Of a stretch of DNA of 64,000 nucleotides, positions 1-64,000 are shown in pieces. Made by a program: the position numbers and the translations under genes. Each line of letters begins with the position of its first letter. Position 1 is the first letter of the stretch. Where the stretch lies: the NCBI GenBank assembly GCA_963710105.1, contig CAVPYV010000001.1, positions 178,370 to 242,369 of the forward strand, written 5' to 3'. The notes below the pieces were generated by a model that was not told the origin of the DNA, ran no database searches, and was given only the letters and a program-made list of their open reading frames with translations. Source of the DNA: an uncultured Chloroflexia bacterium. GTDB taxonomy: Bacteria; Chloroflexota; Limnocylindria; Limnocylindrales; CSP1-4.

Positions 1-244
1 CGGCGGTGGTCATCGGGCGGACCATGCCGGCGCACCCGGCCGAGGCGCCTGCGGCCGGTCGGTGGCTCGCCGCGGACCGCGGATCGGAGGCCGTCGCGTC
101 CGACGCCGGGGCTCTGGCGACGACCGGCTCCGGCGAACGGTGAGGCTCCGGCGCTCGGTCGGTCGCGGTGCGCGCCTCGTGCCCGCCGGTCGGCCGACGC
201 TCGCGCCCGCGCCCGCGCTCGAACCGTCGCGTAGGATTCCGGCG

Positions 245-886
245 ATGACCCGACCCTCGATCGGCGCGCCCCTGGTCCCCGCCGCCGGATCGACATCGGC
301 AGCGGCCCGCCGCGGCCGGCCGCGCGACCCCGCCGCCGACCGGGCGATCCTGACCGCCGCCTTCGACCAGCTCGTCGAGGTCGGCTACGGCGCCCTGTCG
401 ATCGAGGCGGTCGCCCAGGCGGCCGGCGTCGGCAAGACGACGATCTATCGCCGCTGGCCGGCCAAGCGCGACCTCGTGATGGCCGCGCTCGGCGTCGGGA
501 CGACGCTGGCGCCCCCGCGGCTCGACGTCGACTCGCGGACCGCACTTGGGCAGCTCGTGCGGCAGGTCGTCGCCACCCTGGTCGAGAGCGGGGCGCTGCG
601 GGTCCTCGGCTCGCTCCTCGTCGAGGAGGGCCGCGAGCCGGGCCTCCTCGAGGCGTTCCGCCAGCGAATCCTCGAGCCGCGGCGGAGCCTCGTCGAGGCG
701 ATGCTCCGGGCCGGGATCGAGCGCGGCGAGATCCGATCGGACATCGATCCGCTCGTCGTCACCGAGATGGTCGCGGGAGCGGTCATCGGGCACCACGCGA
801 TCCTCGGCATGACCGCGACGGACGCGTGGGTCGAGGCCCTCGTCGCGCACGTCTGGACCGCGATCGCCGCGCCCGCGACCGTCTGA
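245..886 (+). CDS. TetR/AcrR family transcriptional regulator
   Basis: HTH GYGALSIEAVAQAAGVGKTTIYRRWP. Start moved to ATG 245, 7 nt after a TAGGAT -10-like box. Confidence 0.92.
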   Translation: MTRPSIGAPLVPAAGSTSAAARRGRPRDPAADRAILTAAFDQLVEVGYGALSIEAVAQAAGVGKTTIYRRWPAKRDLVMAALGVGTTLAPPRLDVDSRTALGQLVRQVVATLVESGALRVLGSLLVEEGREPGLLEAFRQRILEPRRSLVEAMLRAGIERGEIRSDIDPLVVTEMVAGAVIGHHAILGMTATDAWVEALVAHVWTAIAAPATV

Positions 887-1043
887 CCGCTGGCCGATCG
901 CGGTGCGGCCCGCGCCGCCGGTGGTGCTTCCCGGCACCGCGAATTCACCTGCCGTTGACCGGCCCTTGATCTCTTGCAATTCACGACTCCGCCAAGCGGT
1001 TGTATGGTCGGGCAACCATTCCGCGTGCCCCGGAGGAGGAACC

Positions 1044-2822
1044 GTGAAGCACCGAAGCGGGCGGCTGCGCGCCGTCCTTGCCTCAGCATCCCTGGTGTCG
1101 CTCACGCTGCTCGCGGCCGTGCCGGCCGTGGCGAAGGACAAGGGACCGCTCGGCAACTACAAGCACATCGTGGTGATCTACGAGGAGAACCACAGCTTCG
1201 ACAACCTCTACGGGATGTGGGGCGACGTCAACGGCCAGCACCTGATCGGCCTGGCCGACGCCGACGCCGCCCACACGACCCAGATCGCCCAGAACGGGGC
1301 GGCGTACACCTGCCTGAAGCAGCTCGACGTCAACCTGAACACCGATGCGCCGGGCAACACGCTGTCGAAGCTCGCCCAGTGCAACCCGGAGACCGTCACC
1401 TTCCCGGACGGCTCCACGACGACGTATACGAGCCACTTCCTGAACGCGCCGTTCAACATCGACCAGTACATCCCGGCCGACGCGACGACGTGCCCCCGGC
1501 CGAACCAGGAGTTCAGCTTCCCGAACGGGATCATGAACGGGGCGCTCCAGGCGGACGGCGTGACGCCGGTCGGCCTGCCGGGCGGCTGCACCCGCGACCT
1601 CGTCCACAAGTTCTACCAGGAGCAGTACCAGCTCAACGGCGGCGCCCAGAACCGCTACGTGACCGGCAGCGACGCGGTCGGGACGGCGATGGGCTACTAC
1701 GACACGACGGCCCTCCCGATCTACGAGTACCTCCACGGCAAGGGCGCCCCGCGCTACGTCATCGCCGACCAGTTCTTCCAGGGCGCGTACGGCGGGTCGT
1801 ATCTCAACCACCAGTACCTGATCGCCGCTCAGCCCCTGCTCTGGCCGAGCGCGCCGGCGGGCCAGCATGCGGTCCTCGACACCTCGGGCATCCCCCACGC
1901 CTATCCGCTCCTGAAGCCGGACATCCCCACGTTCGACGGCAACGTCACCCAGGCATGCGGGCTGGCGACGACACGGGCCGGCCTGGCCTGCGGTGACTGG
2001 GCGGTGAACACCCTCCAGCCGCCGTGGGAGCCCCAGGGCACCTTCGGCGCGCCACAGCCGGCGACCGACGACACGACGACGGCGCTGAACATCGGCGACC
2101 GGATGAGCGACGCCGGCGTCAGCTGGGCCTGGTACGCCGGTGGCTGGGACAACGCGGCCGGCAACGTGGGCGGCCCGGGCTGGACGAACGGCTCGACGGT
2201 CGGGACCTGCACGGACCCGAACCACTCGGGCGCCGACGGCCAGTACCCGTACTGCCCCGACTCGACGTTCCAGTTCCACCACCAGCCGTTCAACTACTTC
2301 AGCCGCTACGCGCCGGGCACCCCCGATCGGGCGGCCCACCTGAAGGACGAGGTCGAGTTCCTCGCCGCGGCCCGCAACGGAACCCTGCCGTCGGTCAGCT
2401 TCGTCAAGCCGCTCGGCAACGAGAACGAGCATCCCGGCTACTCGAGCGAGCCGAATGGCAGCGACCATCTCGTCGACCTGATCAAGGCGATCGAGACCGG
2501 CCCGCAGGCGGGCAACACCCTGATCGTCGTGACCTACGACGAGTTCGGCGGCCAGTGGGATCACGTCCCGCCGCCCGGCCTCGGCACGACCGGCGCGCAC
2601 GACCAGTTCGGCCCGGGCACCCGCGTCCCGGCCCTCCTGATCGCCCGCAGCTTCACGTCGTCGGGCGTCGACCACACCGTCTACGACACGACCTCGATCA
2701 TGGCCACGATCGAGCACCAGTTCGGCCTCCAGCCGGTGGCCGCCCGGGGCGACATCGTTCCCCGCGACCGCCTCGCGACCGACCTCGGCAGCGCCGTCTC
2801 GACGGGGCGCAAGGGCCACTGA
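1044..2822 (+). CDS. Secreted phosphoesterase (acid phosphatase AcpA / phospholipase C family)
   Basis: Signal peptide (AVA-K); motifs HIVVIYEENHSFDNLYG, HQPFNYF, NEHPG, TYDEFGGQWDHVPPP, GPGTRVP; GGAGGAGG before GTG 1044. Confidence 0.88.
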   Translation: MKHRSGRLRAVLASASLVSLTLLAAVPAVAKDKGPLGNYKHIVVIYEENHSFDNLYGMWGDVNGQHLIGLADADAAHTTQIAQNGAAYTCLKQLDVNLNTDAPGNTLSKLAQCNPETVTFPDGSTTTYTSHFLNAPFNIDQYIPADATTCPRPNQEFSFPNGIMNGALQADGVTPVGLPGGCTRDLVHKFYQEQYQLNGGAQNRYVTGSDAVGTAMGYYDTTALPIYEYLHGKGAPRYVIADQFFQGAYGGSYLNHQYLIAAQPLLWPSAPAGQHAVLDTSGIPHAYPLLKPDIPTFDGNVTQACGLATTRAGLACGDWAVNTLQPPWEPQGTFGAPQPATDDTTTALNIGDRMSDAGVSWAWYAGGWDNAAGNVGGPGWTNGSTVGTCTDPNHSGADGQYPYCPDSTFQFHHQPFNYFSRYAPGTPDRAAHLKDEVEFLAAARNGTLPSVSFVKPLGNENEHPGYSSEPNGSDHLVDLIKAIETGPQAGNTLIVVTYDEFGGQWDHVPPPGLGTTGAHDQFGPGTRVPALLIARSFTSSGVDHTVYDTTSIMATIEHQFGLQPVAARGDIVPRDRLATDLGSAVSTGRKGH

Positions 2823-2845
2823 CCCGCGGCTCCCGGATCACGAAC

Positions 2846-2876
2846 GCAGGGCCCCGACCGCCGGTCGGGGCCCTGC
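2846..2876. terminator. GC-rich hairpin between convergent genes
   Basis: Perfect 14-bp stem gcagggccccgacc/ggtcggggccctgc with a 3-nt loop; no U-tract. Confidence 0.65.
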
Positions 2877-2909
2877 CGATTCCCCGCGGCCGGCCTCGTT
2901 GTCCGGCGG

Positions 2910-4229
2910 TCAGGCTCCGGGGTCGATGCCCGGTACGACCTCGGTCGGATCGATGGCGGCCACGACCGCTCCGGGCTCGGGCACCACCGACTCGTCGGGC
3001 TCGCCGGACGGCCGCGCCCGATCGAGGTCGAGCGAGCGCAGCTCCGGCACGAGCCAGGCGATCGCGCCGACGACGGCGAGGGTCAGGATCCCGCCGCCGA
3101 TCACGCTCGGCACCGTCCCGAACAGGCGGGCGGTGACGCCGCTCTCGAACGCCCCGAGCTCGTTCGAGGCGCCGATGAAGACCCAGTTCACCGAGGCGAC
3201 ACGGCCGCGGATCCGCTCCGGCGACAGGACGCGCAGGATCGTGCTCCGGATGATCATGCTCACCCCGTCGGTCACGCCGGCGAAGAACAGGGCGGCCAGC
3301 GACACCGCGAAGACGGTCGAGACGCCGAACACGACCATGCTCACCCCGAACCCGCCGACGCAGAACAGGAGCGTCCGCCCCGCGTGGCGGCTCGGCGGCC
3401 GGTGGGTGGCGACGAGCATCACCAGGAGCGCGCCCACCGACGGCGCGGTCCGGAGGACGCCCAGACCGACCGAGCCGACGTGGAGGATGTCGGTCGCGAA
3501 GATCGGCAGCAGGGCGATCGCGCCGCCGAAGAAGACGGCGAACAGGTCGAGGGCCATCGCCCCGAGGAGGACCGGCGTCGCGGCGACGTAGCGGATCCCG
3601 CCGAGCAGGCTCTGGATCATCGGCTCGCCCAGGATCCGGCCGGGGATCGGCTTGCGCGAGACGAGCGCCAGGCAGCCCGTCGAGATCGCGAGCAGCACGG
3701 CGATCCCGGCGTAGGTGACCGGGATGCCGACGATCGCGATCGCGATCCCGCCGACGGCCGGGCCGAGGATCGCGCCGCTCTGGCTGACGCTGCTCAGCAT
3801 CGAGATCCCGCGCGTCGCCTCCTGCCGCGGGACGACCTGGGCCTCGAGCGCGGTCAGGGCCGGCCGCTCGAACCCGCTCGCGACGCCGGTCGCGAAGATC
3901 ACCGCGAGGATGCCCGCCAGGGTCAGCCCGCCGGCGGCCGAGAGCGCGGCGAGGGCGACGGCGCTGATCGTCACCGCCGTGCTCGCCACGAGGACGATCG
4001 CCCGCCGATCGCGGCGGTCGGCGAGATGGCCGCCGAAGATCACGAGCGACAACGCCGGGATCGCCTCCACGAGCCCGAGCCAGCCAAGGGCCAGCGGATC
4101 GCGGGTGATGTCGTAGGTCTGGAAGGCGACGACCGTGGCCAGGGCGCTCGTCGCGAGGGCGTTCGTCGAGCGGGCGCCGAGGAGGGCCCGGAACTCGCGC
4201 AGGGCGAGGAGCGGCCGGGTCGGGCTCAT
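2910..4229 (-). CDS. MFS transporter (EntS/MFS_3-like)
   Basis: About 12 hydrophobic segments, motif A GGHLADRRDRR, PERIRGRV; start at MSPTRP. Confidence 0.88.
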   Translation of the reverse strand: MSPTRPLLALREFRALLGARSTNALATSALATVVAFQTYDITRDPLALGWLGLVEAIPALSLVIFGGHLADRRDRRAIVLVASTAVTISAVALAALSAAGGLTLAGILAVIFATGVASGFERPALTALEAQVVPRQEATRGISMLSSVSQSGAILGPAVGGIAIAIVGIPVTYAGIAVLLAISTGCLALVSRKPIPGRILGEPMIQSLLGGIRYVAATPVLLGAMALDLFAVFFGGAIALLPIFATDILHVGSVGLGVLRTAPSVGALLVMLVATHRPPSRHAGRTLLFCVGGFGVSMVVFGVSTVFAVSLAALFFAGVTDGVSMIIRSTILRVLSPERIRGRVASVNWVFIGASNELGAFESGVTARLFGTVPSVIGGGILTLAVVGAIAWLVPELRSLDLDRARPSGEPDESVVPEPGAVVAAIDPTEVVPGIDPGA

Positions 4230-4494
4230 CGGCGGACCGGCGCCGGCCGGCGGGCCGCGGGCGTCACGGGGCCGGCGGCCGTGGACGGGCGGGTGGCGTC
4301 GTGCGGACGGGCGGGTCCGGTCGCCGGTCGGGGGTGTCCACGTGCGGATGGTACGCAGCGCGGCGATTCGCGGCCCTCGCGGCGGCTGGGCCCACCCGCG
4401 GGCCCTCCGCTCCACCTTCGGCGGCCCTTCTCGGCCCTTCCGCGGCCCCTCCCGTGGCCACCCTCCGCGGCCGACCGTGCCACCATCGGGGCTG

Positions 4495-5394
4495 ATGGAC
4501 CACGGACCCACGACCGCCGGTCGCCACGCCGGCCGCCTCACGCTCGCGCTCGGCCTCAGCGGGGCGATCCTGGCGGCCGACCTCGTCGCCGGGATCGCGA
4601 GCAACTCGCTCGCGCTGCTGGCTGACGCCGGCCACGTCTTCGCCGACGTGTCGGCGATGGTCCTGTCCCTCGTCGCCGTCCGGATCGCGTCCCGCCCGCG
4701 CTCCGACGGGCGGACGTACGGGCTCTACCGACTCGAGATCCTCGCCGCCGCCGCCAACGCCGTGCTCCTCCTCGGGATCGCCGTCGTGATCTTCGTCGAG
4801 GGCGCCCGCCGGCTCGCCGCGCCGCCGGAGGTCGAGCCGGCCCTCGTCTCGGTCGTCGCCGCCGGGGCGATCCTGGCGAACCTCGCCGCGGCCCGCCTCC
4901 TCCACTCCGGGAGCCGGGCGAGCCTCACGATCCGGGCCGCCTACCTCGAGGTCCTCGGCGACCTCGCCGGCTCCGCGGCCGTGCTCGCCTCGGGCCTCGT
5001 CATCCTGGCGACCGGCTGGCGCCAGGCGGACGCGCTGGCGTCGCTCGTCGTGGCGATCCTCATCGTGCCCCGAACCGTCGCGCTCCTCCGCGAGAGTCTC
5101 GACGTCCTTCTCGAGGCCACCCCGCGCGACGTCGACCTGGACCACGTCCGAAGCCACATCCTCGACGCTCCCGGGGTCGTCGGCGTCCACGACCTGCACG
5201 CCTGGACGATCACGAGCGGAATGAACGTCGTCTCGGCCCACGTCGTCCTCGGGCCGGATGCCCAGGCCGGCGACGTCCTCGACCACCTCGGGACCTGCCT
5301 GGCCGACGACTTCGACGTCAACCACTCGACGTTCCAGCTCGAGACCCCCGAGCACGTCGCCTGGGAGGCCCGCGGGGCGGTCCCCCGCCACTGA
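4495..5394 (+). CDS. Cation diffusion facilitator (CzcD/ZitB-type metal exporter)
   Basis: SLALLADAGHVFAD, TYGLYRLEIL, VHDLHAWTI, HSTFQLE. Confidence 0.92.
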   Translation: MDHGPTTAGRHAGRLTLALGLSGAILAADLVAGIASNSLALLADAGHVFADVSAMVLSLVAVRIASRPRSDGRTYGLYRLEILAAAANAVLLLGIAVVIFVEGARRLAAPPEVEPALVSVVAAGAILANLAAARLLHSGSRASLTIRAAYLEVLGDLAGSAAVLASGLVILATGWRQADALASLVVAILIVPRTVALLRESLDVLLEATPRDVDLDHVRSHILDAPGVVGVHDLHAWTITSGMNVVSAHVVLGPDAQAGDVLDHLGTCLADDFDVNHSTFQLETPEHVAWEARGAVPRH

Positions 5395-5431
5395 GGATCC
5401 GCGGTCCCGCCGCGATCGGTCGCGCGATCGC

Positions 5432-5758
5432 TCAGCCGGGCGGGCCGCCGGGATCCGGATCGTCGGCCACGGGCGGCTCGAGCGGGCCCTGGCCGTGGAG
5501 CTCGACGAGCACGGTCCGCCCGCCGCGCGGGCCCTGCTGGTCGGCGGCGAACCGGACCTGGCCGGCCAGCGCCTGGCCGTCCCGGGTCGACCCGTGGAGC
5601 ACGCCGTCGGTCGAGCCGTGACCGGTCTTCATCAGGACCCGGGCGGTCCACTGCTCGCGACCGTCGTCGTCCTCCCAGGCGTCGATCGTGCAGCTGCCGA
5701 TCGGCGTCTCATCGAGGGTGACCTGGAGCAACTCGAACCGGCGATGCCTGCGAACCAC
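5432..5758 (-). CDS. Small hypothetical protein
   Basis: Globular-looking 108-aa sequence; GTG start 6 nt after TGC-TACCGT -10-like box. Confidence 0.6.
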   Translation of the reverse strand: MVRRHRRFELLQVTLDETPIGSCTIDAWEDDDGREQWTARVLMKTGHGSTDGVLHGSTRDGQALAGQVRFAADQQGPRGGRTVLVELHGQGPLEPPVADDPDPGGPPG

Positions 5759-5884
5759 GACCCCACGGTAGCAGGCCGGGCTCCGGGGCCCGTCCGGGCC
5801 ATTCGGACCGACTCCCGAGGTGGTGGCCTTCGGCGGACGAGCCACCCCCTGCGGACGCTGCGGCGCCGGCGCTCGGCTCGTCCC

Positions 5885-7876
5885 TCAGGCGATCCCCACC
5901 AGCCGGGCGAGGACCGCCCCGCCGACCAGCGCGAGCCCCATCGAGGCCGCGGTCATCGCGACCGCCGACCGCCGCCCGAGCTCGGCCGCGAGGGCGGCGA
6001 ACGTGGCCACGCACGGGAACGACACCGACGTCACGATCGCGAACACGAACGCCTGGCCCGGCGTCAGGATCTGGCCGAGGACGAGGGCCCCGCCGGCCTG
6101 GGCGGCGGCCAGCACGAGCAGGAGCTGGAGCGCGAGCTCCTTGCGCAGGACCCCGAAGACGAGCGCGATCCCGGCGATCCCGGGCAGGCCCAGGGTCCAG
6201 CCGACGACGCCGTCGACGGCCGGCGCGAGCGACGTGACCACGCCGAGCTCGAAGGCGAGCCCGAGGCCCAGCGAGCCCAGCAGCATCACCGGAGCCGCGG
6301 TCCGGACGAAGCCGCGGAAGCGGAACCACGCCTTGGCGGCGACATGCCGCGGGACCGGCAGGCGGAGCGGGGCGAGGTCGAGGACGAGCGGCGACTGGCG
6401 CCCGGGCAGGATGGCGTTCGCGCCGACGGCGGCGACGACCGTGACGGCCGCGATCAGCCCGAAGGCGGCGATGGCCGGGCCCGGGCCGGCGAGGGGGACG
6501 ATCGCGGCGAGGACGATCGCGGAGCGGGCGCTGCACGGCACGAGCGTCGCCAGGAAGGCCGCGAGGACGCGTTCGCGGCGGGTCGCGAGGACCCGCGTGG
6601 CATAGATCGCCGGGACGTTGCAGCTGTTGGCCACGAGGAGCGGGATCGCCGCCCGGCCCGGCAGCCCGAAGGCGCCCAGGGCTCGGTCGGCCAGGACCGT
6701 GACCGAGGCGAGGTAGCCCGAGTCCTCGAGGGCGGCCACGATCAGGGTGAACGCCAGGACATAGGGGATGCCGACAGTCAGCATCGCCAGGACGCCGTCG
6801 TCGGCCGCCCAGAGCACGGCCCGGGCGAGCGACGCGTTCGGAAGCGCCCCGTGGACGAGCGCCTGGAGCTCGGGCGAGACCCACGTGGCCCAGCCCTGGC
6901 CGAGCAGGGCGGCTGCCACACCGCCCCCGATCGCGACGACGGCGAAGACCGCGGCGAGGACCGCCACGAGGAGCGGAATCCCGGTCGCGGGCCGGACACT
7001 GGCTGTGGCGAGCCGGTCGGCGAGGGGAACGCGGACGTCGCGATGGCGGGTCGCGGCGCCGACCCAGTCCCGGGCGGCCGCGCGGCGGTACGGCGCCAGG
7101 ACGTCGTGCATCGCGATCGACGCGGCGCCGCGCGGCGAGATCAGCCCGGCGGCGACCGCATCGGCGATCGGCGACGCGCCGACGGCCGCCGCGCCGAGCG
7201 ACGGCGAGATCCGATACGTCGTCGACGCCTCGCGTTCGAGGCTCCACTCGACCCGCGCGGGATAGAGCGGCGCGGGAACGGTCGAGCGCGGCGACTGCGT
7301 CCGATCGGCGACGCCGCGACGCCGCCGGGCCCGGGCGATCGCGTGGTCGATCGCTCGCCCGACCCCGCCGCCCTCGGCCGATGCCCCGTCCGGGTCGCGC
7401 GCGACCGTCGGGACGACGGGCATGAGGAGCCGCTGCGCGAGCAGCCCGACGTCGAGCTCGATGCCGTGCGCCGACGCCTCGTCGGTCAGGTTGGCGGCCA
7501 CGACCACCGGCAGCCCGAGATCGCGGCAGGCGAGGGCGAGGGGCAGGTGGCGGGCGAGGTCGCCGGCGTCGGCGACGACGAGGATCGCATCCGGCCGGGC
7601 TTGGAGGAGGGTCATCCAGAACGGGTCGTCGCCGGCCGGGCGGTCCACGAGCGAGCGCGTCCCCGGGAGGTCCACGAGGAGCGCCCGGCCGGATCGCCCC
7701 CGGATCTCGCGCGCCTCGGCCGCGACGGTCGTCCCCGGCAGGTTGGCCGTCTCGACGTAGCGGCCGCTCGCCCGGGCCAGAAGGGTCGACTTGCCGACGT
7801 TCGGCCGGCCGACGAGGGCGATGACCGGCAGCCGATCGTCCGGACCGGGCTGCCCGGCGGCGGCGCGTCGCCTCAT
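5885..7876 (-). CDS. feoB: Ferrous iron transporter B
   Basis: G1 GRPNVGKS, NLPGTTV, DLPG, LEDSGYL, CNVP, VPCSAR, PCVAT; overlaps feoA by 4 nt. Confidence 0.93.
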   Translation of the reverse strand: MRRRAAAGQPGPDDRLPVIALVGRPNVGKSTLLARASGRYVETANLPGTTVAAEAREIRGRSGRALLVDLPGTRSLVDRPAGDDPFWMTLLQARPDAILVVADAGDLARHLPLALACRDLGLPVVVAANLTDEASAHGIELDVGLLAQRLLMPVVPTVARDPDGASAEGGGVGRAIDHAIARARRRRGVADRTQSPRSTVPAPLYPARVEWSLEREASTTYRISPSLGAAAVGASPIADAVAAGLISPRGAASIAMHDVLAPYRRAAARDWVGAATRHRDVRVPLADRLATASVRPATGIPLLVAVLAAVFAVVAIGGGVAAALLGQGWATWVSPELQALVHGALPNASLARAVLWAADDGVLAMLTVGIPYVLAFTLIVAALEDSGYLASVTVLADRALGAFGLPGRAAIPLLVANSCNVPAIYATRVLATRRERVLAAFLATLVPCSARSAIVLAAIVPLAGPGPAIAAFGLIAAVTVVAAVGANAILPGRQSPLVLDLAPLRLPVPRHVAAKAWFRFRGFVRTAAPVMLLGSLGLGLAFELGVVTSLAPAVDGVVGWTLGLPGIAGIALVFGVLRKELALQLLLVLAAAQAGGALVLGQILTPGQAFVFAIVTSVSFPCVATFAALAAELGRRSAVAMTAASMGLALVGGAVLARLVGIA

Positions 7877-8136
7877 CGGCCGGCCTCGGCCGGCGCGTCG
7901 GCGACCGCGACGCTGATCCCGTCCGCGAGGCGCCGGGCCAGCGCGACCCGGGCCGTCCCGAGACGGACGATGAGCGGCCCGCCGAGCGGGATCCGGCGCT
8001 CGACGCTCAGCGTCGCGCCGGCGGTGATCCCGGCCTCGTCGACCCACGCGGCGACGGCCGGATCCATCGCGACCACGCGGGCCTCCACGCCCGGCTCGAG
8101 CCGGGCGAGCGAACGGGCGGCGGACCGGTCGACCAT
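7873..8136 (-). CDS. feoA: FeoA family protein
   Basis: SH3-like pattern GITAGATLSVERRIPLGGPLIVRL..VALAR; directly upstream of feoB. Confidence 0.88.
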   Translation of the reverse strand: MVDRSAARSLARLEPGVEARVVAMDPAVAAWVDEAGITAGATLSVERRIPLGGPLIVRLGTARVALARRLADGISVAVADAPAEAGR

Positions 8137-8281
8137 GACCTGATTGGACGACGGACGGACGTTCCGGCGGCAGGGCGGATCGGCCCCCTGAGCCCGGTCC
8201 GAAAGTGACCTTGTTCCCGGGACGCAAGGGCGCTTGCCGTGACCGCGCCCGGTCGGCGTTGGCCCCGGCACACCGCCAGAG

Positions 8282-8683
8282 TCAGCGGGGCTCGATCCGG
8301 AACACCGGGTGGTCGGCGGGGTCGGGCAGGGCCTCGAACGGCTCGCTCGTCCGTTCGCCCATCTGGTCGCGGAACGCGCGGACCACCCGGTCGTGCTCGC
8401 CGCCGCGGACCTCGGCCGCCTCGAACGGCTCGCCGGTCCGCCCGCGGCGGAGGACGCCCTCGCCGACCGTTCGCAGGTCGCGGACCCAGTCGGTCTCGCC
8501 GTCGGGGGAGACGAGGTAGTGGGCGCCGTCGAGCTCGATCGTCGCGACCGGCAGGTGGATCGGCCGGCCGCTCGCCTCGTCGAGGACCGTGAGCGTCGGG
8601 CCGCCGAGCCACGGCTCGGGCCGGTCGATCGGGTGCGCCGTCGGCGCCGGCCGGCGGGGTGGTGCCTCGGACAGTCTGGTCAT
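8282..8683 (-). CDS. Deazaflavin(F420)-dependent nitroreductase-like split-barrel protein
   Basis: SGRPIHLPV..YLVSPDGETDWVRDLR..HPVFRIEP pattern; ATGA overlap with the upstream gene. Confidence 0.65.
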   Translation of the reverse strand: MTRLSEAPPRRPAPTAHPIDRPEPWLGGPTLTVLDEASGRPIHLPVATIELDGAHYLVSPDGETDWVRDLRTVGEGVLRRGRTGEPFEAAEVRGGEHDRVVRAFRDQMGERTSEPFEALPDPADHPVFRIEPR

Positions 8684-9858
8684 CGGCCTGTTCCTCCGTC
8701 CGTCCGGGTTCCGCCTGCCACCGCGGGCTGGCGCTTGCCGGACGGGCTTTCTGACGTCGACGAGCTGGTGGCGGGCGCCGGCTGCCAGGCGAGCGCGCCG
8801 TGCCGGCAGCGCGTGATGCACAGGCCGCAGCGCTCGCAGCGCGCTTCGTCGATCGCGGCCAGCCCGTCGGTGACGTGGATCGCGTCGTACGGGCAGGCGA
8901 GCTCGCACAGGTCGCAGCCGTTGCAGTGCTCTGCGTCCACGAGCGGCGGAGCGGTCGCCCACGGCTCGACCAGCGGCCGCGTCGCGAGGCCGCGGATCGC
9001 CGCCGGCCCGGCGTGGCCGTGGCCGTCGAGCCAGGCGTCGAGCTCGCGGGCGATCCTGCCGAAGACGGCCGGGCCGCGGAGCATCGCCGCGGTGCACACG
9101 CCGACCGCCGAGGCGCCGGCCATGAGCATCTCGACCGCGTCGGCGCCCGACGAGATGCCGCCGACCCCGATCACCGGGATCCGGACGGCCCGGGCGATGT
9201 CGCGGACGCAGCGCACGGCGAGCGGCTTCAGGGCGGGCCCCGACAGCCAGCCCGTGCCGTCGCTGCCGCCGAGCCGGGGCCGGCCGGTCTCGATGTCGAT
9301 CGCGAGGCAGGGCCCGAACGAGTTGATCGCGACGATCGCATCCGCGCCAGCCGCCTCGGCCTGCTCCGCGGCCCGGACGAGCTCGCGGCCGAGCGGGCTG
9401 AGCTTGACGAAGACCGGGACGTCGAGGGCCGCCTTCGCCGCCCGGATCGCGGCGATCATCGGCCCGGCGTCCTCGCCGATGTAGTGGGTGGAGAGCTCGA
9501 CCGCGTCGGCGTAGGGGGCGACGAGCGGGGCGAGGCGGGCGATCTCGTCGGGGGCGTAGCCGAGGCTGACGATCAGCGGCACCTCGATCGTGCGGGCCGT
9601 CGCGTATTCGCCGCCGAGCCATGCCTCCGGCGGCAGCTCGGACCACAGCTCCGTGTTCAGCATCCCGTGCTGGATCTCGGCGATGTTCGGGGTCACCGGC
9701 CGGGCCGCCGTGACCGAGATCGTCTTGGTGACGACGCCCCCGGCGCCGCCCTCGGCGCAGCGCACGCAGGCCGCCCCGGTCCGGACCGGCGGGCCGGGCG
9801 CGGTGAGGATCGGGTTCGGGAAGTGGATCCCGCAGATCTCGACCGAGAGGTCGGCCAT
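8680..9858 (-). CDS. DHODH/PreA-like FMN oxidoreductase with C-terminal 2x[4Fe-4S] domain
   Basis: NPILTAPGP, GGVVTKT, VKLSP, GWLSGPALKP, IGVGGI; CNGCDLCELACP and CERCGLCITRC. Confidence 0.85.
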   Translation of the reverse strand: MADLSVEICGIHFPNPILTAPGPPVRTGAACVRCAEGGAGGVVTKTISVTAARPVTPNIAEIQHGMLNTELWSELPPEAWLGGEYATARTIEVPLIVSLGYAPDEIARLAPLVAPYADAVELSTHYIGEDAGPMIAAIRAAKAALDVPVFVKLSPLGRELVRAAEQAEAAGADAIVAINSFGPCLAIDIETGRPRLGGSDGTGWLSGPALKPLAVRCVRDIARAVRIPVIGVGGISSGADAVEMLMAGASAVGVCTAAMLRGPAVFGRIARELDAWLDGHGHAGPAAIRGLATRPLVEPWATAPPLVDAEHCNGCDLCELACPYDAIHVTDGLAAIDEARCERCGLCITRCRHGALAWQPAPATSSSTSESPSGKRQPAVAGGTRTDGGTGR

Positions 9859-11264
9859 CAGGCGATCCCTCCCACGGCCACTCGCCGGACGGGCGTGAAC
9901 GGATGGGGGCCGATGTCGTCCATGCGTCGCCAGAGGCCCCGCGCGGCAACGCGGGCGGCGGACGCGACCTCGGCCTCGTCGACCCGGGTCGAGCGCCGAT
10001 CGGCGATGACGAGCTCGCCGTTCACGACGACGTCGCGAACGGCCGCCGCGGACAGGCCGAAGATCCAGTGGGCGGCGAGGGTCGACCCGTCGAACAGGGT
10101 CGGCGGCGGGGCGTCGAGCACGACGAGGTCCGCCGGCGCGCCTGGCCGGAGCTCGCCGAGGAGCGGCTCCCCGAACGCCCGGGCCGGGATGGCCGCGCCG
10201 GCCGCCAGGCGCCCGACCGCCCAGTCCGGCCCCACCTCGAGGTCCTCCTCGCGGCGCCGGAGGAAGGCCGTCCGCGTCTCCTCGAACAGGTCGCCGCCGA
10301 TCCCGTCGGTCCCGAGCACGAGCCGGTCCCCGAGCGCCGCGACCGGCGCCCGGCCGACTCCGTTGTTCATGTTCGAGCGCGGGTTGTGGGCGACCGTCGC
10401 CCCGGCCACGCGGACGGCGGCGATCTCCGCCGGCCCGAGGTGGACGCCGTGAGCCAGAAGCGTCCGCTCGCCGAGGGCGCCTGCCCGGGCCAGGCGATCG
10501 ACCACCCGGAGGCCCGTCCGAGCCACCGAGTCGTCCTCGTCGGCGGCATCCTCCGCCGCGTGGATGTGGACGCCCGTCCCGGCCGACCGGGCGAGCTCGG
10601 CGAGCGCGTCGAGCGTCGCGTCGGACAGGGTGAACGAGGCGTGGCCGCCGGCCATCGCCCGGGCGAGCGGCCGGCGGCCGGCCGCGACCGCGTCGAGGAA
10701 GCGGCGGTTCTCGGCGAGACCGGCAGCGGCTCGCTCGGGGCCGTCGCGGTCGGTCGTCTCGTAGCACAGCACGGACCGAATCCCGAGCTCGGCGAACGCG
10801 TCGGCGACGATGTCGAGCGAGCCGTCGATCGCGTTCGGCGAGGCGTGATGGTCGACGAGCGTCGTCGTGCCGGCACGGAGCGCCTCGAGGCCGGCGACGA
10901 GCGCGGACGCCCGGATCGAGGCGGGATCCAGGGCGCGGTCGAGGCGCCACCAGACGCGCTGGAGGATCTCGACGAAGTCCGTCGGCGGCGCCAGGCGGTA
11001 GGGCATGCCGCGGGCGAGCGCCGAGTAGGCGTGGGTGTGGGCGCAGACGTTGCCGGGGATCACGATCGCGCCCGCGCAGTCGATCCGGCGGACGGGCCTG
11101 CGCTGCCTCCGGGCCACCGTCGCCGCCGCCCGCGCCGGTCGGCGGCCCGACGCGGACGATCCGCTCGCCGTCGACCACGACGTCGGCCGCCTCCACCCGG
11201 GTCGGCCGGGTCGCGCAGGCTCGAGCGAGCGAACGACGAGGCCGCCCGCCAGGACGAGGGTCAT
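9858..11264 (-). CDS. SsnA-like metal-dependent amidohydrolase (N-terminus has apparent compensating frameshifts)
   Basis: PGNVCAHTHAYSALARGM, WWRLDRAL, GTTTLVDHHASP, HNPRSNMNNGVG, LGTDG. Confidence 0.88.
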   Translation of the reverse strand: MTLVLAGGLVVRSLEPARPGRPGWRRPTSWSTASGSSASGRRPARAAATVARRQRRPVRRIDCAGAIVIPGNVCAHTHAYSALARGMPYRLAPPTDFVEILQRVWWRLDRALDPASIRASALVAGLEALRAGTTTLVDHHASPNAIDGSLDIVADAFAELGIRSVLCYETTDRDGPERAAAGLAENRRFLDAVAAGRRPLARAMAGGHASFTLSDATLDALAELARSAGTGVHIHAAEDAADEDDSVARTGLRVVDRLARAGALGERTLLAHGVHLGPAEIAAVRVAGATVAHNPRSNMNNGVGRAPVAALGDRLVLGTDGIGGDLFEETRTAFLRRREEDLEVGPDWAVGRLAAGAAIPARAFGEPLLGELRPGAPADLVVLDAPPPTLFDGSTLAAHWIFGLSAAAVRDVVVNGELVIADRRSTRVDEAEVASAARVAARGLWRRMDDIGPHPFTPVRRVAVGGIA

Positions 11265-13972
11265 CGCCGGCCTCCCGCGACGGGTGCGGCCGGAACGGAC
11301 GGCACCTTGCTGTCATCGGCCCGATCGGATTCGTCGTGGGCCGTCGCCCCGGCCAGGCGCGGCAGGGCCGCCCGGGCGGCGGCGGAGTCGCGCATCGGCA
11401 GCGTCGTCCGCCACCGGCCGTCGTGGGCGTGGAGCGCCGCCGCGACGGCGGCTGCCGTCGGGACGAGGACCGCCTCGCCCGCACCCTTCGCGCCGTGGGG
11501 GCCCTCGGGCTGCGGCTCCTCCACCAGGATCACCTCCACCGGCGGCATGGCGGCCGCGGGCAGGATCCCGAGCGATTTCAGGGTCGTCGTCCGGACCTCG
11601 CCGTCCTCGACCACGAGCTCCTCGGTCAGGGCATAGCCGAGCCCCATGTGGACGCCGCCCTCGACCTGGCCCTCGAGGAAGAGCGGGTTGATCGCCCGGC
11701 CGACGTCCTGGGCGGCGATGACGCGCTCCAGCCGGCCGGCCTCGTCGAGCACGACGACCTGGGTCGCCCAGCCGTAGGCCATGTGGGTCACGGGCTCGGC
11801 GACGTCGCTGTCCGGCGCGGTCGTCCAGTCGACGACGTGCTCGCCGGCGATCTCGCGGCCGGCGAGCGCCGCGAGGGGCCGGCCGGCCAGCTCCGTCCGG
11901 AGGCGGCGGGCGGCGTCGAGCACGGCCTGGCCGCCGAGCGTCGTCGCCCGCGACGCGGTCGTCTCGCCGGTGTCGAGCTCGCGCTCGGTGTCGACCCGGA
12001 CGTCGATCCGGTCGACCGCGATCCCGAGCTCGGTCGCGGCGATCTGGGCGAGGGCAGTGTGGATGCCCTGGCCCATCTCGGTCCAGGAGTGGTACAGGGT
12101 GAGCGTGCCGTCGGCCTCGGGCCGGAGGATCGCCCGCCCGCGCTCGACCATCCCGTTGCCGATCCCGGTGTTCTTCGCGCCGCAGGCGATCCCGGCGATC
12201 GGCGCGGCCCGATACGCGTCGCGGACGGCGAGGAGCGTCGCCTTGAGCCCGACCCCCGGCCCCAGCCGCTGGCCGGTCGTGAACTGGTCGCCGACGTCGA
12301 GGGCGTTCCGCCAGCGGATCTCCCAGCCGTCGATCCCGACGCGCTCGGCGAGCCGGTCGAGCAGGCCGTCGATCGCGAACGTCACCTGCGGCACGCCGAA
12401 GCCGCGCATCGCCCCGGCGGGCGGGTTGTTCGTGTGGACGGCGCGGGCCTCGATGTCGACCGCCGGCACGCGGTACGCGCCGCAGGCATGCCCCGCCGCG
12501 CGCTCCAGGACCTTGGCCCCGACGCTGGCGTAGGCGCCGGTGTCGCCGACGATCCGGGCCCGGACCGCGAGCAGCCGGCCCTCGTCGTCGCAGCCTGCCG
12601 TATAGGTCATCACGAGCGGGTGGCGCTTCGGGTGGGAGCGGAGGCTCTCGCGGCGGGACAGGGCGAGGAGGACGGGCCGGCCGGTCAGCCAGGCGAGGAG
12701 CGCAGCAGGGCCCTGGACCGTGAGGTCCTCCTTGCCGCCGAACGCCCCGCCGGTCGCGACCTGGGTGACCCGGACGGCGCCCTCCGGCAGGCCGAGGAGC
12801 GAGGCGATCTGGCGGCGGTCCTCCCAGGCGCCCTGGCCCTGGGAGTGGACCCGCAGGCCGTCGCCCTCGGGACGGGCGAGGCAGGCCTCCGGCTCGAGGA
12901 AGGCGTGCTCGATCCGTTGGGTCCGGAACGTCTCGGTCACGACGTGGGCGGCGAACGCCAGCGCACCGTCGACGTCGCCGCGCCGGATCGTCGTCGTCGA
13001 CAGGAGGTTGCCCCGCGGCTGGACCGGCGGGGCGTGCGGGCGGAGCGCCGCGATCGGATCGGTGACCGGCTCGCGAACCTGGTACTCGACTTCGACGAGG
13101 GCCGCCGCCGCGCGGGCCGCGGCCCGGCTCGTCGCGGCGACCGCCGCGAGCACGTCGCCGACGCAGCGCGTCTCCTCGCCCTCGGCCACGAGGACCGGCC
13201 AGTCGCGCTCGATCAGGCCCTGGACCCGCTCGCCCGGGACGTCGGCGGCGGTGACGATCCGGACGACGCCCGGCTGGGCCGCCGCGCGCGTCACGTCGAT
13301 CCGGGTGACGAGGGCGCGGGGGTGGTCGGAGAAGCGGAGGGCGCCGTGGAGGAGGCCCGGCTCCAGGAGGTCGGCGACGAAGGCCCGCTCGCCGAGGGCG
13401 AGGCCGCGGGCATCGAGCCGCGGCCGGCGGGCGCCGACGCCGTCGGAGGGCGACGACGCCGCGGTACCCGGCGGTCCGGTCACGGCGGCGGACGCCGGAC
13501 GGCCCGCCTCGGAGGCGCCGCGGCGGCCGGCGGCCACCAGCTCGATCGCGTCGATCACCTTGACGTAGCCGGTGCAGCGGCAGAGGTTGCCGGCGAGAGC
13601 CCGGGCAATCTCGGCCCGCGAGGGGTCGGGGCTGCGGCGGAGGAGGCCCTCGGCCTTCATCACGATCCCGGGCGTGCAGAAGCCGCACTGCGATCCGCCG
13701 GTCTCGGCGAGGGCGTCGGCCCAGGCCGTTCGGCTCCCGGGATCGAGTCCCTCGACCGTCTCGACCCGGCGGCCGGCGACGCGCTCGGCGGGCTGGGCGC
13801 AGGAGACCGCGGGCCGGCCGTCGACGATCACCGTGCAGGCGCCGCACGAGCCCTCGGGAGCGCAGCCGTCCTTCATCGAGCGCAGGCCGAGCCCGTCGCG
13901 GAGGACGTCGAGCACGCTCGCGCCCGGGCGCGCGTCCACCGTCACCGGCCGTCCATTGAGCACGAACTGCAT
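11261..13972 (-). CDS. Molybdenum hydroxylase with fused 2x[2Fe-2S] and Moco domains (selenium-dependent xanthine dehydrogenase-like)
   Basis: [48 protein letters not shown]. Confidence 0.9.
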
Positions 13973-14147
13973 TGGTCGTCCTTCCCGTCGCGGCGGGCCG
14001 TCTGGCCCTGTCCCGGGCCCCGACGCACCTCCGACTCTAGGGAGGGCCATGGTCGCGGACCCGTGCTGTAGGTCCCGACCTCGGCCCTCACGTTGTCCCG
14101 ATTCCGGCATGACCAGGCCGGCCCGGGACCCCACAGCGGAGGCAGTG

Positions 14148-15646
<1,499 letters not shown>

Positions 15647-15650
<4 letters not shown>

Positions 15651-17191
15651 CCCGGATCGCCGCCGTCGCCGAGCGCCCGTTCCCGCCGGATGGCCGATCG
15701 GTCGCGCCGCCCCGTGACCTCGCGACCGGATGGCGGTGCAGCGGCTGCGCCTTCACCGTCGAGCCCGGAGCACCGGTCCCGATGCGCTGCCCGGCGGCCG
15801 TCGCCGGCGACGACGTGGACCACGTCCTCGTTCGGACCCTGGTCGCGCGGGGGCTCGACCCGGCGGATGCGGGCGAGGCGAACCCGTTCGTCCGCTTCCG
15901 GCGCCGCTTCCACGCCTGGCACGCGACGCAGGCCCTGGGCTGGACCGACGCCGACTACGTGAGCCTCGTCGAGGGCCTCGACGCGGCGATCAGCCACGTC
16001 GACGGCCACGGCTTCGCGACGACGCCGCTGACCGACTCCGCCGAGCTCGACGCCGCGCTCGAGATGGACCCGGGCCGGGTCCTCGTGAAGGACGAGACCG
16101 GCAACGTCGGCGGTTCCCACAAGGCTCGCCACCTGGCCGGCACGATTCTCGAGCTCGAGGCGAACGACGCGCTCGCGCGGGCGTCGGCCGCGGCCGCCGG
16201 ACGGCGCGAGCCCGATCACCCGCCGGCCCGCCTCGCGATCTCGAGCTGCGGCAACGCCGCCCTGGCCGCCGCGGTCGTCGCCCGGGCATGGGGCCGCGAG
16301 CTCGACGTCTTCATCCCGACCGACGCCGACCCGGCGGTCGTCGCCCGCCTCCGCGAGCTCGACGCCCGGGTCACCGTCGCCGAACGCGACCCGGACCTGC
16401 CCGGCGACCCGGCCTACCGCCTGCTCGCCGCAGCCGCTGCCGAGGGCGCGCTCCCGTTCACCTGTCAGGGCAACGAGAACGGCTTCGCGATCGAGGGCGG
16501 GTTGACGCTGGCCTTCGAGCTCGCAGGCCAGCTCGCCGCCACCGGAACCGTGCTCGACCACCTCGTCATCCAGGTCGGGGGCGGGGCGCTCGCCTCGTCC
16601 TGCATCCAGGGCCTGCGCGAGGCGGTCGCCCTCGGCGAGCTCGACCGGATGCCCCGGATCCACACCGTCCAGACGCGCGGCGCGTGGCCCCTCGGCCGGG
16701 CCTGGGACCTCGCCGCCGCCCGGCTCCTCGGGCACGAGCCCGACGGCCGCCACCGCCTCCCGCCGCGCTCCAACGCGACCGCCGACGAGCTGGCGCTCCG
16801 CGCCCTGACCGCCGACGGCGCGGCGATCCTCGACGACCTGCCGCGCCACCGCTCGGCGTGGATGTGGCCGTGGGAGACCGCGCCGCACAGCGTCGCCCAC
16901 GGGATCCTCGACGACGAGACCTACGACTGGTACGCCGTCGTGCGGGGCATGGTCGAGACGGGCGGCCAGCCCGTCGTGGTCGACGAGGCAACGCTCACGG
17001 CCGCCAACCGGCTCGCCCTGCGGGCGACCGGAATCGACGTCGACCACACCGGGTCCGCGGGACTCGCCGGGCTCCTCGACCTTCGCCGCCGCGGCGAGAT
17101 CGCGGCCGGCGAGACCGTGGCCGTCCTGTTCACCGGCGTCCGCCGGACCCATCCCGCCGGCTCGACCGGACATCCTGGAGATCGATCATGA
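15647..17191 (+). CDS. Fold-type II PLP-dependent enzyme (threonine synthase-like)
   Basis: N-terminal Cxx[37 protein letters not shown]. Confidence 0.82.
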
Positions 17192-18144
17192 GGAGCTTCC
17201 TGGGCCGGGACATCCTGACCCTCAAGGATTTCAGCCGCGAGGACTTCTTCCGCGTCTTCGAGGTCGCCAACGACCTCCGGCCGTACGCCCGCGACCGGCG
17301 CAACGGCGACCTCCTGAAGCACAAGACGCTGCTGACGGCCTTCTACCAGCCGAGCACGCGGACCCGCCTCTCGACCGAGGCCGCGATGCACCGCCTGGGC
17401 GGCGCGGTCCTCGGCTTCTCCGACGCGAAGATGACGCGAGCCGGCGACTTCTACCAGGAGTCGCTCAAGGACACGTTCCGGATGCTCGAGTCGTACGGCG
17501 ACGTGATCGCGATCCGCCACTTCCAGGAAGGCGCCCCGGCCGAGGCGGCCCACTGGTCGTCGGTCCCGGTGATCAACTGCGGCGACGGCTGGGGCCAGCA
17601 CCCCACCCAGGTCCTGACCGACCTCTACACGATCCTCCTCGAGAAGGGCACCCTCGACGGGCTGACCTACCTCCTCGTCGGCGACATGCGGATGCGGACG
17701 ATGCACTCGATCCTCCATGCCCTGTCGCAGTTCGACGCCGAGGCGATCGTCGTCTCGCCGCCCGATCTCGCCCTGAAGCCGGAGTTCAAGGCCGAGCTCG
17801 ACGCGATGAGCGTCGCCTACCGCGAGGCCGAGTCGGTCGCCGACGTCATCGGCGAGGCCGACGTCATCTACATGGAGCCGGTCGTCCAGGCCGACTACAC
17901 CCAGGCGCGCGTCGAGCGGGCCGGCGGCGAGGTCGGGTTCACGCCGGACGCGTACCGGGTCACCGCCGAGCTGATGCGCCAGAAGGCCAAGCGCAGCTCG
18001 ATCATCCTCCACTCGCTGCCGCGGATGGACGAGCTGACCGCCGACGTCGACGAGACCCGCCACCAGCGCTACTGGGTCGAGGCCGCCAACGGCGTCGTCC
18101 TCCGGATGGCCCTGCTCGCCCTGGTCCTCGGCGCGGCCGAGTAG
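17188..18144 (+). CDS. ATCase-like carbamoyltransferase with non-canonical acceptor site
   Basis: FYQPSTRTRLS, IRH, NCGDG..HPTQ, HSLPR. Confidence 0.85.
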   Translation: MRSFLGRDILTLKDFSREDFFRVFEVANDLRPYARDRRNGDLLKHKTLLTAFYQPSTRTRLSTEAAMHRLGGAVLGFSDAKMTRAGDFYQESLKDTFRMLESYGDVIAIRHFQEGAPAEAAHWSSVPVINCGDGWGQHPTQVLTDLYTILLEKGTLDGLTYLLVGDMRMRTMHSILHALSQFDAEAIVVSPPDLALKPEFKAELDAMSVAYREAESVADVIGEADVIYMEPVVQADYTQARVERAGGEVGFTPDAYRVTAELMRQKAKRSSIILHSLPRMDELTADVDETRHQRYWVEAANGVVLRMALLALVLGAAE

Positions 18145-18156
18145 GGGAGCACGACG

Positions 18157-19134
18157 ATGCAGACGAACCTTCGCGGCCGCGACCTGATCAGCCTCCAGGA
18201 CTGGACGAAGGAGGAGATCGACACGATCTTCGAGGTGGCGGCCCGGCTCAAGCTCGACCGCGCCCTCGGGGTCCCGCACCCGCTCCTCCGCGACAGGGTC
18301 CTCGCGATGCTCTTCTTCTTCTCGAGCACCCGGACCCGCGCGTCGTTCGAGGCGGGCATCGCCCAGCTCGGCGGCCACGGCCAGTTCATCGAGGCGAAGA
18401 CGACCCAGATCGCCCACGGCGACACCGCCAAGGAGATCGGCGAGATCCTCGGCCGCTACAACGACGGGATCGCGATCCGCAACGTCGACTGGGGCGTCGG
18501 GAACGCGTACATGCAGGACGTCGCGGCCGCCTCGCGCGTCCCCGTCCTGAACATGCAGTGCGACCTCTACCACCCGTTCCAGGTCCTCGCCGACCTGCTG
18601 ACGATCAAGGAGAAGCTCGGCGACCCGCGCGGCCGGACGCTGACCGTGTCGTGGGCCTACGCCGAGAGCTACCAGAAGCCGATGAGCGTGCCGCAGGACC
18701 TGATCCAGCTCGCGACCCGCTTCGGGATGAACGTCCGGCTCGTCCACCCGCCGGAGTACCGGCTGATGCCCGGGATCGTCGAGCAGGCCAACCGCAACGC
18801 CCGGGCGTCGGGCGGCTCGCTGGAGCTGATGGACGACTTCGACGCCGGGATGACCGGCAGCGACGTCGTCTACGCCAAGAGCTGGGGCCCGCTCCTGACG
18901 GCCACGAACGACGAGGAAGGCGCCGCCATCGGCGCCCGCTACACCGACTGGATCGCCGACGAGCGGCGGATCGGGCTGGCCAACGCCGACGCGATCTACA
19001 TGCACCCGCTTCCCGCCGACCGCAACGTCGAGGTCGCCGACGCGGTCATCGACGGCCCCCACTCCGTCGTCTACGACGAGGCGGAGAACCGGCTCCACGT
19101 CCAGAAGGCCGTCATGGCCCTGACGATGGCCTGA
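18157..19134 (+). CDS. YgeW/AOTCase-like (knotted) carbamoyltransferase
   Basis: SSTRTRASFE, HPFQ, SWAYAESYQKPMSVPQ (YgeW-like loop), YAKSWG, MHPLPADR, EAENRLH. Confidence 0.85.
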   Translation: MQTNLRGRDLISLQDWTKEEIDTIFEVAARLKLDRALGVPHPLLRDRVLAMLFFFSSTRTRASFEAGIAQLGGHGQFIEAKTTQIAHGDTAKEIGEILGRYNDGIAIRNVDWGVGNAYMQDVAAASRVPVLNMQCDLYHPFQVLADLLTIKEKLGDPRGRTLTVSWAYAESYQKPMSVPQDLIQLATRFGMNVRLVHPPEYRLMPGIVEQANRNARASGGSLELMDDFDAGMTGSDVVYAKSWGPLLTATNDEEGAAIGARYTDWIADERRIGLANADAIYMHPLPADRNVEVADAVIDGPHSVVYDEAENRLHVQKAVMALTMA

Positions 19135-19151
19135 TGAAGAAGGAGACCGAC

Positions 19152-20099
19152 ATGGGCGATCGGACGCTGGTCGTCGCGATCGGCGGCAACTCGCTGATCA
19201 AGGATTCCAAGCACCAGAGCATCCCGGACCAGATCGCGGCGCTCCACGAGACGAGCACCCACATCGCCGCGATCATCCAGGCCGGCTGGAAGGTCGCGAT
19301 CGGCCACGGCAACGGGCCGCAGGTCGGGTTCATCCTGCGCCGCTCGGAGCTGGCCGCCCACGAGCTCCACGAGGTGCCCCTCGACGTCTGCAACGCGGAC
19401 AGCCAGGGCGCCATCGGCTACGAGCTCCAGCAGGTCCTCGGCAACGACCTCGGCCGGCTCGGGATCCCGCTCCAGGCAGTCACGGTCGTCACCCAGGTCG
19501 AGGTCGCCGCGGACGACCCGGCGTTCGGCCGGCCATCGAAGCCGATCGGGACGTTCATGGACGAGGAGCGCGCCACCCGTCGCCGCGAGGAGGACGGCTG
19601 GGACGTGGTCGAGGACGCCGGGCGCGGCTGGCGCCGGGTCGTCGCGTCGCCGCGGCCGATCCGGATCGTCGAGGAGCGCGCCGTCAAGTCGCTCATCGAC
19701 GCCGGCTTCGTCGTGATCACCGTCGGCGGTGGCGGGATCCCGGTGGTCGCGGACGCCGCCGGCTGCCTCCAGGGCGTGGCCGCGGTGATCGACAAGGACT
19801 ATGCCTCGTCGCTCCTCGCCCGCCAGATCGGCGCGAACGTCTTCGCGATCACGACCGCGGTCGAGCGGGTCGCCCTGAACTGGGGCCGGCCCGACCAGGA
19901 GTGGATCGACCGGATGACCGCCGCCCAGGCCCGCGCCTGGCTCGACGAGGGCGGCCACTTCATGGCCGGCAGCATGGCCCCGAAGATCGAGGCCTGCCTC
20001 GAGTTCCTCGCCGCCGGCGGCGAGGAGGCGATCATCACCCGGCCGGAGCTGCTCGAGGAGGCCGTCGCCGGGACCGCCGGGACCCACATCGTCGCCTGA
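19152..20099 (+). CDS. arcC: Carbamate kinase
   Basis: VAIGGNSL, HGNGPQVG, SQGAIGY, WRRVVASPRP, GGGGIPV, VIDKD, GSMAPK; AAGGAG RBS. Confidence 0.95.
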   Translation: MGDRTLVVAIGGNSLIKDSKHQSIPDQIAALHETSTHIAAIIQAGWKVAIGHGNGPQVGFILRRSELAAHELHEVPLDVCNADSQGAIGYELQQVLGNDLGRLGIPLQAVTVVTQVEVAADDPAFGRPSKPIGTFMDEERATRRREEDGWDVVEDAGRGWRRVVASPRPIRIVEERAVKSLIDAGFVVITVGGGGIPVVADAAGCLQGVAAVIDKDYASSLLARQIGANVFAITTAVERVALNWGRPDQEWIDRMTAAQARAWLDEGGHFMAGSMAPKIEACLEFLAAGGEEAIITRPELLEEAVAGTAGTHIVA

Positions 20100-20151
20100 C
20101 CGGCGGCCCGACGGGCACGGCCGCGCTCGGCGCGATCGGATCAGGGAGCGG

Positions 20152-20227
20152 TGGAGCGGGAGACGGGGTTCGAACCCGCGACATTCAGCTTGGGAAGCTG
20201 ACACTCTGCCAACTGAGTTACTCCCGC
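20152..20227 (-). tRNA. tRNA-Gly(CCC)
   Basis: 76 nt GCGGGAG...TCAGC-TTCCCAA-GCTGA...GGTTCGAACCC...CTCCCGC-TCCA; cloverleaf with encoded CCA. Confidence 0.97.
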
Positions 20228-20334
20228 TCGGGAGGCCTCGAAGTCTAGCAATGGCTGCCGAGGCGTTCAAGAACGGGCCTGCGACGGAACCCGGCGCCGG
20301 CCCGGCCGCGGATCGCAGGCCGCGAGGAAGATCG

Positions 20335-20742
20335 ATGACGACACGACCGACTGCAGCAACGGCTCTCACGGCCGGCCATCCGGTGGCCATCATCGCCGTC
20401 AAGGCCATCCATACCGCGGTCTTCCTTGCCGAGCTGGCGTCGATCGGCTGGCTCGTCGCGACCGGGCTCGTCGGCCGGCGCGACCGAACCGTCGCGGTCG
20501 CGGCAACGGCTGTCGCCCTCGAGTCCGTCGTGTTCCTCGCCAACGACGGAGTCTGCCCGCTCACCCCGCTGACGCAGCGGCTCGGCGCGGAGCGTGGCGG
20601 CGTGTCGGACATCTTCCTCCCCGACGCGGTCGCCCGCACGATCCCGATCTGGTCGACGACGCTCATCGTCGTCGCGGGCGTGCTCCATCTTCGCGCAGCG
20701 GCGCGGCGGCGAGGCCTCGGCCCGAGGTCGACCGAGCGCTGA
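20335..20742 (+). CDS. Small membrane protein (CPLT motif)
   Basis: Three hydrophobic segments; KAIHT, NDGVCPLT, DIFLP. Confidence 0.7.
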   Translation: MTTRPTAATALTAGHPVAIIAVKAIHTAVFLAELASIGWLVATGLVGRRDRTVAVAATAVALESVVFLANDGVCPLTPLTQRLGAERGGVSDIFLPDAVARTIPIWSTTLIVVAGVLHLRAAARRRGLGPRSTER

Positions 20743-20831
20743 ACGTCCGGCTGGTGCGCCGGCCGCCCCGCCGGCGGTGCGCGGCTCCCTTGCTATCCTC
20801 CGGGGACCCTCTGCCGCTCCGGGGCCCCCAC

Positions 20832-21647
20832 TTGCCGTCACCGCGTTCCGTCCGGCGCCTGCCCACCCTCGCGGCTCTGTCCCTGGTCGCCGTCGTCGCC
20901 GCAGCGACCCTGGCCGGCTGCGACCTGATGACCGCGACGACCACGCCGCGGCCGTCGCGGCTGGTCGCGACCGCGCCGCCGACGGCCGCCCCCACCCCGG
21001 TCGAGATCGACGAGGCGCCGACCCTCCGCCCGGAACCCGCCGGAACCGGACCCGGGCTCGTCGATGCCGCGAACGCCCTCGCCGACCTGGACTCCTACCG
21101 GGTCGCGCTGTCCAGCCGCGGCCTCGTGCCGGCCACGACCGAGGGCGGGACGGTCACGATGACCTCGACCCTCGTCCAGGGCGACGCGCCCGCGGCCCAG
21201 TTCAGCATGGCCGGCGTCGACGGCTTCAGCGGCGGGCGGCTCCAGGCGATCGTCATCGGCGACGAGGCGTGGCTCAAGGAAGGCTCGGGCGGCTGGGCGA
21301 AGAGCCCCGGCGGGGCGGCCGACTTCGACGCGGCGTTCACGACGCTCTCGCCGATCGACCTCGTTGCGACGTTCGACGGGCTGTCGGGAGCGCTCCAGCT
21401 CGTCGGGACGGAGACCCGCAACGGCCGGCGGGCGATCCACTACCGGACCGACTCCGGCGACGACGGCGCGCTCGAGGCGGGGTTGACGAAGGGCTCGGCC
21501 GACGCCTGGATCGCGGCCAGCGGCGGCTTCCTCGTCAGTCTTGCGATCGACGGGACCTGGGACGTCGACGGAACGCCGACCCGCGTCGTCCTGAAGATCG
21601 ACGTCACGCGGGTCGACGACGGAGCGAACCGCATCTCGCCGCCCTGA
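20832..21647 (+). CDS. Lipoprotein, LppX/LprAFG-like fold
   Basis: Lipobox LAGC, Pro/Thr linker, LDSYRV..VGTETRNG..HY..ADAWI pattern; start approximate (TTG). Confidence 0.65.
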   Translation: MPSPRSVRRLPTLAALSLVAVVAAATLAGCDLMTATTTPRPSRLVATAPPTAAPTPVEIDEAPTLRPEPAGTGPGLVDAANALADLDSYRVALSSRGLVPATTEGGTVTMTSTLVQGDAPAAQFSMAGVDGFSGGRLQAIVIGDEAWLKEGSGGWAKSPGGAADFDAAFTTLSPIDLVATFDGLSGALQLVGTETRNGRRAIHYRTDSGDDGALEAGLTKGSADAWIAASGGFLVSLAIDGTWDVDGTPTRVVLKIDVTRVDDGANRISPP

Positions 21648-21707
21648 CGGTGCGCGTCCCGACCCGCGCGTGACGGCACGAGGGGCTCGCCCTGCTATCG
21701 TGCGGCC

Positions 21708-22517
21708 GTGGACCCGACTGCCGGCGGCGACCCTCGCGCCACCCCCGTCCGCCCCCTCGACCGACGCGGGACGGGGCCACTCGAGGCGACCTGGCTCGGC
21801 CGCGCGGACTACCGGCCGGTCTGGTCGCTCCAGAGGGAGCTGGCCGCCGCCCGCGCCGACGGCACGATCGGCGATCGCCTCCTCCTCGTGGAGCACCCCG
21901 CGGTCCTGACCCTCGGTCGCCAGGCCGACGAGAGCCACGTCCGGGCGAGCGCCGCCGAGCTGGCTGCCCGGGGCATCGAGCTGATCCGCGTCGAACGCGG
22001 CGGCGAGGTGACCTACCACGGCCCGGGCCAGCTCGTCGCCTACCCGATCCTCGCCCTGTCGCGCCGGGGCCTCCTCCTCCGGCCCCTCGTCCGAGCTCTC
22101 GAGGCGGCGATGATCGAGACCTGCGCCGCCTTCGGCGTGGCCGCCGGGCGGCGCGACGGACACCCCGGCTGCTGGATCGACCCGGATGGCCGCGAGCCCC
22201 GCAAGATCGGCGCCCTCGGGATCAGGGTCGAGCGCGGCGTCAGCTATCACGGGATTGCCCTGAACGTCGACTGCGACCTGGCCGATTTCGAGCTGATCGA
22301 CCCCTGCGGGATGCCCGGCGTGACCTCGACCTCGATCGCCCGCGAGGCCGGGCGGCCCGCGGAGGCGCCGTCGACCGCCGAGGTCGCCCGGGCGGCCGCC
22401 GTGTTCGCCCGGTCGATCGCCGCCGGGATCGGCGCGGAGCTCACCGGGTTCGGTGCGGCCGACTCCGGTGGCGGACCCGTCAGCCGCCGGCCCGTGACGG
22501 CCGCGGCGGCCGGCTGA
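21708..22517 (+). CDS. lipB: Lipoyl(octanoyl) transferase
   Basis: EHPAVLTLGR, RGGEVTYHGPGQLVAYPI, KIGALG, HGIALNV, PCG. Confidence 0.95.
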   Translation: MDPTAGGDPRATPVRPLDRRGTGPLEATWLGRADYRPVWSLQRELAAARADGTIGDRLLLVEHPAVLTLGRQADESHVRASAAELAARGIELIRVERGGEVTYHGPGQLVAYPILALSRRGLLLRPLVRALEAAMIETCAAFGVAAGRRDGHPGCWIDPDGREPRKIGALGIRVERGVSYHGIALNVDCDLADFELIDPCGMPGVTSTSIAREAGRPAEAPSTAEVARAAAVFARSIAAGIGAELTGFGAADSGGGPVSRRPVTAAAAG

Positions 22518-22518
22518 C

Positions 22519-23526
22519 GTGACGGCCGGGCTGTTCGAGCTCCGCAAGGACGCGATCACCGGCTGGTGGGTCGCGACGATCGTCGACCGCGCCTTCCACC
22601 GCGACCGGTTCGCCCGGCCGGCAGACCCGGTCGACGACGGCGGCGACTGCCAGAACTGCCGCCTGCCCCCGGGCGACGGAGTCCGGCTGCGGACCCTCAA
22701 GGACTACGCGTTCCACGTCGTCGGGACCGATGCCCAGGCCCGCGAGCGCGACGGCAGCGTCGCCCAGGTCTCGCTCCAGGACGTCCGCGCCAGCGGCAGC
22801 TGGCGGACGATCGTCGCGCCGCCCGGCGAGCACCGCGCCCTCCACGCCGTCGGGAGCGAGATCATCGTCTCGCTCCTGTCCGGCTGCCGGACCGCCCTCG
22901 CGGACGGCCGCCGGACCGCCCTGACCGACCATCTCCAGGTCGTCCAGAACTGGGGCGCGCAGGCCGGCGCTCGGACGAACCACCTCTGCCTCGACCTGTA
23001 CGACCTGCCCCAGATCCCGCACCGGATCGCCGAGGAGCTCGGCGGGGCCGCCCGTTTCGTCATCCGCGAGGGCGAGTGCCCGTGGTGCCGCCTCGTCCGG
23101 GACGAGTCGAACCGTCCGGACCGGCTCGTCTGGCAGGACAACGACACCGTCGCGTTCGCTCCGTTCGCCTCGCGCTCGCCGTTCGAGGTGTGGGTCGTGC
23201 CGCGCCGCCACGAGGCGGACTTCGGGCGGGCGACGGACGCCGACGTCGCCGCCACCGGCGAGGCGCTCCGCCAGGTCCTCGGCTCCCTCTCCGCGACTCT
23301 CGACGGCCCGCCCTACAACCTCGTCCTGCACACCGCGCCGCTGCGCGAGCAGGTCGACGCGACGTATCACTGGCACTGGGAGATCCACCCCCGTCTCCGC
23401 GAGATCGCCGGCCTCGAGCTCGGGACCGGTCTCCCCGTCAATCCGGTCTCGCCGGAGGACGCGGTCGAGGAGCTCCTCACCCGGACCCGACGGCTCGGGC
23501 CGGACCGGGCGGAGGCGTCGGGCTGA
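22519..23526 (+). CDS. GalT-like (HIT superfamily) protein with altered catalytic motif
   Basis: ELRKDAITGWWV, CxxC twice, PFASRSPFEVW, YNLVLH, HWHWEIHPRL. Confidence 0.8.
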   Translation: MTAGLFELRKDAITGWWVATIVDRAFHRDRFARPADPVDDGGDCQNCRLPPGDGVRLRTLKDYAFHVVGTDAQARERDGSVAQVSLQDVRASGSWRTIVAPPGEHRALHAVGSEIIVSLLSGCRTALADGRRTALTDHLQVVQNWGAQAGARTNHLCLDLYDLPQIPHRIAEELGGAARFVIREGECPWCRLVRDESNRPDRLVWQDNDTVAFAPFASRSPFEVWVVPRRHEADFGRATDADVAATGEALRQVLGSLSATLDGPPYNLVLHTAPLREQVDATYHWHWEIHPRLREIAGLELGTGLPVNPVSPEDAVEELLTRTRRLGPDRAEASG

Positions 23527-23647
23527 TGTCGCCCACGCCGCTGGGAGGACGGCGTCACACATCCGCGGAGCGCGTCGTCTCTGGGCCACGGAGCGCGCGA
23601 CGATCGCTGCCCGCCCCGATCCCGTCAGGACAAGGCTCGGAGGTTGC

Positions 23648-24304
23648 ATGGTCGGCGCGCTCGACAACCGGATCGGCATCAGCCGGGGGTTCGGTGGGGG
23701 CGCGGCCGTGAGCGGCGTGTGGGAACAGGACGCCGCGGCGACCTTCGTCGAGGATCTCTTCGCGGCGCACCACGGCGAGATCTACGCCTACCTGATCCGG
23801 ATGCTCCGCGACCCGGAGCTCGCCGCCGACCTGACCCAGGACGCCTTCGTCAAGGCGTACCGCAACTACAACGTCCTCGAGAAGCCGGAGAACGCGCGGG
23901 CCTGGCTGTACCAGATCGCCCACCGGGTCGCGCTCGACCACATCCGCCGCCAGAAGATCATCCGCTTCCTGCCGTGGACCGGCGAGAGCCACGGCTCGGC
24001 GCCGTCCACCGAGCGTCTCGTGATGGACGCCCACCTCTCCGGCGACCTCCAGCGCGCCCTCGCCCGGATCCCCGAGCGCCAGCGCGCGGCCCTGCTCCTC
24101 GCCGAGCTCCATGACCTGACCGGGCTCGAGCTGGCCGCGGCGCTCGGCGTCAGCCATGTCGCCGCCCGCGCCCTCCTGACCCGCGCCCGCGAAAGCCTCC
24201 GCCAGGCCCTCGCCGTCGAGCGCAAGGCCGACGCCGACGCCGAGGCGAAGGCGGACGCCGCGGCCGCCGCCGGCAGCGATCGCCACGCGGGGCCGAGCCG
24301 ATGA
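23648..24304 (+). CDS. ECF RNA polymerase sigma factor
   Basis: AADLTQDAFVKAY, WLYQIAHR, region 4 HTH; GGAGG RBS. Confidence 0.92.
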   Translation: MVGALDNRIGISRGFGGGAAVSGVWEQDAAATFVEDLFAAHHGEIYAYLIRMLRDPELAADLTQDAFVKAYRNYNVLEKPENARAWLYQIAHRVALDHIRRQKIIRFLPWTGESHGSAPSTERLVMDAHLSGDLQRALARIPERQRAALLLAELHDLTGLELAAALGVSHVAARALLTRARESLRQALAVERKADADAEAKADAAAAAGSDRHAGPSR

Positions 24305-26178
24305 ACCTCGGCCGCGGCCGCGCCCGCCGACCCGACGACTGGCCGTCGAGCCACGTCCGGGCTCGGTCCGCCCTGTCCGATCGCCTCGACGCCCCGCTCG
24401 ACCCGGCCGAGGCGACCTGGCTCGACGCCCACCTCGAGGCCTGTGCCGACTGTCGCGCGATCGCCGCCGGCTATGCCGCCCAGCAGCTCGAGCTGCGGGC
24501 CCTCCGGGACCGGATGCCGACGCCGCCGCGCGACCTGTGGGCGCGGACGGCCGCGGCGATCGAATCCGAGGCCCGGTTTCGCGACAGCCGAGCCCGGACG
24601 AGCCCATTCCGCAACCCTCGCCGCCTCGCCCCCACCGCTCTTCTCGCCGCGGCCCTCGTCGTCGCCGTCGCCGTCGGAACGCTGTACTCCTCCCAGCGTC
24701 CCGGCGGCGGCGGCGCGGCGGGGCCGTCGGACATCACGGCCCTCGCCTCGATTGCGGCCTCGACCACCCCGAGTGACGCCCTCGCCGGCCCGACCCCGAT
24801 CCCGGTCGCCCGCAACATCGCCTACGTCGCGCGCGAGTCCGGCGGCTCGTTCACGATCAAGGTCCGCAACGTGAACCAGGTCTGCCCGCCCGATTCGGCG
24901 CAGCCCTGCGACACAAGCGGGACGGTTGAGGACCGACCCGTCAACCTCGACCAGGACGCGGCGACGGTCTTCGGCGCGCCGGATGCGGCCCGCCTGATCG
25001 TCGTCAACGACCCGGCGTCGACGAACAGCGGGACGATCTCGGTCGTGCCGCTCTCGAGCGAGGTGCCGATCCCGACGTCAAGTCCGTCCGCCACGCCGGC
25101 CGCGACCCCGAGTGTCGCGCCACCGAGCCGTTCACCGGCGGTCGCGTCCGCCACGCCGACCCTCCGCGCCACGCCGACCCCGACGCCGCGACCGAGCCGC
25201 TCGCCGGCAACGCCGAGCCCGACGCCGACCGAGACGGCGTCCGCCACGCCGACCGAGACCGCGAGCGCATCGCCGTCGCCGTCGGTCTCGATCACGCCCG
25301 CTCCCGACGGTGGCTCGATCGAGATCGCCCACGATGTCGTCCTCGTTGGCCAGTCCGCCGCGTATTCACCCAGCGGCCGCTGGTTCGCCTTCACCGCCCG
25401 TCCCTCCGACGGGTCCGTCGGCCCCGACATCTACGTCTGGAAGGTCGGCGACGGCCAGGCGAACCCGGTCACGACCGACCACCGCTCGGTGTTCGGGTCG
25501 TGGACGGACGAGATGATGGTCGGGAGCACGGTCGTCGACGTCCAGAAGGGAAACGGCAACTCCCCGACGATCGATCTCTCGCCGACGTCGTTCCTCCTCG
25601 ACCCCGAGACGTCGACCACGACCGGGCTTCCGCAGACCGGCCGGGCGTGGCGGCCGGCGGTCGATCCGACCGGCCGACTGGCCGTCTACTGGGCCGGCAC
25701 CCTGCGGGCGACAGACGGCCCCGGCTTCGCGCCAGATCGCGGCCGCCTCGTCCTCGGCGATTGGGGAACCGGCGCGAGCGCACCGTCGGGCGGCCCTCTC
25801 CCCACCCCGCTCACCGACGATCAGGGAGACGCCCGCCATGAGACCACGATCGCCGCGGGACGGATGGACGACTGGGACGCGCGCTGGGACGCCACGGGCA
25901 CGCACCTCGCGGTCTGGATCGCCGACCAGAAGAACCCGGCGATCGGGCGGCTGAGCCTGTACTCGGTCGACTCGTTCGACGGGAAGATCGACCTGAAGAC
26001 GCCCCTCCTCGACGCCAGGCTCGCCAGCGCCGGCTTCTCGATCTCGGATGGGCAGCTGGTGTGGGCCGAGGCGACCCCGGACGGCGGCGCGAGCGGCAAG
26101 ATCCAGCTCCTCGCCTGGACCGACGAGGGCGTCGGCACGGTCGAGACGATCACCGGCCCCGTCATCGTCATCCGCTGA
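24301..26178 (+). CDS. Zinc-finger anti-sigma factor with TM helix, P/S/T linker and TolB-like C-terminus
   Basis: HLEACADC (HxxxCxxC), TM helix, AYSPSGRWFAF and DPTGRLAVY propeller-type motifs; ATGA overlap with the sigma gene. Confidence 0.85.
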   Translation: MNLGRGRARRPDDWPSSHVRARSALSDRLDAPLDPAEATWLDAHLEACADCRAIAAGYAAQQLELRALRDRMPTPPRDLWARTAAAIESEARFRDSRARTSPFRNPRRLAPTALLAAALVVAVAVGTLYSSQRPGGGGAAGPSDITALASIAASTTPSDALAGPTPIPVARNIAYVARESGGSFTIKVRNVNQVCPPDSAQPCDTSGTVEDRPVNLDQDAATVFGAPDAARLIVVNDPASTNSGTISVVPLSSEVPIPTSSPSATPAATPSVAPPSRSPAVASATPTLRATPTPTPRPSRSPATPSPTPTETASATPTETASASPSPSVSITPAPDGGSIEIAHDVVLVGQSAAYSPSGRWFAFTARPSDGSVGPDIYVWKVGDGQANPVTTDHRSVFGSWTDEMMVGSTVVDVQKGNGNSPTIDLSPTSFLLDPETSTTTGLPQTGRAWRPAVDPTGRLAVYWAGTLRATDGPGFAPDRGRLVLGDWGTGASAPSGGPLPTPLTDDQGDARHETTIAAGRMDDWDARWDATGTHLAVWIADQKNPAIGRLSLYSVDSFDGKIDLKTPLLDARLASAGFSISDGQLVWAEATPDGGASGKIQLLAWTDEGVGTVETITGPVIVIR

Positions 26179-26408
26179 CCCGAGGCCCCCGGCGGCATCC
26201 GCTGACCCGAGGCCCCCGGCGGCGCGCGCCGGCGGCAACGCCGCGATCGGCCGCGAAGGCGCGACAGCCCCCCGACTGCGTTCGTCGCGGATGCGTGGTC
26301 GAGCGCAAGGCGCCGACGAGCACCGGAGCGAGCGGGCGCCAACGCCCGTGAGCGAGGAGCGCAGGAGGCAACGCCGCGATCGGCCGCGAAGGCGCGACAG
26401 GCCCCCGA
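26169..26408. repeat. 27-bp tandem duplication plus ~40-bp direct repeat pair
   Basis: catccgctgacccgaggcccccggcgg twice (26169-26222); ggcaacgccgcgatcggccgcgaaggcgcgacag at 26234-26267 and 26367-26400. Confidence 0.9.
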
Positions 26409-26420
26409 TTGGCGGTATAG

Positions 26421-28746
<2,326 letters not shown>

Positions 28747-28750
<4 letters not shown>

Positions 28751-30165
28751 CCGTCGTCGCGGGTTCGCCGGTCGGGGCGGTCGTCGCCGACCTCGAGATC
28801 TCGCGGGCGTGGCTGGTCGATCCTGCGAGCGGCCGCGAGGGCCCGGGCGAGATCGTCGTGACGGACGGGGTCCTCGAGGCGCTGACGTGGCTGGAGGGAT
28901 CGGAGGCGGACGGCATCGACGACCACGGGGTCGTCGTCGCGCCCGGCTTCGTCGACCTCCACGCCCACCTCCGCGAGCCCGGGAACGAGGATGCCGAGAC
29001 GGTCGCGAGCGGGCTGGCGGCGGCGGCCCACGGCGGGTTCACGACGGTCTGCCTGATGCCGGACACGACGCCCGCCCTCGACGACCCGGCCGTCCTCGCC
29101 CGGATCCGGGCCGCGGCGGACGCCTCGGGCTCGCCCGTCCGGGCCCTGGCCTGGGGGGCGGTCACCGCGGGCCGCGCCGGCGAGACGCTGGCGGCGCTCG
29201 GGGAGCTCGCGGACGCCGGGGTGGCGGGGTTCACGGACGACGGGTCGAGCCTGCGCAGCGCGACGCTCCTCCGCCACGCCCTCGCCTACGCCGGTGCCCT
29301 CGGGCTGCCGGTCGTCGATCACGCCGAGGACGTCACCCAGACGGCGGGCGCCGAGGCGAACGACGGGTTCGTCGCCACGGTCCTCGGGCTCCGTGGCTGG
29401 CCGGCCGCGGCCGAGGAGACCGCCGTCGCGCGCGATCTCGCGATCCTCGCCGAGGTCGTGCGGGACGTGCCTGCCACGCGGCTCCACCTGACCCACCTCT
29501 CGACGGCCGGCGCGCTCGAGCTCGTCCGGCGGGCGAAGGCCGCAGGGCTGCCGGTCAGCTGCGACGTGACGCCGCATCATCTCGCCCTCACCGACGAGTG
29601 GCTCGCCGGCGCCCGCCGCTGGGCCTGGGACGCGACCGGCGACCCGTGGGGCGACGGGACGGGCGCGATCGTCGCCGCGCCGTACGCGTCCTCGCTCCGG
29701 GTCGATCCGCCGCTGCGCTCCGCCGCGGACGCGGCCGCGTGCCGGGAGGCGCTGCTCGACGGGACGGTCGACGCGATCGCCACCGACCACGCGCCGCAGG
29801 CCAGCGTCGACAAGGACGTCGAGTTCGGCCTGGCCGCGCCCGGGATCAGCGGGCTCGAGACGGCACTCGGCGTTGTGCTCGCCGCCGTCGACGCCGGGCT
29901 GCTGCCGCTCGCCCGCGCGCTGTCTCTGCTCACGACCGGTCCCGCCCGCGTTCTGGGCGCGGCCGGGGATCGGGGGGCGGGTCCGGGTCTGATCGAGGGG
30001 GCGCCGGCCGACCTGGTTGTGTTCGACCACTCGGCGACCTGGACCGTCGAACCCGATGCGCTCCGATCGCGCGGCAAGAGCACGCCACTGACCGGCCGCG
30101 AGCTGCCCGGCCGGGTGCTGTTCACCCTGGCCGGCGGTCGCCTCGCCTACGAAGCCGCGGACTGA
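28747..30165 (+). CDS. pyrC: Dihydroorotase
   Basis: DLHAHLREPG, HAED, VTPHHL, PPLR, ATDHAP; follows pyrB. Confidence 0.9.
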
Positions 30166-30168
30166 CCG

Positions 30169-33100
30169 TCAGCCGCCGCTGAGCACGTCGTCGGTGTGGA
30201 CGAGGCCGACGTCGATCGGATGGTCGAAGGTCAGGATGATCGTGTGGCGCTCGGCGGGGCCCGGCCGGCAGGTCGCGTCCGGACCGAATGACAGGCCGAT
30301 CCAGGCCGTGCTCGTGTAGGTCAGCCGAAGCGGCTCGTCGCACACCCCGATCTCGAACCGGTAGGCGAGCTCCTCCGGGCGGTCGGTGGCGGCGACCTCG
30401 CGCAGCGGCCCATCCGCCGGCCCGATCCGGCGCCAGCCGCCGATCGTGGTCCCTGTGTCGACCCGAGCCGACACGATCGCGGCGCTCTGATCGGCGATCT
30501 CCAACAGGCTGACGGGCGAGGCGCCGACGGCCGGCAGGGAAAGATCGATCGTCGTCTTCAGCGCCACGCAGCAGCTTGGCCGATCCCAGACCCGGTCGCT
30601 GCCATCCGCGGTGAAGGCTGTCGTGACGACGCCGCGGGCCACGCCCGCGTCCGTCAGGTCGACGAGCCGGCGGATGACCCAGACGGCGGGCGAGCGGACG
30701 AGCTCGGTGTCCGCGTCGGCGATGTCCGGATCCATGATCGCCAGGTCCGCCCCCCGCAGGACCGTCAGCCAGGTCGCACGTGCCGGCCCCAGCTCGGCCT
30801 CGACACGGGCCAGCACGGCTTCGGGCGCCTCGGAAGCCGGTGTCAGGCGCACGGCGATGGCCTGCACCGGCGCTGGGGATGCGGAGCCCGCGCCGGCCTG
30901 CCAGACGAGGGCGTCGACGACGAATACCGCGTTCGCCGCGTATGTCCGGACTCGCGGGTCGGAGAAGTGCCCGAGGACGACGACAGGCCACGGCTCCGGC
31001 GTGCCGTCGGCCCAGGTGTCGGGCGTTGCGAAGGGCACGTCGACCGGGATGATCGGGTTGAGGTAGAAGCCTGTCGGCTGGCGGTCGAGATCGACCTTCT
31101 GCGGGTCGGCCCACAGCTGCTCCGGCCGATCCAGGAGCCAGTGGCGGCCCTGGCTGCACGGAATGCCGATGGGGCGCACGGGGTCGCGAAGCCCCGGACA
31201 CGCCGCGGCCGGGTCCGGCGGGACGTACCAGCCGCGGACGGCGACCTCGGCAGCGTCGTGCTGGGGGTGCAGCTGGAGGGTCGTGGGGACCGTCGCCACG
31301 GCCAGCCCGAGCACGGACGTCGGAGCGCCCTCGAAGGCATCCACACCGATCGGCGCCGTCGCTCTTGCAATGAAGAACGCTCGGATCCGGCCGTCGGCAT
31401 TCCAGAGGTTCAGGTAGGCCGCGTCGGTCGCGTCCTCGAACGTGGCCATCGCCGATCCGACCGCTGTTCCGTTCGGGATCGGTGAGATCGCACCGCCGGG
31501 GCAGGTCGTGTTCGTGAACAGCATTCCCGGGGTGGGGCAGAACATGCCACCGTGGAGGGCGATCCCGACGACCCGATCGGGTTGGCCGGCGAGCGCGACG
31601 ATGACGGCATCGGCTGCCGCCTCGCAGTCGCTCGCGGCGAGGCTGCCACAGTCGATCGCCGGTAGCACCCGCTGCTCGCCGGCGACCTCAGTGACGTCCG
31701 TCGACCCGTCGACGACGAGGAACGTGTGGGCGGTCGATCGGCCGTCGGTCCGGACGGCCGTGGTCACCAGCCAGAGCAGGCGTTGGCCCGTGAGCGCCGG
31801 ATCGCCGCTCAGGCCGGGCTCGACGTCGGCCAGGCGCTCGCCGGTCACGAGCTGGCGCGACAGGACGGTCTCGTCCGGCGCCACGGCCGCGACGAGCGCA
31901 TCGACCTGGGCCTCGGTCGTGGTCGGCGCGACGGTGACCATCAGCCGCGTCGTCTCGTCGAAGCGGTCGTTGTCGAGACGGGTCGCGACCGGGCGGGCGG
32001 CGTCGCCCACGAACGCGACGCGGTCGACGACGAACGTGTCCGTGCAGGGGGTTTCGGGCGTCTCGCCGGCGGGACAGGCGGCGGCGCGGCGATCGTCGAA
32101 GTGGCCGACGAGGACCACCGACACGGGGCCCGCCTGCCCGTCGCCGCGGGGCGGAAGCGGCTGGCCGACGAGAGCGAAGGACGGGTGGAACGCCGGTCCG
32201 CTGGGCGGGCCACCTGCCGTCGAGTCGCCCGTCGTGGTCCACAGGATCTCGGCCCGCTCCATCAGCCACTGGAAGGACTCCGGGCAGCGGATGGCGGTCG
32301 GGTTCCGGTCCCCGGGCTCGAACGGACAGAAGACGCCGGGGACGTCCGACAGGAAGCCGGCGACCACGATCTCCCGGTCGTCGACCCCGCTGTCGCGCAC
32401 GGCGAGCGCCTGGCTGACGGTGAGCGGGTCGCCGACGACCGCGCCGAGGTCGGGCGGCAGCGGCCCGGGGGCGGGCTCGCGGACGACCGGTCCGGCGGCG
32501 GTCATCTCGACGACGATCCCGCGCCCGTCCGCCGCGAGGAACGTCCGGACCGAGCGCGGCGCGCCGCTCCCGTCCGGGGCCGGGAGCGCCTGGATCAGGC
32601 GGATCACCGGGCCGTCGAGCGCGTCGGGGATGTCGGCCGGATCGATGAAGCTCGGCTCGAGCGCCGGCAGGTCGCCCGGCGTCGTCCGGCTCGAGGTCAC
32701 GACGATCAGCCCCGGAACCGCCTGACGGACGGCCTGCTCCGCCTCCTCGCGACCCGGATCGAGGACCGGCGCGATCCCGACCGCGACGCCGTCGACCTCG
32801 ACGACCCGGTCGACGAGGAACGACGTCCTGCAGGCGGCCTCCGAGCCGTTCGGGCAGGACGCGGCCCGCCGGTCCTCGAAGTGGCCGACCACGGTGACGG
32901 CCGTCGGGACCGCGTCGCCGACGAGCGGCACCTCACGGGTGCGCGGGAGGAACGTGAGATCGAAGACCGGGTGGAACGCCGGGCCCCGCGGGACGTGGAC
33001 CGTCACGTCGTTCAGCGTCCGGGTCACGACCGACTCCGGGTCCGCCATGAGCAGCGGCCAGCAGCGCGGGGCGAGGAGGTGCGAGCCGGCGTCGAAGGCC

Positions 33101-33540
33101 AGGTCGCAGTCGCTCCCGACGGGCCGGCCGTCGGTGACCGGCCCCGGGTCGTTCGAGAGGTAGCCCGAGACGAGCATCTCCCGATCGTCGGGCGTTGCGC
33201 TGTGGATGGCGACGGCATCCGCGACCCCCAGCGGGACCAGGCCGAGCTCGCGCGCCACGTCACCGATCGCCCCGCTCGCGGATGGGCTCGCGCTCGCGGC
33301 GGTCGAGGGACGGTTCACGAGGAGCGCCGTCGCGATCCCCCCGACCCCGACGACGGCGACGATCGCGGCCGCGGCGGCGAGGAGCGCCCAGGGCCGGGTC
33401 GCCGGCCGGCCGCGCTCGGCGGCGACCCGCTCGAGGACCGCGGCGGCGAGGTCCGGGGGGACGGGCGGCGTGGCGGCCGCTCTCGCGGCGAACGCGGCGG
33501 CGACCCGCTCGTCGCCCCAGCCGCCGACGCGGTCGGTCAT
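30169..33540 (-). CDS. Large membrane-anchored putative anti-sigma/sensor protein with three internal repeats
   Basis: Short cytoplasmic N-terminus, TM helix, about 1050 aa Cys-containing ectodomain; ATGA overlap with the ECF sigma gene. Confidence 0.75.
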   Translation of the reverse strand: MTDRVGGWGDERVAAAFAARAAATPPVPPDLAAAVLERVAAERGRPATRPWALLAAAAAIVAVVGVGGIATALLVNRPSTAASASPSASGAIGDVARELGLVPLGVADAVAIHSATPDDREMLVSGYLSNDPGPVTDGRPVGSDCDLAFDAGSHLLAPRCWPLLMADPESVVTRTLNDVTVHVPRGPAFHPVFDLTFLPRTREVPLVGDAVPTAVTVVGHFEDRRAASCPNGSEAACRTSFLVDRVVEVDGVAVGIAPVLDPGREEAEQAVRQAVPGLIVVTSSRTTPGDLPALEPSFIDPADIPDALDGPVIRLIQALPAPDGSGAPRSVRTFLAADGRGIVVEMTAAGPVVREPAPGPLPPDLGAVVGDPLTVSQALAVRDSGVDDREIVVAGFLSDVPGVFCPFEPGDRNPTAIRCPESFQWLMERAEILWTTTGDSTAGGPPSGPAFHPSFALVGQPLPPRGDGQAGPVSVVLVGHFDDRRAAACPAGETPETPCTDTFVVDRVAFVGDAARPVATRLDNDRFDETTRLMVTVAPTTTEAQVDALVAAVAPDETVLSRQLVTGERLADVEPGLSGDPALTGQRLLWLVTTAVRTDGRSTAHTFLVVDGSTDVTEVAGEQRVLPAIDCGSLAASDCEAAADAVIVALAGQPDRVVGIALHGGMFCPTPGMLFTNTTCPGGAISPIPNGTAVGSAMATFEDATDAAYLNLWNADGRIRAFFIARATAPIGVDAFEGAPTSVLGLAVATVPTTLQLHPQHDAAEVAVRGWYVPPDPAAACPGLRDPVRPIGIPCSQGRHWLLDRPEQLWADPQKVDLDRQPTGFYLNPIIPVDVPFATPDTWADGTPEPWPVVVLGHFSDPRVRTYAANAVFVVDALVWQAGAGSASPAPVQAIAVRLTPASEAPEAVLARVEAELGPARATWLTVLRGADLAIMDPDIADADTELVRSPAVWVIRRLVDLTDAGVARGVVTTAFTADGSDRVWDRPSCCVALKTTIDLSLPAVGASPVSLLEIADQSAAIVSARVDTGTTIGGWRRIGPADGPLREVAATDRPEELAYRFEIGVCDEPLRLTYTSTAWIGLSFGPDATCRPGPAERHTIILTFDHPIDVGLVHTDDVLSGG

Positions 33541-34115
33541 CGGCCGCGCTCCTCGTCGGCCCGGATCGCGGCCGCCAGGGCCTGCCGGGCGGCGAACAGC
33601 CGCGACTTCGCCGTGCCCTCGGGGACGTCGAGGATCAGGGCCAGCTCGGCGATCGGCCGCCCCTCGAGGTGGTGGAGGACGAGGATCGCCCGCTGCTCGA
33701 CGGGCAGCGTGGCGAGCGCCGCGTCGAGGACGGCCGCGTCGTCCGCCGGGGCTCCGGCGGCGCGCTCGGCGAGGGCGACGACGGTCGAGGAGGGGATCTC
33801 GCGGATCCGCCGCCGGCTCCGGGCGCGCAGCGTCATCCGCGACGCGTTCACCGCGATCCGCTGGAGCCACGCGTCGAGGCTCTCCGGCTCGCGGAGGCGG
33901 GGCAGCTGGCGCCATGCCGCGACGAACGTCTCCTGCGCGGCGTCGCGGGCGTCGGCCTCGTTGCCGAGGATCGCGCTGGTCAGTCGGTACACGGCATCCA
34001 TCCGGGCGCGGACGATCGTCTCGAACGCGTCGAGGTCACCGTTCCGGGCCCGGTCGATCAGCGACCGGTCGATCGCGGGTCCGATGCGCGTGTCCCTCCT
34101 GGCGCGTTCACCCAT
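33537..34115 (-). CDS. ECF RNA polymerase sigma factor (true start may be ATC 34085)
   Basis: RARNGDLDAFE, DARDAAQETF, WLQRIAVN, GTAKSRLFAAR. Confidence 0.92.
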   Translation of the reverse strand: MGERARRDTRIGPAIDRSLIDRARNGDLDAFETIVRARMDAVYRLTSAILGNEADARDAAQETFVAAWRQLPRLREPESLDAWLQRIAVNASRMTLRARSRRRIREIPSSTVVALAERAAGAPADDAAVLDAALATLPVEQRAILVLHHLEGRPIAELALILDVPEGTAKSRLFAARQALAAAIRADEERGR

Positions 34116-34218
34116 TCGATGCCGCTCGAGCGGGTTCGGTTCAACGGGACGCCGCGACCATCATCCGCCGCGCGCAACGCCGCTGCGTCGCGGGTCCGCG
34201 GACGCTAGGCTCGCCCGG

Positions 34219-35577
34219 ATGGCGCGCATGACCGCCCGGCGGGGCTCGACGCTCAACCGCGACTACGAGCGACGCCCGTACTGGCACGCCACGATGCCGG
34301 GCCTGCCGTCGCGCCGCGATCGGCCGCTGCCGGACACCGCCGACGTGGTCGTGATCGGCGGCGGCTACACCGGGATCAACGCCGCCCGCGTCCTCGCCCG
34401 GGCGGGCGCCGCGGTGACCCTCCTGGAGGCCGAGCAGCTCGGCTTCGGCGGCTCGACGCGCAACGGCGGGATCGTCCACCCCGGCTTCAAGTGGAGCCCC
34501 GACCAGCTCGTCGCGCGCTACGGCGAGGACACCGGCGGGGCCCTGTTCCGCGAGACGATGGACGGCTACGAGCTCGTCAAGCGGCTGATCGCCGACGAGG
34601 CGATCGACTGCGAGTTCCGCGAGCGCGGCTTCCTCGACATCGCCTGGGCGCCGTCGCACGCCGAGCACCTCCGGGCGGAGGTCGCGACGCTCCGCCGGTT
34701 CGGCGTCGAGGCCGAGTACGTCCCGCGCGATCGGCTCCACGAGGAGATCGGCTCGAGCTTCTACCACGGCGGGCTCGTGTTCCCGCCGAGCGGCCTCCTC
34801 CACCCGGGCAAGTACTACGCCGGGCTCGCCGCCGCCGCCGACGCCGCCGGGGCCGATCTCCACGAGGGCGTCCGGGCCCGGACGATCCGCCGCCAGGCCG
34901 ACGGCCGCCTCGTCGTCGAGACCGACCGCGGCGCGATCCTGACGAAGGACGTCGTCATCGGGACGAACGGCTACACCGACGGCGTCGCGCCGAACCTCCG
35001 CCGCCGGGTGATCCCGATCGGGAGCTACATCATCGCGACCGAGCCGCTCCCCGAGGACCTGGCTCGGATCCTCTCGCCGAAGGGCCGCGCCTTCTTCGAC
35101 ACGAAGAACTTCCTCTACTACTGGCACGTGTCCGAGGACCGCCGGATGATCTTCGGCGGGCGGGCGAGCTTCCTGCCGACCTCGGTCGACCGCACGGCGG
35201 CGATCCTCCACAAGGGCATGCTCGAGGTCCATCCCCAGCTCGCCGGCTACCGCGTGGAGTACGCCTGGGGCGGCAACGTCGGCTTCACGTTCGATCGGAT
35301 GCCGCACGTCGGGCGGAAGGACGGGATCACGTACGCGACCGGCTGCTGCGGGACGGGCGTCGCGCTGATGACGGCGATGGGCACCGCGATCGGCGAGTGG
35401 CTCGGCGGCGGGCCGGCGCCGGTCCTCAGCCGGCTGCCGTTCCCGCTCGTCCCGGCGCCGTACGAGGGCCGGCCGTGGTTCCTGCCGTTCGCCGGCGAGT
35501 GGTTCCGCCTCCAGGACCGGCTCGCGCGGCGCGGTCGGGCCGGCGATCCGGACTCCGAGCGCGAACCGCGCACCTGA
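34219..35577 (+). CDS. FAD-dependent oxidoreductase (DAO/PuuB-like)
   Basis: VVIGGGYTG, GGSTRNGG, LHPGKY, TNGYT, WGG, GTGV. Confidence 0.88.
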   Translation: MARMTARRGSTLNRDYERRPYWHATMPGLPSRRDRPLPDTADVVVIGGGYTGINAARVLARAGAAVTLLEAEQLGFGGSTRNGGIVHPGFKWSPDQLVARYGEDTGGALFRETMDGYELVKRLIADEAIDCEFRERGFLDIAWAPSHAEHLRAEVATLRRFGVEAEYVPRDRLHEEIGSSFYHGGLVFPPSGLLHPGKYYAGLAAAADAAGADLHEGVRARTIRRQADGRLVVETDRGAILTKDVVIGTNGYTDGVAPNLRRRVIPIGSYIIATEPLPEDLARILSPKGRAFFDTKNFLYYWHVSEDRRMIFGGRASFLPTSVDRTAAILHKGMLEVHPQLAGYRVEYAWGGNVGFTFDRMPHVGRKDGITYATGCCGTGVALMTAMGTAIGEWLGGGPAPVLSRLPFPLVPAPYEGRPWFLPFAGEWFRLQDRLARRGRAGDPDSEREPRT

Positions 35578-35634
35578 CCGCCAACGGCCCGCCCGGCCCA
35601 GGCCGGGTCAGCCAGCGCCGGCGGCTCAGGCGGA

Positions 35635-36273
35635 TCAGCTTCCGACCGACACCGGCTCGACCGCGTCGTCGGCCGGGCCTTCGATCCGGCCGAGGTTGAC
35701 CATGAAGCGCGTGAACAGCGCGAGTCCGGTGCCCGCGAACAGGGCGAGGCCGAGCCACAGGATCGGCCGGGCCAGGTCGAGGTTCTCGCTGCTGATCAAG
35801 CTGGCCGGCAGGCTTCCGAGGTAGGCCTGGTCCGCCGCCTCCAGGCCGTAGACCTGCGGGACGATGTACAGGACGGAGGCGACGACGAGGAGGGCGCTGA
35901 ACAGGCGGAATGCGGTGGGATCGTCATCGGTGTCGCGGATCAGCTTCACGACGAGCGCCCAGAACAGCACGACGGCGGCAAGCGGGGCGGTGATCGGCAG
36001 GCCGACCTTCAGGTAGAGGTTCGGCATCAGGAAGATCATGCTCAGCCCGAGGGTGATGACGAGCAATGCGTCGCGGAACAGGACGTAGGACAGCCACCAG
36101 ACGTCGCCTCCGAAGCGGAGCGTCAGCCCGCCCAGGAACCGGATGACATACGGCCGGGCGAAATGAAGCACGAGGGTGAACGCCCACAGGATCGGCAGGA
36201 CGGCCGCGACGGACAGGACCAGCCAGCCCGAGGCACCCGTCGTCAGGGCGGTGGCGAGGTCGTCGGCGTTCAT
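35635..36273 (-). CDS. Uncharacterised polytopic membrane protein (paralog B)
   Basis: 5-6 hydrophobic segments; LHFARPY..LRFGGDVWW..Y...RD, LPIT. Confidence 0.8.
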   Translation of the reverse strand: MNADDLATALTTGASGWLVLSVAAVLPILWAFTLVLHFARPYVIRFLGGLTLRFGGDVWWLSYVLFRDALLVITLGLSMIFLMPNLYLKVGLPITAPLAAVVLFWALVVKLIRDTDDDPTAFRLFSALLVVASVLYIVPQVYGLEAADQAYLGSLPASLISSENLDLARPILWLGLALFAGTGLALFTRFMVNLGRIEGPADDAVEPVSVGS

Positions 36274-36899
36274 GCTGCGGTCTCCTCGATCGTCGTCGTG
36301 GGCGGCCGTCGGCCGGTGCCACGCAGGTTGTAGAGGACGGCGATGACGCCGCACGCTCCCGCCAGCAGGCCGGACAGGTAGCAGAGGGGGAGGGCGAGAT
36401 CAGGGTTCTTCGAGCTGACGAGCAGCGGCATGAGGACGTCGACCCGCTGCCCGGTGAGCTCCGTCATCTGGGTTCCGAGGAAATACGGAACGATGTAGAG
36501 GGCGGCGCCCAGGCCGATGAGGATCACCTGCCAGCGGTAGCCGTTCACGTCCCGGTCGCCCGCCGTGGTCAGCTTGATCAGCAGGGCCGCGAATGCGCAC
36601 ACGGCCGCGAGGCCGCCGGTGATCGGGAGGTCCTGGCCGGCGACGACGTCCGGGTAGAAGAAGATGAAGCTGCCGAGCAGGACCTGGACGAGGATGATGT
36701 CGCGCAGCCCGACGTAGATGATCCACCACAGGTCGGCGCCCAGCCGCAGGCTGAACTTGCCCGTGTTGCGGACCATGTACGGCCGGCCGAGGTGGAGCGC
36801 GACGGCGAGCATCCAGAGCACGACGAGCGCCGCCGCGATCGTCCCTTCGACGAAGTTCTCGCCCGCGTCGAAGAAGCCGGATACCTGGTCGGGAGTCAT
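36270..36899 (-). CDS. Uncharacterised polytopic membrane protein (paralog A)
   Basis: 5-6 hydrophobic segments; LHLGRPY..LRLGADLWW..Y...RD, LPIT; AGGAGG RBS and ATGA overlaps. Confidence 0.8.
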   Translation of the reverse strand: MTPDQVSGFFDAGENFVEGTIAAALVVLWMLAVALHLGRPYMVRNTGKFSLRLGADLWWIIYVGLRDIILVQVLLGSFIFFYPDVVAGQDLPITGGLAAVCAFAALLIKLTTAGDRDVNGYRWQVILIGLGAALYIVPYFLGTQMTELTGQRVDVLMPLLVSSKNPDLALPLCYLSGLLAGACGVIAVLYNLRGTGRRPPTTTIEETAA

Positions 36900-38920
36900 G
36901 CCATACCTCCTGTCGCTGTCGGGTGCTGCTCGTCGCCACGGGTCGGTCGGGAGACGGCGTCGCTCGCCGGTTGATCCTTCGGCGCGCGGTCGTCCGGCTC
37001 GCGGTCGTCCGGTCCGCGGCCGCCGATCACGTGGACGACGGTGCAGCCTTCGACCGCGTCGCAGCGGAAGCAGCGAGCTGCCTCGGCCCGGGCCATGGCC
37101 GGCTCGAACCCGCCCTGGGTCGGCGCGAACGATCGAGAGTCGACGATCGGCAACGCCGGGTGCAGGCGAGGGCGTCGCTCGAGATCGAGGTCGAGCTGGT
37201 GCTCGACCGCCGTCGCGTAGCGGACCGTTCGCAGGATCGCGGCCTCCCCATCGGGGACGCGGGCGAGGTATTCGTGGATGGAGCCGGCGGCCCGACGCCC
37301 GGCGGCAACCGCGTCGATGATGGTCTTCGGTCCGGACACGACGTCGCCGCCGGCGAAGATGCCGGCCCGCCCGGTGGCCATCGTCCGCGTGTCGGCGACG
37401 ACGCCCGCCCAGGCGCTGACCTCGATGCCGGTCCCCTCGGGCAGGATCGACGGATCGGGCTCCTCGCCGATCGCCACGAGGATCGTCCGTGCGGCCAGGT
37501 CCACCTGATCGGGTGCCGCGGACGCTGCCACGTCGGAGTCCGCGGTCGCCGACGAGGGGTCGCCGCTCGCGGGCCTCGCGGTCCGGCAGCGGAGTGCGAC
37601 GGCGGCTCCGTCGCGACTGACGACCTCGACGACCGTGAGCCCGGTCCGGATCACGACCCCCTCGCGCTCGGCCGCCTCGATCTCCTCGGCCTGGGCCGGC
37701 ATGTCCGATCGGGCGCGCCGATAGGCGATGGTCACCGATCCGGCTCCCGATCGGAGCGCGGACCGAGCCGCGTCCATCGCCGTGCTGCCGCCGCCGACGA
37801 CAACGACGTCCCCGCTCAGGGCCGGCGCCTCGCCGAGGTTCACGCGCTTCAGGAAGAGGGTCGCGGGGACGACCCCGGCGAGATCGTCGCCGGGGACGCC
37901 GAGGCGCCGGCTCTTGGAGGCTCCCGTCGCGAGGAACACCGCCCGGAAGCCCTGCCGCTCCAGGTCGCCGAGGGTGAAGTCGCGGCCCATGACCGCGTTC
38001 AGCCGGAGCTCCACCCCGAGCCCCACGATCCTGGCGATCTCCGCCTGGAGGACCTCTCGCGGCAGACGGTAGGCGGGGATCCCGATCGCCATCATTCCGC
38101 CCGGGACCGGCATCGCCTCGAAGACCGTCACCGGATAGCCGAGGCGCGCGAGGTACCACGCCGCCGACATGCCGGCCGGACCGCCGCCGACGATCGCGAT
38201 CTTCTCTGGTCGACGCGTCGCGGGCGGCGCGACGGCGGGGAGGGAGCCATGCTCCGCCGCGAACCGCTTGATCGTGCGGATCGAGATCGGCTCGTCGAGC
38301 ACGCCGCGACGGCAGGCGGCCTCGCACGGCGCCGTGCAGATCCAGCCGCAGACCGACGGGAACGGGTTGACTTCGGCGGCCACGGCTGAGGCGTCGTCAT
38401 AGCGGCCCTGGGCAACGAGCCCCACATAGCGGCCGGCGTCCGTCCCCGCCGGGCATGCCGCCTGGCATGGTGCCTGGTGCGCCGTGTCACTTCTCGGCCG
38501 GGTGGCGGCCGGCCAGCCAAGCGGACGACGGCCGGGACGCTCCACGCGGTCGCTCCAGGCCGCCGGATGTGCGGGCTTGAGGGATTCGAGCGTGATCGCC
38601 GACAACGGCGCCCAGGTTTCGCCCGGAGCGTGTGGTCGGTGAATGGGTCCCTGACGCGGCGCGAGGTCCGTCGGGCCCGGCTGGGTCGCCAGGGTCATCA
38701 CGGTGACCGGGCATTGCTCGACGCAGATCGAGCACCCGATGCACTCGCCGACCTGGACCGGGTGCTCCATCGTCCAGGGAAGGGCTCGGGCGAAGCCCAG
38801 GCCCGCCTCGATCCCGGGTCGCGCCGGCCGGCTCATGTCGAGCGCCTCGACCGGGCAGACGTCCATGCAGATGCCGCAGTTGATGCAGCCGCCGTGATCG
38901 ATGTCGATCCGATAGCCCAT
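36896..38920 (-). CDS. Fe-S flavoprotein: N-terminal 2x[4Fe-4S] ferredoxin plus GltD/PreT/SudA-like NAD(P)H oxidoreductase
   Basis: CINCGICMDVCP, CIGCSICVEQCP, APCQAACP, CGWICTAPCEAAC, GGGPAG, GGGSTAMD, YRR, RCFRC. Confidence 0.9.
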   Translation of the reverse strand: MGYRIDIDHGGCINCGICMDVCPVEALDMSRPARPGIEAGLGFARALPWTMEHPVQVGECIGCSICVEQCPVTVMTLATQPGPTDLAPRQGPIHRPHAPGETWAPLSAITLESLKPAHPAAWSDRVERPGRRPLGWPAATRPRSDTAHQAPCQAACPAGTDAGRYVGLVAQGRYDDASAVAAEVNPFPSVCGWICTAPCEAACRRGVLDEPISIRTIKRFAAEHGSLPAVAPPATRRPEKIAIVGGGPAGMSAAWYLARLGYPVTVFEAMPVPGGMMAIGIPAYRLPREVLQAEIARIVGLGVELRLNAVMGRDFTLGDLERQGFRAVFLATGASKSRRLGVPGDDLAGVVPATLFLKRVNLGEAPALSGDVVVVGGGSTAMDAARSALRSGAGSVTIAYRRARSDMPAQAEEIEAAEREGVVIRTGLTVVEVVSRDGAAVALRCRTARPASGDPSSATADSDVAASAAPDQVDLAARTILVAIGEEPDPSILPEGTGIEVSAWAGVVADTRTMATGRAGIFAGGDVVSGPKTIIDAVAAGRRAAGSIHEYLARVPDGEAAILRTVRYATAVEHQLDLDLERRPRLHPALPIVDSRSFAPTQGGFEPAMARAEAARCFRCDAVEGCTVVHVIGGRGPDDREPDDRAPKDQPASDAVSRPTRGDEQHPTATGGMA

Positions 38921-39052
38921 GGCCCGCCTCCGTCCGTCGTGCTCGGCACCGCGAGCATCGGACGGGCGGCCAGCGGGCGCCACCCTCGTCGGGAGCGGCC
39001 GGCCCCCATCCCTTCGGGCTGGGAGCGGCGGGCCGTTCGGCACGGCCGTCGA

Positions 39053-39691
39053 TCACCCGTCCCGGGTCAACCCCTCGCGCAGGGCGCGCGTCGCGAGCTC
39101 GGTCCGGCTCTCGGCGTGGAGCTTCTCGAGGATGTTCCGGAGGTGGAACTTGGCCGTGTTCTCCGAGATCCCCAGGCGTGCGGCGATCTCCTTGTTGCGC
39201 AGCCCGGCTGTGACCAGCCCGAGGACGTCGAGCTCGCGGGCCGTGAGCGGGCTCTGGATGTCGGCCGATTCCGCCCTCGGGCGGGCGAACTCGCGGATGA
39301 TCCGGAACGCCGTCGCGGGCGAGATCGCCGCATCGCCCCGGGCGATCGACTCGAGCATCGCCCGCAGCTCTCGCGCCTCGAGGTTCTTGAGGAGGTAGCC
39401 GCGGGCGCCGGCCTTGATCGCCTCGAACAGGTCGTCCTCATCCTCGGACACGGTGAGCATGACGATCGCGATCGCGGGATGGTCGCGCGCGATGCGGCGG
39501 GTCGCCTCCAGCCCGGACGAGCCCGGCATCCGGACGTCCATCAGGACGACGTCGGGCTCGAGCTCGTCCGCCAGGCGGACCGCCTGCTCACCGTCGCCCG
39601 CCTGGCCCACGACCTCGTGGCCCCACGCCGCGAGCAGCGAGGCCACACCGTCGCGGACGAGGGCGTGATCGTCGGCGAGAAGGACGCGCAT
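39053..39691 (-). CDS. NarL/LuxR family response regulator
   Basis: LADDH, DVVLMDVRMP, GYLLK, LTARELDVL..NKEIA. Confidence 0.95.
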   Translation of the reverse strand: MRVLLADDHALVRDGVASLLAAWGHEVVGQAGDGEQAVRLADELEPDVVLMDVRMPGSSGLEATRRIARDHPAIAIVMLTVSEDEDDLFEAIKAGARGYLLKNLEARELRAMLESIARGDAAISPATAFRIIREFARPRAESADIQSPLTARELDVLGLVTAGLRNKEIAARLGISENTAKFHLRNILEKLHAESRTELATRALREGLTRDG

Positions 39692-41010
39692 CAGGTCGCC
39701 TCGATGGCCGTGCCGCGAAGCGGCACCGCCAGTCGGATGAATCCGCCGCCCCTGTCGGCGGTGCCCCACGAGATCCGGGCGCCGATGTCGGACGCCCGCT
39801 CGCGCATCGCCGCCTGGCCATAGTGCGGCCAGGCGGAGGACTGCCAGGGGCTCGGCTCCGCGAACCCGCGACCGTCGTCCACGAGCTCGACGAGGAGGTC
39901 GTCGCCGACTCGATCGAGGCGCACCGCAACGCGTCCGGCCGCGGCGTGCTTGCGCACGTTCGTGAGGCTTTCCTGGACGATCCGGAACACCTGCGCCTCG
40001 GCCTCGGACCCCATGGCCACGGCGCGTGCCGCCGCCGACGCGTCGACGGTGACGACCAGCTTCGAGGCCTCGGCGAAGCGCCGGGCGTAATCCTCGATCG
40101 CGCCGATGAGGCCCAGCTCGGGGGTGATCGGGCTGCGCAGGCCGAGGATCGCCTCGCGGACATCGACGTAGATCGATCGGGCGGCGGCCGTCAGCTCGCC
40201 CAGCTGGCCTCGGGCATCGGCAACCCGGCCGACTGCGAGCAGCTCGTCGGCGGCCTGCGACTTCGTGCTCACGTAGCCGAGGACCTGGGCCAGACCGTCG
40301 TGCATCTCCCGGGCGATGCGCTCGCGCTCGGTCTCGACCGCAAGCTCGCGAAGGCGGGCCTGGAGCCGCGCGTTCTCGATGGCGATCGACGCCTGGTTGG
40401 CCAGCGATGCCAGCGTCTCGACGGCATCCGCGTTGAATGACCGCGCGCTCCGGGACCCGACGAGCAGGGTGCCGATCGTCTCGGAGCCCCGACTCAGCGC
40501 GCTCGCCAGGCGGCTCGTGGCCAAGGCCGGCGGGAGGAACAACAGCACCTCGTCGCGAGCCGCGGGATCCGGACCCGGGCCCCCGATATCGTCCGGGATC
40601 GGGCCGCTCGAGGCGGCCCGCTTCAGGCGACCATCGGCGTCGACGAGGAGGATCAGCGCGACGTCCGCCCGGAGGAGCGTCCGCGCGTTGTCGACGATCG
40701 CGTCGAGGATCAGGTGGAGGTCGACCAGGGCGGTGATGGCGACGCTCACCCGGTGGAGGGCCGCTGCCGAGACCGCGCGCGTCTCGAGCTCGCGGTTGCG
40801 CGCCGCCAGGACGGCCCCAAGCGCGTCGATCCGGCGATAGGCCGCTCCGGACAGGGCCAGGGTCAGAACGAACACCACGATGGTCACGACCAGCGCATCC
40901 CCCGGGAAGGGCAGGATCGGGTCGAGCACCGTGTCGCTGAGCGCCTCGATGACCCCGACCACCAGCGCGGGAAGGGCGACGATCAGCCAGCGATCTCGAG
41001 ACACGGCCAT
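39691..41010 (-). CDS. Sensor histidine kinase (2 TM + GAF + HisKA_3 + HATPase)
   Basis: ERERIAREMHDGLAQ, QESLTNVRKHA, DDGRGF, AIENARL. Confidence 0.93.
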   Translation of the reverse strand: MAVSRDRWLIVALPALVVGVIEALSDTVLDPILPFPGDALVVTIVVFVLTLALSGAAYRRIDALGAVLAARNRELETRAVSAAALHRVSVAITALVDLHLILDAIVDNARTLLRADVALILLVDADGRLKRAASSGPIPDDIGGPGPDPAARDEVLLFLPPALATSRLASALSRGSETIGTLLVGSRSARSFNADAVETLASLANQASIAIENARLQARLRELAVETERERIAREMHDGLAQVLGYVSTKSQAADELLAVGRVADARGQLGELTAAARSIYVDVREAILGLRSPITPELGLIGAIEDYARRFAEASKLVVTVDASAAARAVAMGSEAEAQVFRIVQESLTNVRKHAAAGRVAVRLDRVGDDLLVELVDDGRGFAEPSPWQSSAWPHYGQAAMRERASDIGARISWGTADRGGGFIRLAVPLRGTAIEAT

Positions 41011-41143
41011 CCCTCGACTCGATCGGGACGGGGCGCCGGACGGCGTCGGATCGAGGGCCTCACGATAGTCCTCGGACGGCCGTTCTGTGCGTGGTCCGGC
41101 CGCCGGCCGCGCGGCCCGCGGTCATCGCATACCCTTCCCGCTC

Positions 41144-41563
41144 GTGAGCCTCAGCAGCGAACCGGTCCAGTACAAGGGCGACGACCTCGACGCGGAGCGC
41201 GGGCCGGGCCTCGGCTGCTTCCGCTTCCAGTTGATCATCCTCGGGATCTTCGTCGTCCTCACGCCGCTCAGCGTCGTGTGGCAGTGGCCGGACGCCGTGA
41301 GCGCCGCGCTCCTGTTCGCCGTGGTCATCCTGCTCCTCGTCACCGGCCAGACGATCATCTTCCTGCTCCGCCTCGTGGCGGCGGACCGGCGCAGCCGGCG
41401 GCGACCGCTGGCGAGCGCGACGAAGACCGTCGGCGAGCTCGAGGACACGCCCGCGGAACCCAATCCGGCGGTCGACGCGGGGGCCGCGCCGGCGACCCCG
41501 CCTTCGGGCGAGTCCGGACCGGATCAACCGCCTCCGACGGACGAGGGGGCCGTGCGACAATAA
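41144..41563 (+). CDS. Small membrane protein
   Basis: Two hydrophobic segments and a low-complexity tail; GTG 8 nt after TACCCT. Confidence 0.65.
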   Translation: MSLSSEPVQYKGDDLDAERGPGLGCFRFQLIILGIFVVLTPLSVVWQWPDAVSAALLFAVVILLLVTGQTIIFLLRLVAADRRSRRRPLASATKTVGELEDTPAEPNPAVDAGAAPATPPSGESGPDQPPPTDEGAVRQ

Positions 41564-41637
41564 GCGACCCCGGTGCGCGCCGGGTGCCGCCGGACCGATC
41601 CGGCGCCCTGGGATCGGTGGAGGAGGACCGCAGGACC

Positions 41638-41964
41638 GTGCCTGTTCTGGCGACCTACTTCTCCGTGCGCCGCGGTCGGGACGCCTTCTTCAAGTTCTAC
41701 ATGCGGACCCTGTTCGCCCGCCAGGTGCGCGAGTACGAGGCGAAATACGGGATCCGCTTCCTCGGTTGGTACAACGTCGCCCACGGCTGGGACTTCGACA
41801 ACGTGATCCTGCTCGATCTCCCGGACTACGCGACACTGGACAAGCTCGAGGCGGATGAGGGCCTGCGGGCGCTCGGCCACCGTGCCGGCGAATGGATCTT
41901 CCAACGTCACCACTCGATGTTCCTGCGAGAGCGGATGGGTCCCGACCTCGAGTACCACGGCTGA
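41638..41964 (+). CDS. Small protein, probable dimeric alpha-beta barrel (NIPSNAP/GYD-like)
   Basis: GGAGGAGG RBS; GIRFLGWY..WDFDNVILLDLPDY pattern. Confidence 0.65.
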   Translation: MPVLATYFSVRRGRDAFFKFYMRTLFARQVREYEAKYGIRFLGWYNVAHGWDFDNVILLDLPDYATLDKLEADEGLRALGHRAGEWIFQRHHSMFLRERMGPDLEYHG

Positions 41965-42032
41965 AGCCGGGAGCCCCGATGACGATCCGACGCACCGCAA
42001 CACCACAGCCGAACGATGGGAGGCGATCCGCC

Positions 42033-43067
42033 ATGGACACGAGCCGCAACGACCTGCTCGGCGAGATCGCGGCCGACGCCGCCCTCGAGCGGTCCGATTT
42101 CCTCGTCCAGTCGACCGAGCAGCTGCGCAAGTTCCTCAACGCGAACAAGGAGCGGATCAGCGAGCTCGGTGGGCTGGTCCTGATCGACGAGGACCCCGAC
42201 TACCTGTCGATCGCGCCGGACCTGACGTTCCGCAGCCGGACGCGCTACCTCGACGAGGTGACCGACGAGTGGACGGCGGAGACCGAGGTCATCGAGACCG
42301 CGGCCGAGCTCGTCGAGCTCTACAACCCGGCCGACCTCTACCAGGCCTTCGCCGAGGCCGCCCGTGAGGCGGCCGGCCTCGAGGCGGAGCCGACGGCCGA
42401 GGCCGAGGTCCTCGACGCTGCCGGGATCGGGACGGCCGAAGGCGTCACGGTCGGTGGCCACGACCCGTACGCCGCGGCCGCCGACGAGTGGGCCGCGACG
42501 CAGCCGGAGCCGGTCGAGGTCGACGACGACGAGCTCGCCGCCCAGCGCCTGTACGACCTCGCCCTCGAGTTCCAGGAGCGGAGCCAGCGCAACGAGGCGC
42601 GCCTCCTCGAGCAGTTCGAGGACGCGTCGTCGGTCCTGATCAGCAAAATCGGCGACCTGATCGTCAACGACGACGACGACGAGCGGCTGACCCTGACCGC
42701 CTCGGGCGAGTTCCGGGCCGAGGTCCTCACCGAGGAGGACAACGAGTGGCGGCCGCTGGCGAGCGCCGAGGAGCTCGTCGAGTACTACGACCCGACGGAC
42801 GTGTTCGGCGACCTGGCGGACGCCCTCGCCGAGGCCTTCCCGTCGATTGCCCCGGAGGTCGCTGTCTTCGAGGCCGGAGCGGAGGGGGCCGCCGGCGAGG
42901 CGGAGACCGGCGACGACGACGACGACGACGAGGACGACGACGACGAGTCCGACGACGACGAGTCCGACGACGAATCCGACGACGACGACGAGTCCGACGA
43001 GAGCGCGCCGTCCGACGCGGCCGGCGAGGGCGACGGCGCGACCCCGGAGGGCGACGCCCGGCGGTGA
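42033..43067 (+). CDS. Highly acidic hypothetical protein with an internal domain duplication and poly-D/E tail
   Basis: GGGAGG RBS; two similar halves; GTGA overlap with pyrK. Confidence 0.8.
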   Translation: MDTSRNDLLGEIAADAALERSDFLVQSTEQLRKFLNANKERISELGGLVLIDEDPDYLSIAPDLTFRSRTRYLDEVTDEWTAETEVIETAAELVELYNPADLYQAFAEAAREAAGLEAEPTAEAEVLDAAGIGTAEGVTVGGHDPYAAAADEWAATQPEPVEVDDDELAAQRLYDLALEFQERSQRNEARLLEQFEDASSVLISKIGDLIVNDDDDERLTLTASGEFRAEVLTEEDNEWRPLASAEELVEYYDPTDVFGDLADALAEAFPSIAPEVAVFEAGAEGAAGEAETGDDDDDDEDDDDESDDDESDDESDDDDESDESAPSDAAGEGDGATPEGDARR

Positions 43068-43930
43068 CGCTGCCCCTGGTCCGAGCCGGGCTGGTCGACA
43101 GCCGCGAGATCCTCCCGGGCCAGTGGCTGCTCTCGCTCCGCGCGCCGGAGATCGCGAACGCGTCGCGGGCCGGCCAGTTCCTCCACGTCCGGACGGCGGA
43201 CGCCTCGGGCCTCGTGCTCCGACGACCGTTCCCGATCCGGACCGCGGATCCCGGGAGCGGTCTCGTCACGATCCAGTGCCGATCGGCGGACCGCGGGTCC
43301 GACTGGTTCGTCCGCCTCAGGCCGGGAGACGCGGTCGAGCTCGCCGGGCCGCTCGGCCGGCCGTTCGAGGTCGACCCGCGCTCGCGCCACCTCCTGCTGA
43401 TCGCGGGCGGCGTCGGGATCGCGGCCGTCCGCGCCCTCGCCGACGAGGCGATCCGTGACGGACGCCAGGTCACCCTCCTGTTCGGTGCCGGGTCGGCCCG
43501 CGAGGTTCATCCGTCGTCGCTCCTGCCCGACGAGGTCGAGTACGTGATCGCGACCGCCGACGGCTCCGTCGGGCAGCGCGGCGCGGTCACGGACCTCGTC
43601 CCCGCCTACGAGGCGTGGGCCGATCAGGCGTTCGCGGCCGGCCCTCGCCCGATGCTGGCGACGCTCGCCCATCTGGCCGCCGGGCGGCGGGGGCGGCTCG
43701 GCGTGGCGACGCTCGGTCGGAAGCGCGGCGGCGGGCGGGTCGACCCGCCCGGGTCGCCGGCGGCCCGCCGCAAGGTCTTCCTCCAGGTCGTCATCGACCA
43801 CTCGATCGGTTGCGCGGCGGCGACCTGCCTCGGCTGTGTCGTGCTCGGTGCCGGCGGCCAGCCGCAGCGCGCCTGTCGCGAGGGGCCGGTCTTTGCCGCC
43901 GACGAGATCGCCTGGGAGTCGCCCTGGTGA
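43064..43930 (+). CDS. pyrK: Dihydroorotate dehydrogenase electron-transfer subunit
   Basis: AGQF, LRRPF, GPLGRPF, AGGVG, CAAATCLGC..ACREGPVF. Confidence 0.85.
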   Translation: MTLPLVRAGLVDSREILPGQWLLSLRAPEIANASRAGQFLHVRTADASGLVLRRPFPIRTADPGSGLVTIQCRSADRGSDWFVRLRPGDAVELAGPLGRPFEVDPRSRHLLLIAGGVGIAAVRALADEAIRDGRQVTLLFGAGSAREVHPSSLLPDEVEYVIATADGSVGQRGAVTDLVPAYEAWADQAFAAGPRPMLATLAHLAAGRRGRLGVATLGRKRGGGRVDPPGSPAARRKVFLQVVIDHSIGCAAATCLGCVVLGAGGQPQRACREGPVFAADEIAWESPW

Positions 43931-45087
43931 GGGCCAAGCGCAAGGTCACGACGACGCCGGTCACCCGTCGCGGCGGGATCCAGCGCGGCCCGACGCCGCG
44001 CCGGAAGCAGGGACCCGCGGGCTCGCTCCCGGCCCTGCCGGCGTCGCCGGCTCCCGCGCGTCCTGCCCCGGGCGCCCGCATCGATGCGGCGACGCCTCCG
44101 CTGCTGCCGCAGCCGCCCGTGCCGGTCGAGGTCGACCTCGCCGTCGACCTGGGCCGCGGGCTGATCCTGCGGACCCCGATCCTCGCCGCCGCCGGAGCGT
44201 TCGGGTACGGCACGGAGCACGGGGACGACGTGGACGTGGCTCGTCTCGGGGCGATCTGCACGCGGGGCACGACGCGTCGGGCGCGGATCGGCAACGCCGG
44301 GCCGCGGATGATCGAGGTCGCGGGCGGCCTGCTGAACGGCGTGGGGCTCCAGAACCCCGGGATCGACGCCGTCGTCGAGAAGTACGCGCCGCTCTGGGCG
44401 ACCTGGCGGACGCCGGTGATCGTCAACGTGGCCGGCGAGACCGTCGCGGATTACGTCGAGATCGTCCGGCGCCTGGAGGGGGTGTCCGGCATCGCCGGCA
44501 TCGAGCTGAACCTGTCCTGCTCGAACCGGGCGCGCGGCGGGCTGCAGTTCGGGCTGGACGCGGCCGCGGCCGGGGAGCTCACGGCGGCCGTTCGCCGCGC
44601 GACGGACCTGCCGCTCGTCGCGAAGCTGTCGCCGAACGCGACCGACGTGCGATCCGTCGCGCGGGCCGCCGCAGCCGCGGGCGCCGACGCGCTGAGCGCG
44701 ATCAACACGGTCAGCGGGATGGCGGTGGGTCCGTCCCGGACGGGTCCGCTCCTCGGCAGCACCTACGGCGGGCTGTCCGGGCCCGCGATCCGGCCGATCG
44801 CCCTGCGGATCGTCCACGAGGTCGCCGGCGCGGTCGACATCCCGGTCATCGCGGTCGGCGGGGTGTCCGCGATCGGCGACGTCCTCGACTTCCTGGCGGC
44901 CGGCGCGGTCGCGGTCCAGGTCGGCACGGCGCTGTTCGCCGATCCGGACCTGCCGGCCCGGCTCGCCGACGAGCTGGTCGAGGCCCGCCGCCGGCGCGGG
45001 CTGACCACGTACGCGGACCTGGTCGGGACGGCCCAGGCGAAGAAGGCCGGCCCGCCGTCGACGAGCGGGGCCGAGTACCGCCCTTAG
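43927..45087 (+). CDS. pyrD: Dihydroorotate dehydrogenase class 1B catalytic subunit
   Basis: LNGVGLQNPG, ELNLSCSN, AKLSPN, AINT, GGLSGPAIRP; long N-terminal extension, start uncertain. Confidence 0.9.
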   Translation: MRAKRKVTTTPVTRRGGIQRGPTPRRKQGPAGSLPALPASPAPARPAPGARIDAATPPLLPQPPVPVEVDLAVDLGRGLILRTPILAAAGAFGYGTEHGDDVDVARLGAICTRGTTRRARIGNAGPRMIEVAGGLLNGVGLQNPGIDAVVEKYAPLWATWRTPVIVNVAGETVADYVEIVRRLEGVSGIAGIELNLSCSNRARGGLQFGLDAAAAGELTAAVRRATDLPLVAKLSPNATDVRSVARAAAAAGADALSAINTVSGMAVGPSRTGPLLGSTYGGLSGPAIRPIALRIVHEVAGAVDIPVIAVGGVSAIGDVLDFLAAGAVAVQVGTALFADPDLPARLADELVEARRRRGLTTYADLVGTAQAKKAGPPSTSGAEYRP

Positions 45088-45176
45088 GGCCGCGGGCGCT
45101 GATCGGCGGAAGATTGGGTGAACCGCGACGCGGTCGCCGGACTCTGGAACAGTGACAGGTCGCTCGGGAGGGACGA

Positions 45177-45713
45177 TTGGACCCGGCAACGATCCGGCGG
45201 GCCCAGACCGGCGACGTGGATGCGTTCACGGCGCTCGTCGCCGGGAGGGTCGAGGCGATGCAGCGGACGGCGATGGCGATCCTCGGTCACGAAGCTGACG
45301 CCCGGGACGCCGTCGCCGAGTCGGTGGCGGCGATCTGGCGCGAGTTGCCGCGCCTCCGAGAGCCGACTGCATTCGACGCCTGGACGACGCGGATCCTCGT
45401 CCATGCCTGTCGTCGACGGCTTCGCGGCCGCGGTCGGATGCGCGTCCGTGAGCTCAGGATCGACGCTGCCGATGCCGCGCGGAGCCTTCCGTCGGCGGCC
45501 GGGCCGGCCGACGAGGTCGCCGAACGGCTGGCGCTCGAGCGTGCGTTCGAGCGGCTCGACGGCGAGGCCCGGACGATCCTCGTCCTCCACCACCTCGACG
45601 GGCGCGGCCTCGGGGAGGTCGCCGAGATCCTGGCGATCCCGGTCGGCACCGCGAAGTCGCGGCTCTTCGCCGCTAGGCGCGCCCTCGAGCGCTCGTTGGA
45701 GCGCGAGCGATGA
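45177..45713 (+). CDS. ECF RNA polymerase sigma factor
   Basis: GGAGG then TTG; RAQTGDVDAF, DARDAV, GTAKSRLFAAR; close paralog of the sigma at 33537-34115. Confidence 0.92.
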   Translation: MDPATIRRAQTGDVDAFTALVAGRVEAMQRTAMAILGHEADARDAVAESVAAIWRELPRLREPTAFDAWTTRILVHACRRRLRGRGRMRVRELRIDAADAARSLPSAAGPADEVAERLALERAFERLDGEARTILVLHHLDGRGLGEVAEILAIPVGTAKSRLFAARRALERSLERER

Positions 45714-47374
45714 ACCGGGTCAGCGACGCGGCAATCGAGGTGATGCTCGCGAGCCGGGCGGACCGGTCGCGGGCAGCCACCGCCGACCTGGCGGACCTCA
45801 TCGCCGGCACTGCGCTGGCGGACCTCATCGCCGGCACTGCGCAGGTGAGGTCTCGGCCGACCCGGTGGATCGCCGCGGGCCGGCCCGCATGGGTCGCGGT
45901 CGCAACGGTCTTCGTGATCGCGCTCGCGTCGGCGCTCGTCGCGGGCTCGCTTCGAACCGGCCCATTGGCCTCGATGCACCCGTCCGGGCCCCTTCCGGCT
46001 TCCGGTCGCGAAGGGTCGCCGACTCAGAGTACGCCCGTGGTCGGTGCCGATCGATGGCCCGGCGGGATTCCGACGCTCCTCGGTGGGGCGCCCGTCTTCG
46101 TCGGCCTGGATGCCCAGCGCCAGCTCGCGACCCAATCGGACGACGCCGAGCTGCTCGTGGGCGGGTCGTGGCTGAGCGGCCCGGTCATCTGCACCGGCGG
46201 CATCTCGGTGGGTCCTGTCGACCTGAACCCGCTCGCGTTCCGCGGGTGCCCCAGGTACCGCCTCGAAGGCGTGCCAGGGAGGTTCCTGTACCCCCGCGAC
46301 GTGCCCACCAACGCGCCGATCATTCTCCGCGTCCACACCCACGACCGGCGCGCCGACACCTGCTGGAACGTCGAGGCCTGCCGCCAGGTCGTCGTCGTCG
46401 ACGGCGTGGCATGGTCTGCGCGTGACGCGGCGATGCCCGCCCCGATCGATGCCGCGTCAGCCGTCAACCGCGTGACCGCCATCCAGTTCGCCGAGCAACG
46501 GACGACGGCGCCGAATGAGATTACGTACGTCGATGAGGACGTGTTCGCCCTGCCGATCGCCTGTCACGACTTGCCCGAGCTGCTGTTCGAAATCCGCGGC
46601 GACCCGCGCGTACGGCTCGTTGCCGTCTTCGCCGATCCTGCGGCCCGTGCCGCGTTCCAGAACGCTGCCGGCGGCTCGCAAGCAATCCGGGCCATTGCGT
46701 CAGCGTGCCTCGACCCTGTCGATCCACCCGGGTCGGATGCTCGCTGGATCGGTCTGGACAACTTGCTCGTCCTTTCGGACACCGACGACGCGACTGCGGC
46801 CGAGATCCTGACCCAGCTCCGCAACACGACGGGAACATCCAGAAATCTCATCCCGTTGCCCGCGGGCGCCGATCTCAGCCGGGAGACCGTGAGCGACTTC
46901 CTGGCGGCCCGCGCCGCCGGCGAGTGGGATCACGCATGGGGCGAGCGGCTCATCTCGCCCCCAAGCGACGTGACGTACCCATACGGCGAGTTTCAGGAGG
47001 ACACCCTCCGACGAGCGGCCGCGAACGCGCTCGACGGCTCGATGACGTTGATCGCCGCGAACGCAACTCAGACGGATGTCGGACCGACAATCTGGAGCGG
47101 GCGGCCGCCGGGGTCGGACCTGTGGGTGTACCGGGTTGACTACCCCGGCGCGACCGACCCGGCGCTGGCGAGCGAGACATTCGTCGTGATCCACGACCCG
47201 AAGAGCGGGTTTCGCGACTGGACCATGGTCCGACTCGCCGGAGCCGACTACCCATATGTCCCCGTCGAAATGCCGGCGCCGTTGCCTTCGGGAATCTCGA
47301 CTCCGTCGCCGATCCCCGGAAGCGACGGAACCGGGGATACGCCGTGCGTTCCGGCGCCGGGTCCCTGCGGCTGA
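45710..47374 (+). CDS. Membrane-anchored putative anti-sigma factor
   Basis: ATGA overlap with the sigma gene; TM helix; Cys-containing ectodomain; in-frame 27-bp duplication at 45788-45841. Confidence 0.75.
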   Translation: MNRVSDAAIEVMLASRADRSRAATADLADLIAGTALADLIAGTAQVRSRPTRWIAAGRPAWVAVATVFVIALASALVAGSLRTGPLASMHPSGPLPASGREGSPTQSTPVVGADRWPGGIPTLLGGAPVFVGLDAQRQLATQSDDAELLVGGSWLSGPVICTGGISVGPVDLNPLAFRGCPRYRLEGVPGRFLYPRDVPTNAPIILRVHTHDRRADTCWNVEACRQVVVVDGVAWSARDAAMPAPIDAASAVNRVTAIQFAEQRTTAPNEITYVDEDVFALPIACHDLPELLFEIRGDPRVRLVAVFADPAARAAFQNAAGGSQAIRAIASACLDPVDPPGSDARWIGLDNLLVLSDTDDATAAEILTQLRNTTGTSRNLIPLPAGADLSRETVSDFLAARAAGEWDHAWGERLISPPSDVTYPYGEFQEDTLRRAAANALDGSMTLIAANATQTDVGPTIWSGRPPGSDLWVYRVDYPGATDPALASETFVVIHDPKSGFRDWTMVRLAGADYPYVPVEMPAPLPSGISTPSPIPGSDGTGDTPCVPAPGPCG

Positions 47375-47425
47375 GGCCTCGCGCGATCACGGACCGCGGC
47401 CGCCTCCCGCTAGACTTCGGAGCCC

Positions 47426-48097
47426 ATGACGACGATCAAGCCCGCCCTCGAGCTCGGTGCCCGAGCCGCGATCGCGCACCGGACGGAGGCGCTGCTTCGA
47501 CGGGTCGGAGCGCTGCCGGACGGGCATGTCCGCCTCGGGTCGGGCGACCACCTCGGCGTCGCGTTCGACATCGGCGCGCTGCTCGCGGATCCGGCCGCGA
47601 CGAGCGAGCTGTGCGCGTCCCTTGCGGGGGAGTACGGGCCGGGCGAGGGCCGGGACGAGCTTCGGGTCGACGCGGTCGCCGCGGCGTCGGCTGGCGCCGG
47701 ATCGCCGCTCGGCGCCGAGATGCTCGCCTTCGAGACCGCCCGCCAGATCGGGGTTCGGGCGGTCCTCGGCGCGTCCGCGACGGCCGCGGGCGACGCGTCC
47801 CCGCGGGACGTGCGGATCCTTCTCGTCGACGACGCGGTCGTCAGCGGTCGCTCGCTGCTGGCGACCGCCGCGGCGATCGAGGCGGCGGGCGGCCAGATCG
47901 TCGGCTGCGCGGCGATCGGGGACCTCCGTGGCGGCGGCCCGAACACGCTGACCTCGCCGGCGACCGGGCGGGCCTACCCGTTCCGGGCGCTGTGGCGTCC
48001 GACCGGTCCTGCGTGGGCGCCCGGAGCCGCCACGTGCCCGCGGTGTGCTGACGGGACGCCGCTCAGGAGTGCCCAGGCAACCGGGGGCCCCGGTTGA
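47426..48097 (+). CDS. Degenerate orotate phosphoribosyltransferase (PyrE)-like protein
   Basis: GALPDGHVRLGSG, LAFETARQIG, LLVDDAVVSGRS, C-terminal CPRC; located in pyr context. Confidence 0.7.
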   Translation: MTTIKPALELGARAAIAHRTEALLRRVGALPDGHVRLGSGDHLGVAFDIGALLADPAATSELCASLAGEYGPGEGRDELRVDAVAAASAGAGSPLGAEMLAFETARQIGVRAVLGASATAAGDASPRDVRILLVDDAVVSGRSLLATAAAIEAAGGQIVGCAAIGDLRGGGPNTLTSPATGRAYPFRALWRPTGPAWAPGAATCPRCADGTPLRSAQATGGPG

Positions 48098-48459
48098 CCG
48101 CCTCGCCCGCCCCGGAACGCCCGCCCGGCCGCGGTCGGCTGGTCGTTCTGCTGGCGGCGGCCGCCGCGGTCGTCGTCCTCGTGGTCGCGGCCGTGGCGAT
48201 CGCCGGCGGTCCCGCGCGCCAAGTCGAAACCGGCATCGTGGTCGCCGTGGAGGCGACCGGGATCACCTCGGTCCAGGGATTCTCGATCCGGACCGCGGAC
48301 GGCCGAACGGTCGACTTCCGGGTCGGCGCGATCGAGAACGCCGCCGAGTTCCCGCCGGGCCACCTGTCGGAGCACAAGGTCAGCCTCGTTCCCGTCCGGG
48401 TCACCTTCGTCGATCGGGACGGCGGCCACGTCGCGCTCCGGATCGAGGACGCGCCCTGA
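48094..48459 (+). CDS. Small membrane-anchored/secreted protein
   Basis: N-terminal hydrophobic helix followed by a beta-rich domain. Confidence 0.6.
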   Translation: MTASPAPERPPGRGRLVVLLAAAAAVVVLVVAAVAIAGGPARQVETGIVVAVEATGITSVQGFSIRTADGRTVDFRVGAIENAAEFPPGHLSEHKVSLVPVRVTFVDRDGGHVALRIEDAP

Positions 48460-48460
48460 C

Positions 48461-48982
48461 GTGGCGGGGCGGAGCGATCGGCCGGACGAGTCGCACCGGA
48501 CCCGCCTCCCGGCCCTCGGGCCGCGCGGCGAGGGCTGGGTCGCGGCCCAGCTCGTCCTCTTCGCGGCGATCGCGGGGCTAGGGCTCCAGGCGTGGCTGGG
48601 ACGGCCGGCCGGGGAGGGGCCTGGGCCCGCGCAGGTCGCCATCGGCGCGGCTCTGATCGCCCTCGGCGGCGTCGTCGCGGTGGGCGCCCTGCGGGACCTC
48701 GGTCGGAACGTCAGCCCCTTCCCGCGTCCGGTCGCCGGCGCGCCGCTCCTCGACCGCGGCGCGTATGGCCTCATCCGCCACCCGATCTACAGCGGGCTCG
48801 TGCTCGCGGCGGCCGGCTGGGCGATCGCCACCGAGTCCATTGGCGCGCTCGTCTGCGCGGCGCTCCTGTTCCTCCTGTTCGATGGCAAGTCGCGCCGCGA
48901 GGAGGTCTGGCTCGCGGCGGCCCATCCCGGGTATGCGGCGTACCGCGCCCGGACGAAGCGCCTGATTCCGTGGGTCTACTGA
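48461..48982 (+). CDS. ICMT/PEMT family membrane methyltransferase
   Basis: GAYGLIRHPIYSG, REEVWL, YAAYRARTKRLIPW. Confidence 0.88.
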   Translation: MAGRSDRPDESHRTRLPALGPRGEGWVAAQLVLFAAIAGLGLQAWLGRPAGEGPGPAQVAIGAALIALGGVVAVGALRDLGRNVSPFPRPVAGAPLLDRGAYGLIRHPIYSGLVLAAAGWAIATESIGALVCAALLFLLFDGKSRREEVWLAAAHPGYAAYRARTKRLIPWVY

Positions 48983-48997
48983 GTCCGGCCGCCGGGG

Positions 48998-49957
48998 CTA
49001 AGCGGCCTTCTCGACGGCCTTTATCGCCGCCTCGATCTCGTCGGGCGAGAAGACGAGCTCGAACGAGGCGCTGACCTTGCCGTCGGCCCCGACCACGAAC
49101 ACGTACGGCTCGGTCGAGAGCTTGAAGGCGATCGTCGCGTCGACCGGGACGAGGTTGTTCTGGGCGTCGAGGACCGGCTGGAGCGACCCATCGCTGAACG
49201 TCAGCTGGTACGGCTCGACGTTGATGAAGGTGAGCTCCGGATGCGCGGCCGCGACCGGCTTGACCTTGTCGAGCGTCGGGCCGCAGGTCGCGGACTTGCA
49301 GAACTTCGGCGTCGCGAAGACGAGGACGAACGGCTTCTTCGCCGCCAGGGCGTCCGCCTCCGAGGTCTCGTAGAAGCGGCTCACGGGCTTGCTGTCGCTC
49401 GAGATCTTCGCGATGTCGCCGCCGACGTCGGCCAGGGTCGGGGTCTTGACCGACGGGGCAAGGTCGCCGGGCGACACGACCTCGACGCGGTCGCGGACGT
49501 CGAAGCCGAACGACGTCGTCTCGCTCGGCGAGCCCGGCGCGGCCGTCGTGAAGTCGGCCGTCCATTGGCCGGCCGACGGGAAGCTCGCGTGCCCGACGTA
49601 GACGCCGTTCGCGCCTTCGATCGCCCAGACGAACGTCTGCGCCGCGGGCGCGATCGCCTCGCCGTTCGGGCCGTGGTAGCCGATCGTCAGCGTGCGATCC
49701 GGGCCGGCGACCTGCTTCTGGCCGGTCGAGTCGGTGAGGGTGAAGACGACCCGGTTGTCGCCGACGCGGAAGGCGCTCGTGATCGGGATCGGGAGGATCG
49801 TCCGGGTGCCGGAGGAGGCATTCGGCGCCGAGCCCGGGGCGCCGCTCGCCCCGTTCGGCGGCCCGCTGGTCGTCGGCGTGCCGGAGCCGGCGGCGCAGGC
49901 CACGGCGAGGAGGGACAGCGCGGCCGCGGCGGCCACGAGGCGGAATCGGTGGGTCAT
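48998..49957 (-). CDS. Lipoprotein with C-terminal thioredoxin-like domain
   Basis: Lipobox AVAC; FATPKFCKSATCGP, TEPYVFVVGADG. Confidence 0.8.
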   Translation of the reverse strand: MTHRFRLVAAAAALSLLAVACAAGSGTPTTSGPPNGASGAPGSAPNASSGTRTILPIPITSAFRVGDNRVVFTLTDSTGQKQVAGPDRTLTIGYHGPNGEAIAPAAQTFVWAIEGANGVYVGHASFPSAGQWTADFTTAAPGSPSETTSFGFDVRDRVEVVSPGDLAPSVKTPTLADVGGDIAKISSDSKPVSRFYETSEADALAAKKPFVLVFATPKFCKSATCGPTLDKVKPVAAAHPELTFINVEPYQLTFSDGSLQPVLDAQNNLVPVDATIAFKLSTEPYVFVVGADGKVSASFELVFSPDEIEAAIKAVEKAA

Positions 49958-50025
49958 GCCCGTAGCCTAGAACGGGTCGCTCACCGGCGCATTCGCCGGT
50001 CGTGGCCGAGGTCTTCGACGGCCGG

Positions 50026-50306
50026 CGACCGCCCGAATTCTCGGCATCCGGGCGAGGCTCGCCTGTTACCGCCGCCGACCGCCCAATTCTCGGCATCCGG
50101 GCGAGGCTGGCCTGTTAGCGCCGCCGGCCGGCCGAATCCTCGGCATCCGGGCGAGGCTGGCCTGTTACCGCCGCCGGCCGGCCGAATCCTCGGCATCCGG
50201 GCGCGGCTCGCCCGGTACGCCGAACCGGATCGGGCTCTCACGCAGGCCGGCGTCGCCGTGGCGCCCGAGATCTCTGGATCACAGGCGCCGCTCGCCCGGA
50301 TGCCGA
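50026..50306. repeat. ~50-bp tandem repeat (about 3.8 copies) plus one inverted core copy
   Basis: Core ctcggcatccgggcg(a/c)ggct in units starting near 50026, 50076, 50125 and 50175; reverse complement of the core at 50291-50306. Confidence 0.9.
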
Positions 50307-50544
50307 ATCCCACAGCGTCACTGGGGCGGCGGGGGCCTTCGGGACGCCCGGGGGGCGACGGGAGCGGGCGGCGCGGGTCGGCGGCCGCGAGGCGGCGCGC
50401 GCGCCGCGGGCCCTCATCAGGAGCCAGGGCATCTGGAGTCACGCGGGTCCCGCGCGCTAGAATGGCCGACGGGTCGCGCCGGCAGGAGATGGCCGGCCGC
50501 CCGGCACCGCCACCGGCCCCGACCGCGCGTTCCCGAGGAGGACC

Positions 50545-52410
50545 GTGACCCGCTTCCAGAAGCTCGCTGCGGCGACCGTCGCGACGGCGATCCTGCTCGT
50601 CACGATCGGGGTGATCGTCCGGGCGACGGGCTCCGGCCTCGGCTGCCCGGACTGGCCGCTGTGCCACGGTCAGCTCATCCCCGCCCTCGACGACTACAAG
50701 GCGTGGCTGGAATGGATCCACCGCGCGGTCGCGGTCGTGATCGGGTTCGAGGTCATCGGCCTCGCGGCCCTCGCCTTCATCGACCATCGCGACCGGCGGA
50801 CCCTCGTGGCGGCGACGCTCGGCGCGGTCGTCCTCGTCGGGTTCCAGGCCTGGCTCGGCAAGGAGACCGTCCTCCTGAAGAACTCGGGCGAGTCGGTGAC
50901 CGCCCACCTCGCGGCGGCGATGAGCCTCGTCGGACTGCTCGTCTGGGTCTTCGTCCGATCGCTCTACGCCGCCCGCCTCGACGGGCGCGGCAGCCAGCGG
51001 TTCACCCTCGTGGCCGCGTTCGGGGCGGGATCGGTGTTCGCCCTGCTTCTGTTCGGCTCGCACGTCACCGCCACCTCGCAGTGGTTCGTCTTCCCCGACT
51101 GGCCGCTGATGAACGGGACGCTCCTGCCGGCGGTCACCGACGACAACTCGGCCCAGGTCCTCCATCGCTGGATCGCGGTGGTCGTCGGGGTGATCGTGGC
51201 CGCCGTGTTCGTCGCGGCCTGGCGGATGAAGCCGCGCAACCGGGTCATCGTCCGGCTGGCTGCGATCGCCGCGCTCCTCTTCCCGATCCAGGCGGTCATC
51301 GGCGGCCTCCAGGTCCTGACCCTCCTGTCGGGCTGGACCCAGACGCTCCACCTGGCCCTCGGGGCGCTCGTCTGGGCGGATCTCGTCGCCCTCGTCGCCG
51401 TCGCCTATCTCGACGGGCGATCGGCGGCGACCGAGCCGGTCGGCGGTGGCGTGGCCCGCCTTGGCGGCCGCGATGACCCCGCCGCGGAGGCGCCGCGCAG
51501 CCGGAAGGACACGCTGCGCGCCTACATCGCCCTGACGAAGCCGCGCATCATCGAGCTCCTCCTCGTGACGACGGTCCCGGCGATGGTCCTCGCGACGCGG
51601 GCGGTGCCGGGGATCCAGATCGGCCACTGGCTGTGGCTCACGGTCTGGACCCTCGTCGGCGGGACGCTCGCCGCCGGCAGCGCGAACGCGATCAACTGCT
51701 ACATCGACCGCGACATCGACCTGCTGATGGCGAGGACGCGGCGCCGTCCGCTGCCGGCCCACGAGGTCGACCCCGAGCGGGCGGTCGTGTTCGGCCTGGC
51801 CCTCGGCGCGGTCGCCTTCGCCACGCTGGCGTTCTTCGTCAACCTGCTCGCCGCCTTCCTCGGGCTCCTCGCGATCGCGTTCTACGTCGTCGTCTACACG
51901 ATGCTGCTGAAGCGCTCGACGCCGCAGAACATCGTGATCGGCGGGGCGGCGGGCGCGCTCCCGCCGGTCATCGGCTGGGCCGCGGTCACCGGCAACGTCG
52001 GCGTCCCCGCGCTGATCCTCTTCGCCCTCGTCTTCTACTGGACGCCGCCCCACTTCTGGGCGCTCTCGCTCCGGATCCGCAAGGACTACGCCGCGGCCGG
52101 GGTGCCGATGCTCCCGGTCGTCCGCGGGATCCCCGAGACGACGCGCCAGATCGGGCTGTACACGATTCTCATGGTCGCGATCTCGATCGTCCTCTTCGCG
52201 GTCGCCCGGATGGGGCCGGTCTATCTCGTGGCGGCCGTCGTCCTCGGCGGGCTCTTCCTCCGCCAGGCGTGGATGCTCTGGCGGCGTGGCAGCTCGGAGG
52301 AGGAGTCGACCGCCGGCGCAATCCGGCTCTATCGCTACTCGATCTCGTACCTGACCCTGCTGTTCGCCGCGATCGCCCTCGACACCCTGGTCCTCGGCGC
52401 CGTCGGCTGA
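50545..52410 (+). CDS. ctaB: Fused heme A synthase (CtaA) - heme O synthase (CtaB/CyoE)
   Basis: GLGCPDWPLC, EWIHR, TAHL, LHR, TLHL, then LTKPRI, DRDIDLLMARTRRRPLP, WTPPHFWAL. Confidence 0.93.
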   Translation: MTRFQKLAAATVATAILLVTIGVIVRATGSGLGCPDWPLCHGQLIPALDDYKAWLEWIHRAVAVVIGFEVIGLAALAFIDHRDRRTLVAATLGAVVLVGFQAWLGKETVLLKNSGESVTAHLAAAMSLVGLLVWVFVRSLYAARLDGRGSQRFTLVAAFGAGSVFALLLFGSHVTATSQWFVFPDWPLMNGTLLPAVTDDNSAQVLHRWIAVVVGVIVAAVFVAAWRMKPRNRVIVRLAAIAALLFPIQAVIGGLQVLTLLSGWTQTLHLALGALVWADLVALVAVAYLDGRSAATEPVGGGVARLGGRDDPAAEAPRSRKDTLRAYIALTKPRIIELLLVTTVPAMVLATRAVPGIQIGHWLWLTVWTLVGGTLAAGSANAINCYIDRDIDLLMARTRRRPLPAHEVDPERAVVFGLALGAVAFATLAFFVNLLAAFLGLLAIAFYVVVYTMLLKRSTPQNIVIGGAAGALPPVIGWAAVTGNVGVPALILFALVFYWTPPHFWALSLRIRKDYAAAGVPMLPVVRGIPETTRQIGLYTILMVAISIVLFAVARMGPVYLVAAVVLGGLFLRQAWMLWRRGSSEEESTAGAIRLYRYSISYLTLLFAAIALDTLVLGAVG

Positions 52411-52530
52411 GGGCGCCGGCCCGGATCACCCGCGCGGGTCACGGAAATCACCGTTGACCCGGCGCACGCTCGGGGCCCATCGCGCCGATCGGGGCGACCG
52501 GCGCGGGCGCGGGCAGGGGATACTGGGTCC

Positions 52531-53742
52531 GTGCCGTCCTCCCGTTCCCCCAGCCGCGAGCCCGTCCTGGTCTTCGGCGCCCACATCGCCGCCCTCGGGG
52601 TCCTCCGGACGCTCGCCCGGCGCGGCGTCGAGGCCTACGTCGTCGACCAGACCTCGAACATCATCGTCCGATCGCGCCACTACCGGCCGACGACCCCGAA
52701 ACTGCCCGAATCGGCCGATCCCGCGGCGCTCTCGACCTTCCTCGAGTCGCTCCCGATGGAGCGTGCCGTCCTGATCGCCTGCAGCGACCAGTGGGCCCTC
52801 GCCGTCGCCGGCCTGCCGGCAGCGACTCGCGAGCGGTTCCGGGCGAGCATCGCGCCCCATGCCGCCGTCGAGCAGTTCGTGGACAAGGACCGCTTCCGGG
52901 CCCTCACCGACCGGCTCGATATCCCCCGCCCGCGGAGCCTCCTGATCGGCGAGCCGGCGGACCTCGACCAGGCGACCGACGAGGACCTCGCCAACGGCTT
53001 CCTCAAGCCGACCGAGTCCCACCGCCACAACCGGCGCTTCGGGACGAAGGGCTTCTTCGTCCATTCCCGGCCCGAGGCCGCGCGCCTCGTCGAGCAGGCG
53101 AGCGCCGACGGGATCACGTTCATGCTCCAGGAATGGATCCCCGGCAACATGTCGAAGACGTTCCTGATCGACGGCTTCGTCGACCGGGCCGGGCGGATCC
53201 ACGCCATGGTCGCCCGGCGGCGCGTCCGGATGGACCCGCCGCGGCTCGCCAACACCTGCTCCGACGTCACGATCCCGCTCGACGACATCGCCGGCTGCCT
53301 GCCCGCCCTGAAGACGATCCTCGCGGCGACCGACTACCGCGGCATCTTCAACATCGAGTTCAAGCTCGACGAGCGAGACGGGGTCTTCAAGGTCATCGAG
53401 GTCAACCCGCGGCCGTTCTGGCTCATCGGCCACATCGCCCGGGCCGGCCTCGACCTGCCGTGGCTGAGTTATCTCGACGCGCAGGACCTCGCGCTGCCGG
53501 AGCCGGGGCCGTACCAGATCGGCCGGTACGGGATGTACGAGATCCTCGACGCGACCGCGATCGTCCGGGCGTGGAGCCATGGCCGCCGGCCGGAGGGCTC
53601 GGTCCTGGGGCCGTGGCTCCACGGCGACCGCGCGCTCTTCTGGTGGCGCGACCCGCTGCCCGCGGCGAGCGCCCTGCGGCAGGCGATCGGGCGGAGGCTG
53701 CGCCGCTCGCGCGGCGCCGCCGGCGTGCGCCGCGCTACTTGA
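52531..53742 (+). CDS. ATP-grasp carboxylate-amine ligase (D-aspartate ligase-like)
   Basis: IACSD, DKDRF, FLKP, QEWIPG, IEFKLDERDG..IEVNPR. Confidence 0.8.
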   Translation: MPSSRSPSREPVLVFGAHIAALGVLRTLARRGVEAYVVDQTSNIIVRSRHYRPTTPKLPESADPAALSTFLESLPMERAVLIACSDQWALAVAGLPAATRERFRASIAPHAAVEQFVDKDRFRALTDRLDIPRPRSLLIGEPADLDQATDEDLANGFLKPTESHRHNRRFGTKGFFVHSRPEAARLVEQASADGITFMLQEWIPGNMSKTFLIDGFVDRAGRIHAMVARRRVRMDPPRLANTCSDVTIPLDDIAGCLPALKTILAATDYRGIFNIEFKLDERDGVFKVIEVNPRPFWLIGHIARAGLDLPWLSYLDAQDLALPEPGPYQIGRYGMYEILDATAIVRAWSHGRRPEGSVLGPWLHGDRALFWWRDPLPAASALRQAIGRRLRRSRGAAGVRRAT

Positions 53743-54733
53743 TCGCGACCGGGTTCACCGGCGAGCCAACGCCGCCCGTGATGGGCAACGGTGCCGCCGT
53801 CAGCAGGAAGTCGTACTGGCCGTCGGCGGCGCAGTCCGCGGCGAGGGCCTCGAGATCGAAGATCTCCCCGACCAGCAGGCCCATCGAGACGATCAGGATG
53901 ATGTGGAGCGGCTGGAACACGTCCTCGGTCTGATTCGGGAGGACCTCCATGCCCCACGTGTCGGTCGCCACGGCCGCGATCTCGCGATCGAAGATCCACG
54001 GTGCCGTGTCGAGGGCGAGCCCCGGCGCCGGGCCGCCGGCGTAGGCTCCCCAGCTGCCGGCCGCCCGGCACTGGCCGATCTGGCCGGTCCGGATCAGGAC
54101 GATGTCGCCGCGGCCGACGGTCACGCCCTGGGCCCGGGCGCAGGCCTCGAGGTCCGCGACGTGGATCTGGTCGCCGGGCTCGAGCCAGGGCACCCCCCGC
54201 GAGCGGGGGATGTCGAGCAGGACGCCGCGCCCGACGACCCGGTCGCGGGCGTTCGCGATGTCATTGAGGATCGCGCCCTTGCTGCCGACGGTCGTCGCGT
54301 CGTAGCCGTTGTAGATCCGATTCTCGAACACGATGTGGGCGAGCGAGTCCCACTGCGTGCCGGACTGGAGCGGCAGGATCAGGAGGTCGTCGGTGCCGCG
54401 GATCCAGCGGTCGCGGCCGCCGTAGAAGTCGCGGACGACGGTGCCGGTCGCGGCGGCGTTGCCGTCGCGGATCATCAGGTGGATCGGGTTGAACCGGCCG
54501 AACCCGCCGGTCTGCGGCCCGTTCTCGTCGAGCGGGATCGCCAGCGAGAAGGTGCGGCCGGTCCGGACGAGGCCCGCGGCCGCGCGGACCTCGCCCGGGC
54601 CGATGTGATTGAGCGTGCCCAGCTGGTCGTCCGCCCCCCAGCGACCCCAGTTCGAGCAGCGCTCGGCCAGCAGGCGGACGGTGTCGACCGTGGGGCTCTG
54701 CGGGATGGCGATCTCCCCTGCGACGATCGTCAT
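53735..54733 (-). CDS. Cyclase family metal-dependent hydrolase
   Basis: NWGRWGADDQLGTLN, GTQWDSLAH, GRGVLLD, GSPVNPVA. Confidence 0.9.
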   Translation of the reverse strand: MTIVAGEIAIPQSPTVDTVRLLAERCSNWGRWGADDQLGTLNHIGPGEVRAAAGLVRTGRTFSLAIPLDENGPQTGGFGRFNPIHLMIRDGNAAATGTVVRDFYGGRDRWIRGTDDLLILPLQSGTQWDSLAHIVFENRIYNGYDATTVGSKGAILNDIANARDRVVGRGVLLDIPRSRGVPWLEPGDQIHVADLEACARAQGVTVGRGDIVLIRTGQIGQCRAAGSWGAYAGGPAPGLALDTAPWIFDREIAAVATDTWGMEVLPNQTEDVFQPLHIILIVSMGLLVGEIFDLEALAADCAADGQYDFLLTAAPLPITGGVGSPVNPVAIK

Positions 54734-56523
54734 AGCTCGCGGACGCGCACCCGGTCGTAGCGCGTCACCGGCGCGATCGCCTCGCGGTCGATGACGGCGT
54801 CGATGATCGTCGGGCCGCGCCGCTGGAGGGCGTCGGCGAGGGCCTCGCTGAACCCTGCCGCGGTCGTCACCCGGACGCCGTTCGCGCCGAAGGCCCGGGC
54901 GACGAGGCCGTAGTCGACGTCGACGAAGTCGTTGACCTCGGGCACGACGTGCCCGTAGAGGAGCGTCTGGACGTGGGCCTCGAAGGCGAGCGTCTGGTTG
55001 TTGAGGATCACGACCACGACGGGCAGCTCGAGCCGGACCGCCGTCTCGATGTCGCCGACGTGGTAGCCAAACCCGCCGTCGCCGGTGATGCAGATCACCT
55101 GCCGGTCGGGCGCCGCCATCTGGGCGCCCATCGAGGCCGGGAAGGCCCAGCCGAGCGAGCCATCGGCCCGGAGGAAGTGCCGGCCGGCGCTCTTCACCTC
55201 GGCCAGGGCCCCGGACCACGCCGCGGCGTAGCCGGTGTCGGCGACGAGGATCGCGTCGTCGGCCATCTGGTCCTCGATCGCGGCCATGACGGCCTCCGGG
55301 CGCATCCGCTGCCCATCGCTGCCGTCGACCGCTGCAAGGGCGGCTCGGCGGCTCCGCCAGGCGCTCCGCTCGTCGGACAGCGCCGCCAGGTGGTCGGCCG
55401 CGCTCGTGGCCCGGTAGATCTCGTGCCGCTCGCTCGCGTCGAGCAGGGCGAGGAGAAACTCGCGAGCATCGGCGACGATCCCGAGCCGGGTCGGGAAGTT
55501 GAGCCCGATGACGGCGGGGTCGACGTTCACGTGGATCAGCTGCGCGTCCGGGTTGATCAGCCGGTACGAGTCGGTGACGAGGCCGCCGAGCTGCGTCCCG
55601 ATCGCCAGGATCACGTCGGCGTCGCGGAGCGCGGCGTTGGCGTAGTTGCGGGAGTAGCGGCCGACGCTGCCGAGCGCCAGCTCGTGCGTCTCGGCCAGGC
55701 TGCCCTTGCCGGCGCTGCTGGTCACGACCGGGATCCCGAGCCGCTCGGCGACCCGGCGGAGCGCGTCGTGCGCACCGGACTGGTGGATCCCGTTGCCGGC
55801 GAGGATGATCGGGCGATCCGCGGTCGCGAGGGCGAGCACGACGGCCTTCGCGTCGGCCGCGCTCGGCGCGGGCCGGTTGAGCGGCATCTGGAGCGGCTGC
55901 TCGAGCACGGCGGGCTCGTGGTAGTCGGCGATGTCCATTTCGAACAGGTCGCTGGCGATCCCGAGGTAGACCGGGCCGGGCGCCCCGCTGAGCGCGTGCC
56001 GGGCCGCCTCGCGGACGAGGCGCGGGACCTGGGTCGGGATCGTCGCCTCGACCCCCCACTTCGTGACCGACGCGAACATCGAGGGCTGGTCGAGCTCCTG
56101 GTACTCCTTGCGGGAGCGATCCGCCCGGCGCATCGCCGAGGTCATCGCGACGACCGGGCTGCCCGACCAGAACGGCTCCGCCATGCTCCCGGCGACGTTC
56201 GCCGCGCCCGGCCCGTAGGCGCCGTAGACGAAGCTCGGCCGGCCGCTGATCCGGGCGTACGCGTCGGCCATGTAGACGGCCGCCGACTCGGTTCGCGTCA
56301 GGACCTGGCGGATGCCCTCGGCCTGGAGGGCGATCCACAGCTTGTTGTCGCGGCCGGTCATCAGGAAGAAGTGCTCGACCCCGAGGGCCTTGAGCTCCCT
56401 GGCGATCGCGGCAGCCGCCGAGATCGGCGCGGGCGCCGGTTCGGCCGACTCGACGGGCGCGCTCGCGGGCGCCTCGAGGACCACCGACGCGGCGGGGTCG
56501 GTGGCACGCGGAACTGTGATCAC
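54730..56523 (-). CDS. Thiamine diphosphate-dependent enzyme (acetolactate synthase-like superfamily)
   Basis: RTESAAVYMADAYAR, GPGAAN, PGPVYL, GDGGFG...LNN. Confidence 0.9.
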   Translation of the reverse strand: MITVPRATDPAASVVLEAPASAPVESAEPAPAPISAAAAIARELKALGVEHFFLMTGRDNKLWIALQAEGIRQVLTRTESAAVYMADAYARISGRPSFVYGAYGPGAANVAGSMAEPFWSGSPVVAMTSAMRRADRSRKEYQELDQPSMFASVTKWGVEATIPTQVPRLVREAARHALSGAPGPVYLGIASDLFEMDIADYHEPAVLEQPLQMPLNRPAPSAADAKAVVLALATADRPIILAGNGIHQSGAHDALRRVAERLGIPVVTSSAGKGSLAETHELALGSVGRYSRNYANAALRDADVILAIGTQLGGLVTDSYRLINPDAQLIHVNVDPAVIGLNFPTRLGIVADAREFLLALLDASERHEIYRATSAADHLAALSDERSAWRSRRAALAAVDGSDGQRMRPEAVMAAIEDQMADDAILVADTGYAAAWSGALAEVKSAGRHFLRADGSLGWAFPASMGAQMAAPDRQVICITGDGGFGYHVGDIETAVRLELPVVVVILNNQTLAFEAHVQTLLYGHVVPEVNDFVDVDYGLVARAFGANGVRVTTAAGFSEALADALQRRGPTIIDAVIDREAIAPVTRYDRVRVREL

Positions 56524-56721
56524 GGATGAGCCCCCTCGGCGATGAAAGATGAGACCCCACTAGACCCGTCGGGGAGGGGCGCTGTCAATGGTCCCGGGCG
56601 CCTCCGCCAATGGTCCCGTTGCGTCGGGACAACGAGACCTCACCGGACCGCCCCACCGGCGCCTCGACACGGCCGCGCGGCAGGCTACCCTGCCCGTGGC
56701 CAACCACCGGGGAGGGAGCAG

Positions 56722-57708
56722 ATGGACGTCGAGATCGGGCGGGAACGATACGAGGTCGTCGACGGATTCTTTCGGCGTCCGAAGGGCTGGACGTTCGTCG
56801 AGGTCGCCGACGTCGGGATCGACGCCGACGACAACGTCTACGTGTTCTGCCGCGGCAGCCACCCGGTGATGATCTTCGACAAGGAGGGCCGGTTCCTCGA
56901 CGCGTGGGGCGAGATGAGCCACAACTTCTTCACGTTCCCCCACGGGCTCAGTGTCGGGATCGACGGCTTCATCTACACCGCCGACAGCCGCGACCACACC
57001 GTCCGCCGCTTCACCGCGGACGGCAAGCTCGTCCTGACCCTCGGCAACGCGAACCAGAACGCCCCGGCATTCAGCGGGACCCCCTTCAACCGGCCGACCC
57101 ACGCCACGGTCGCCTCGAACGGCGACATCTACGTCAGCGACGGCTATGGCAACGCCAGGATCCACTGCTTCGATCCGCAGGGCAACCTGAAGTTCTCGTG
57201 GGGCGCCCAAGGCAAGGGGCCGGGCGAGTTCAACACCGTCCACAGCGTGTTCATCGACCACGCCGATCACGACACGGTGTATGCCGCGGACCGCTACAAC
57301 AACCGCGTCCAGATCTTCACGCCGGCCGGCGAGTACCTCGGCGAGTGGGGCGGGCTGCGCCTGCCGCAGAGCGTCCGGAAGGGCCCGGACGGCTCGTTCT
57401 ACGTCGCCGAGCTGTCTCACCGGGTGACCGTCCTCGGTCCCGACGGCACGGTTCGCGCCCGCTGGGGCGACGGGGTCGAGGTCGACGACGCCCCGATCGG
57501 CGGCGTCGAGCTGTCCCTGCCCGACGCCCCGGCCCGCAACCCGATGGTCCGCGGCCGGGTCCGCAACGACCCGGGGCCCGGGCTGTTCTGCGCGCCCCAC
57601 GGGATCGCCGTGGACTCGACCGGCAGCTTCTACGTGGCCGAATCCTCGGAGTCGTGGATCGGGCTGGACCGCGGCAACCGGAGCATCCAGAAGTTCGTGC
57701 CGCGCTGA
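56722..57708 (+). CDS. NHL-repeat beta-propeller (PAL-like family)
   Basis: FPHGL, FNRPTH..GDIYVSDGYGNARIH, ADRYNNRVQIF, APHGIAVDS. Confidence 0.88.
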   Translation: MDVEIGRERYEVVDGFFRRPKGWTFVEVADVGIDADDNVYVFCRGSHPVMIFDKEGRFLDAWGEMSHNFFTFPHGLSVGIDGFIYTADSRDHTVRRFTADGKLVLTLGNANQNAPAFSGTPFNRPTHATVASNGDIYVSDGYGNARIHCFDPQGNLKFSWGAQGKGPGEFNTVHSVFIDHADHDTVYAADRYNNRVQIFTPAGEYLGEWGGLRLPQSVRKGPDGSFYVAELSHRVTVLGPDGTVRARWGDGVEVDDAPIGGVELSLPDAPARNPMVRGRVRNDPGPGLFCAPHGIAVDSTGSFYVAESSESWIGLDRGNRSIQKFVPR

Positions 57709-57726
57709 GCCCCGGTCGGCGTCCGT

Positions 57727-57746
57727 AGGGGGAAACCTTTCCCCCT
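57727..57746. promoter_or_regulatory. Perfect inverted repeat (operator or small hairpin)
   Basis: AGGGGGAAA-CC-TTTCCCCCT in the intergenic region. Confidence 0.45.
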
Positions 57747-57861
57747 CGTCAATGCCTCAGGAGTGTGTGACCGTTCGGGACCCGCTCGAACGGTCGGTGC
57801 ATCCCCTGCCGGGGCCGGCTCGAGATCCGGTCGCCGGGGCCGAACCGCACTCGGAGCGACC

Positions 57862-59103
57862 GTGACGATCCAACCGCAGCGACTCCTCGACGGCCCCGCC
57901 ATCGACGGGCGCCCGGAGCCGTTCGACGCCCATCTCGCCCGGCTCGGCGAGCTCCGCCCCCGCGAGGCGGCCCGCGACGTCGTGGAGGCCCTCGAGGCGA
58001 GCGGCCTGCGCGGGCGGGGCGGGGCGGGCTTCCCGACGGGCCGGAAATGGCGGGCGATGGCCGAACGGCGGGGCGGTTCGGCGGTCGTGGTCGCGAACGG
58101 CGCGGAAGGCGAGCCGGGGAGCTTCAAGGACCGGGTGCTCATGGCTCATCGGCCCCATCTCGTGATCGATGGGGCGATCCTGGCCGCCGAGGCGATCGGC
58201 GCGGACGAGATCGTCTTCTACGTCGGCGTCGAGCACGAGGCGGCGGCCCGGGCGATGCGCCGGGCCATCGAGGAGCGGGGCGCGCGCTTCGAGCGGCCGA
58301 TGCGGATCGCCGAGGCCCCGGTCGGCTACGTCGCCGGCGAGGCCTCGGCGGCCGTCCACTGGATCGACAGCGGCGACGCCCGCCCGACGACGACGCCGCC
58401 GCGCGTCTCGGAGCGCGGGATCGGCGGTCGCCCGACGCTCGTCCAGAACGTCGAGACGCTCGCGTCGACCGCGCTGATCGCGCGCTTCGGCGATGCCTGG
58501 TATCGCTCGGCGGGCCGGGCGGAGACCCGCGGGACCGCGCTCATCACGGTCAGCGGGGCCGACCAGGCTCCGACCGTCACGGAGGTCGAGATCGGGACCA
58601 CGATCGGCGAGATCGCGCGCGACGCTGGCGTCCGCGCCGAGGCGACCCGGGCGGTCATCGCCGGCGGCTACTTCGGGGCGTGGGCGCCGGCCGACGCCGT
58701 GTGGGACCTGCCCCTCGACCCGGTCGTCATGGCCGCGGCGGGCCTGGCCTTCGGGTGTGGCCTGGTCGGGTTCCTGCCGGCGGACGTCTGCGGCCTGGCC
58801 GCGACCGCGAAGATCATGGCGTTCATGGCCGATGAGAGCGTCGGTCAGTGCGGACCCTGCGTCCATGGCCTCCGGGCGATCGCGGATGCGACCGGCCGGC
58901 TTGCCGCTGGACGGGCGCGCGCGGACGATCTCGCCCGGGTCGAGCTGCTGGCCGCCCAGACGTCCGGCCGCGGCGCCTGCCACCACCCCGACGGCGCCGT
59001 CCAGCTCCTGACGAGCGCGTTCACCGTCTTCGGCGACGAGTTCACCCTGCACGCGGGCTCCGGGCAGTGCTCGGTCGGCGCGGCGCGGGTCGAGGCGGCT
59101 TGA
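57862..59103 (+). CDS. Stand-alone NuoF-like FMN/[4Fe-4S] protein
   Basis: SGLRGRGGAGFPTGRKW, NGAEGEPGSFKDR, YVAGE, QNVET, ESVGQCGPCVHG, GACHHPDG. Confidence 0.9.
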   Translation: MTIQPQRLLDGPAIDGRPEPFDAHLARLGELRPREAARDVVEALEASGLRGRGGAGFPTGRKWRAMAERRGGSAVVVANGAEGEPGSFKDRVLMAHRPHLVIDGAILAAEAIGADEIVFYVGVEHEAAARAMRRAIEERGARFERPMRIAEAPVGYVAGEASAAVHWIDSGDARPTTTPPRVSERGIGGRPTLVQNVETLASTALIARFGDAWYRSAGRAETRGTALITVSGADQAPTVTEVEIGTTIGEIARDAGVRAEATRAVIAGGYFGAWAPADAVWDLPLDPVVMAAAGLAFGCGLVGFLPADVCGLAATAKIMAFMADESVGQCGPCVHGLRAIADATGRLAAGRARADDLARVELLAAQTSGRGACHHPDGAVQLLTSAFTVFGDEFTLHAGSGQCSVGAARVEAA

Positions 59104-59104
59104 G

Positions 59105-59347
59105 ATGGACGCCCGCTTCCGCGTCGACTGGATCAAGTGCGACGGCTACGGCCTGTGCGGCGATCTCGTGCCCGACCTGATCGCGCTCGACGAGTGGCGC
59201 TACCCGATCGTGCTCCCGGGGCCGATCGAGCCGGGGCGGCTCCACGACGCGCAGCGGGCCGTCGACTGCTGCCCGATGAAGGCGTTGCGGCTCGACGCCA
59301 CGGGCGAGGCACGAGCCGTCGCCGACCGCGACCGCCGCACGGCCTGA
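59105..59347 (+). CDS. Mono-cluster ferredoxin (likely [3Fe-4S])
   Basis: CDGYGLC...CCP; 1 nt after the NuoF-like gene. Confidence 0.88.
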   Translation: MDARFRVDWIKCDGYGLCGDLVPDLIALDEWRYPIVLPGPIEPGRLHDAQRAVDCCPMKALRLDATGEARAVADRDRRTA

Positions 59348-59469
59348 GCCGCCGGGCGCCGCCCACCCAGGGCCGATCGGCCCAGACCTCGCGGCCCGCA
59401 TGGCCCTGCGCCGCGCCACCGGCGCATGCTCCAATGGGGGCACGGGCCGCCGTGCCCGCTGGAGGTTGA

Positions 59470-59661
59470 ATGGATCCCGCACCGATCGACGAGACGCCGC
59501 GCCCGGCGGACGCCGAGCCGACGCCTGAACCGGCTGCGGCCACGGCCGCGCCGGCGGGACGCCGGCTCCCGATCGGCGAGGACTGGCTGGCGACCCTTCT
59601 GGGCCTGGGCCTGGTCGCGCTCGTCCTGCTCGGGGTCGTGACGAAGGCGATCATCCCGTGA
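59470..59661 (+). CDS. Single-TM small protein partnered with the transporter
   Basis: GGAGG RBS; EDWLATLLGLGLV; GTGA overlap with the next gene. Confidence 0.7.
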   Translation: MDPAPIDETPRPADAEPTPEPAAATAAPAGRRLPIGEDWLATLLGLGLVALVLLGVVTKAIIP

Positions 59662-60806
59662 CTGGGGCGGCCGACCCGGCCCTGGCACCGGCTTCGATCC
59701 CGGCGCACACGACCGCCGCGACCCGTCCGAGCCTTCCGGCCTGGTTCCGGGCGACGCTCTCCCTGGGGATCGTCCTCGGCCTTGCCGGCCTCGTCCGCGT
59801 CCTCGACACGTCGATGCCGAAGTGGTTCGCCGGGGCGACCTGGGTCGGGTCGATCGAGTTTCCCGTCTACGCCATCGCCGTGGGGTTCGTGGCGGGGTCC
59901 GTCCTGGCCGCCCTCGGCTGGCGGCAGCATCTCGATCACGCGTTCCGGACCGAGCTCTTCATCAAGACCGGCCTCGTCCTGCTCGGGGCGTCGATCAACC
60001 TCGCGGTGATCGCCCGGGCGGCCGGCCCGTCGATCGTCCAGGCGACGATCCTGATCAGCACGATCTTCCTCGCCACCTGGTGGCTCGCCGGCGTGGCCGG
60101 CCTCGACCCGAAGCTGCGGGCGCTCCTGGCGGCGTCGGTCTCGATCTGCGGCGTCAGCGCGGCGATCGCGGCCGCCGGAGCGGTCGAGGCCCGCAAGGAG
60201 CAGCTGGCCTACGTGACGAGCCTGGTGATCCTCTTCGCCCTGCCGGCGATCTTCATCCAGCCCTGGCTGGCGGCCCAGCTCGGGCTGACGCCCGCCGTGG
60301 CCGGAGCCTGGATCGGCGGGAACATCGACACGACGGCCGCCGTGACCGCCGCCGGCACGATCGTCGGCGACGACGCGCTGAAGGTCGCCGCGATCGTGAA
60401 GCAGACCCAGAACGCGATGATGGGGATCGTCGCGTTCCTCCTGACCGTCTACTTCGTGACCCGGATCGAGCGGCGTCCCGGCGAGAAGGTCCGCTTCGGC
60501 GCCCTGTGGACGCGGTTCCCCAAGTTCATCCTCGGGTTCGTCATCGCCTCGGCCGCGGCGACCCTGTTCATCAACGGCGCGGCCGATCCCAAGGCCGCCG
60601 AGGCGACGGTCAAGCTCGCCGGCACCGACCTGCGCGTCTGGTTCTTCACCCTCGCCTTCGTGTCGATCGGCCTGGAGTTCCGGCTCGGCGCGATCCGCGA
60701 GGCGGGGATCCGCCCGATCGCCGTGTTCGCCGCGGCCACGGTCGCCAACCTGGTCGTCGCCCTCGGCCTCGCCTCGCTCCTGTTCCGCGACTTCCGGCTG
60801 GCCTGA
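59658..60806 (+). CDS. UPF0324/YeiH putative sulfate exporter family transporter
   Basis: IKTGLVLLG, SICGVSAAIA, GAWIG, RFPKFILGF, AFVSIGL. Confidence 0.88.
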   Translation: MTGAADPALAPASIPAHTTAATRPSLPAWFRATLSLGIVLGLAGLVRVLDTSMPKWFAGATWVGSIEFPVYAIAVGFVAGSVLAALGWRQHLDHAFRTELFIKTGLVLLGASINLAVIARAAGPSIVQATILISTIFLATWWLAGVAGLDPKLRALLAASVSICGVSAAIAAAGAVEARKEQLAYVTSLVILFALPAIFIQPWLAAQLGLTPAVAGAWIGGNIDTTAAVTAAGTIVGDDALKVAAIVKQTQNAMMGIVAFLLTVYFVTRIERRPGEKVRFGALWTRFPKFILGFVIASAAATLFINGAADPKAAEATVKLAGTDLRVWFFTLAFVSIGLEFRLGAIREAGIRPIAVFAAATVANLVVALGLASLLFRDFRLA

Positions 60807-60888
60807 TCGCGCCGTCTGCAACGTCGCCGCGATCCCGGCGGGGGCCCGGCAGCAGATGGCGGAGCGGTCCGGCTGGCACACTCCGCGG

Positions 60889-62562
60889 ATGGACCTCCAC
60901 TTCCTCGGTGGCGCGACCACCGTCACCGGCTCGCAGTACCTCCTCGAGACCGGCCGCGCCCGCGTCCTGATCGACTGCGGGATGTTCCAGGGCAGCCCGA
61001 ACGAGGCGATGCGCAATCGCGTCCCGCTCGCCTACGACCCGCGCACGCTCGACGTCATGCTCCTGACCCACGCCCACCTCGACCACTGCGGCCTGATCCC
61101 GCACGTCGTGAACGAGGGCTACCGCGGGCGAATCATCGCGACGAAGGGGACCTGCGAGCTGGCCGGGCTCGTCCTCCTCGACTCCGGCAAGCTCCAGCAG
61201 GAGTTCGCGAAGCGTGAGGCGCGCTGGGAGCGGAAGCACCCCGATCGGGCGGTCGAGGACGATCGCAAGGAACAGGCGCAGTACCAGGAGGCCCTCGATC
61301 TGGCGGCGGGCCGGATCTCCGCGCCACCCGTCCACGAGCGGGTCGACGATGCGCCGCCGCCGCTGGCCCGCGGCGCGGGCGACGCGTCCGGCGCCGGACT
61401 GCCCGACCTGCCCGACCTGACCCGCGGCGGCACGGTCGATGTCGAGGCCGATCTGCGGGCCCAGCCGGCAGCGGTCGACATCGACCTCGACGAGCCGCTC
61501 TACACCGCCGACGACGCCGAGGCGGCGATCCGGCAGTTCGAGGCAATCGGCTACGACGAGGAGCGCGAGGTTGCGCCGGGGGTCCACGCGACCTACCTCG
61601 ACGCGGGGCACATCCTCGGGTCCGCGATCATCCGCCTCCGGATCGAGGCCGGCGACGTCGGGCATGGCGGCCCCGAGCGCGAGACGACGATCGTGTTCTC
61701 GGGCGACCTCGGCCGGCCGGACACCCCGATCATCCGTGACCCGACGGTCCTCCGCGACGCCGACTACCTGCTGGTGGAGACGACCTACGGCGGACGCGAG
61801 CACGAGCCCCAGGACGAGGCGATCCGGATCCTGGCCGAGACCGTTCACATGGTCGCCGACGCCGGCGGGGTGCTCCTCGTCCCGTCGTTCGCGATCGGCC
61901 GGACCCAGGAGATCGTGTATGCCCTCGATCGGCTTCTCGAGGAGGGCAAGATCCCACAGCTGCCCCTCTACCTCGACTCGCCGATGGCGTCGAAGGCGTC
62001 CGACATCTACCGCCGCCATGCCGAATACTTCGACGAGGACGCGCGGCGGCTCCTTCAGGCCGGCGACTCGCCGCTCGACTACCCCGACCAGACCGAGACC
62101 CGCGACGTCCGCGATTCGCAGAAGATCGCCCGGGCCCAGCGGCCGTACATGATCGTGGCCTCCAACGGGATGCTCACCGGGGGTCGCGTGCTCGGCCATC
62201 TCCGGACCCTGATCGGAGATCCGGCGGCGACCCTCCTGTTCGTCGGCTACCAGGGCGAGGGCACGCTCGGCGCCCACCTCCAGGCGGGGGCGAAGGTCGT
62301 GAAGCTCGACGGCCAGGACCGCCAGGTTCGCTGCCGGATCCGCTCGATCAGCGGCTTCAGCGCCCACGCCGACGAGCCGGAGCTCCTCGCCTGGGTCGGC
62401 CACTTCGCGGAGGGCAAGACGGCCGGCGCGGCGGGGTTCCCCAAGACCGTTTTCCTCGTCCACGGCGACCCCGAGGCCCAGATCGCGATCGAGCCAAAGG
62501 TCCGCGCGCTCGGCTTCACGACGAAGATCCCGCGCTGGCGGGAGACGGTGACGCTGGACTAA
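60889..62562 (+). CDS. MBL-fold beta-CASP ribonuclease
   Basis: LIDCG, THAHLDHCG, AGHILGS, FSGD, ETTYG, FAIGR, FSAHAD, VHG. Confidence 0.93.
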   Translation: MDLHFLGGATTVTGSQYLLETGRARVLIDCGMFQGSPNEAMRNRVPLAYDPRTLDVMLLTHAHLDHCGLIPHVVNEGYRGRIIATKGTCELAGLVLLDSGKLQQEFAKREARWERKHPDRAVEDDRKEQAQYQEALDLAAGRISAPPVHERVDDAPPPLARGAGDASGAGLPDLPDLTRGGTVDVEADLRAQPAAVDIDLDEPLYTADDAEAAIRQFEAIGYDEEREVAPGVHATYLDAGHILGSAIIRLRIEAGDVGHGGPERETTIVFSGDLGRPDTPIIRDPTVLRDADYLLVETTYGGREHEPQDEAIRILAETVHMVADAGGVLLVPSFAIGRTQEIVYALDRLLEEGKIPQLPLYLDSPMASKASDIYRRHAEYFDEDARRLLQAGDSPLDYPDQTETRDVRDSQKIARAQRPYMIVASNGMLTGGRVLGHLRTLIGDPAATLLFVGYQGEGTLGAHLQAGAKVVKLDGQDRQVRCRIRSISGFSAHADEPELLAWVGHFAEGKTAGAAGFPKTVFLVHGDPEAQIAIEPKVRALGFTTKIPRWRETVTLD

Positions 62563-62624
62563 GGGGCGGCGGCGCCGCGGGCGCCGCGGGCGCCGGGCGC
62601 CAGGGCCGCGGGCGCCGGGTCAGC

Positions 62625-62995
62625 GGCGCCCGGCCCGGGCGGCTTGCCGCATATCGGATTCGCCGCCGGGGCGTTCGCGCCGGGCCAGGGGCGGGCGCCC
62701 GGCCCGGGCGGCTTGCCGCATATCGGGTTCGCCGCCGGGGCGTTCGCGCCGGGCCAGGGGCGGGCGCCCGGCCCGGGCGGCTTGCCGCATATCGGGTGCC
62801 GGGAGGTGCGGCAATTCGCCTCGGGTGGGCCGCGCCGGGCGGACCCGGGAAGCCCGGCCCTGGGCGGCTTGCCGCATACGGGGAGCCGGGTATGCGGCGA
62901 TTCGCCTCCGGTGGGCCGCGCCGGGCGGACCCGGGAAGCCCGGCCCTGGGCGGCTTGCCGCATACGGGGAGCCGGGTATGCGGCTATTCGCCTCG
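62625..62995. repeat. REP/BIME-like array of 69-bp and ~86-bp units sharing one core
   Basis: ggcggcttgccgcata at 62638, 62707, 62776, 62863 and 62949; later units form the hairpin gccgcatac..gtatgcggc. Confidence 0.9.
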
Positions 62996-63051
62996 GCTGG
63001 GCTCCCTCGGGCCGCCGACGCCAGCGCCGCCGACGCCGCCGCGGGCGCGGA

Positions 63052-63687
63052 TCAGGCCGCCCGCAGCTCCGGTTCGGGGCCCCGCCGCCAGTTGCCGAGC
63101 CAGATGATCGCCGCCGAGATCACGACGAACCCGATCGTCACCGCGATCGCGGTGATCAGGACCTGGCCGTAGCCGCCGTTCTTCGGGTCGAGGAACGGGT
63201 ACGGGTACCACTGGGCCGGATCCACGGCGCCGCGGACCATCGTGAGCGCGGTCCAGATCAACGGGTAGACGATCAGGACGCCGATGTCGCGCATCGCCAG
63301 CCGGGTCCGCGGCGAGTCGACGAGCCAGTCGACGACGACGATGATCGGGAAGATCTTGTGGAGGACGACGTCGACCCAGACGAGCTGGAGCTGCACGTCG
63401 ACGCCTGGCAGCAGGACGATCACGACGAAGAACGTCACCGTCAGGTAGACCGCGGCGCCGGCCCGGAGCAGCTCGACGCCCCGAGACCGCGGACCGTCCG
63501 GGCGGGCGACGAGCCAGGAGAACGCCGCAACCCCGATGAGGTTGCTCTGGATCGTGAAGAAGGCGAAGAACCGCGTCGCGTCGAAGGCGCCGGCGTCCGC
63601 GAGGACCTTCGCCTGGGCCACGATCGCGGCCAGGACCACGACGATCGACAGGGCGCGGACGATCCGCAGGACGGGCCAGGTCTCCAT
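63052..63687 (-). CDS. Pr6Pr / FAR-17a-AIG1-like membrane protein
   Basis: FFTIQSN, LH...P....DW, WYPYPFLDP. Confidence 0.85.
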   Translation of the reverse strand: METWPVLRIVRALSIVVVLAAIVAQAKVLADAGAFDATRFFAFFTIQSNLIGVAAFSWLVARPDGPRSRGVELLRAGAAVYLTVTFFVVIVLLPGVDVQLQLVWVDVVLHKIFPIIVVVDWLVDSPRTRLAMRDIGVLIVYPLIWTALTMVRGAVDPAQWYPYPFLDPKNGGYGQVLITAIAVTIGFVVISAAIIWLGNWRRGPEPELRAA

Positions 63688-63869
63688 GGCGCGATCGTGC
63701 GGGCGCGGAGGCGCCGGCGTCAAGGTGACCGCGTGGCGGTCGGCCGGGGTTCGAGCGCGCACGCGTCGTGGACCGTCCTCGCGCAGGCCCGAACACAGCG
63801 AACGAGGCGCACCGGTCGGGCGCCTCGTCCCTGTGTCCGGCCGGCCCGAAGGCCGGGCCACTCGATGGG

Positions 63870-64000
63870 CTAGTGCGTCTTCTTCGGCTCGTTCGCGTTG
63901 TGGTCGGACCCGGTTGGTCTGGCGACCGACGACTTGCCGCTCGCCTTCACGTCGCTGGCCGACGTCGCCCGGGCGGGCTTCGTCCAGCGCTGGCCCAGCG
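63870..64000 (-). CDS. Probable 3' end of a gene truncated by the window edge
   Basis: Open frame ending ...NANEPKKTH-TAG, followed by hairpin ccggcc-cgaa-ggccgg (63841-63856). Confidence 0.45.
   Translation of the reverse strand, partial: LGQRWTKPARATSASDVKASGKSSVARPTGSDHNANEPKKTH

Follow-up and report, generated by a model that had tools for sequence, protein, structure and literature searches.

At positions 8282-20099 of the window, a stretch of 64,000 nucleotides, third-position GC frame analysis together with start-codon inspection called nine genes arranged in two divergent arms. The minus strand carries a FAD-less Mo hydroxylase, an SsnA-type amidohydrolase, a UacX/PydA (PreA)-type reductase and a short protein with weak FDOR resemblance, and the plus strand carries two PLP enzymes (PLP1 and PLP2), an aspartate carbamoyltransferase paralogue (ATC-like), a short YgeW-like carbamoyltransferase and a carbamate kinase. 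By start-codon inspection, six of the seven junctions between same-strand neighbours are overlaps of 1-4 nt and one, between the ATC-like and YgeW-like genes, is a 12-nt gap, which confirms the divergent and mostly coupled gene set described in the initial annotation. That annotation had also listed ygeY, hyuA, full-length ygfK, DpaL and an Xdh FAD subunit as absent from the locus, and domain, profile and identity searches agree. No urease or other urea-handling gene was found in the locus.

An intergenic region (13973..14147, no strand assigned) separates the arms; six related clusters conserve blocks of its sequence, including invariant TGGCCCT, TAG and TCCCG (alignment A6). An Rfam search of this region returned no family (best E 3.4, under the gathering score), and none of its 8 predicted pairs covaries; the region is probably promoter and operator DNA.

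Enzymes of the leftward arm

The Mo hydroxylase (11261..13972, minus strand, 903 aa) combines Fer2, Fer2_2, Ald_Xan_dh_C and MoCoBD_1/2 domains and matches TIGR03311, "selenium-dependent xanthine dehydrogenase", at 929.2 bits (cut-off 830.45). It falls outside the XdhD family (TIGR03313, 254.5 against a cut-off of 1101.9) and lacks the XdhD-specific insertion that carries E606, both of which count against a urate reading. Its predicted role is the interconversion of urate and 2,8-dioxopurine. The SsnA-type amidohydrolase (9858..11264, minus strand, 468 aa) shares 42% identity with E. coli SsnA over 391 aa and scores 421.7 with NF005540 (cut-off 444) and 402.9 with TIGR03314 (cut-off 455.5); that both this protein and the YgeW-like protein remain under curated cut-offs also weighs against urate. 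It is the predicted opener of the reduced purine ring.

The UacX-type reductase (8680..9858, minus strand, 392 aa) has an FMN-type DHO_dh barrel (PF01180, 2.2e-37) and a Fer4 region with two 4Fe-4S motifs, but no FAD/NAD(P)H domain. Dihydroorotate dehydrogenase models are its best-scoring matches (186.5 bits), and the PreA model NF006183 reaches 163.3 against a cut-off of 335. Orthologues with 67-74% identity occupy the same position in five other loci (L012, L013, L014, L019 and L024), and the protein is a predicted 2,8-dioxopurine ring reductase. The gene of the 133-aa protein (8282..8683, minus strand) overlaps the reductase gene's stop by 4 nt at its start. Its earlier label of "F420-type barrel" hangs on one sub-threshold match: TIGR00026, a family of deazaflavin-dependent nitroreductases, scores 20.5 bits (E 5.9e-4) against a cut-off of 46.35. 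The protein shows a weak resemblance to split-barrel deazaflavin (F420) oxidoreductases. It has no Pfam match, and no homologues were detected in the 80 related loci at E<0.1 or in the same-genus cluster; with two paralogues in its own genome, it is lineage-specific.

Carbamoyltransferases and PLP enzymes of the rightward arm

The ATC-like protein (17188..18144, plus strand, 318 aa) carries OTCace domains and exceeds the curated ATCase threshold (TIGR00670, 260.1 against a cut-off of 236.95), which weighs against the urate reading. It resembles PyrB in fold, length and its carbamoyl-phosphate motifs (STRTR, R105, HPTQ and R167 are retained in the alignment), and public records name it an ATCase. 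In contrast to PyrB, ATC-like proteins form a clade of their own within the ATCase group (13 rows, SH-aLRT 97), an 8-residue insertion lies at the R229 region, and the residues aligned with E. coli K84 and R229 differ in all six ATC-like rows, whereas the PyrB proteins of this genome and of E. coli keep them. In E. coli ATCase these two positions presumably bind the aspartate side chain (beta-carboxylate), and the ATC-like protein has lost both in the alignment. Because a canonical pyrR-pyrB-pyrC operon (26955-30165; pyrB 27713-28750) lies 7 kb from the cluster, the ATC-like gene is an additional, second copy located apart from that operon. It occupies exactly the place of ygeY in other variants, and its product is a putative decarbamoylase that would work by phosphorolysis and substitute for the hydrolase YgeY.

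The short YgeW-like protein (18157..19134, plus strand, 325 aa), also with OTCace domains, is 34% identical to E. coli YgeW and scores under every curated cut-off (YgeW model, 194.9 against 453). It has the YgeW blocks NxQCDxxHPxQ, SWAYxxSYxKPxSVPQ and KSW, lacks the YgeW insertions and C-terminal tail, and groups with related proteins in a clade of 10 rows (support 98). The carbamate kinase (19134..20099, plus strand, 321 aa) passes NF009007 (393.6 against a cut-off of 266) and shares 47% identity with E. coli YqeA.

PLP1 (14148..15650, plus strand, 500 aa; PALP, 3.4e-10) is a fold-type-II PLP enzyme whose core resembles O-acetylserine sulfhydrylase and is extended at both termini. It scores 77.7 with the cysK model TIGR01139 (cut-off 350.95), and Foldseek searches with its structural model (pLDDT 85.9) ranked cysteine synthases best (E about 1e-13, TM on target 0.78-0.83). 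K112, the probable Schiff-base lysine, is invariant in 13/13 rows. PLP2 (15647..17191, plus strand, 514 aa; PALP, 5e-37) is a fold-type-II enzyme of the threonine-synthase/dehydratase/racemase type, in which an N-terminal Cys3-His motif (C31, C34, C48, H59) and K159 are likewise invariant in 13/13 rows. Its scores are 73.6 with ThrC NF006050 (cut-off 303) and 20.6 with DpaL NF006058 (cut-off 276), and Foldseek placed ThrC 1st and DpaL 41st for its model (pLDDT 83.5).

Genomic distribution of the gene set

Linkage was surveyed in 80 PLP1 loci, only 44 of which are flanked by a complete 10 kb of sequence in both directions, so that some absences arise because contigs end within the flank. SsnA or the Mo enzyme was present in 28 loci, 25 of them with PLP2; in the other 52 neither occurred in the available flank and PLP2 was present in 31, which speaks against purine specificity. 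The ATC-like gene was found in 14 loci, all of which also contain SsnA or the Mo enzyme, and it was accompanied by the YgeW-like gene in 11 and lacked it in 3. None of these 14 loci contains ygeY, which occurred in 5 of the 80, with ygeW each time and never with the ATC-like gene. A ygeX orthologue was detected in just one of the 80 loci, which favours the proposed pathway; the joint presence of ygeX and the PLP pair in L025 counts against it. The full gene set of the cluster is carried by 4 of the 80 loci, and all of it but UacX by 9. The two arms thus co-occur in other genomes, as the 14 ATC-like loci demonstrate, and the survey supports the earlier view of a variant cluster: it is a genuine and recurring form of the ygeW/ssnA/xdhD-type urate cluster. 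The claim of two PLP elimination steps is not supported, and the conserved PLP1-PLP2 pair is also found away from purine genes. A same-genus cluster (G053) shares the right arm and the Mo enzyme but relies on a full-length YgfK, and a xanthine/urate-type permease adjoins it. In three loci (L029, L042 and L053), a single nitrilase-family hydrolase lies behind the PLP pair.

Across the 82%-complete genome, the absence of ygeY and DpaL extends beyond the locus, with best scores of 87 for YgeY (cut-off 321.5) and 69.6 for DpaL (cut-off 276). hyuA is missing from the locus but not from the genome: a HyuA-type dihydropyrimidinase/hydantoinase gene lies 230 kb away (C1:419188-420577) with 46-54% identity to cluster-linked HyuA, and TIGR02033 scores above its cut-off in 5/5 genomes with the same cluster and in 1/14 control genomes. 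Its lack of linkage to the cluster and a one-base frameshift in the assembly weigh against the urate reading, as does the absence of YqeB and YqeC from searches of this genome (YqeC, 0/5 related genomes), given that both occur in all pathway-carrying gut strains.

Proposed pathway and alternative explanations

The oxygen-free route of uric-acid breakdown in gut bacteria was solved in 2025, and the gene families of the cluster map onto the steps available from the published accounts (PMC12507026; bioRxiv 10.1101/2025.04.24.650524). The locus likely serves urate/purine catabolism by the reductive uric acid pathway, and we put the probability of the full best explanation, a soil-type variant of this 2,8-dioxopurine ("yanthine") pathway, at about 0.7. 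In this variant, a second carbamoyl-phosphate-forming enzyme and the PLP1-PLP2 pair most likely replace three known pathway steps. Based on homology and gene linkage throughout, urate would be converted to 2,8-dioxopurine by the FAD-less 2Fe-2S/Mo enzyme and then dearomatised by the UacX-type FMN/Fe-S reductase, a step with possible participation of the small FDOR-like protein. SsnA would hydrolyse the reduced ring to ureidomethyl-hydantoin, and the unlinked HyuA-type hydantoinase would open the second ring to 2,3-diureidopropionate. The YgeW-like enzyme and the ATCase paralogue, the latter in place of YgeY, would each move one carbamoyl group onto phosphate, and carbamate kinase would convert the carbamoyl phosphates, at most two, into at most two ATP. 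Finally, PLP1 and PLP2 would replace diaminopropionate ammonia-lyase (YgeX), converting the C3 amino acid to pyruvate and ammonia; the chances that the pair does this job are about even. Phosphorolysis of both ureido groups, to which we give roughly equal odds for and against, is plausible and would thus yield up to 2 ATP per urate, the extra ATP being deduced from gene content.

One phosphorolysis may suffice, since 3/14 ATC-like loci lack the YgeW-like gene. In such a scheme, the CysK-like PLP1 would act on albizziin (3-ureidoalanine) and release the other ureido group as urea through beta-elimination, the two carbamoyltransferases would serve alternative substrates or isomers, and the ATP yield would not be doubled. 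The O-acetylserine-sulfhydrylase-type core of PLP1, from a family working via aminoacrylate on beta-substituted alanines, fits this scheme, as do the lone nitrilase-family hydrolases and the unfavourable thermodynamics reported for YgeW phosphorolysis in the available text of PMC12507026. However, both transferases occur together in most ATC-like loci, their genes are closely spaced here and no urea-handling gene is at hand, making the scheme unlikely. The right arm could also be an autonomous module for breaking down ureido or diamino acids that happens to adjoin a purine hydroxylase/SsnA module, with a substrate range that is broader than, or distinct from, the intermediates of urate. PLP1 is found in at least 599 species genomes, most sampled loci lack SsnA and the Mo enzyme nearby, and in Alphaproteobacteria PLP1 neighbours amino-acid ABC transporters, a DMSO-reductase-family enzyme, DpaL-like PALP enzymes or F420 biosynthesis genes. 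Yet the constant association of the ATC-like gene with SsnA or the Mo enzyme, and the divergent arrangement and intergenic blocks conserved in six other clusters, render an independent module rather improbable.

A reductive orotate/pyrimidine route, in which the DHO_dh-type reductase makes dihydroorotate or dihydropyrimidine, the amidohydrolase opens the ring and a true ATCase runs in reverse on carbamoyl-aspartate to supply carbamate kinase, would agree with the best-scoring models of the reductase and the ATCase score of the ATC-like protein. It is highly improbable, given the altered beta-carboxylate-binding positions, an amidohydrolase that is SsnA-like rather than dihydroorotase-like, the linkage of SsnA or a xanthine dehydrogenase-type Mo hydroxylase in every ATC-like locus, and the permease at the same-genus cluster.

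Viewed as a reductive uric acid pathway variant, the locus matches the E. coli cluster of xdhD-ygfM, ygfK, ssnA, hyuA, ygeW, yqeA, ygeY and ygeX in linking a Mo hydroxylase, a ring reductase of the flavin/Fe-S type, SsnA, a carbamoyltransferase related to YgeW and carbamate kinase (Li et al. 2025, PMC12507026; Liu et al. 2025, bioRxiv 10.1101/2025.04.24.650524). It differs in having UacX instead of YgfK, no YgfM FAD subunit, no hyuA, ygeY or ygeX in the locus (the latter two not found in the genome either), a YgeW relative about 70 aa shorter, a Mo enzyme of another NCBIfam family (TIGR03311 rather than TIGR03313), and an added ATCase paralogue and PLP1-PLP2 pair. The FAD-less Mo enzyme and the exchange of YgfK for UacX are already published for the C. 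difficile type, described in the text available as FAD-less XdhD, PydA-like UacX and D-aminoacylase-like UacY (PMC12507026), which likewise has a PF01180-type reductase without a FAD domain and a presumed ferredoxin or similar donor. There, however, UacY splits off a ureido group hydrolytically and YgeW and carbamate kinase are lacking, whereas the present cluster is the opposite, with two carbamoyltransferases and a carbamate kinase. In the arginine deiminase pathway (catabolic ornithine carbamoyltransferase and carbamate kinase), a ureido group is likewise phosphorolysed to carbamoyl phosphate and ATP is then made at substrate level, but here the substrates would be C3 ureido acids, and transferases from two different subfamilies would act one after the other. 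Neither the double carbamoyltransferase nor the PLP1-PLP2 pair was found in the published literature available. PMC12507026, in its available portions, makes no distinction between ATC-like and YgeW or between PLP1/PLP2 and YgeX; its neighbourhoods are coloured by PF00185 and PF00291, under which these would merge. The same source, in those portions, describes a Chloroflexota/F420 variant from the same environmental lineages, with a luciferase-like (LLM) PF00296 reductase near SsnA where the present cluster has UacX. Among the surveyed loci, an LLM gene immediately follows SsnA in six (L016, L018, L023, L027, L039 and L050).

Gene organization and probable upper-pathway enzymes

Two studies from 2025 were the first to describe the reductive urate pathway, and did so for gut anaerobes alone (PMC12507026; bioRxiv 10.1101/2025.04.24.650524). 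As these reports set it out, urate is converted to 2,8-dioxopurine by XdhD-YgfM or DOPDH, followed by ring reduction (YgfK), ring opening (SsnA) and hydantoin opening (HyuA); YgeW phosphorolyses one ureido group, with ATP obtained via the carbamate kinase YqeA, YgeY hydrolyses the other ureido group, and YgeX is the diaminopropionate ammonia-lyase. Judged from its genes and their families, the cluster at 8282-20099 is real and conserved and most probably a variant of this pathway; it would extend the upper half of the route to Chloroflexota and Actinomycetota of soil, also to lineages usually regarded as aerobes.

Gene calling from codon-position G+C plus start-codon context (G+C of the window, approximately 74%) resolved nine genes in two divergent arms, with overlaps of 1-4 nt at six of the seven same-strand junctions; together with family searches, it bears out the divergent nine-gene cluster described in the initial annotation. 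The leftward arm (minus strand) starts with a 903-aa Mo enzyme (13972-11261), a fused 2Fe-2S/molybdopterin hydroxylase of the xanthine-dehydrogenase type that lacks an FAD domain (TIGR03311, 929.2 bits; cut-off, 830.45). Sequence comparison places it outside the XdhD family, and the E606-bearing XdhD insertion is absent; it is a candidate for the urate-to-2,8-dioxopurine step. It is followed by an amidohydrolase (11264-9858) whose best-scoring family is SsnA (NF005540, 421.7 bits, below the cut-off of 444) and which is 42% identical to E. coli SsnA, and by a 392-aa reductase (9858-8680) that combines a DHO_dh barrel (PF01180) with two 4Fe-4S motifs and lacks an FAD domain, which is the UacX architecture as published (PMC12507026). 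The lack of an FAD subunit and of a full-length YgfK, cited initially as departures from the canonical cluster, is real but already known variation, since a C. difficile variant with an FAD-less XdhD and a PydA-like UacX (PF01180) replacing YgfK is in print (Li et al., PMC12507026). A 715-aa Fe-S flavoprotein of the GltD/YgfT/AegA type (36896-39043, minus strand; NF009410, 445 bits vs a cut-off of 516), 17 kb away from the cluster, is similar to the NAD(P)H-binding half missing from UacX.

The last gene of this arm (8683-8282) encodes a 133-aa protein. Its presence agrees with the "F420-type barrel" of the initial annotation, but that family label is weakly founded: the sole match was to the deazaflavin-dependent nitroreductase family (FDOR, TIGR00026; 20.5 bits; cut-off, 46.35; E-value, 5.9e-4), with no Pfam match. 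We rejected the gene as a conserved part of the pathway, its homologue occurring in none of the 80 PLP1 loci compared and being missing from the same-genus cluster. The source genome encodes CofD (316.8 bits) and may therefore produce F420. A luciferase-like F420 enzyme is noted by Li et al. for a variant in Chloroflexota (PMC12507026). The ferrous iron transporter genes feoB-feoA (5885-8271, minus strand) come immediately after the left arm, in the same orientation.

The intergenic region between the arms (13973-14147) contains blocks conserved in six related clusters, among them GGCCGTCTGGCCCT and a TTGGTCCCGA-like word that occurs twice, approximately 21 nt apart. A riboswitch was rejected here; because no Rfam family matched (best E-value 3.4, far under the gathering score) and no covariation was found, the blocks probably serve a regulator as operator or promoter sites.

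Two carbamoyltransferases and a carbamate kinase

The rightward arm (plus strand) comprises two adjacent fold-type-II PLP enzymes, PLP1 (14148-15650) and PLP2 (15647-17191), an ATCase-like (ATC-like) protein (17188-18144), a 325-aa YgeW-like carbamoyltransferase (18157-19134) and a carbamate kinase (19134-20099; curated score 393.6, over the cut-off of 266). The ATC-like protein exceeds the curated ATCase threshold (TIGR00670, 260.1 vs 236.95), and public records name its family "aspartate carbamoyltransferase" throughout. It is nevertheless a paralogue, because the window holds a separate, canonical pyrR-pyrB-pyrC operon (26955-30165) approximately 7 kb from the ATC-like gene, in which PyrB scores 371.7 against a cut-off of 263 (NF002032); pyrK-pyrD is located at 43064-45087. 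In a quick maximum-likelihood tree, from which the row L019_12682_15192 (an 836-aa mis-called fusion) was left out, the ATC-like proteins formed a clade of 13 rows (SH-aLRT, 97) within the ATCase group, next to the PyrB proteins of E. coli and the window, and the short YgeW-like proteins formed a clade of 10 rows (support, 98) separate from canonical YgeW. The 325-aa protein falls under every curated cut-off; the YgeW insertions and C-terminal tail are absent and the YgeW model gives 194.9 bits against a cut-off of 453, nonetheless the YgeW signature blocks are common to both.

Alignment indicates that the ATC-like proteins keep STRTR, R105, HPTQ and R167 of E. coli PyrB and diverge in two other regions. 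Around K84, "GK-KGE" is replaced by "GDFYQE", and around R229/Q231, "TRVQKER" is replaced by "EPVVQADYT..R.ER", with an 8-residue acidic insertion, each in six of six ATC-like rows; the PyrB of the source genome retains both regions. K84 and R229 hold the beta-carboxylate of aspartate, and their loss, combined with the new acidic residues, fits a substrate whose side chain is neutral or cationic, as in 2-ureido-3-aminopropionate or diureidopropionate. The label "aspartate carbamoyltransferase" on this family is probably a systematic misannotation. The double phosphorolysis of ureido groups proposed in the initial annotation is plausible, and the lower half of the pathway appears to have been rebuilt for energy saving and would yield two carbamoyl phosphates, not one. 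The altered side-chain pocket of the ATC-like protein also gives a way to probe which ureido group is the first that YgeW removes, an order regarded as unsettled in a commentary (PMC12990295) and for which Liu et al. propose that YgeW cuts the 3-ureido group first (bioRxiv 10.1101/2025.04.24.650524).

Recurrence of the cluster and the PLP1-PLP2 pair

PLP1 belongs to a large, highly conserved family without an assigned function: all 8000 scored candidates had E-values of 1e-10 or lower, the top 120 clusters were 66-96% identical, and at least 599 stretches were confirmed as relatives when each species was represented by a single genome. The 80 best PLP1 loci were mapped by tblastn with the window proteins and an E. 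coli set, the full 10 kb being available on both sides in 44 of the 80. PLP2 follows PLP1 in 56 loci, and SsnA or the Mo enzyme occurs in 28, of which 25 also have PLP2; the Mo enzyme is linked to SsnA in 21. The ATC-like gene is present in 14 loci, HyuA in seven, ygeW and ygeY in five each (the identical five) and a ygeX orthologue in one. The reductase varies, being UacX in six and YgfK in two. These tallies over the 80 loci identify the Mo enzyme, SsnA, PLP1 and PLP2 as a constant core, around which reductases and decarbamoylating enzymes can be exchanged. All 14 loci with the ATC-like gene carry SsnA or the Mo enzyme, 11 carry the YgeW-like gene and none carries ygeY, and none of the five ygeW-ygeY loci has the ATC-like gene. 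The two arms co-occur in other genomes, so that the lack of co-occurrence that would have refuted the initial reading was not observed. The full window set is repeated in four loci (L013, L014, L019 and L024) and the whole set except UacX in nine; in six Actinomycetota-type loci, a luciferase-like F420-type enzyme lies directly after SsnA, and in three loci a nitrilase-family hydrolase lies behind PLP2.

Few members of the genus carry the cluster: a PLP1 orthologue was found in one of 24 other genomes and an ATC-like orthologue in one of 42 (genomes 58-93% complete, including the unpublished G010, which gave no orthologue). The only same-genus cluster found (L098/L099, on contig G053:C252) matches the window in its right arm and Mo enzyme, but differs in an SsnA that is only 41% identical, a full-length YgfK and an adjoining xanthine/urate-type NCS2 permease. 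The SsnA and reductase module seems to have been swapped as a unit in this relative (compare locus L015).

The PLP1-PLP2 pair is found where ygeX is missing, and also together with ygeX in one locus (L025). PLP1 and PLP2 overlap, stop to start, in many loci, candidate Schiff-base lysines are kept in both proteins (K112 in PLP1 and K159 in PLP2), and an invariant Cys3-His motif is found at the N-terminus of PLP2. PDB sequence and fold searches linked PLP1 (model pLDDT, 85.9) to cysteine synthases and PLP2 (pLDDT, 83.5) to threonine synthases, racemases and dehydratases, the best fold matches of PLP2 being threonine synthases, serine racemases and threonine deaminases, with DpaL at rank 41; these searches indicated no substrate for either protein, and ESM Atlas look-ups of both returned unnamed PALP clusters only. 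In 31 of the 80 loci, the pair has no purine genes in reach, and in Alphaproteobacteria PLP1 occurs without PLP2, adjoining DpaL-like enzymes. In the Xanthobacter-type loci L088 and L051, PLP1 without PLP2 lies between F420 biosynthesis genes and a CoA-transferase/LLM/M20 peptidase/DpaL-like block, and in the marine alphaproteobacterial loci L059 and L073 an amino-acid ABC transporter precedes it and a DMSO-reductase-family enzyme follows; such contexts may represent other pathways that use the same PLP1 enzyme.

Taken jointly, PLP1-PLP2 could be a two-protein enzyme system not described before, occurring in at least 599 species, that completes the breakdown of C3 diamino or ureido acids and in soil bacteria takes over from YgeX and from some of the hydrolytic steps of the urate pathway, the ATCase paralogue being a new carbamoyltransferase with N-alpha-carbamoyl-2,3-diaminopropionate as its specific substrate; we hold this combined reading tentatively, at odds of roughly three in ten. 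If true, the existence of such an enzyme would argue for the 3-ureido group as the first that YgeW-type enzymes cut, and soil bacteria would gain two ATP per urate without oxygen. Full-text literature searches brought up neither a double-carbamoyltransferase nor a PLP1-PLP2 variant. The neighbourhoods in Li et al. are coloured by PF00185 and PF00291, which would count such genes as YgeW and YgeX (PMC12507026).

Canonical genes elsewhere in the genome

The source genome is a 3.47-Mb assembly in three contigs and is 82% complete. Neither DpaL (YgeX; best 69.6 bits vs a cut-off of 276) nor the YgeY M20 hydrolase (best 87 bits vs 321.5) nor a full-length YgfK, of which only GltD-like parts were detected, turned up in it when E. 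coli proteins and curated families served as queries. The initially reported absence of these three genes from the locus thus extends to the available genome, but that of hyuA holds for the locus only: HyuA is missing from the window, and a HyuA-type dihydropyrimidinase gene is located at 419188-420577 of contig C1, with 39-48% identity to E. coli HyuA and 46-54% to the HyuA beside PLP1 in another genome. TIGR02033 was over its cut-off in five of five other genomes with the same cluster, always outside the cluster, compared with one of 14 control genomes.

This hyuA-type gene is split by a one-base frameshift, which could be taken as the mark of a pseudogene. We did not accept this explanation and consider an assembly error probable, because selD (C1:2587063-2587984) is also split by a single frameshift, in a G-run, and soil-metagenome contigs of relatives (90-99% likeness) lack exactly one base at the site (L092:9759). 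Two such contigs came from run X1 and one from run X3, both belonging to one study; run X2 had no cover there, and run X7, at a depth of 2.22, had no contig with the deletion. The two frameshifts, together with a "completeness" of 82% in only three contigs, point to indel errors in the assembly.

SelD, adjoining SelA, is present in the source genome, and neither YqeB nor YqeC was found there, so the SelD, YqeB and YqeC combination that marks a selenium-dependent molybdenum hydroxylase is incomplete. Among related genomes, SelD was present in five of five and YqeC in none of five, and YqeBC is described for all gut strains carrying the pathway (bioRxiv 10.1101/2025.04.24.650524). In addition, the genome seems to have an oxidative urate route, because uricase, OHCU decarboxylase and a hydantoinase/allantoinase-like amidohydrolase are grouped together at positions 4866-10883 of another stretch (L093, C1:2016000-2035999).

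Follow-up and report, generated by a model that had tools for sequence, protein, structure and literature searches.

The window analyzed here, a stretch of 64,000 nucleotides from a Chloroflexota genome of soil origin, contains five co-oriented genes, all on the minus strand (Table 1), in agreement with a first-pass annotation made from the sequence alone: a sensor histidine kinase, a NarL-type response regulator, an iron-sulfur flavoprotein, and two membrane proteins, memA and memB. The Pfam domains confirm the two regulatory genes that had been assigned beside the operon, and the ATGA overlaps described for flavoprotein and memA (36899-36896) and for memA and memB (36273-36270) are present. 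These overlaps suggest translational coupling of the flavoprotein, memA and memB, and each has a GGAGG-like site ahead of it. The regulator ATG overlaps the kinase TGA by 1 nt, and because of this shared base the regulator start is placed at 39691 and the GTG at 39769 is rejected. A direct repeat of 14 nt in the regulator-flavoprotein spacer (38991-39004 and 39021-39034, 30 nt apart) could be a site for the regulator or have arisen by chance; a consensus scan found neither a sigma-70-like promoter nor an intrinsic terminator. PyrK/PyrD genes at 43088-45087 form a separate pair that is not conserved beside the flavoprotein-memA/memB loci.

Table 1. Features of the locus, in window coordinates
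Feature	Position	Strand	Basis or remark
Sensor histidine kinase	39691..41010	-	Pfam GAF, HisKA_3, HATPase_c
NarL/LuxR-type response regulator	39053..39691	-	Pfam Response_reg and GerE
Regulator-flavoprotein spacer	38921..39052	-	GGAGG before flavoprotein ATG
Flavoprotein residues 1-145: ferredoxin domain and Trp-rich linker	38486..38920	-	Pfam Fer4 families
Flavoprotein residues 148-554: GltD/NfnB/StnC-like NADPH-FAD module	37259..38479	-	Fer4_20, two Rossmann folds
Flavoprotein C-terminal Cys motif C617-x2-C620-x5-C626 (RCFRCDAVEGC)	37043..37072	-	Conserved in ortholog alignment
memA, 209 aa, five transmembrane helices	36270..36899	-	Hydropathy, AlphaFold, conservation
memB, 212 aa, memA paralog, same five-helix plan	35635..36273	-	Alignment, hydropathy

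The encoded proteins

According to hydropathy, two N-terminal hydrophobic segments precede the GAF, HisKA_3 and HATPase_c domains of the kinase, and its nearest NCBIfam models are MctS, NarQ and NarX, all scoring far below cut-off. For the regulator, the best NCBIfam model is NarL (166 bits versus a cut-off of 250).

The most likely start of the flavoprotein (674 aa, ending at 36896) is the ATG at 38920, which follows the GGAGG. The order of its Pfam domains, a Fer4 dicluster region (residues 6-74), Fer4_20 (148-224) and Pyr_redox_2 (240-541), bears out the proposed fusion of a 2x[4Fe-4S] ferredoxin ahead of a GltD-type module, and both Fer4_20 (58.5 bits, gathering cut-off 25.8) and Pyr_redox_2 (117.9 bits, cut-off 26.1) lie above the Pfam cut-offs. 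The cluster cysteines of the ferredoxin domain are residues 12, 15, 18, 22, 60, 63, 66 and 70, and those of Fer4_20 are residues 152, 156, 191, 195, 199 and 203. A conserved insert, LDM[ST]RP...WMMExPVQ, separates the two cluster motifs of the ferredoxin domain, which is followed by the Trp-rich linker (W103, P105, L106, T110, W136, Q137). The C-terminal RCFRC that had been pointed out is real and forms part of C617-x2-C620-x5-C626, which is invariant or nearly so in an alignment of 32 full-length orthologs and lies in a stretch still covered by the alignments with StnC, 9bov and two NCBIfam models, PRK12771 and PRK12814. Relatives in the PDB are NfnA (9n5u, E 4.1e-97), 9bov (E 2.1e-96), StnC (8oh5_C, E 3.1e-89), NfnB (4ylf_B, E 1.7e-74) and GltD (6s6s_G, E 6.9e-52). 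The protein scores below the cut-off of every NCBIfam model, including the best, PRK12771 (445.1 versus 516 bits), and gltA TIGR01316 (291.6 versus 471.75 bits), and belongs to none of the curated NCBIfam equivalogs (GltD, NfnB, AegA, YgfK and others). Judged by its sequence, it is a GltD/NfnB/StnC-like NADPH Fe-S flavoprotein module with predicted NAD(P)H oxidation and, since it has no signal peptide, must be cytoplasmic.

The two membrane proteins had been aligned with each other and assigned to no recognized family. The shared motifs quoted for them are present, the paralogy is significant (40% identity over 163 residues, E 5e-32), and neither protein has a Pfam or NCBIfam match at E <= 0.1 or a match among PDB sequences. 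The AlphaFold model of memA (pLDDT 88.6, pTM 0.80) comprises five helices, and the N-terminus lies outside and the C-terminus inside. A fold search with this model (Foldseek, VIA-align), a check suggested along with the first-pass annotation, gave, among the best 50 matches, only generic helical bundles and no informative match (best Z 9.6, designed helical bundles). The invariant residues of memA include E14, E18, D56, R66 and K109, and H36, R39, Y41, R52, D67 and N165 are nearly so (90% or more), as is Q144; in memB the E14/E18 pair is missing and E145 is nearly invariant. Across the family, conserved residues are located at the inner face (R39, R52, D56, K109, D115), in mid-membrane (R66, D67) and at the outer face (E14, E18, P83, D84, Q144/E145, N165), and the alignments contain no conserved Cys and no second conserved His. 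Homologs with signal peptides and outside domains, charge counts and the five-helix model together place the conserved R/K/Y/W/D motifs on the predicted cytoplasmic side. Family traits are [HQ]-L-x-R-P-Y, L-R-L-G-A-D-x-W-W, R-D in helix 2 and K-L ending helix 3; memA and memB display the five helices, these motifs and the adjoining dicluster ferredoxin with the WMMExP insert that define the family.

Linkage across genomes and the minimal form

Of 401 Chloroflexota genomes, 39 contain matches to memA, in 33 cases exactly two that are adjacent. The ferredoxin-plus-linker part of the flavoprotein is found in 36 of the 401, all memA-positive and always with the two adjacent; the reciprocal search detected it in none of 362 memA-negative Chloroflexota genomes. 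In two sets of 38 and 80 fetched loci, which share genomes, a full flavoprotein is encoded upstream of memA in 35/38 and 70/80 cases (6 of the 10 loci without it in the larger set are cut by contig ends), and memB lies directly downstream of memA in 37/38 and 77/80, the rest being cut by contig ends. Unsupervised clustering of the neighbors of 118 loci recovered only flavoprotein, memA/B, regulator and kinase as recurrent, and no GltB, NfnA, PreA, DsrAB or HydBC-like partner gene is conserved beside the flavoprotein in this set. Dozens of genomes share the gene order of the operon, at identities as low as about 40-45%; the five-gene observation is far beyond chance. Co-occurrence of the membrane proteins with the flavoprotein, whose absence had been named as grounds for giving up the proposal of a joint module, is near-exceptionless in cross-genome neighborhoods, and the linkage is near-obligate. 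These data support one conserved unit of flavoprotein, memA and memB, and an old paralogous memA/memB pair that is always kept together. Even within one family the presence of memA is patchy (11/23 genomes), so the function of the operon is dispensable.

Linkage of the kinase and regulator to these three genes holds in part: the pair is linked in Limnocylindria, Anaerolineae and some Dehalococcoidia, Dormibacterota have the regulator only, and in Ktedonobacteria the linkage fails. Kinase orthologs adjoin the operon at many Limnocylindria, Anaerolineae and Dehalococcoidia loci, and the regulator cluster was recovered at 51 of the 118 loci with a crude gene caller. Ktedonobacteria have universal stress proteins as neighbors, joined at some of the loci by phosphoketolase and acetate kinase, a setting that hints at limited energy or oxygen.

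The partnership with the flavoprotein likewise needs to be narrowed, in that its residues 1-145 (ferredoxin and linker) are universally linked to the membrane proteins and the GltD module is not. The NADPH module is absent from ferredoxin-only variant loci (L048/L131, L071, L090, L192), in one of which (L071) the ferredoxin gene overlaps its membrane gene by 4 nt. It is also absent from a distant, partly archaeal clade with a single membrane gene, where a stand-alone ferredoxin of the same type lies directly downstream of that gene at 33 of 37 loci. No obvious electron donor gene is found near the ferredoxin-only minimal systems. Because the single-copy clade pairs the two without the NADPH module, the universal core is a membrane protein plus a dedicated dicluster ferredoxin, with the NADPH module as a probable later fusion. 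In a quick maximum-likelihood tree the A (36 rows), B (35) and single-copy (35) sequences each form one side of a branch (SH-aLRT 95, 97 and 99, respectively), which we count as pointing to one duplication.

A joint reading of these observations, in our view somewhat unlikely in its entirety, would make memA/memB and their dedicated dicluster ferredoxin an unrecognized cofactor-free module connecting low-potential electrons of the cytoplasm with the membrane, fused in Chloroflexota and Dormibacterota to an NADPH-oxidizing GltD module, and would make the single-copy form, partly from an archaeon-labelled genome, the ancestral homodimeric version. If true, the fusion would join complex I, NDH-2 and NQR as a respiratory NAD(P)H:quinone oxidoreductase of a new class; should the line of charged residues across the membrane be a conduction path, it would instead be a redox-coupled translocator of ions or metals, and a very small one.

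A candidate electron-transfer complex and its alternatives

From the observed gene and domain content, conservation, linkage and topology signals we infer that the flavoprotein, memA and memB probably form one membrane-attached electron-transfer complex of a new kind. NAD(P)H would give up a hydride to the cytoplasmic flavoprotein, at the GltD/NfnB/StnC-like FAD module, and single electrons would flow from the two [4Fe-4S] clusters of the GltD-like module to the two [4Fe-4S] clusters of the N-terminal ferredoxin domain. With its insert and Trp-rich linker, this domain would dock on a conserved basic cytoplasmic face of the memA-memB heterodimer that includes [HQ]-L-x-R-P-Y at the end of helix 1, L-R-L-G-A-D-x-W-W at the start of helix 2, and K109/D115. 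The memA-memB pair, which in this proposal binds neither heme nor a cluster, would supply the site of the final acceptor close to the cytoplasmic surface. Menaquinone would be the most likely acceptor; the pair would then act in the manner of heme-free succinate:quinone reductase anchors, and the complex would be an NAD(P)H:quinone oxidoreductase built from unprecedented parts. The adjoining kinase and regulator would switch the operon on in response to a signal. In StnC, the GltD-like domain is described as the NADPH input of a [4Fe-4S] chain, operating without electron bifurcation (PMC10482914).

Assignment of quinone as the acceptor is tentative, the putative site being derived from residue types and analogy. 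A quinone pool is expected because the genome encodes NuoH; the same genome already has complex I, which we counted against an NAD(P)H:quinone reading. The whole explanation, a heme-free membrane-bound NAD(P)H oxidoreductase encoded by three genes with menaquinone as the most likely acceptor, is assigned a rough probability of 0.35. The patchy distribution of memA, the lack of an obvious donor gene near the ferredoxin-only systems and the outside extensions of some homologs described below also count against it. The mid-membrane residues R66 and D67 and those at the outer face would not obviously be needed by a simple quinone pocket facing the cytoplasm, and would fit a pathway across the membrane.

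Such a pathway is part of an unlikely reading as a CcoG-like metal or oxyanion reductase, in which memA/memB would bind or conduct an ion such as Cu(II), Fe(III) or a toxic oxyanion and offer it at the cytoplasmic face to the ferredoxin clusters, for reduction with electrons derived from NAD(P)H. The part list parallels that of CcoG, which a review describes as a membrane protein with two cytoplasmic [4Fe-4S] clusters, Cu sites and an optional periplasmic Ig-like domain (PMC7558416). Among the memA/memB homologs, P0166 and P0274 have a signal peptide, a His predicted to be the N-terminus of the mature protein, and an Ig-like beta-sandwich containing HEM...HEMMVM, and P0165, P0190 and P0168 have His/Asp/Glu-rich outside extensions. 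These Ig-like or His/Met/acid-rich extensions would point to an outside ligand; however, they occur in a minority of family members and are absent from the memA and memB of the window. The outside domain, queried as a single-sequence model with pLDDT 72, matches only generic Ig-like folds, with no copper protein among the matches listed (best Foldseek E 1.4e-3). Furthermore, while memA has the invariant acidic residues E14, E18 and D84 on its outer face and the R66-D67 pair in mid-membrane, the membrane part lacks the conserved Cys, Met or His expected of a Cu(I) path. FixG_C is absent for P0166 at E <= 5 and from the 25 of 44 families listed for 23 members, and no metal-homeostasis gene recurs nearby.

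The distribution of conserved polar and charged residues over inner face, mid-membrane and outer face, together with the strictly conserved ferredoxin partner, would also suit a small energy-converting module, that is, a redox-driven ion translocator or its reverse, coupling ferredoxin electron transfer to H+ or Na+ along the charged residues of memA-memB. RnfA/E and NqrD/E are paired paralogous membrane subunits, and the pairing of memA and memB resembles theirs, but RnfA/E-type pairs hold a cluster between the two subunits via Cys residues that memA/memB lack. We consider this reading improbable, as it derives purely from residue positions, its second redox partner is not defined, and the ten helices in total have no homology to known pumps.

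Little credence is given to a role of the membrane pair as a mere tether or sensor for a soluble NADPH:ferredoxin-type enzyme with a soluble protein or metabolite as acceptor. The lack of cofactor ligands in memA/memB, the soluble partners normally served by GltD/NfnB-type modules and the two-component system beside the operon agree with it, but no soluble partner gene recurs nearby, and neither some ten invariant polar residues kept over bacteria and archaea-like lineages nor a ferredoxin pairing kept in minimal two-gene systems would be expected of a tether.

Our data do not lend support to the speculation in the first-pass annotation that the shared His could be a heme ligand. This position, near the end of helix 1 in both paralogs, is His in 40/43 memA-type and 37/42 memB-type rows, but a diverse set of 23 rows has 13 H, 8 Q, 1 Y and 1 N there, and a single-copy clade sample has Q in 4/6; substitutes across the family are Gln (usual), Tyr, Phe and Asn. 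Exchange of H36 with Gln fits a hydrogen-bond donor, not a heme ligand, and neither a second conserved His nor a conserved Cys is available. A cytochrome-b-like anchor with one His per subunit ligating a heme between memA and memB, for which the paralogous pair recalls SdhC/SdhD, is highly improbable, given also that the His sits at the cytoplasmic membrane boundary beside the R-P-Y motif and that no Pfam cytochrome b family is found among the matches listed.

Comparison with known systems

NarI, DsrM and HdrE (PF02665) are five-helix di-heme anchors of cytoplasmic Fe-S proteins, and NarI has its N-terminus outside and its C-terminus inside; memA shares the helix number, the topology and the cytoplasmic Fe-S partner. 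A weak language-model lead (score 0.75) pointed to a cluster with PF02665 in 10% of its members. However, the four heme-ligand His are absent, memA and memB having one semi-conserved His each. Nitrate_red_gam gives no Pfam match to memA/memB at E <= 0.1 or, among the matches listed, to 23 diverse members at E <= 5; hhalign of A1, A2 and A4 with 11 Chloroflexota NarI-family sequences yields probabilities of 0.3, 0.7 and 0.2%, which likewise speaks against a heme anchor; and no NarI-type chain is among the best 50 Foldseek or VIA-align matches of the memA model. Membership in the NarI/DsrM/HdrE family is rejected on the missing profile match and the four missing His ligands.

SdhC/SdhD are likewise a small paralogous membrane pair encoded with an Fe-S and flavin peripheral arm, and the conserved Arg, Asp, Tyr, Trp and His/Gln of memA/memB lie at the cytoplasmic membrane boundary, where Sdh-type enzymes bind quinone via such residues. 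In contrast, memA and memB have five helices per subunit and SdhC/SdhD three, and the predicted donor is NAD(P)H through the GltD module instead of succinate. Neither Pfam nor profile searches match memA/memB to Sdh_cyt or related families among the matches listed; with this and the differing helix number, SdhC/SdhD membership is rejected.

In CcoG/FixG the clusters share a polypeptide with the helices, whereas here they reside on a separate protein, and memA/memB, which have no conserved copper ligands or shared domain, are linked to an NADPH module. With no FixG_C among the matches listed, the combination of FixG_C and polyferredoxin in one membrane polypeptide is not found, and CcoG/FixG membership is rejected. 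Comparison of their sequences supports the view that memA and memB belong to no described family; a match to a characterized family had been named as further grounds for giving up the proposal of a joint module.

In the MerT/MerA system a membrane importer supplies a cytoplasmic NADPH flavoprotein reductase with a metal ion, and here too a small membrane protein is encoded with an NADPH-dependent flavoprotein of the pyridine-nucleotide-disulfide family. The systems differ in that memA/memB and the active-site region of the flavoprotein have no Cys pair, and electrons are predicted to exit via Fe-S clusters, not a redox-active disulfide.

The closest parallels concern the flavoprotein, residues 148-624 of which align end to end with StnC residues 101-567, and which also aligns with 9bov, NfnB and GltD. 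Like GltD, NfnB and StnC, it has the Fer4_20 Cys pattern and both Rossmann folds; compared with them, it is extended at the N-terminus by a 2x[4Fe-4S] ferredoxin, which bears an insert specific to the family, and by the Trp-rich linker, and its only fixed partners are two membrane proteins.

Locus layout and the flavoprotein

The operon lies on the minus strand, in a stretch with a G+C content of 68–74% that holds all five genes: a kinase, a regulator, a flavoprotein and two paralogous five-helix membrane proteins, memA and memB. On reading the junctions, the ATGA overlaps between the flavoprotein gene and memA and between memA and memB were found exactly where the first-pass annotation had placed them.

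Genes of the locus and the intervening spacer, positions in the window
Feature	Position	Strand	Description
Kinase	39691–41010	-	GAF, HisKA_3 and HATPase_c, preceded by two hydrophobic segments at the N-terminus (Pfam, hydropathy)
Regulator	ATG at 39691	-	Response_reg and GerE (Pfam); one base common to its ATG and the kinase stop
Spacer, 132 nt	between regulator and flavoprotein	-	
Flavoprotein	38920 to 36896	-	674 aa; most likely start is the ATG behind GGAGG
memA	36270–36899	-	ATGA overlap with the flavoprotein gene
memB	35635–36273	-	ATGA overlap with memA

PDB matches to the kinase reach its catalytic part only and thus point to no ligand for the GAF domain. A scan of the operon DNA for promoter and terminator consensus sequences found no signal. 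The spacer contains a 14-nt direct repeat, GGGAGCGGC[CG]GGCC, at 38991–39004 and 39021–39034, 30 nt apart, which may be a regulator site or may have arisen by chance in GC-rich DNA. The DNA datasets listed for the operon come from metagenomes of soil and groundwater, each with a share no higher than 0.29, and no RNA dataset is listed.

The plus-strand surroundings encode a DAO-family FAD oxidoreductase (34330–35577), convergent with memB and not a recurrent neighbor among 118 loci; a very acidic 391-aa protein without a Pfam family and with a long Asp/Glu/Ser-rich tail at its end (41892–43067); and a PyrK-like electron-transfer subunit (DHODB_Fe-S_bind) followed by PyrD (DHO_dh; 43088–45087), a pair that is not conserved beside the operon. 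PyrK and NfnA have a common type of fold. On the minus strand (30169–33915 and 33537–34115), a protein of >1100 aa comes after an ECF-type sigma factor; it has no Pfam match, a single hydrophobic segment and an N-terminus rich in Pro and Arg, and may be an anti-sigma-like partner.

In the flavoprotein, Pfam assigns a dicluster ferredoxin to residues 6–74, Fer4_20 to 148–224 and Pyr_redox_2 to 240–541, and the closest solved relatives (NfnA 9n5u, 9bov, StnC 8oh5, NfnB 4ylf and 5jca, and GltD) span residues 149–624. This is in agreement with the earlier description of a 2x[4Fe-4S] ferredoxin ahead of a GltD-type module; no curated NCBIfam model matches at its cut-off. An alignment of 31 full-length orthologues and one ferredoxin-only protein contains 17 conserved Cys residues: the ferredoxin domain has eight of them and Fer4_20 six, and C617, C620 and C626 lie near the C-terminus. 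Also conserved are the insert LDM[ST]RP...WMMExPVQ, which separates the two ferredoxin motifs, and W103, P105, L106, T110, W136 and Q137 in the Trp-rich linker. The StnABC paper describes the GltD-like part of StnC (residues 102–565) as a non-bifurcating NADPH input into a [4Fe-4S] cluster chain (PMC10482914); this part is the closest working model for the putative NADPH module of the flavoprotein.

Four further GltD-like paralogues are encoded in the same genome, all without the ferredoxin domain. One of them, with 40% identity to flavoprotein residues 150–556, lies outside the window at about 2.5 kb from nuoH (G000:C2:101094–102341 and G000:C2:97446–98576), and may serve as an NADPH input associated with the genes of complex I.

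Pairing of the membrane proteins with the ferredoxin

A memA search of 401 Chloroflexota genomes gave a match in 39, with exactly two adjacent matches in 33 of these, and presence is patchy, e.g., 11 of the 23 genomes of the window's own family. Among the 38 memA loci fetched from this sample, a full flavoprotein is encoded directly upstream of memA in 35, and memB follows memA in 37, the remaining locus ending at a contig edge. The three loci without a full flavoprotein are a truncated copy (L034), the second memA copy of one genome, which has no flavoprotein (L041), and a locus with the ferredoxin part only (L048). A pattern scan over 185,579 species, each represented by a single genome, yielded 372 confirmed matches, 80 of which were kept; in this second set, which shares genomes with the first and is not independent of it, 70 loci have a full flavoprotein, and the other ten comprise five contig-end cuts, one locus without upstream DNA, three ferredoxin-only loci and the same truncated copy. 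In the reciprocal search, the ferredoxin and linker (flavoprotein residues 1–145) matched 36 of the 401 genomes at E ≤ 1e-12, all of them memA-positive and with the two in neighboring positions. The memA-positive genomes without such a match are G301 (the truncated copy), G097 (a marginal memA match, E 3.7e-4) and G257 (79% complete, its fragment lying where a contig begins). The co-occurrence of flavoprotein and membrane pair predicted from the single locus is thus borne out.

Clustering of neighbors at 118 loci recovered the flavoprotein at 108, memA/memB at 107, the regulator at 51 and the kinase at 39, and nothing else widely recurrent; these counts rest on a crude gene caller that missed genes. 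Of the five-gene set initially proposed, the triplet recurs, whereas the regulator and kinase accompany it at only a part of the loci. Universal stress protein genes occur near 14 loci and phosphoketolase and acetate kinase genes near five, both mostly in Ktedonobacteria.

Carriers are labeled Limnocylindria, Ktedonobacteria (among them the cultured Ktedonobacter sp. SOSP1-85, L100), Dehalococcoidia, Anaerolineae and Dormibacterota, the nearest named memA relatives are labeled Candidatus Limnocylindrales, and 2914 clusters (90% identity) are found at E ≤ 0.001. Two single bins are labeled Nitrosotalea sp. (L079) and Candidatus Solibacter sp. (L131); these labels are likely labeling or binning errors because the contigs resemble Dormibacterota and Chloroflexota ones, and the L131 contig also turns up in the genome search, assigned there to Chloroflexota (G110).

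Three loci have peculiarities of their own. In the truncated copy (L034/L127, one genome), regulator residues 2–85 are joined straight to flavoprotein residues 284–604 with memA and memB intact, which looks like a deletion fusing or killing the regulator and flavoprotein genes. Genome G320 has two memA–memB copies about 14 kb apart on contig C2 (L040 and L041), with identical memB and with a flavoprotein at one copy only, its match split at about residue 424–431; small flanking ORFs are repeated, which suggests a recent duplication via a mobile segment. At L053 (G165), TusA-like (CPxP motif), DsrE-like and pyridine-nucleotide-disulfide oxidoreductase genes, read from translations, lie 3–5 kb upstream of the operon, a neighborhood without recurrence among the other loci.

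The membrane family is compact, since a HMMER whole-library search with memB returned only 204 representatives at 50% identity, some of them longer or very divergent. A metagenome-contig scan with the divergent group gave 80 loci, 43 of the paired type and 37 with a single membrane gene. At 33 of these 37, a small ferredoxin gene lies directly downstream on the same strand (gap −80 to +321 nt), homologous to the flavoprotein from residue 1 to ~90–130 with 30–45% identity; the other four comprise one with the ferredoxin gene in divergent orientation, two at a contig edge and one without. Nothing else recurs among the neighbors of these pairs, and one clade member is labeled 'archaeon' by its source. 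Ferredoxin-only variants are also found inside the paired type (L048/L131, L071, L090 and L192): at L090 and L192 the ferredoxin gene is placed between memA and memB, and at L071 the ferredoxin and membrane genes share 4 nt and the Trp-rich linker is retained.

A quick maximum-likelihood tree, rooted at the midpoint only, sets the memA (A), memB (B) and single-copy groups each apart from all other rows by a well-supported branch (SH-aLRT 95, 97 and 99), with an internal order that is alike in A and B. The simplest history starts from one membrane gene with a ferredoxin, followed by one duplication to A and B and by fusion of the ferredoxin to the NADPH module.

The membrane protein family

As the first-pass annotation had noted, memA and memB align with each other (40% identity, E 5e-32) and belong to no recognized family: neither has a match in Pfam or NCBIfam, Pfam at E ≤ 5 on 23 diverse members gave no family in more than two, and a profile of 43 memA sequences found one match among PDB sequences, at E 1.1, and thus no PDB relative. 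The AlphaFold model of memA (43-row alignment; pLDDT 88.6, pTM 0.80) has five long and three short helices. Foldseek found no PDB structure similar to it at E ≤ 0.001 (best query-normalized TM-score 0.33), and the best VIA-align match among 48,161 chains, to designed four-helix bundles, has a Z of 9.6, below the level that helical models reach by chance. These searches with a predicted structure indicate no known family, and we do not claim a new fold. The best ESM Atlas score of memA, 0.75, pointed to an unnamed cluster with Nitrate_red_gam in 10% of its members, a lead that was rejected on hhalign comparison.

Three lines of evidence agree on a topology with the N-terminus outside and the C-terminus inside: homologues with cleavable-looking signal peptides and outside domains before helix 1, enrichment of Lys and Arg in the tail and in the loops that follow helices 1 and 3, and an acidic N-terminus together with acidic other loops. 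Conserved residues form layers at the cytoplasmic boundary ([HQ]36, R39, P40, Y41, R52, D56, W59, K109 and D115), in mid-membrane (R66 and D67) and at the outer face (P83, D84, Q144 in memA or E145 in memB, N165 and, in the memA type alone, E14 and E18); the alignments contain no conserved Cys. The position of the His pointed out earlier in both paralogues is H in 40 of 43 memA and 37 of 42 memB rows.

Possible electron acceptor, alternatives and known systems

We consider it probable (about 0.7) that the three proteins constitute one membrane-attached electron-transfer complex. The cytoplasmic dicluster ferredoxin would dock on the cofactor-less five-helix membrane protein, because the pairing is fixed and invariant Arg, Lys, Tyr, Trp and Asp residues are concentrated at the cytoplasmic boundary; docked in this way, its last cluster would release the electron at or within the membrane. 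By analogy with the heme-free anchors of succinate:quinone reductases, quinone would be the default acceptor, and a quinone pool is expected from the presence of nuoH in the genome. With the GltD module attached, the system in the window would be an NAD(P)H:menaquinone oxidoreductase; we assign quinone tentatively, and the assignment could well prove wrong. A complex prediction of memA, memB and flavoprotein residues 1–145, scored for the ferredoxin partner only (the memA–memB interface lies outside the score), returned scores of 0.15 and 0.25, where 0.32 was the mark to reach, in a run without controls, and is evidence neither way.

Reduction of a metal or oxyanion is an unlikely alternative that draws on a minority of homologues with metal-related-looking outside domains, among them a predicted mature N-terminal His and HEM...HEMMVM on an Ig-like domain, and His/Asp/Glu-rich outside stretches. 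The part list is, furthermore, strikingly parallel to that of CcoG; however, homology to CcoG is not detectable by Pfam on diverse members, and the outside domain resembles Ig-like folds in a generic way only. For the outside domain of L071 (single-sequence model, pLDDT 71.9), Foldseek returned generic beta-sandwiches only, none of the matches listed being described as a copper protein, so that a copper role remains a guess; ESM Atlas scores for the outside domain of the homologue P0166 are at most 0.88, with TIG/MG2-type leads only. An ion-coupled device is quite improbable, even though the conserved charges at the outer face and in mid-membrane resemble a line across the membrane, a feature in favor of readings other than quinone; a membrane pair acting as a passive tether we judge just as improbable. 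The initial proposal of a heme anchor is highly improbable, as the candidate ligand is H in only 13 of 23 diverse rows and is swapped mainly for Gln, and the H/Q interchange at position 36 would, judged from the alignment, be more in keeping with a hydrogen-bond donor than with a metal ligand.

What is known of energy metabolism in Limnocylindria, Ktedonobacteria and Dormibacterota, soil lineages that are abundant and for the most part uncultured, comes almost entirely from annotation. The unit is sharply defined and widely distributed, and its membrane part, without family name, solved relative or assigned role, is yet tied gene for gene to an electron-transfer protein. Should the putative complex be a new NAD(P)H:quinone or ferredoxin:quinone oxidoreductase, then models of the metabolism of these lineages lack a respiratory-chain entry point; a role in handling metals or ions would make it a small redox-coupled membrane device of a new kind. 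The cultured Ktedonobacter carrier opens the question to direct bench testing.

A full-text literature search, at the level of listings and abstracts, found no paper describing the unit of ferredoxin-flavoprotein and memA/memB, and supplements may list the genes. As far as these literature searches and the family libraries show, neither the membrane family nor its obligate partnership with the ferredoxin has been described. The flavoprotein is a new domain arrangement within a known family, and the overall plan, in which a small membrane anchor carries a peripheral arm with flavin and Fe-S clusters, is of an already known kind. That the system represents a respiratory or redox-coupled membrane enzyme of a new class is possible, if doubtful. 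The cupric reductase CcoG is a membrane protein that has two [4Fe-4S] clusters and, optionally, an Ig-like domain in the periplasm, and its donor is unknown (PMC7558416); the memA/memB systems resemble it in their dicluster [4Fe-4S] partner and their optional Ig-like outside domain.
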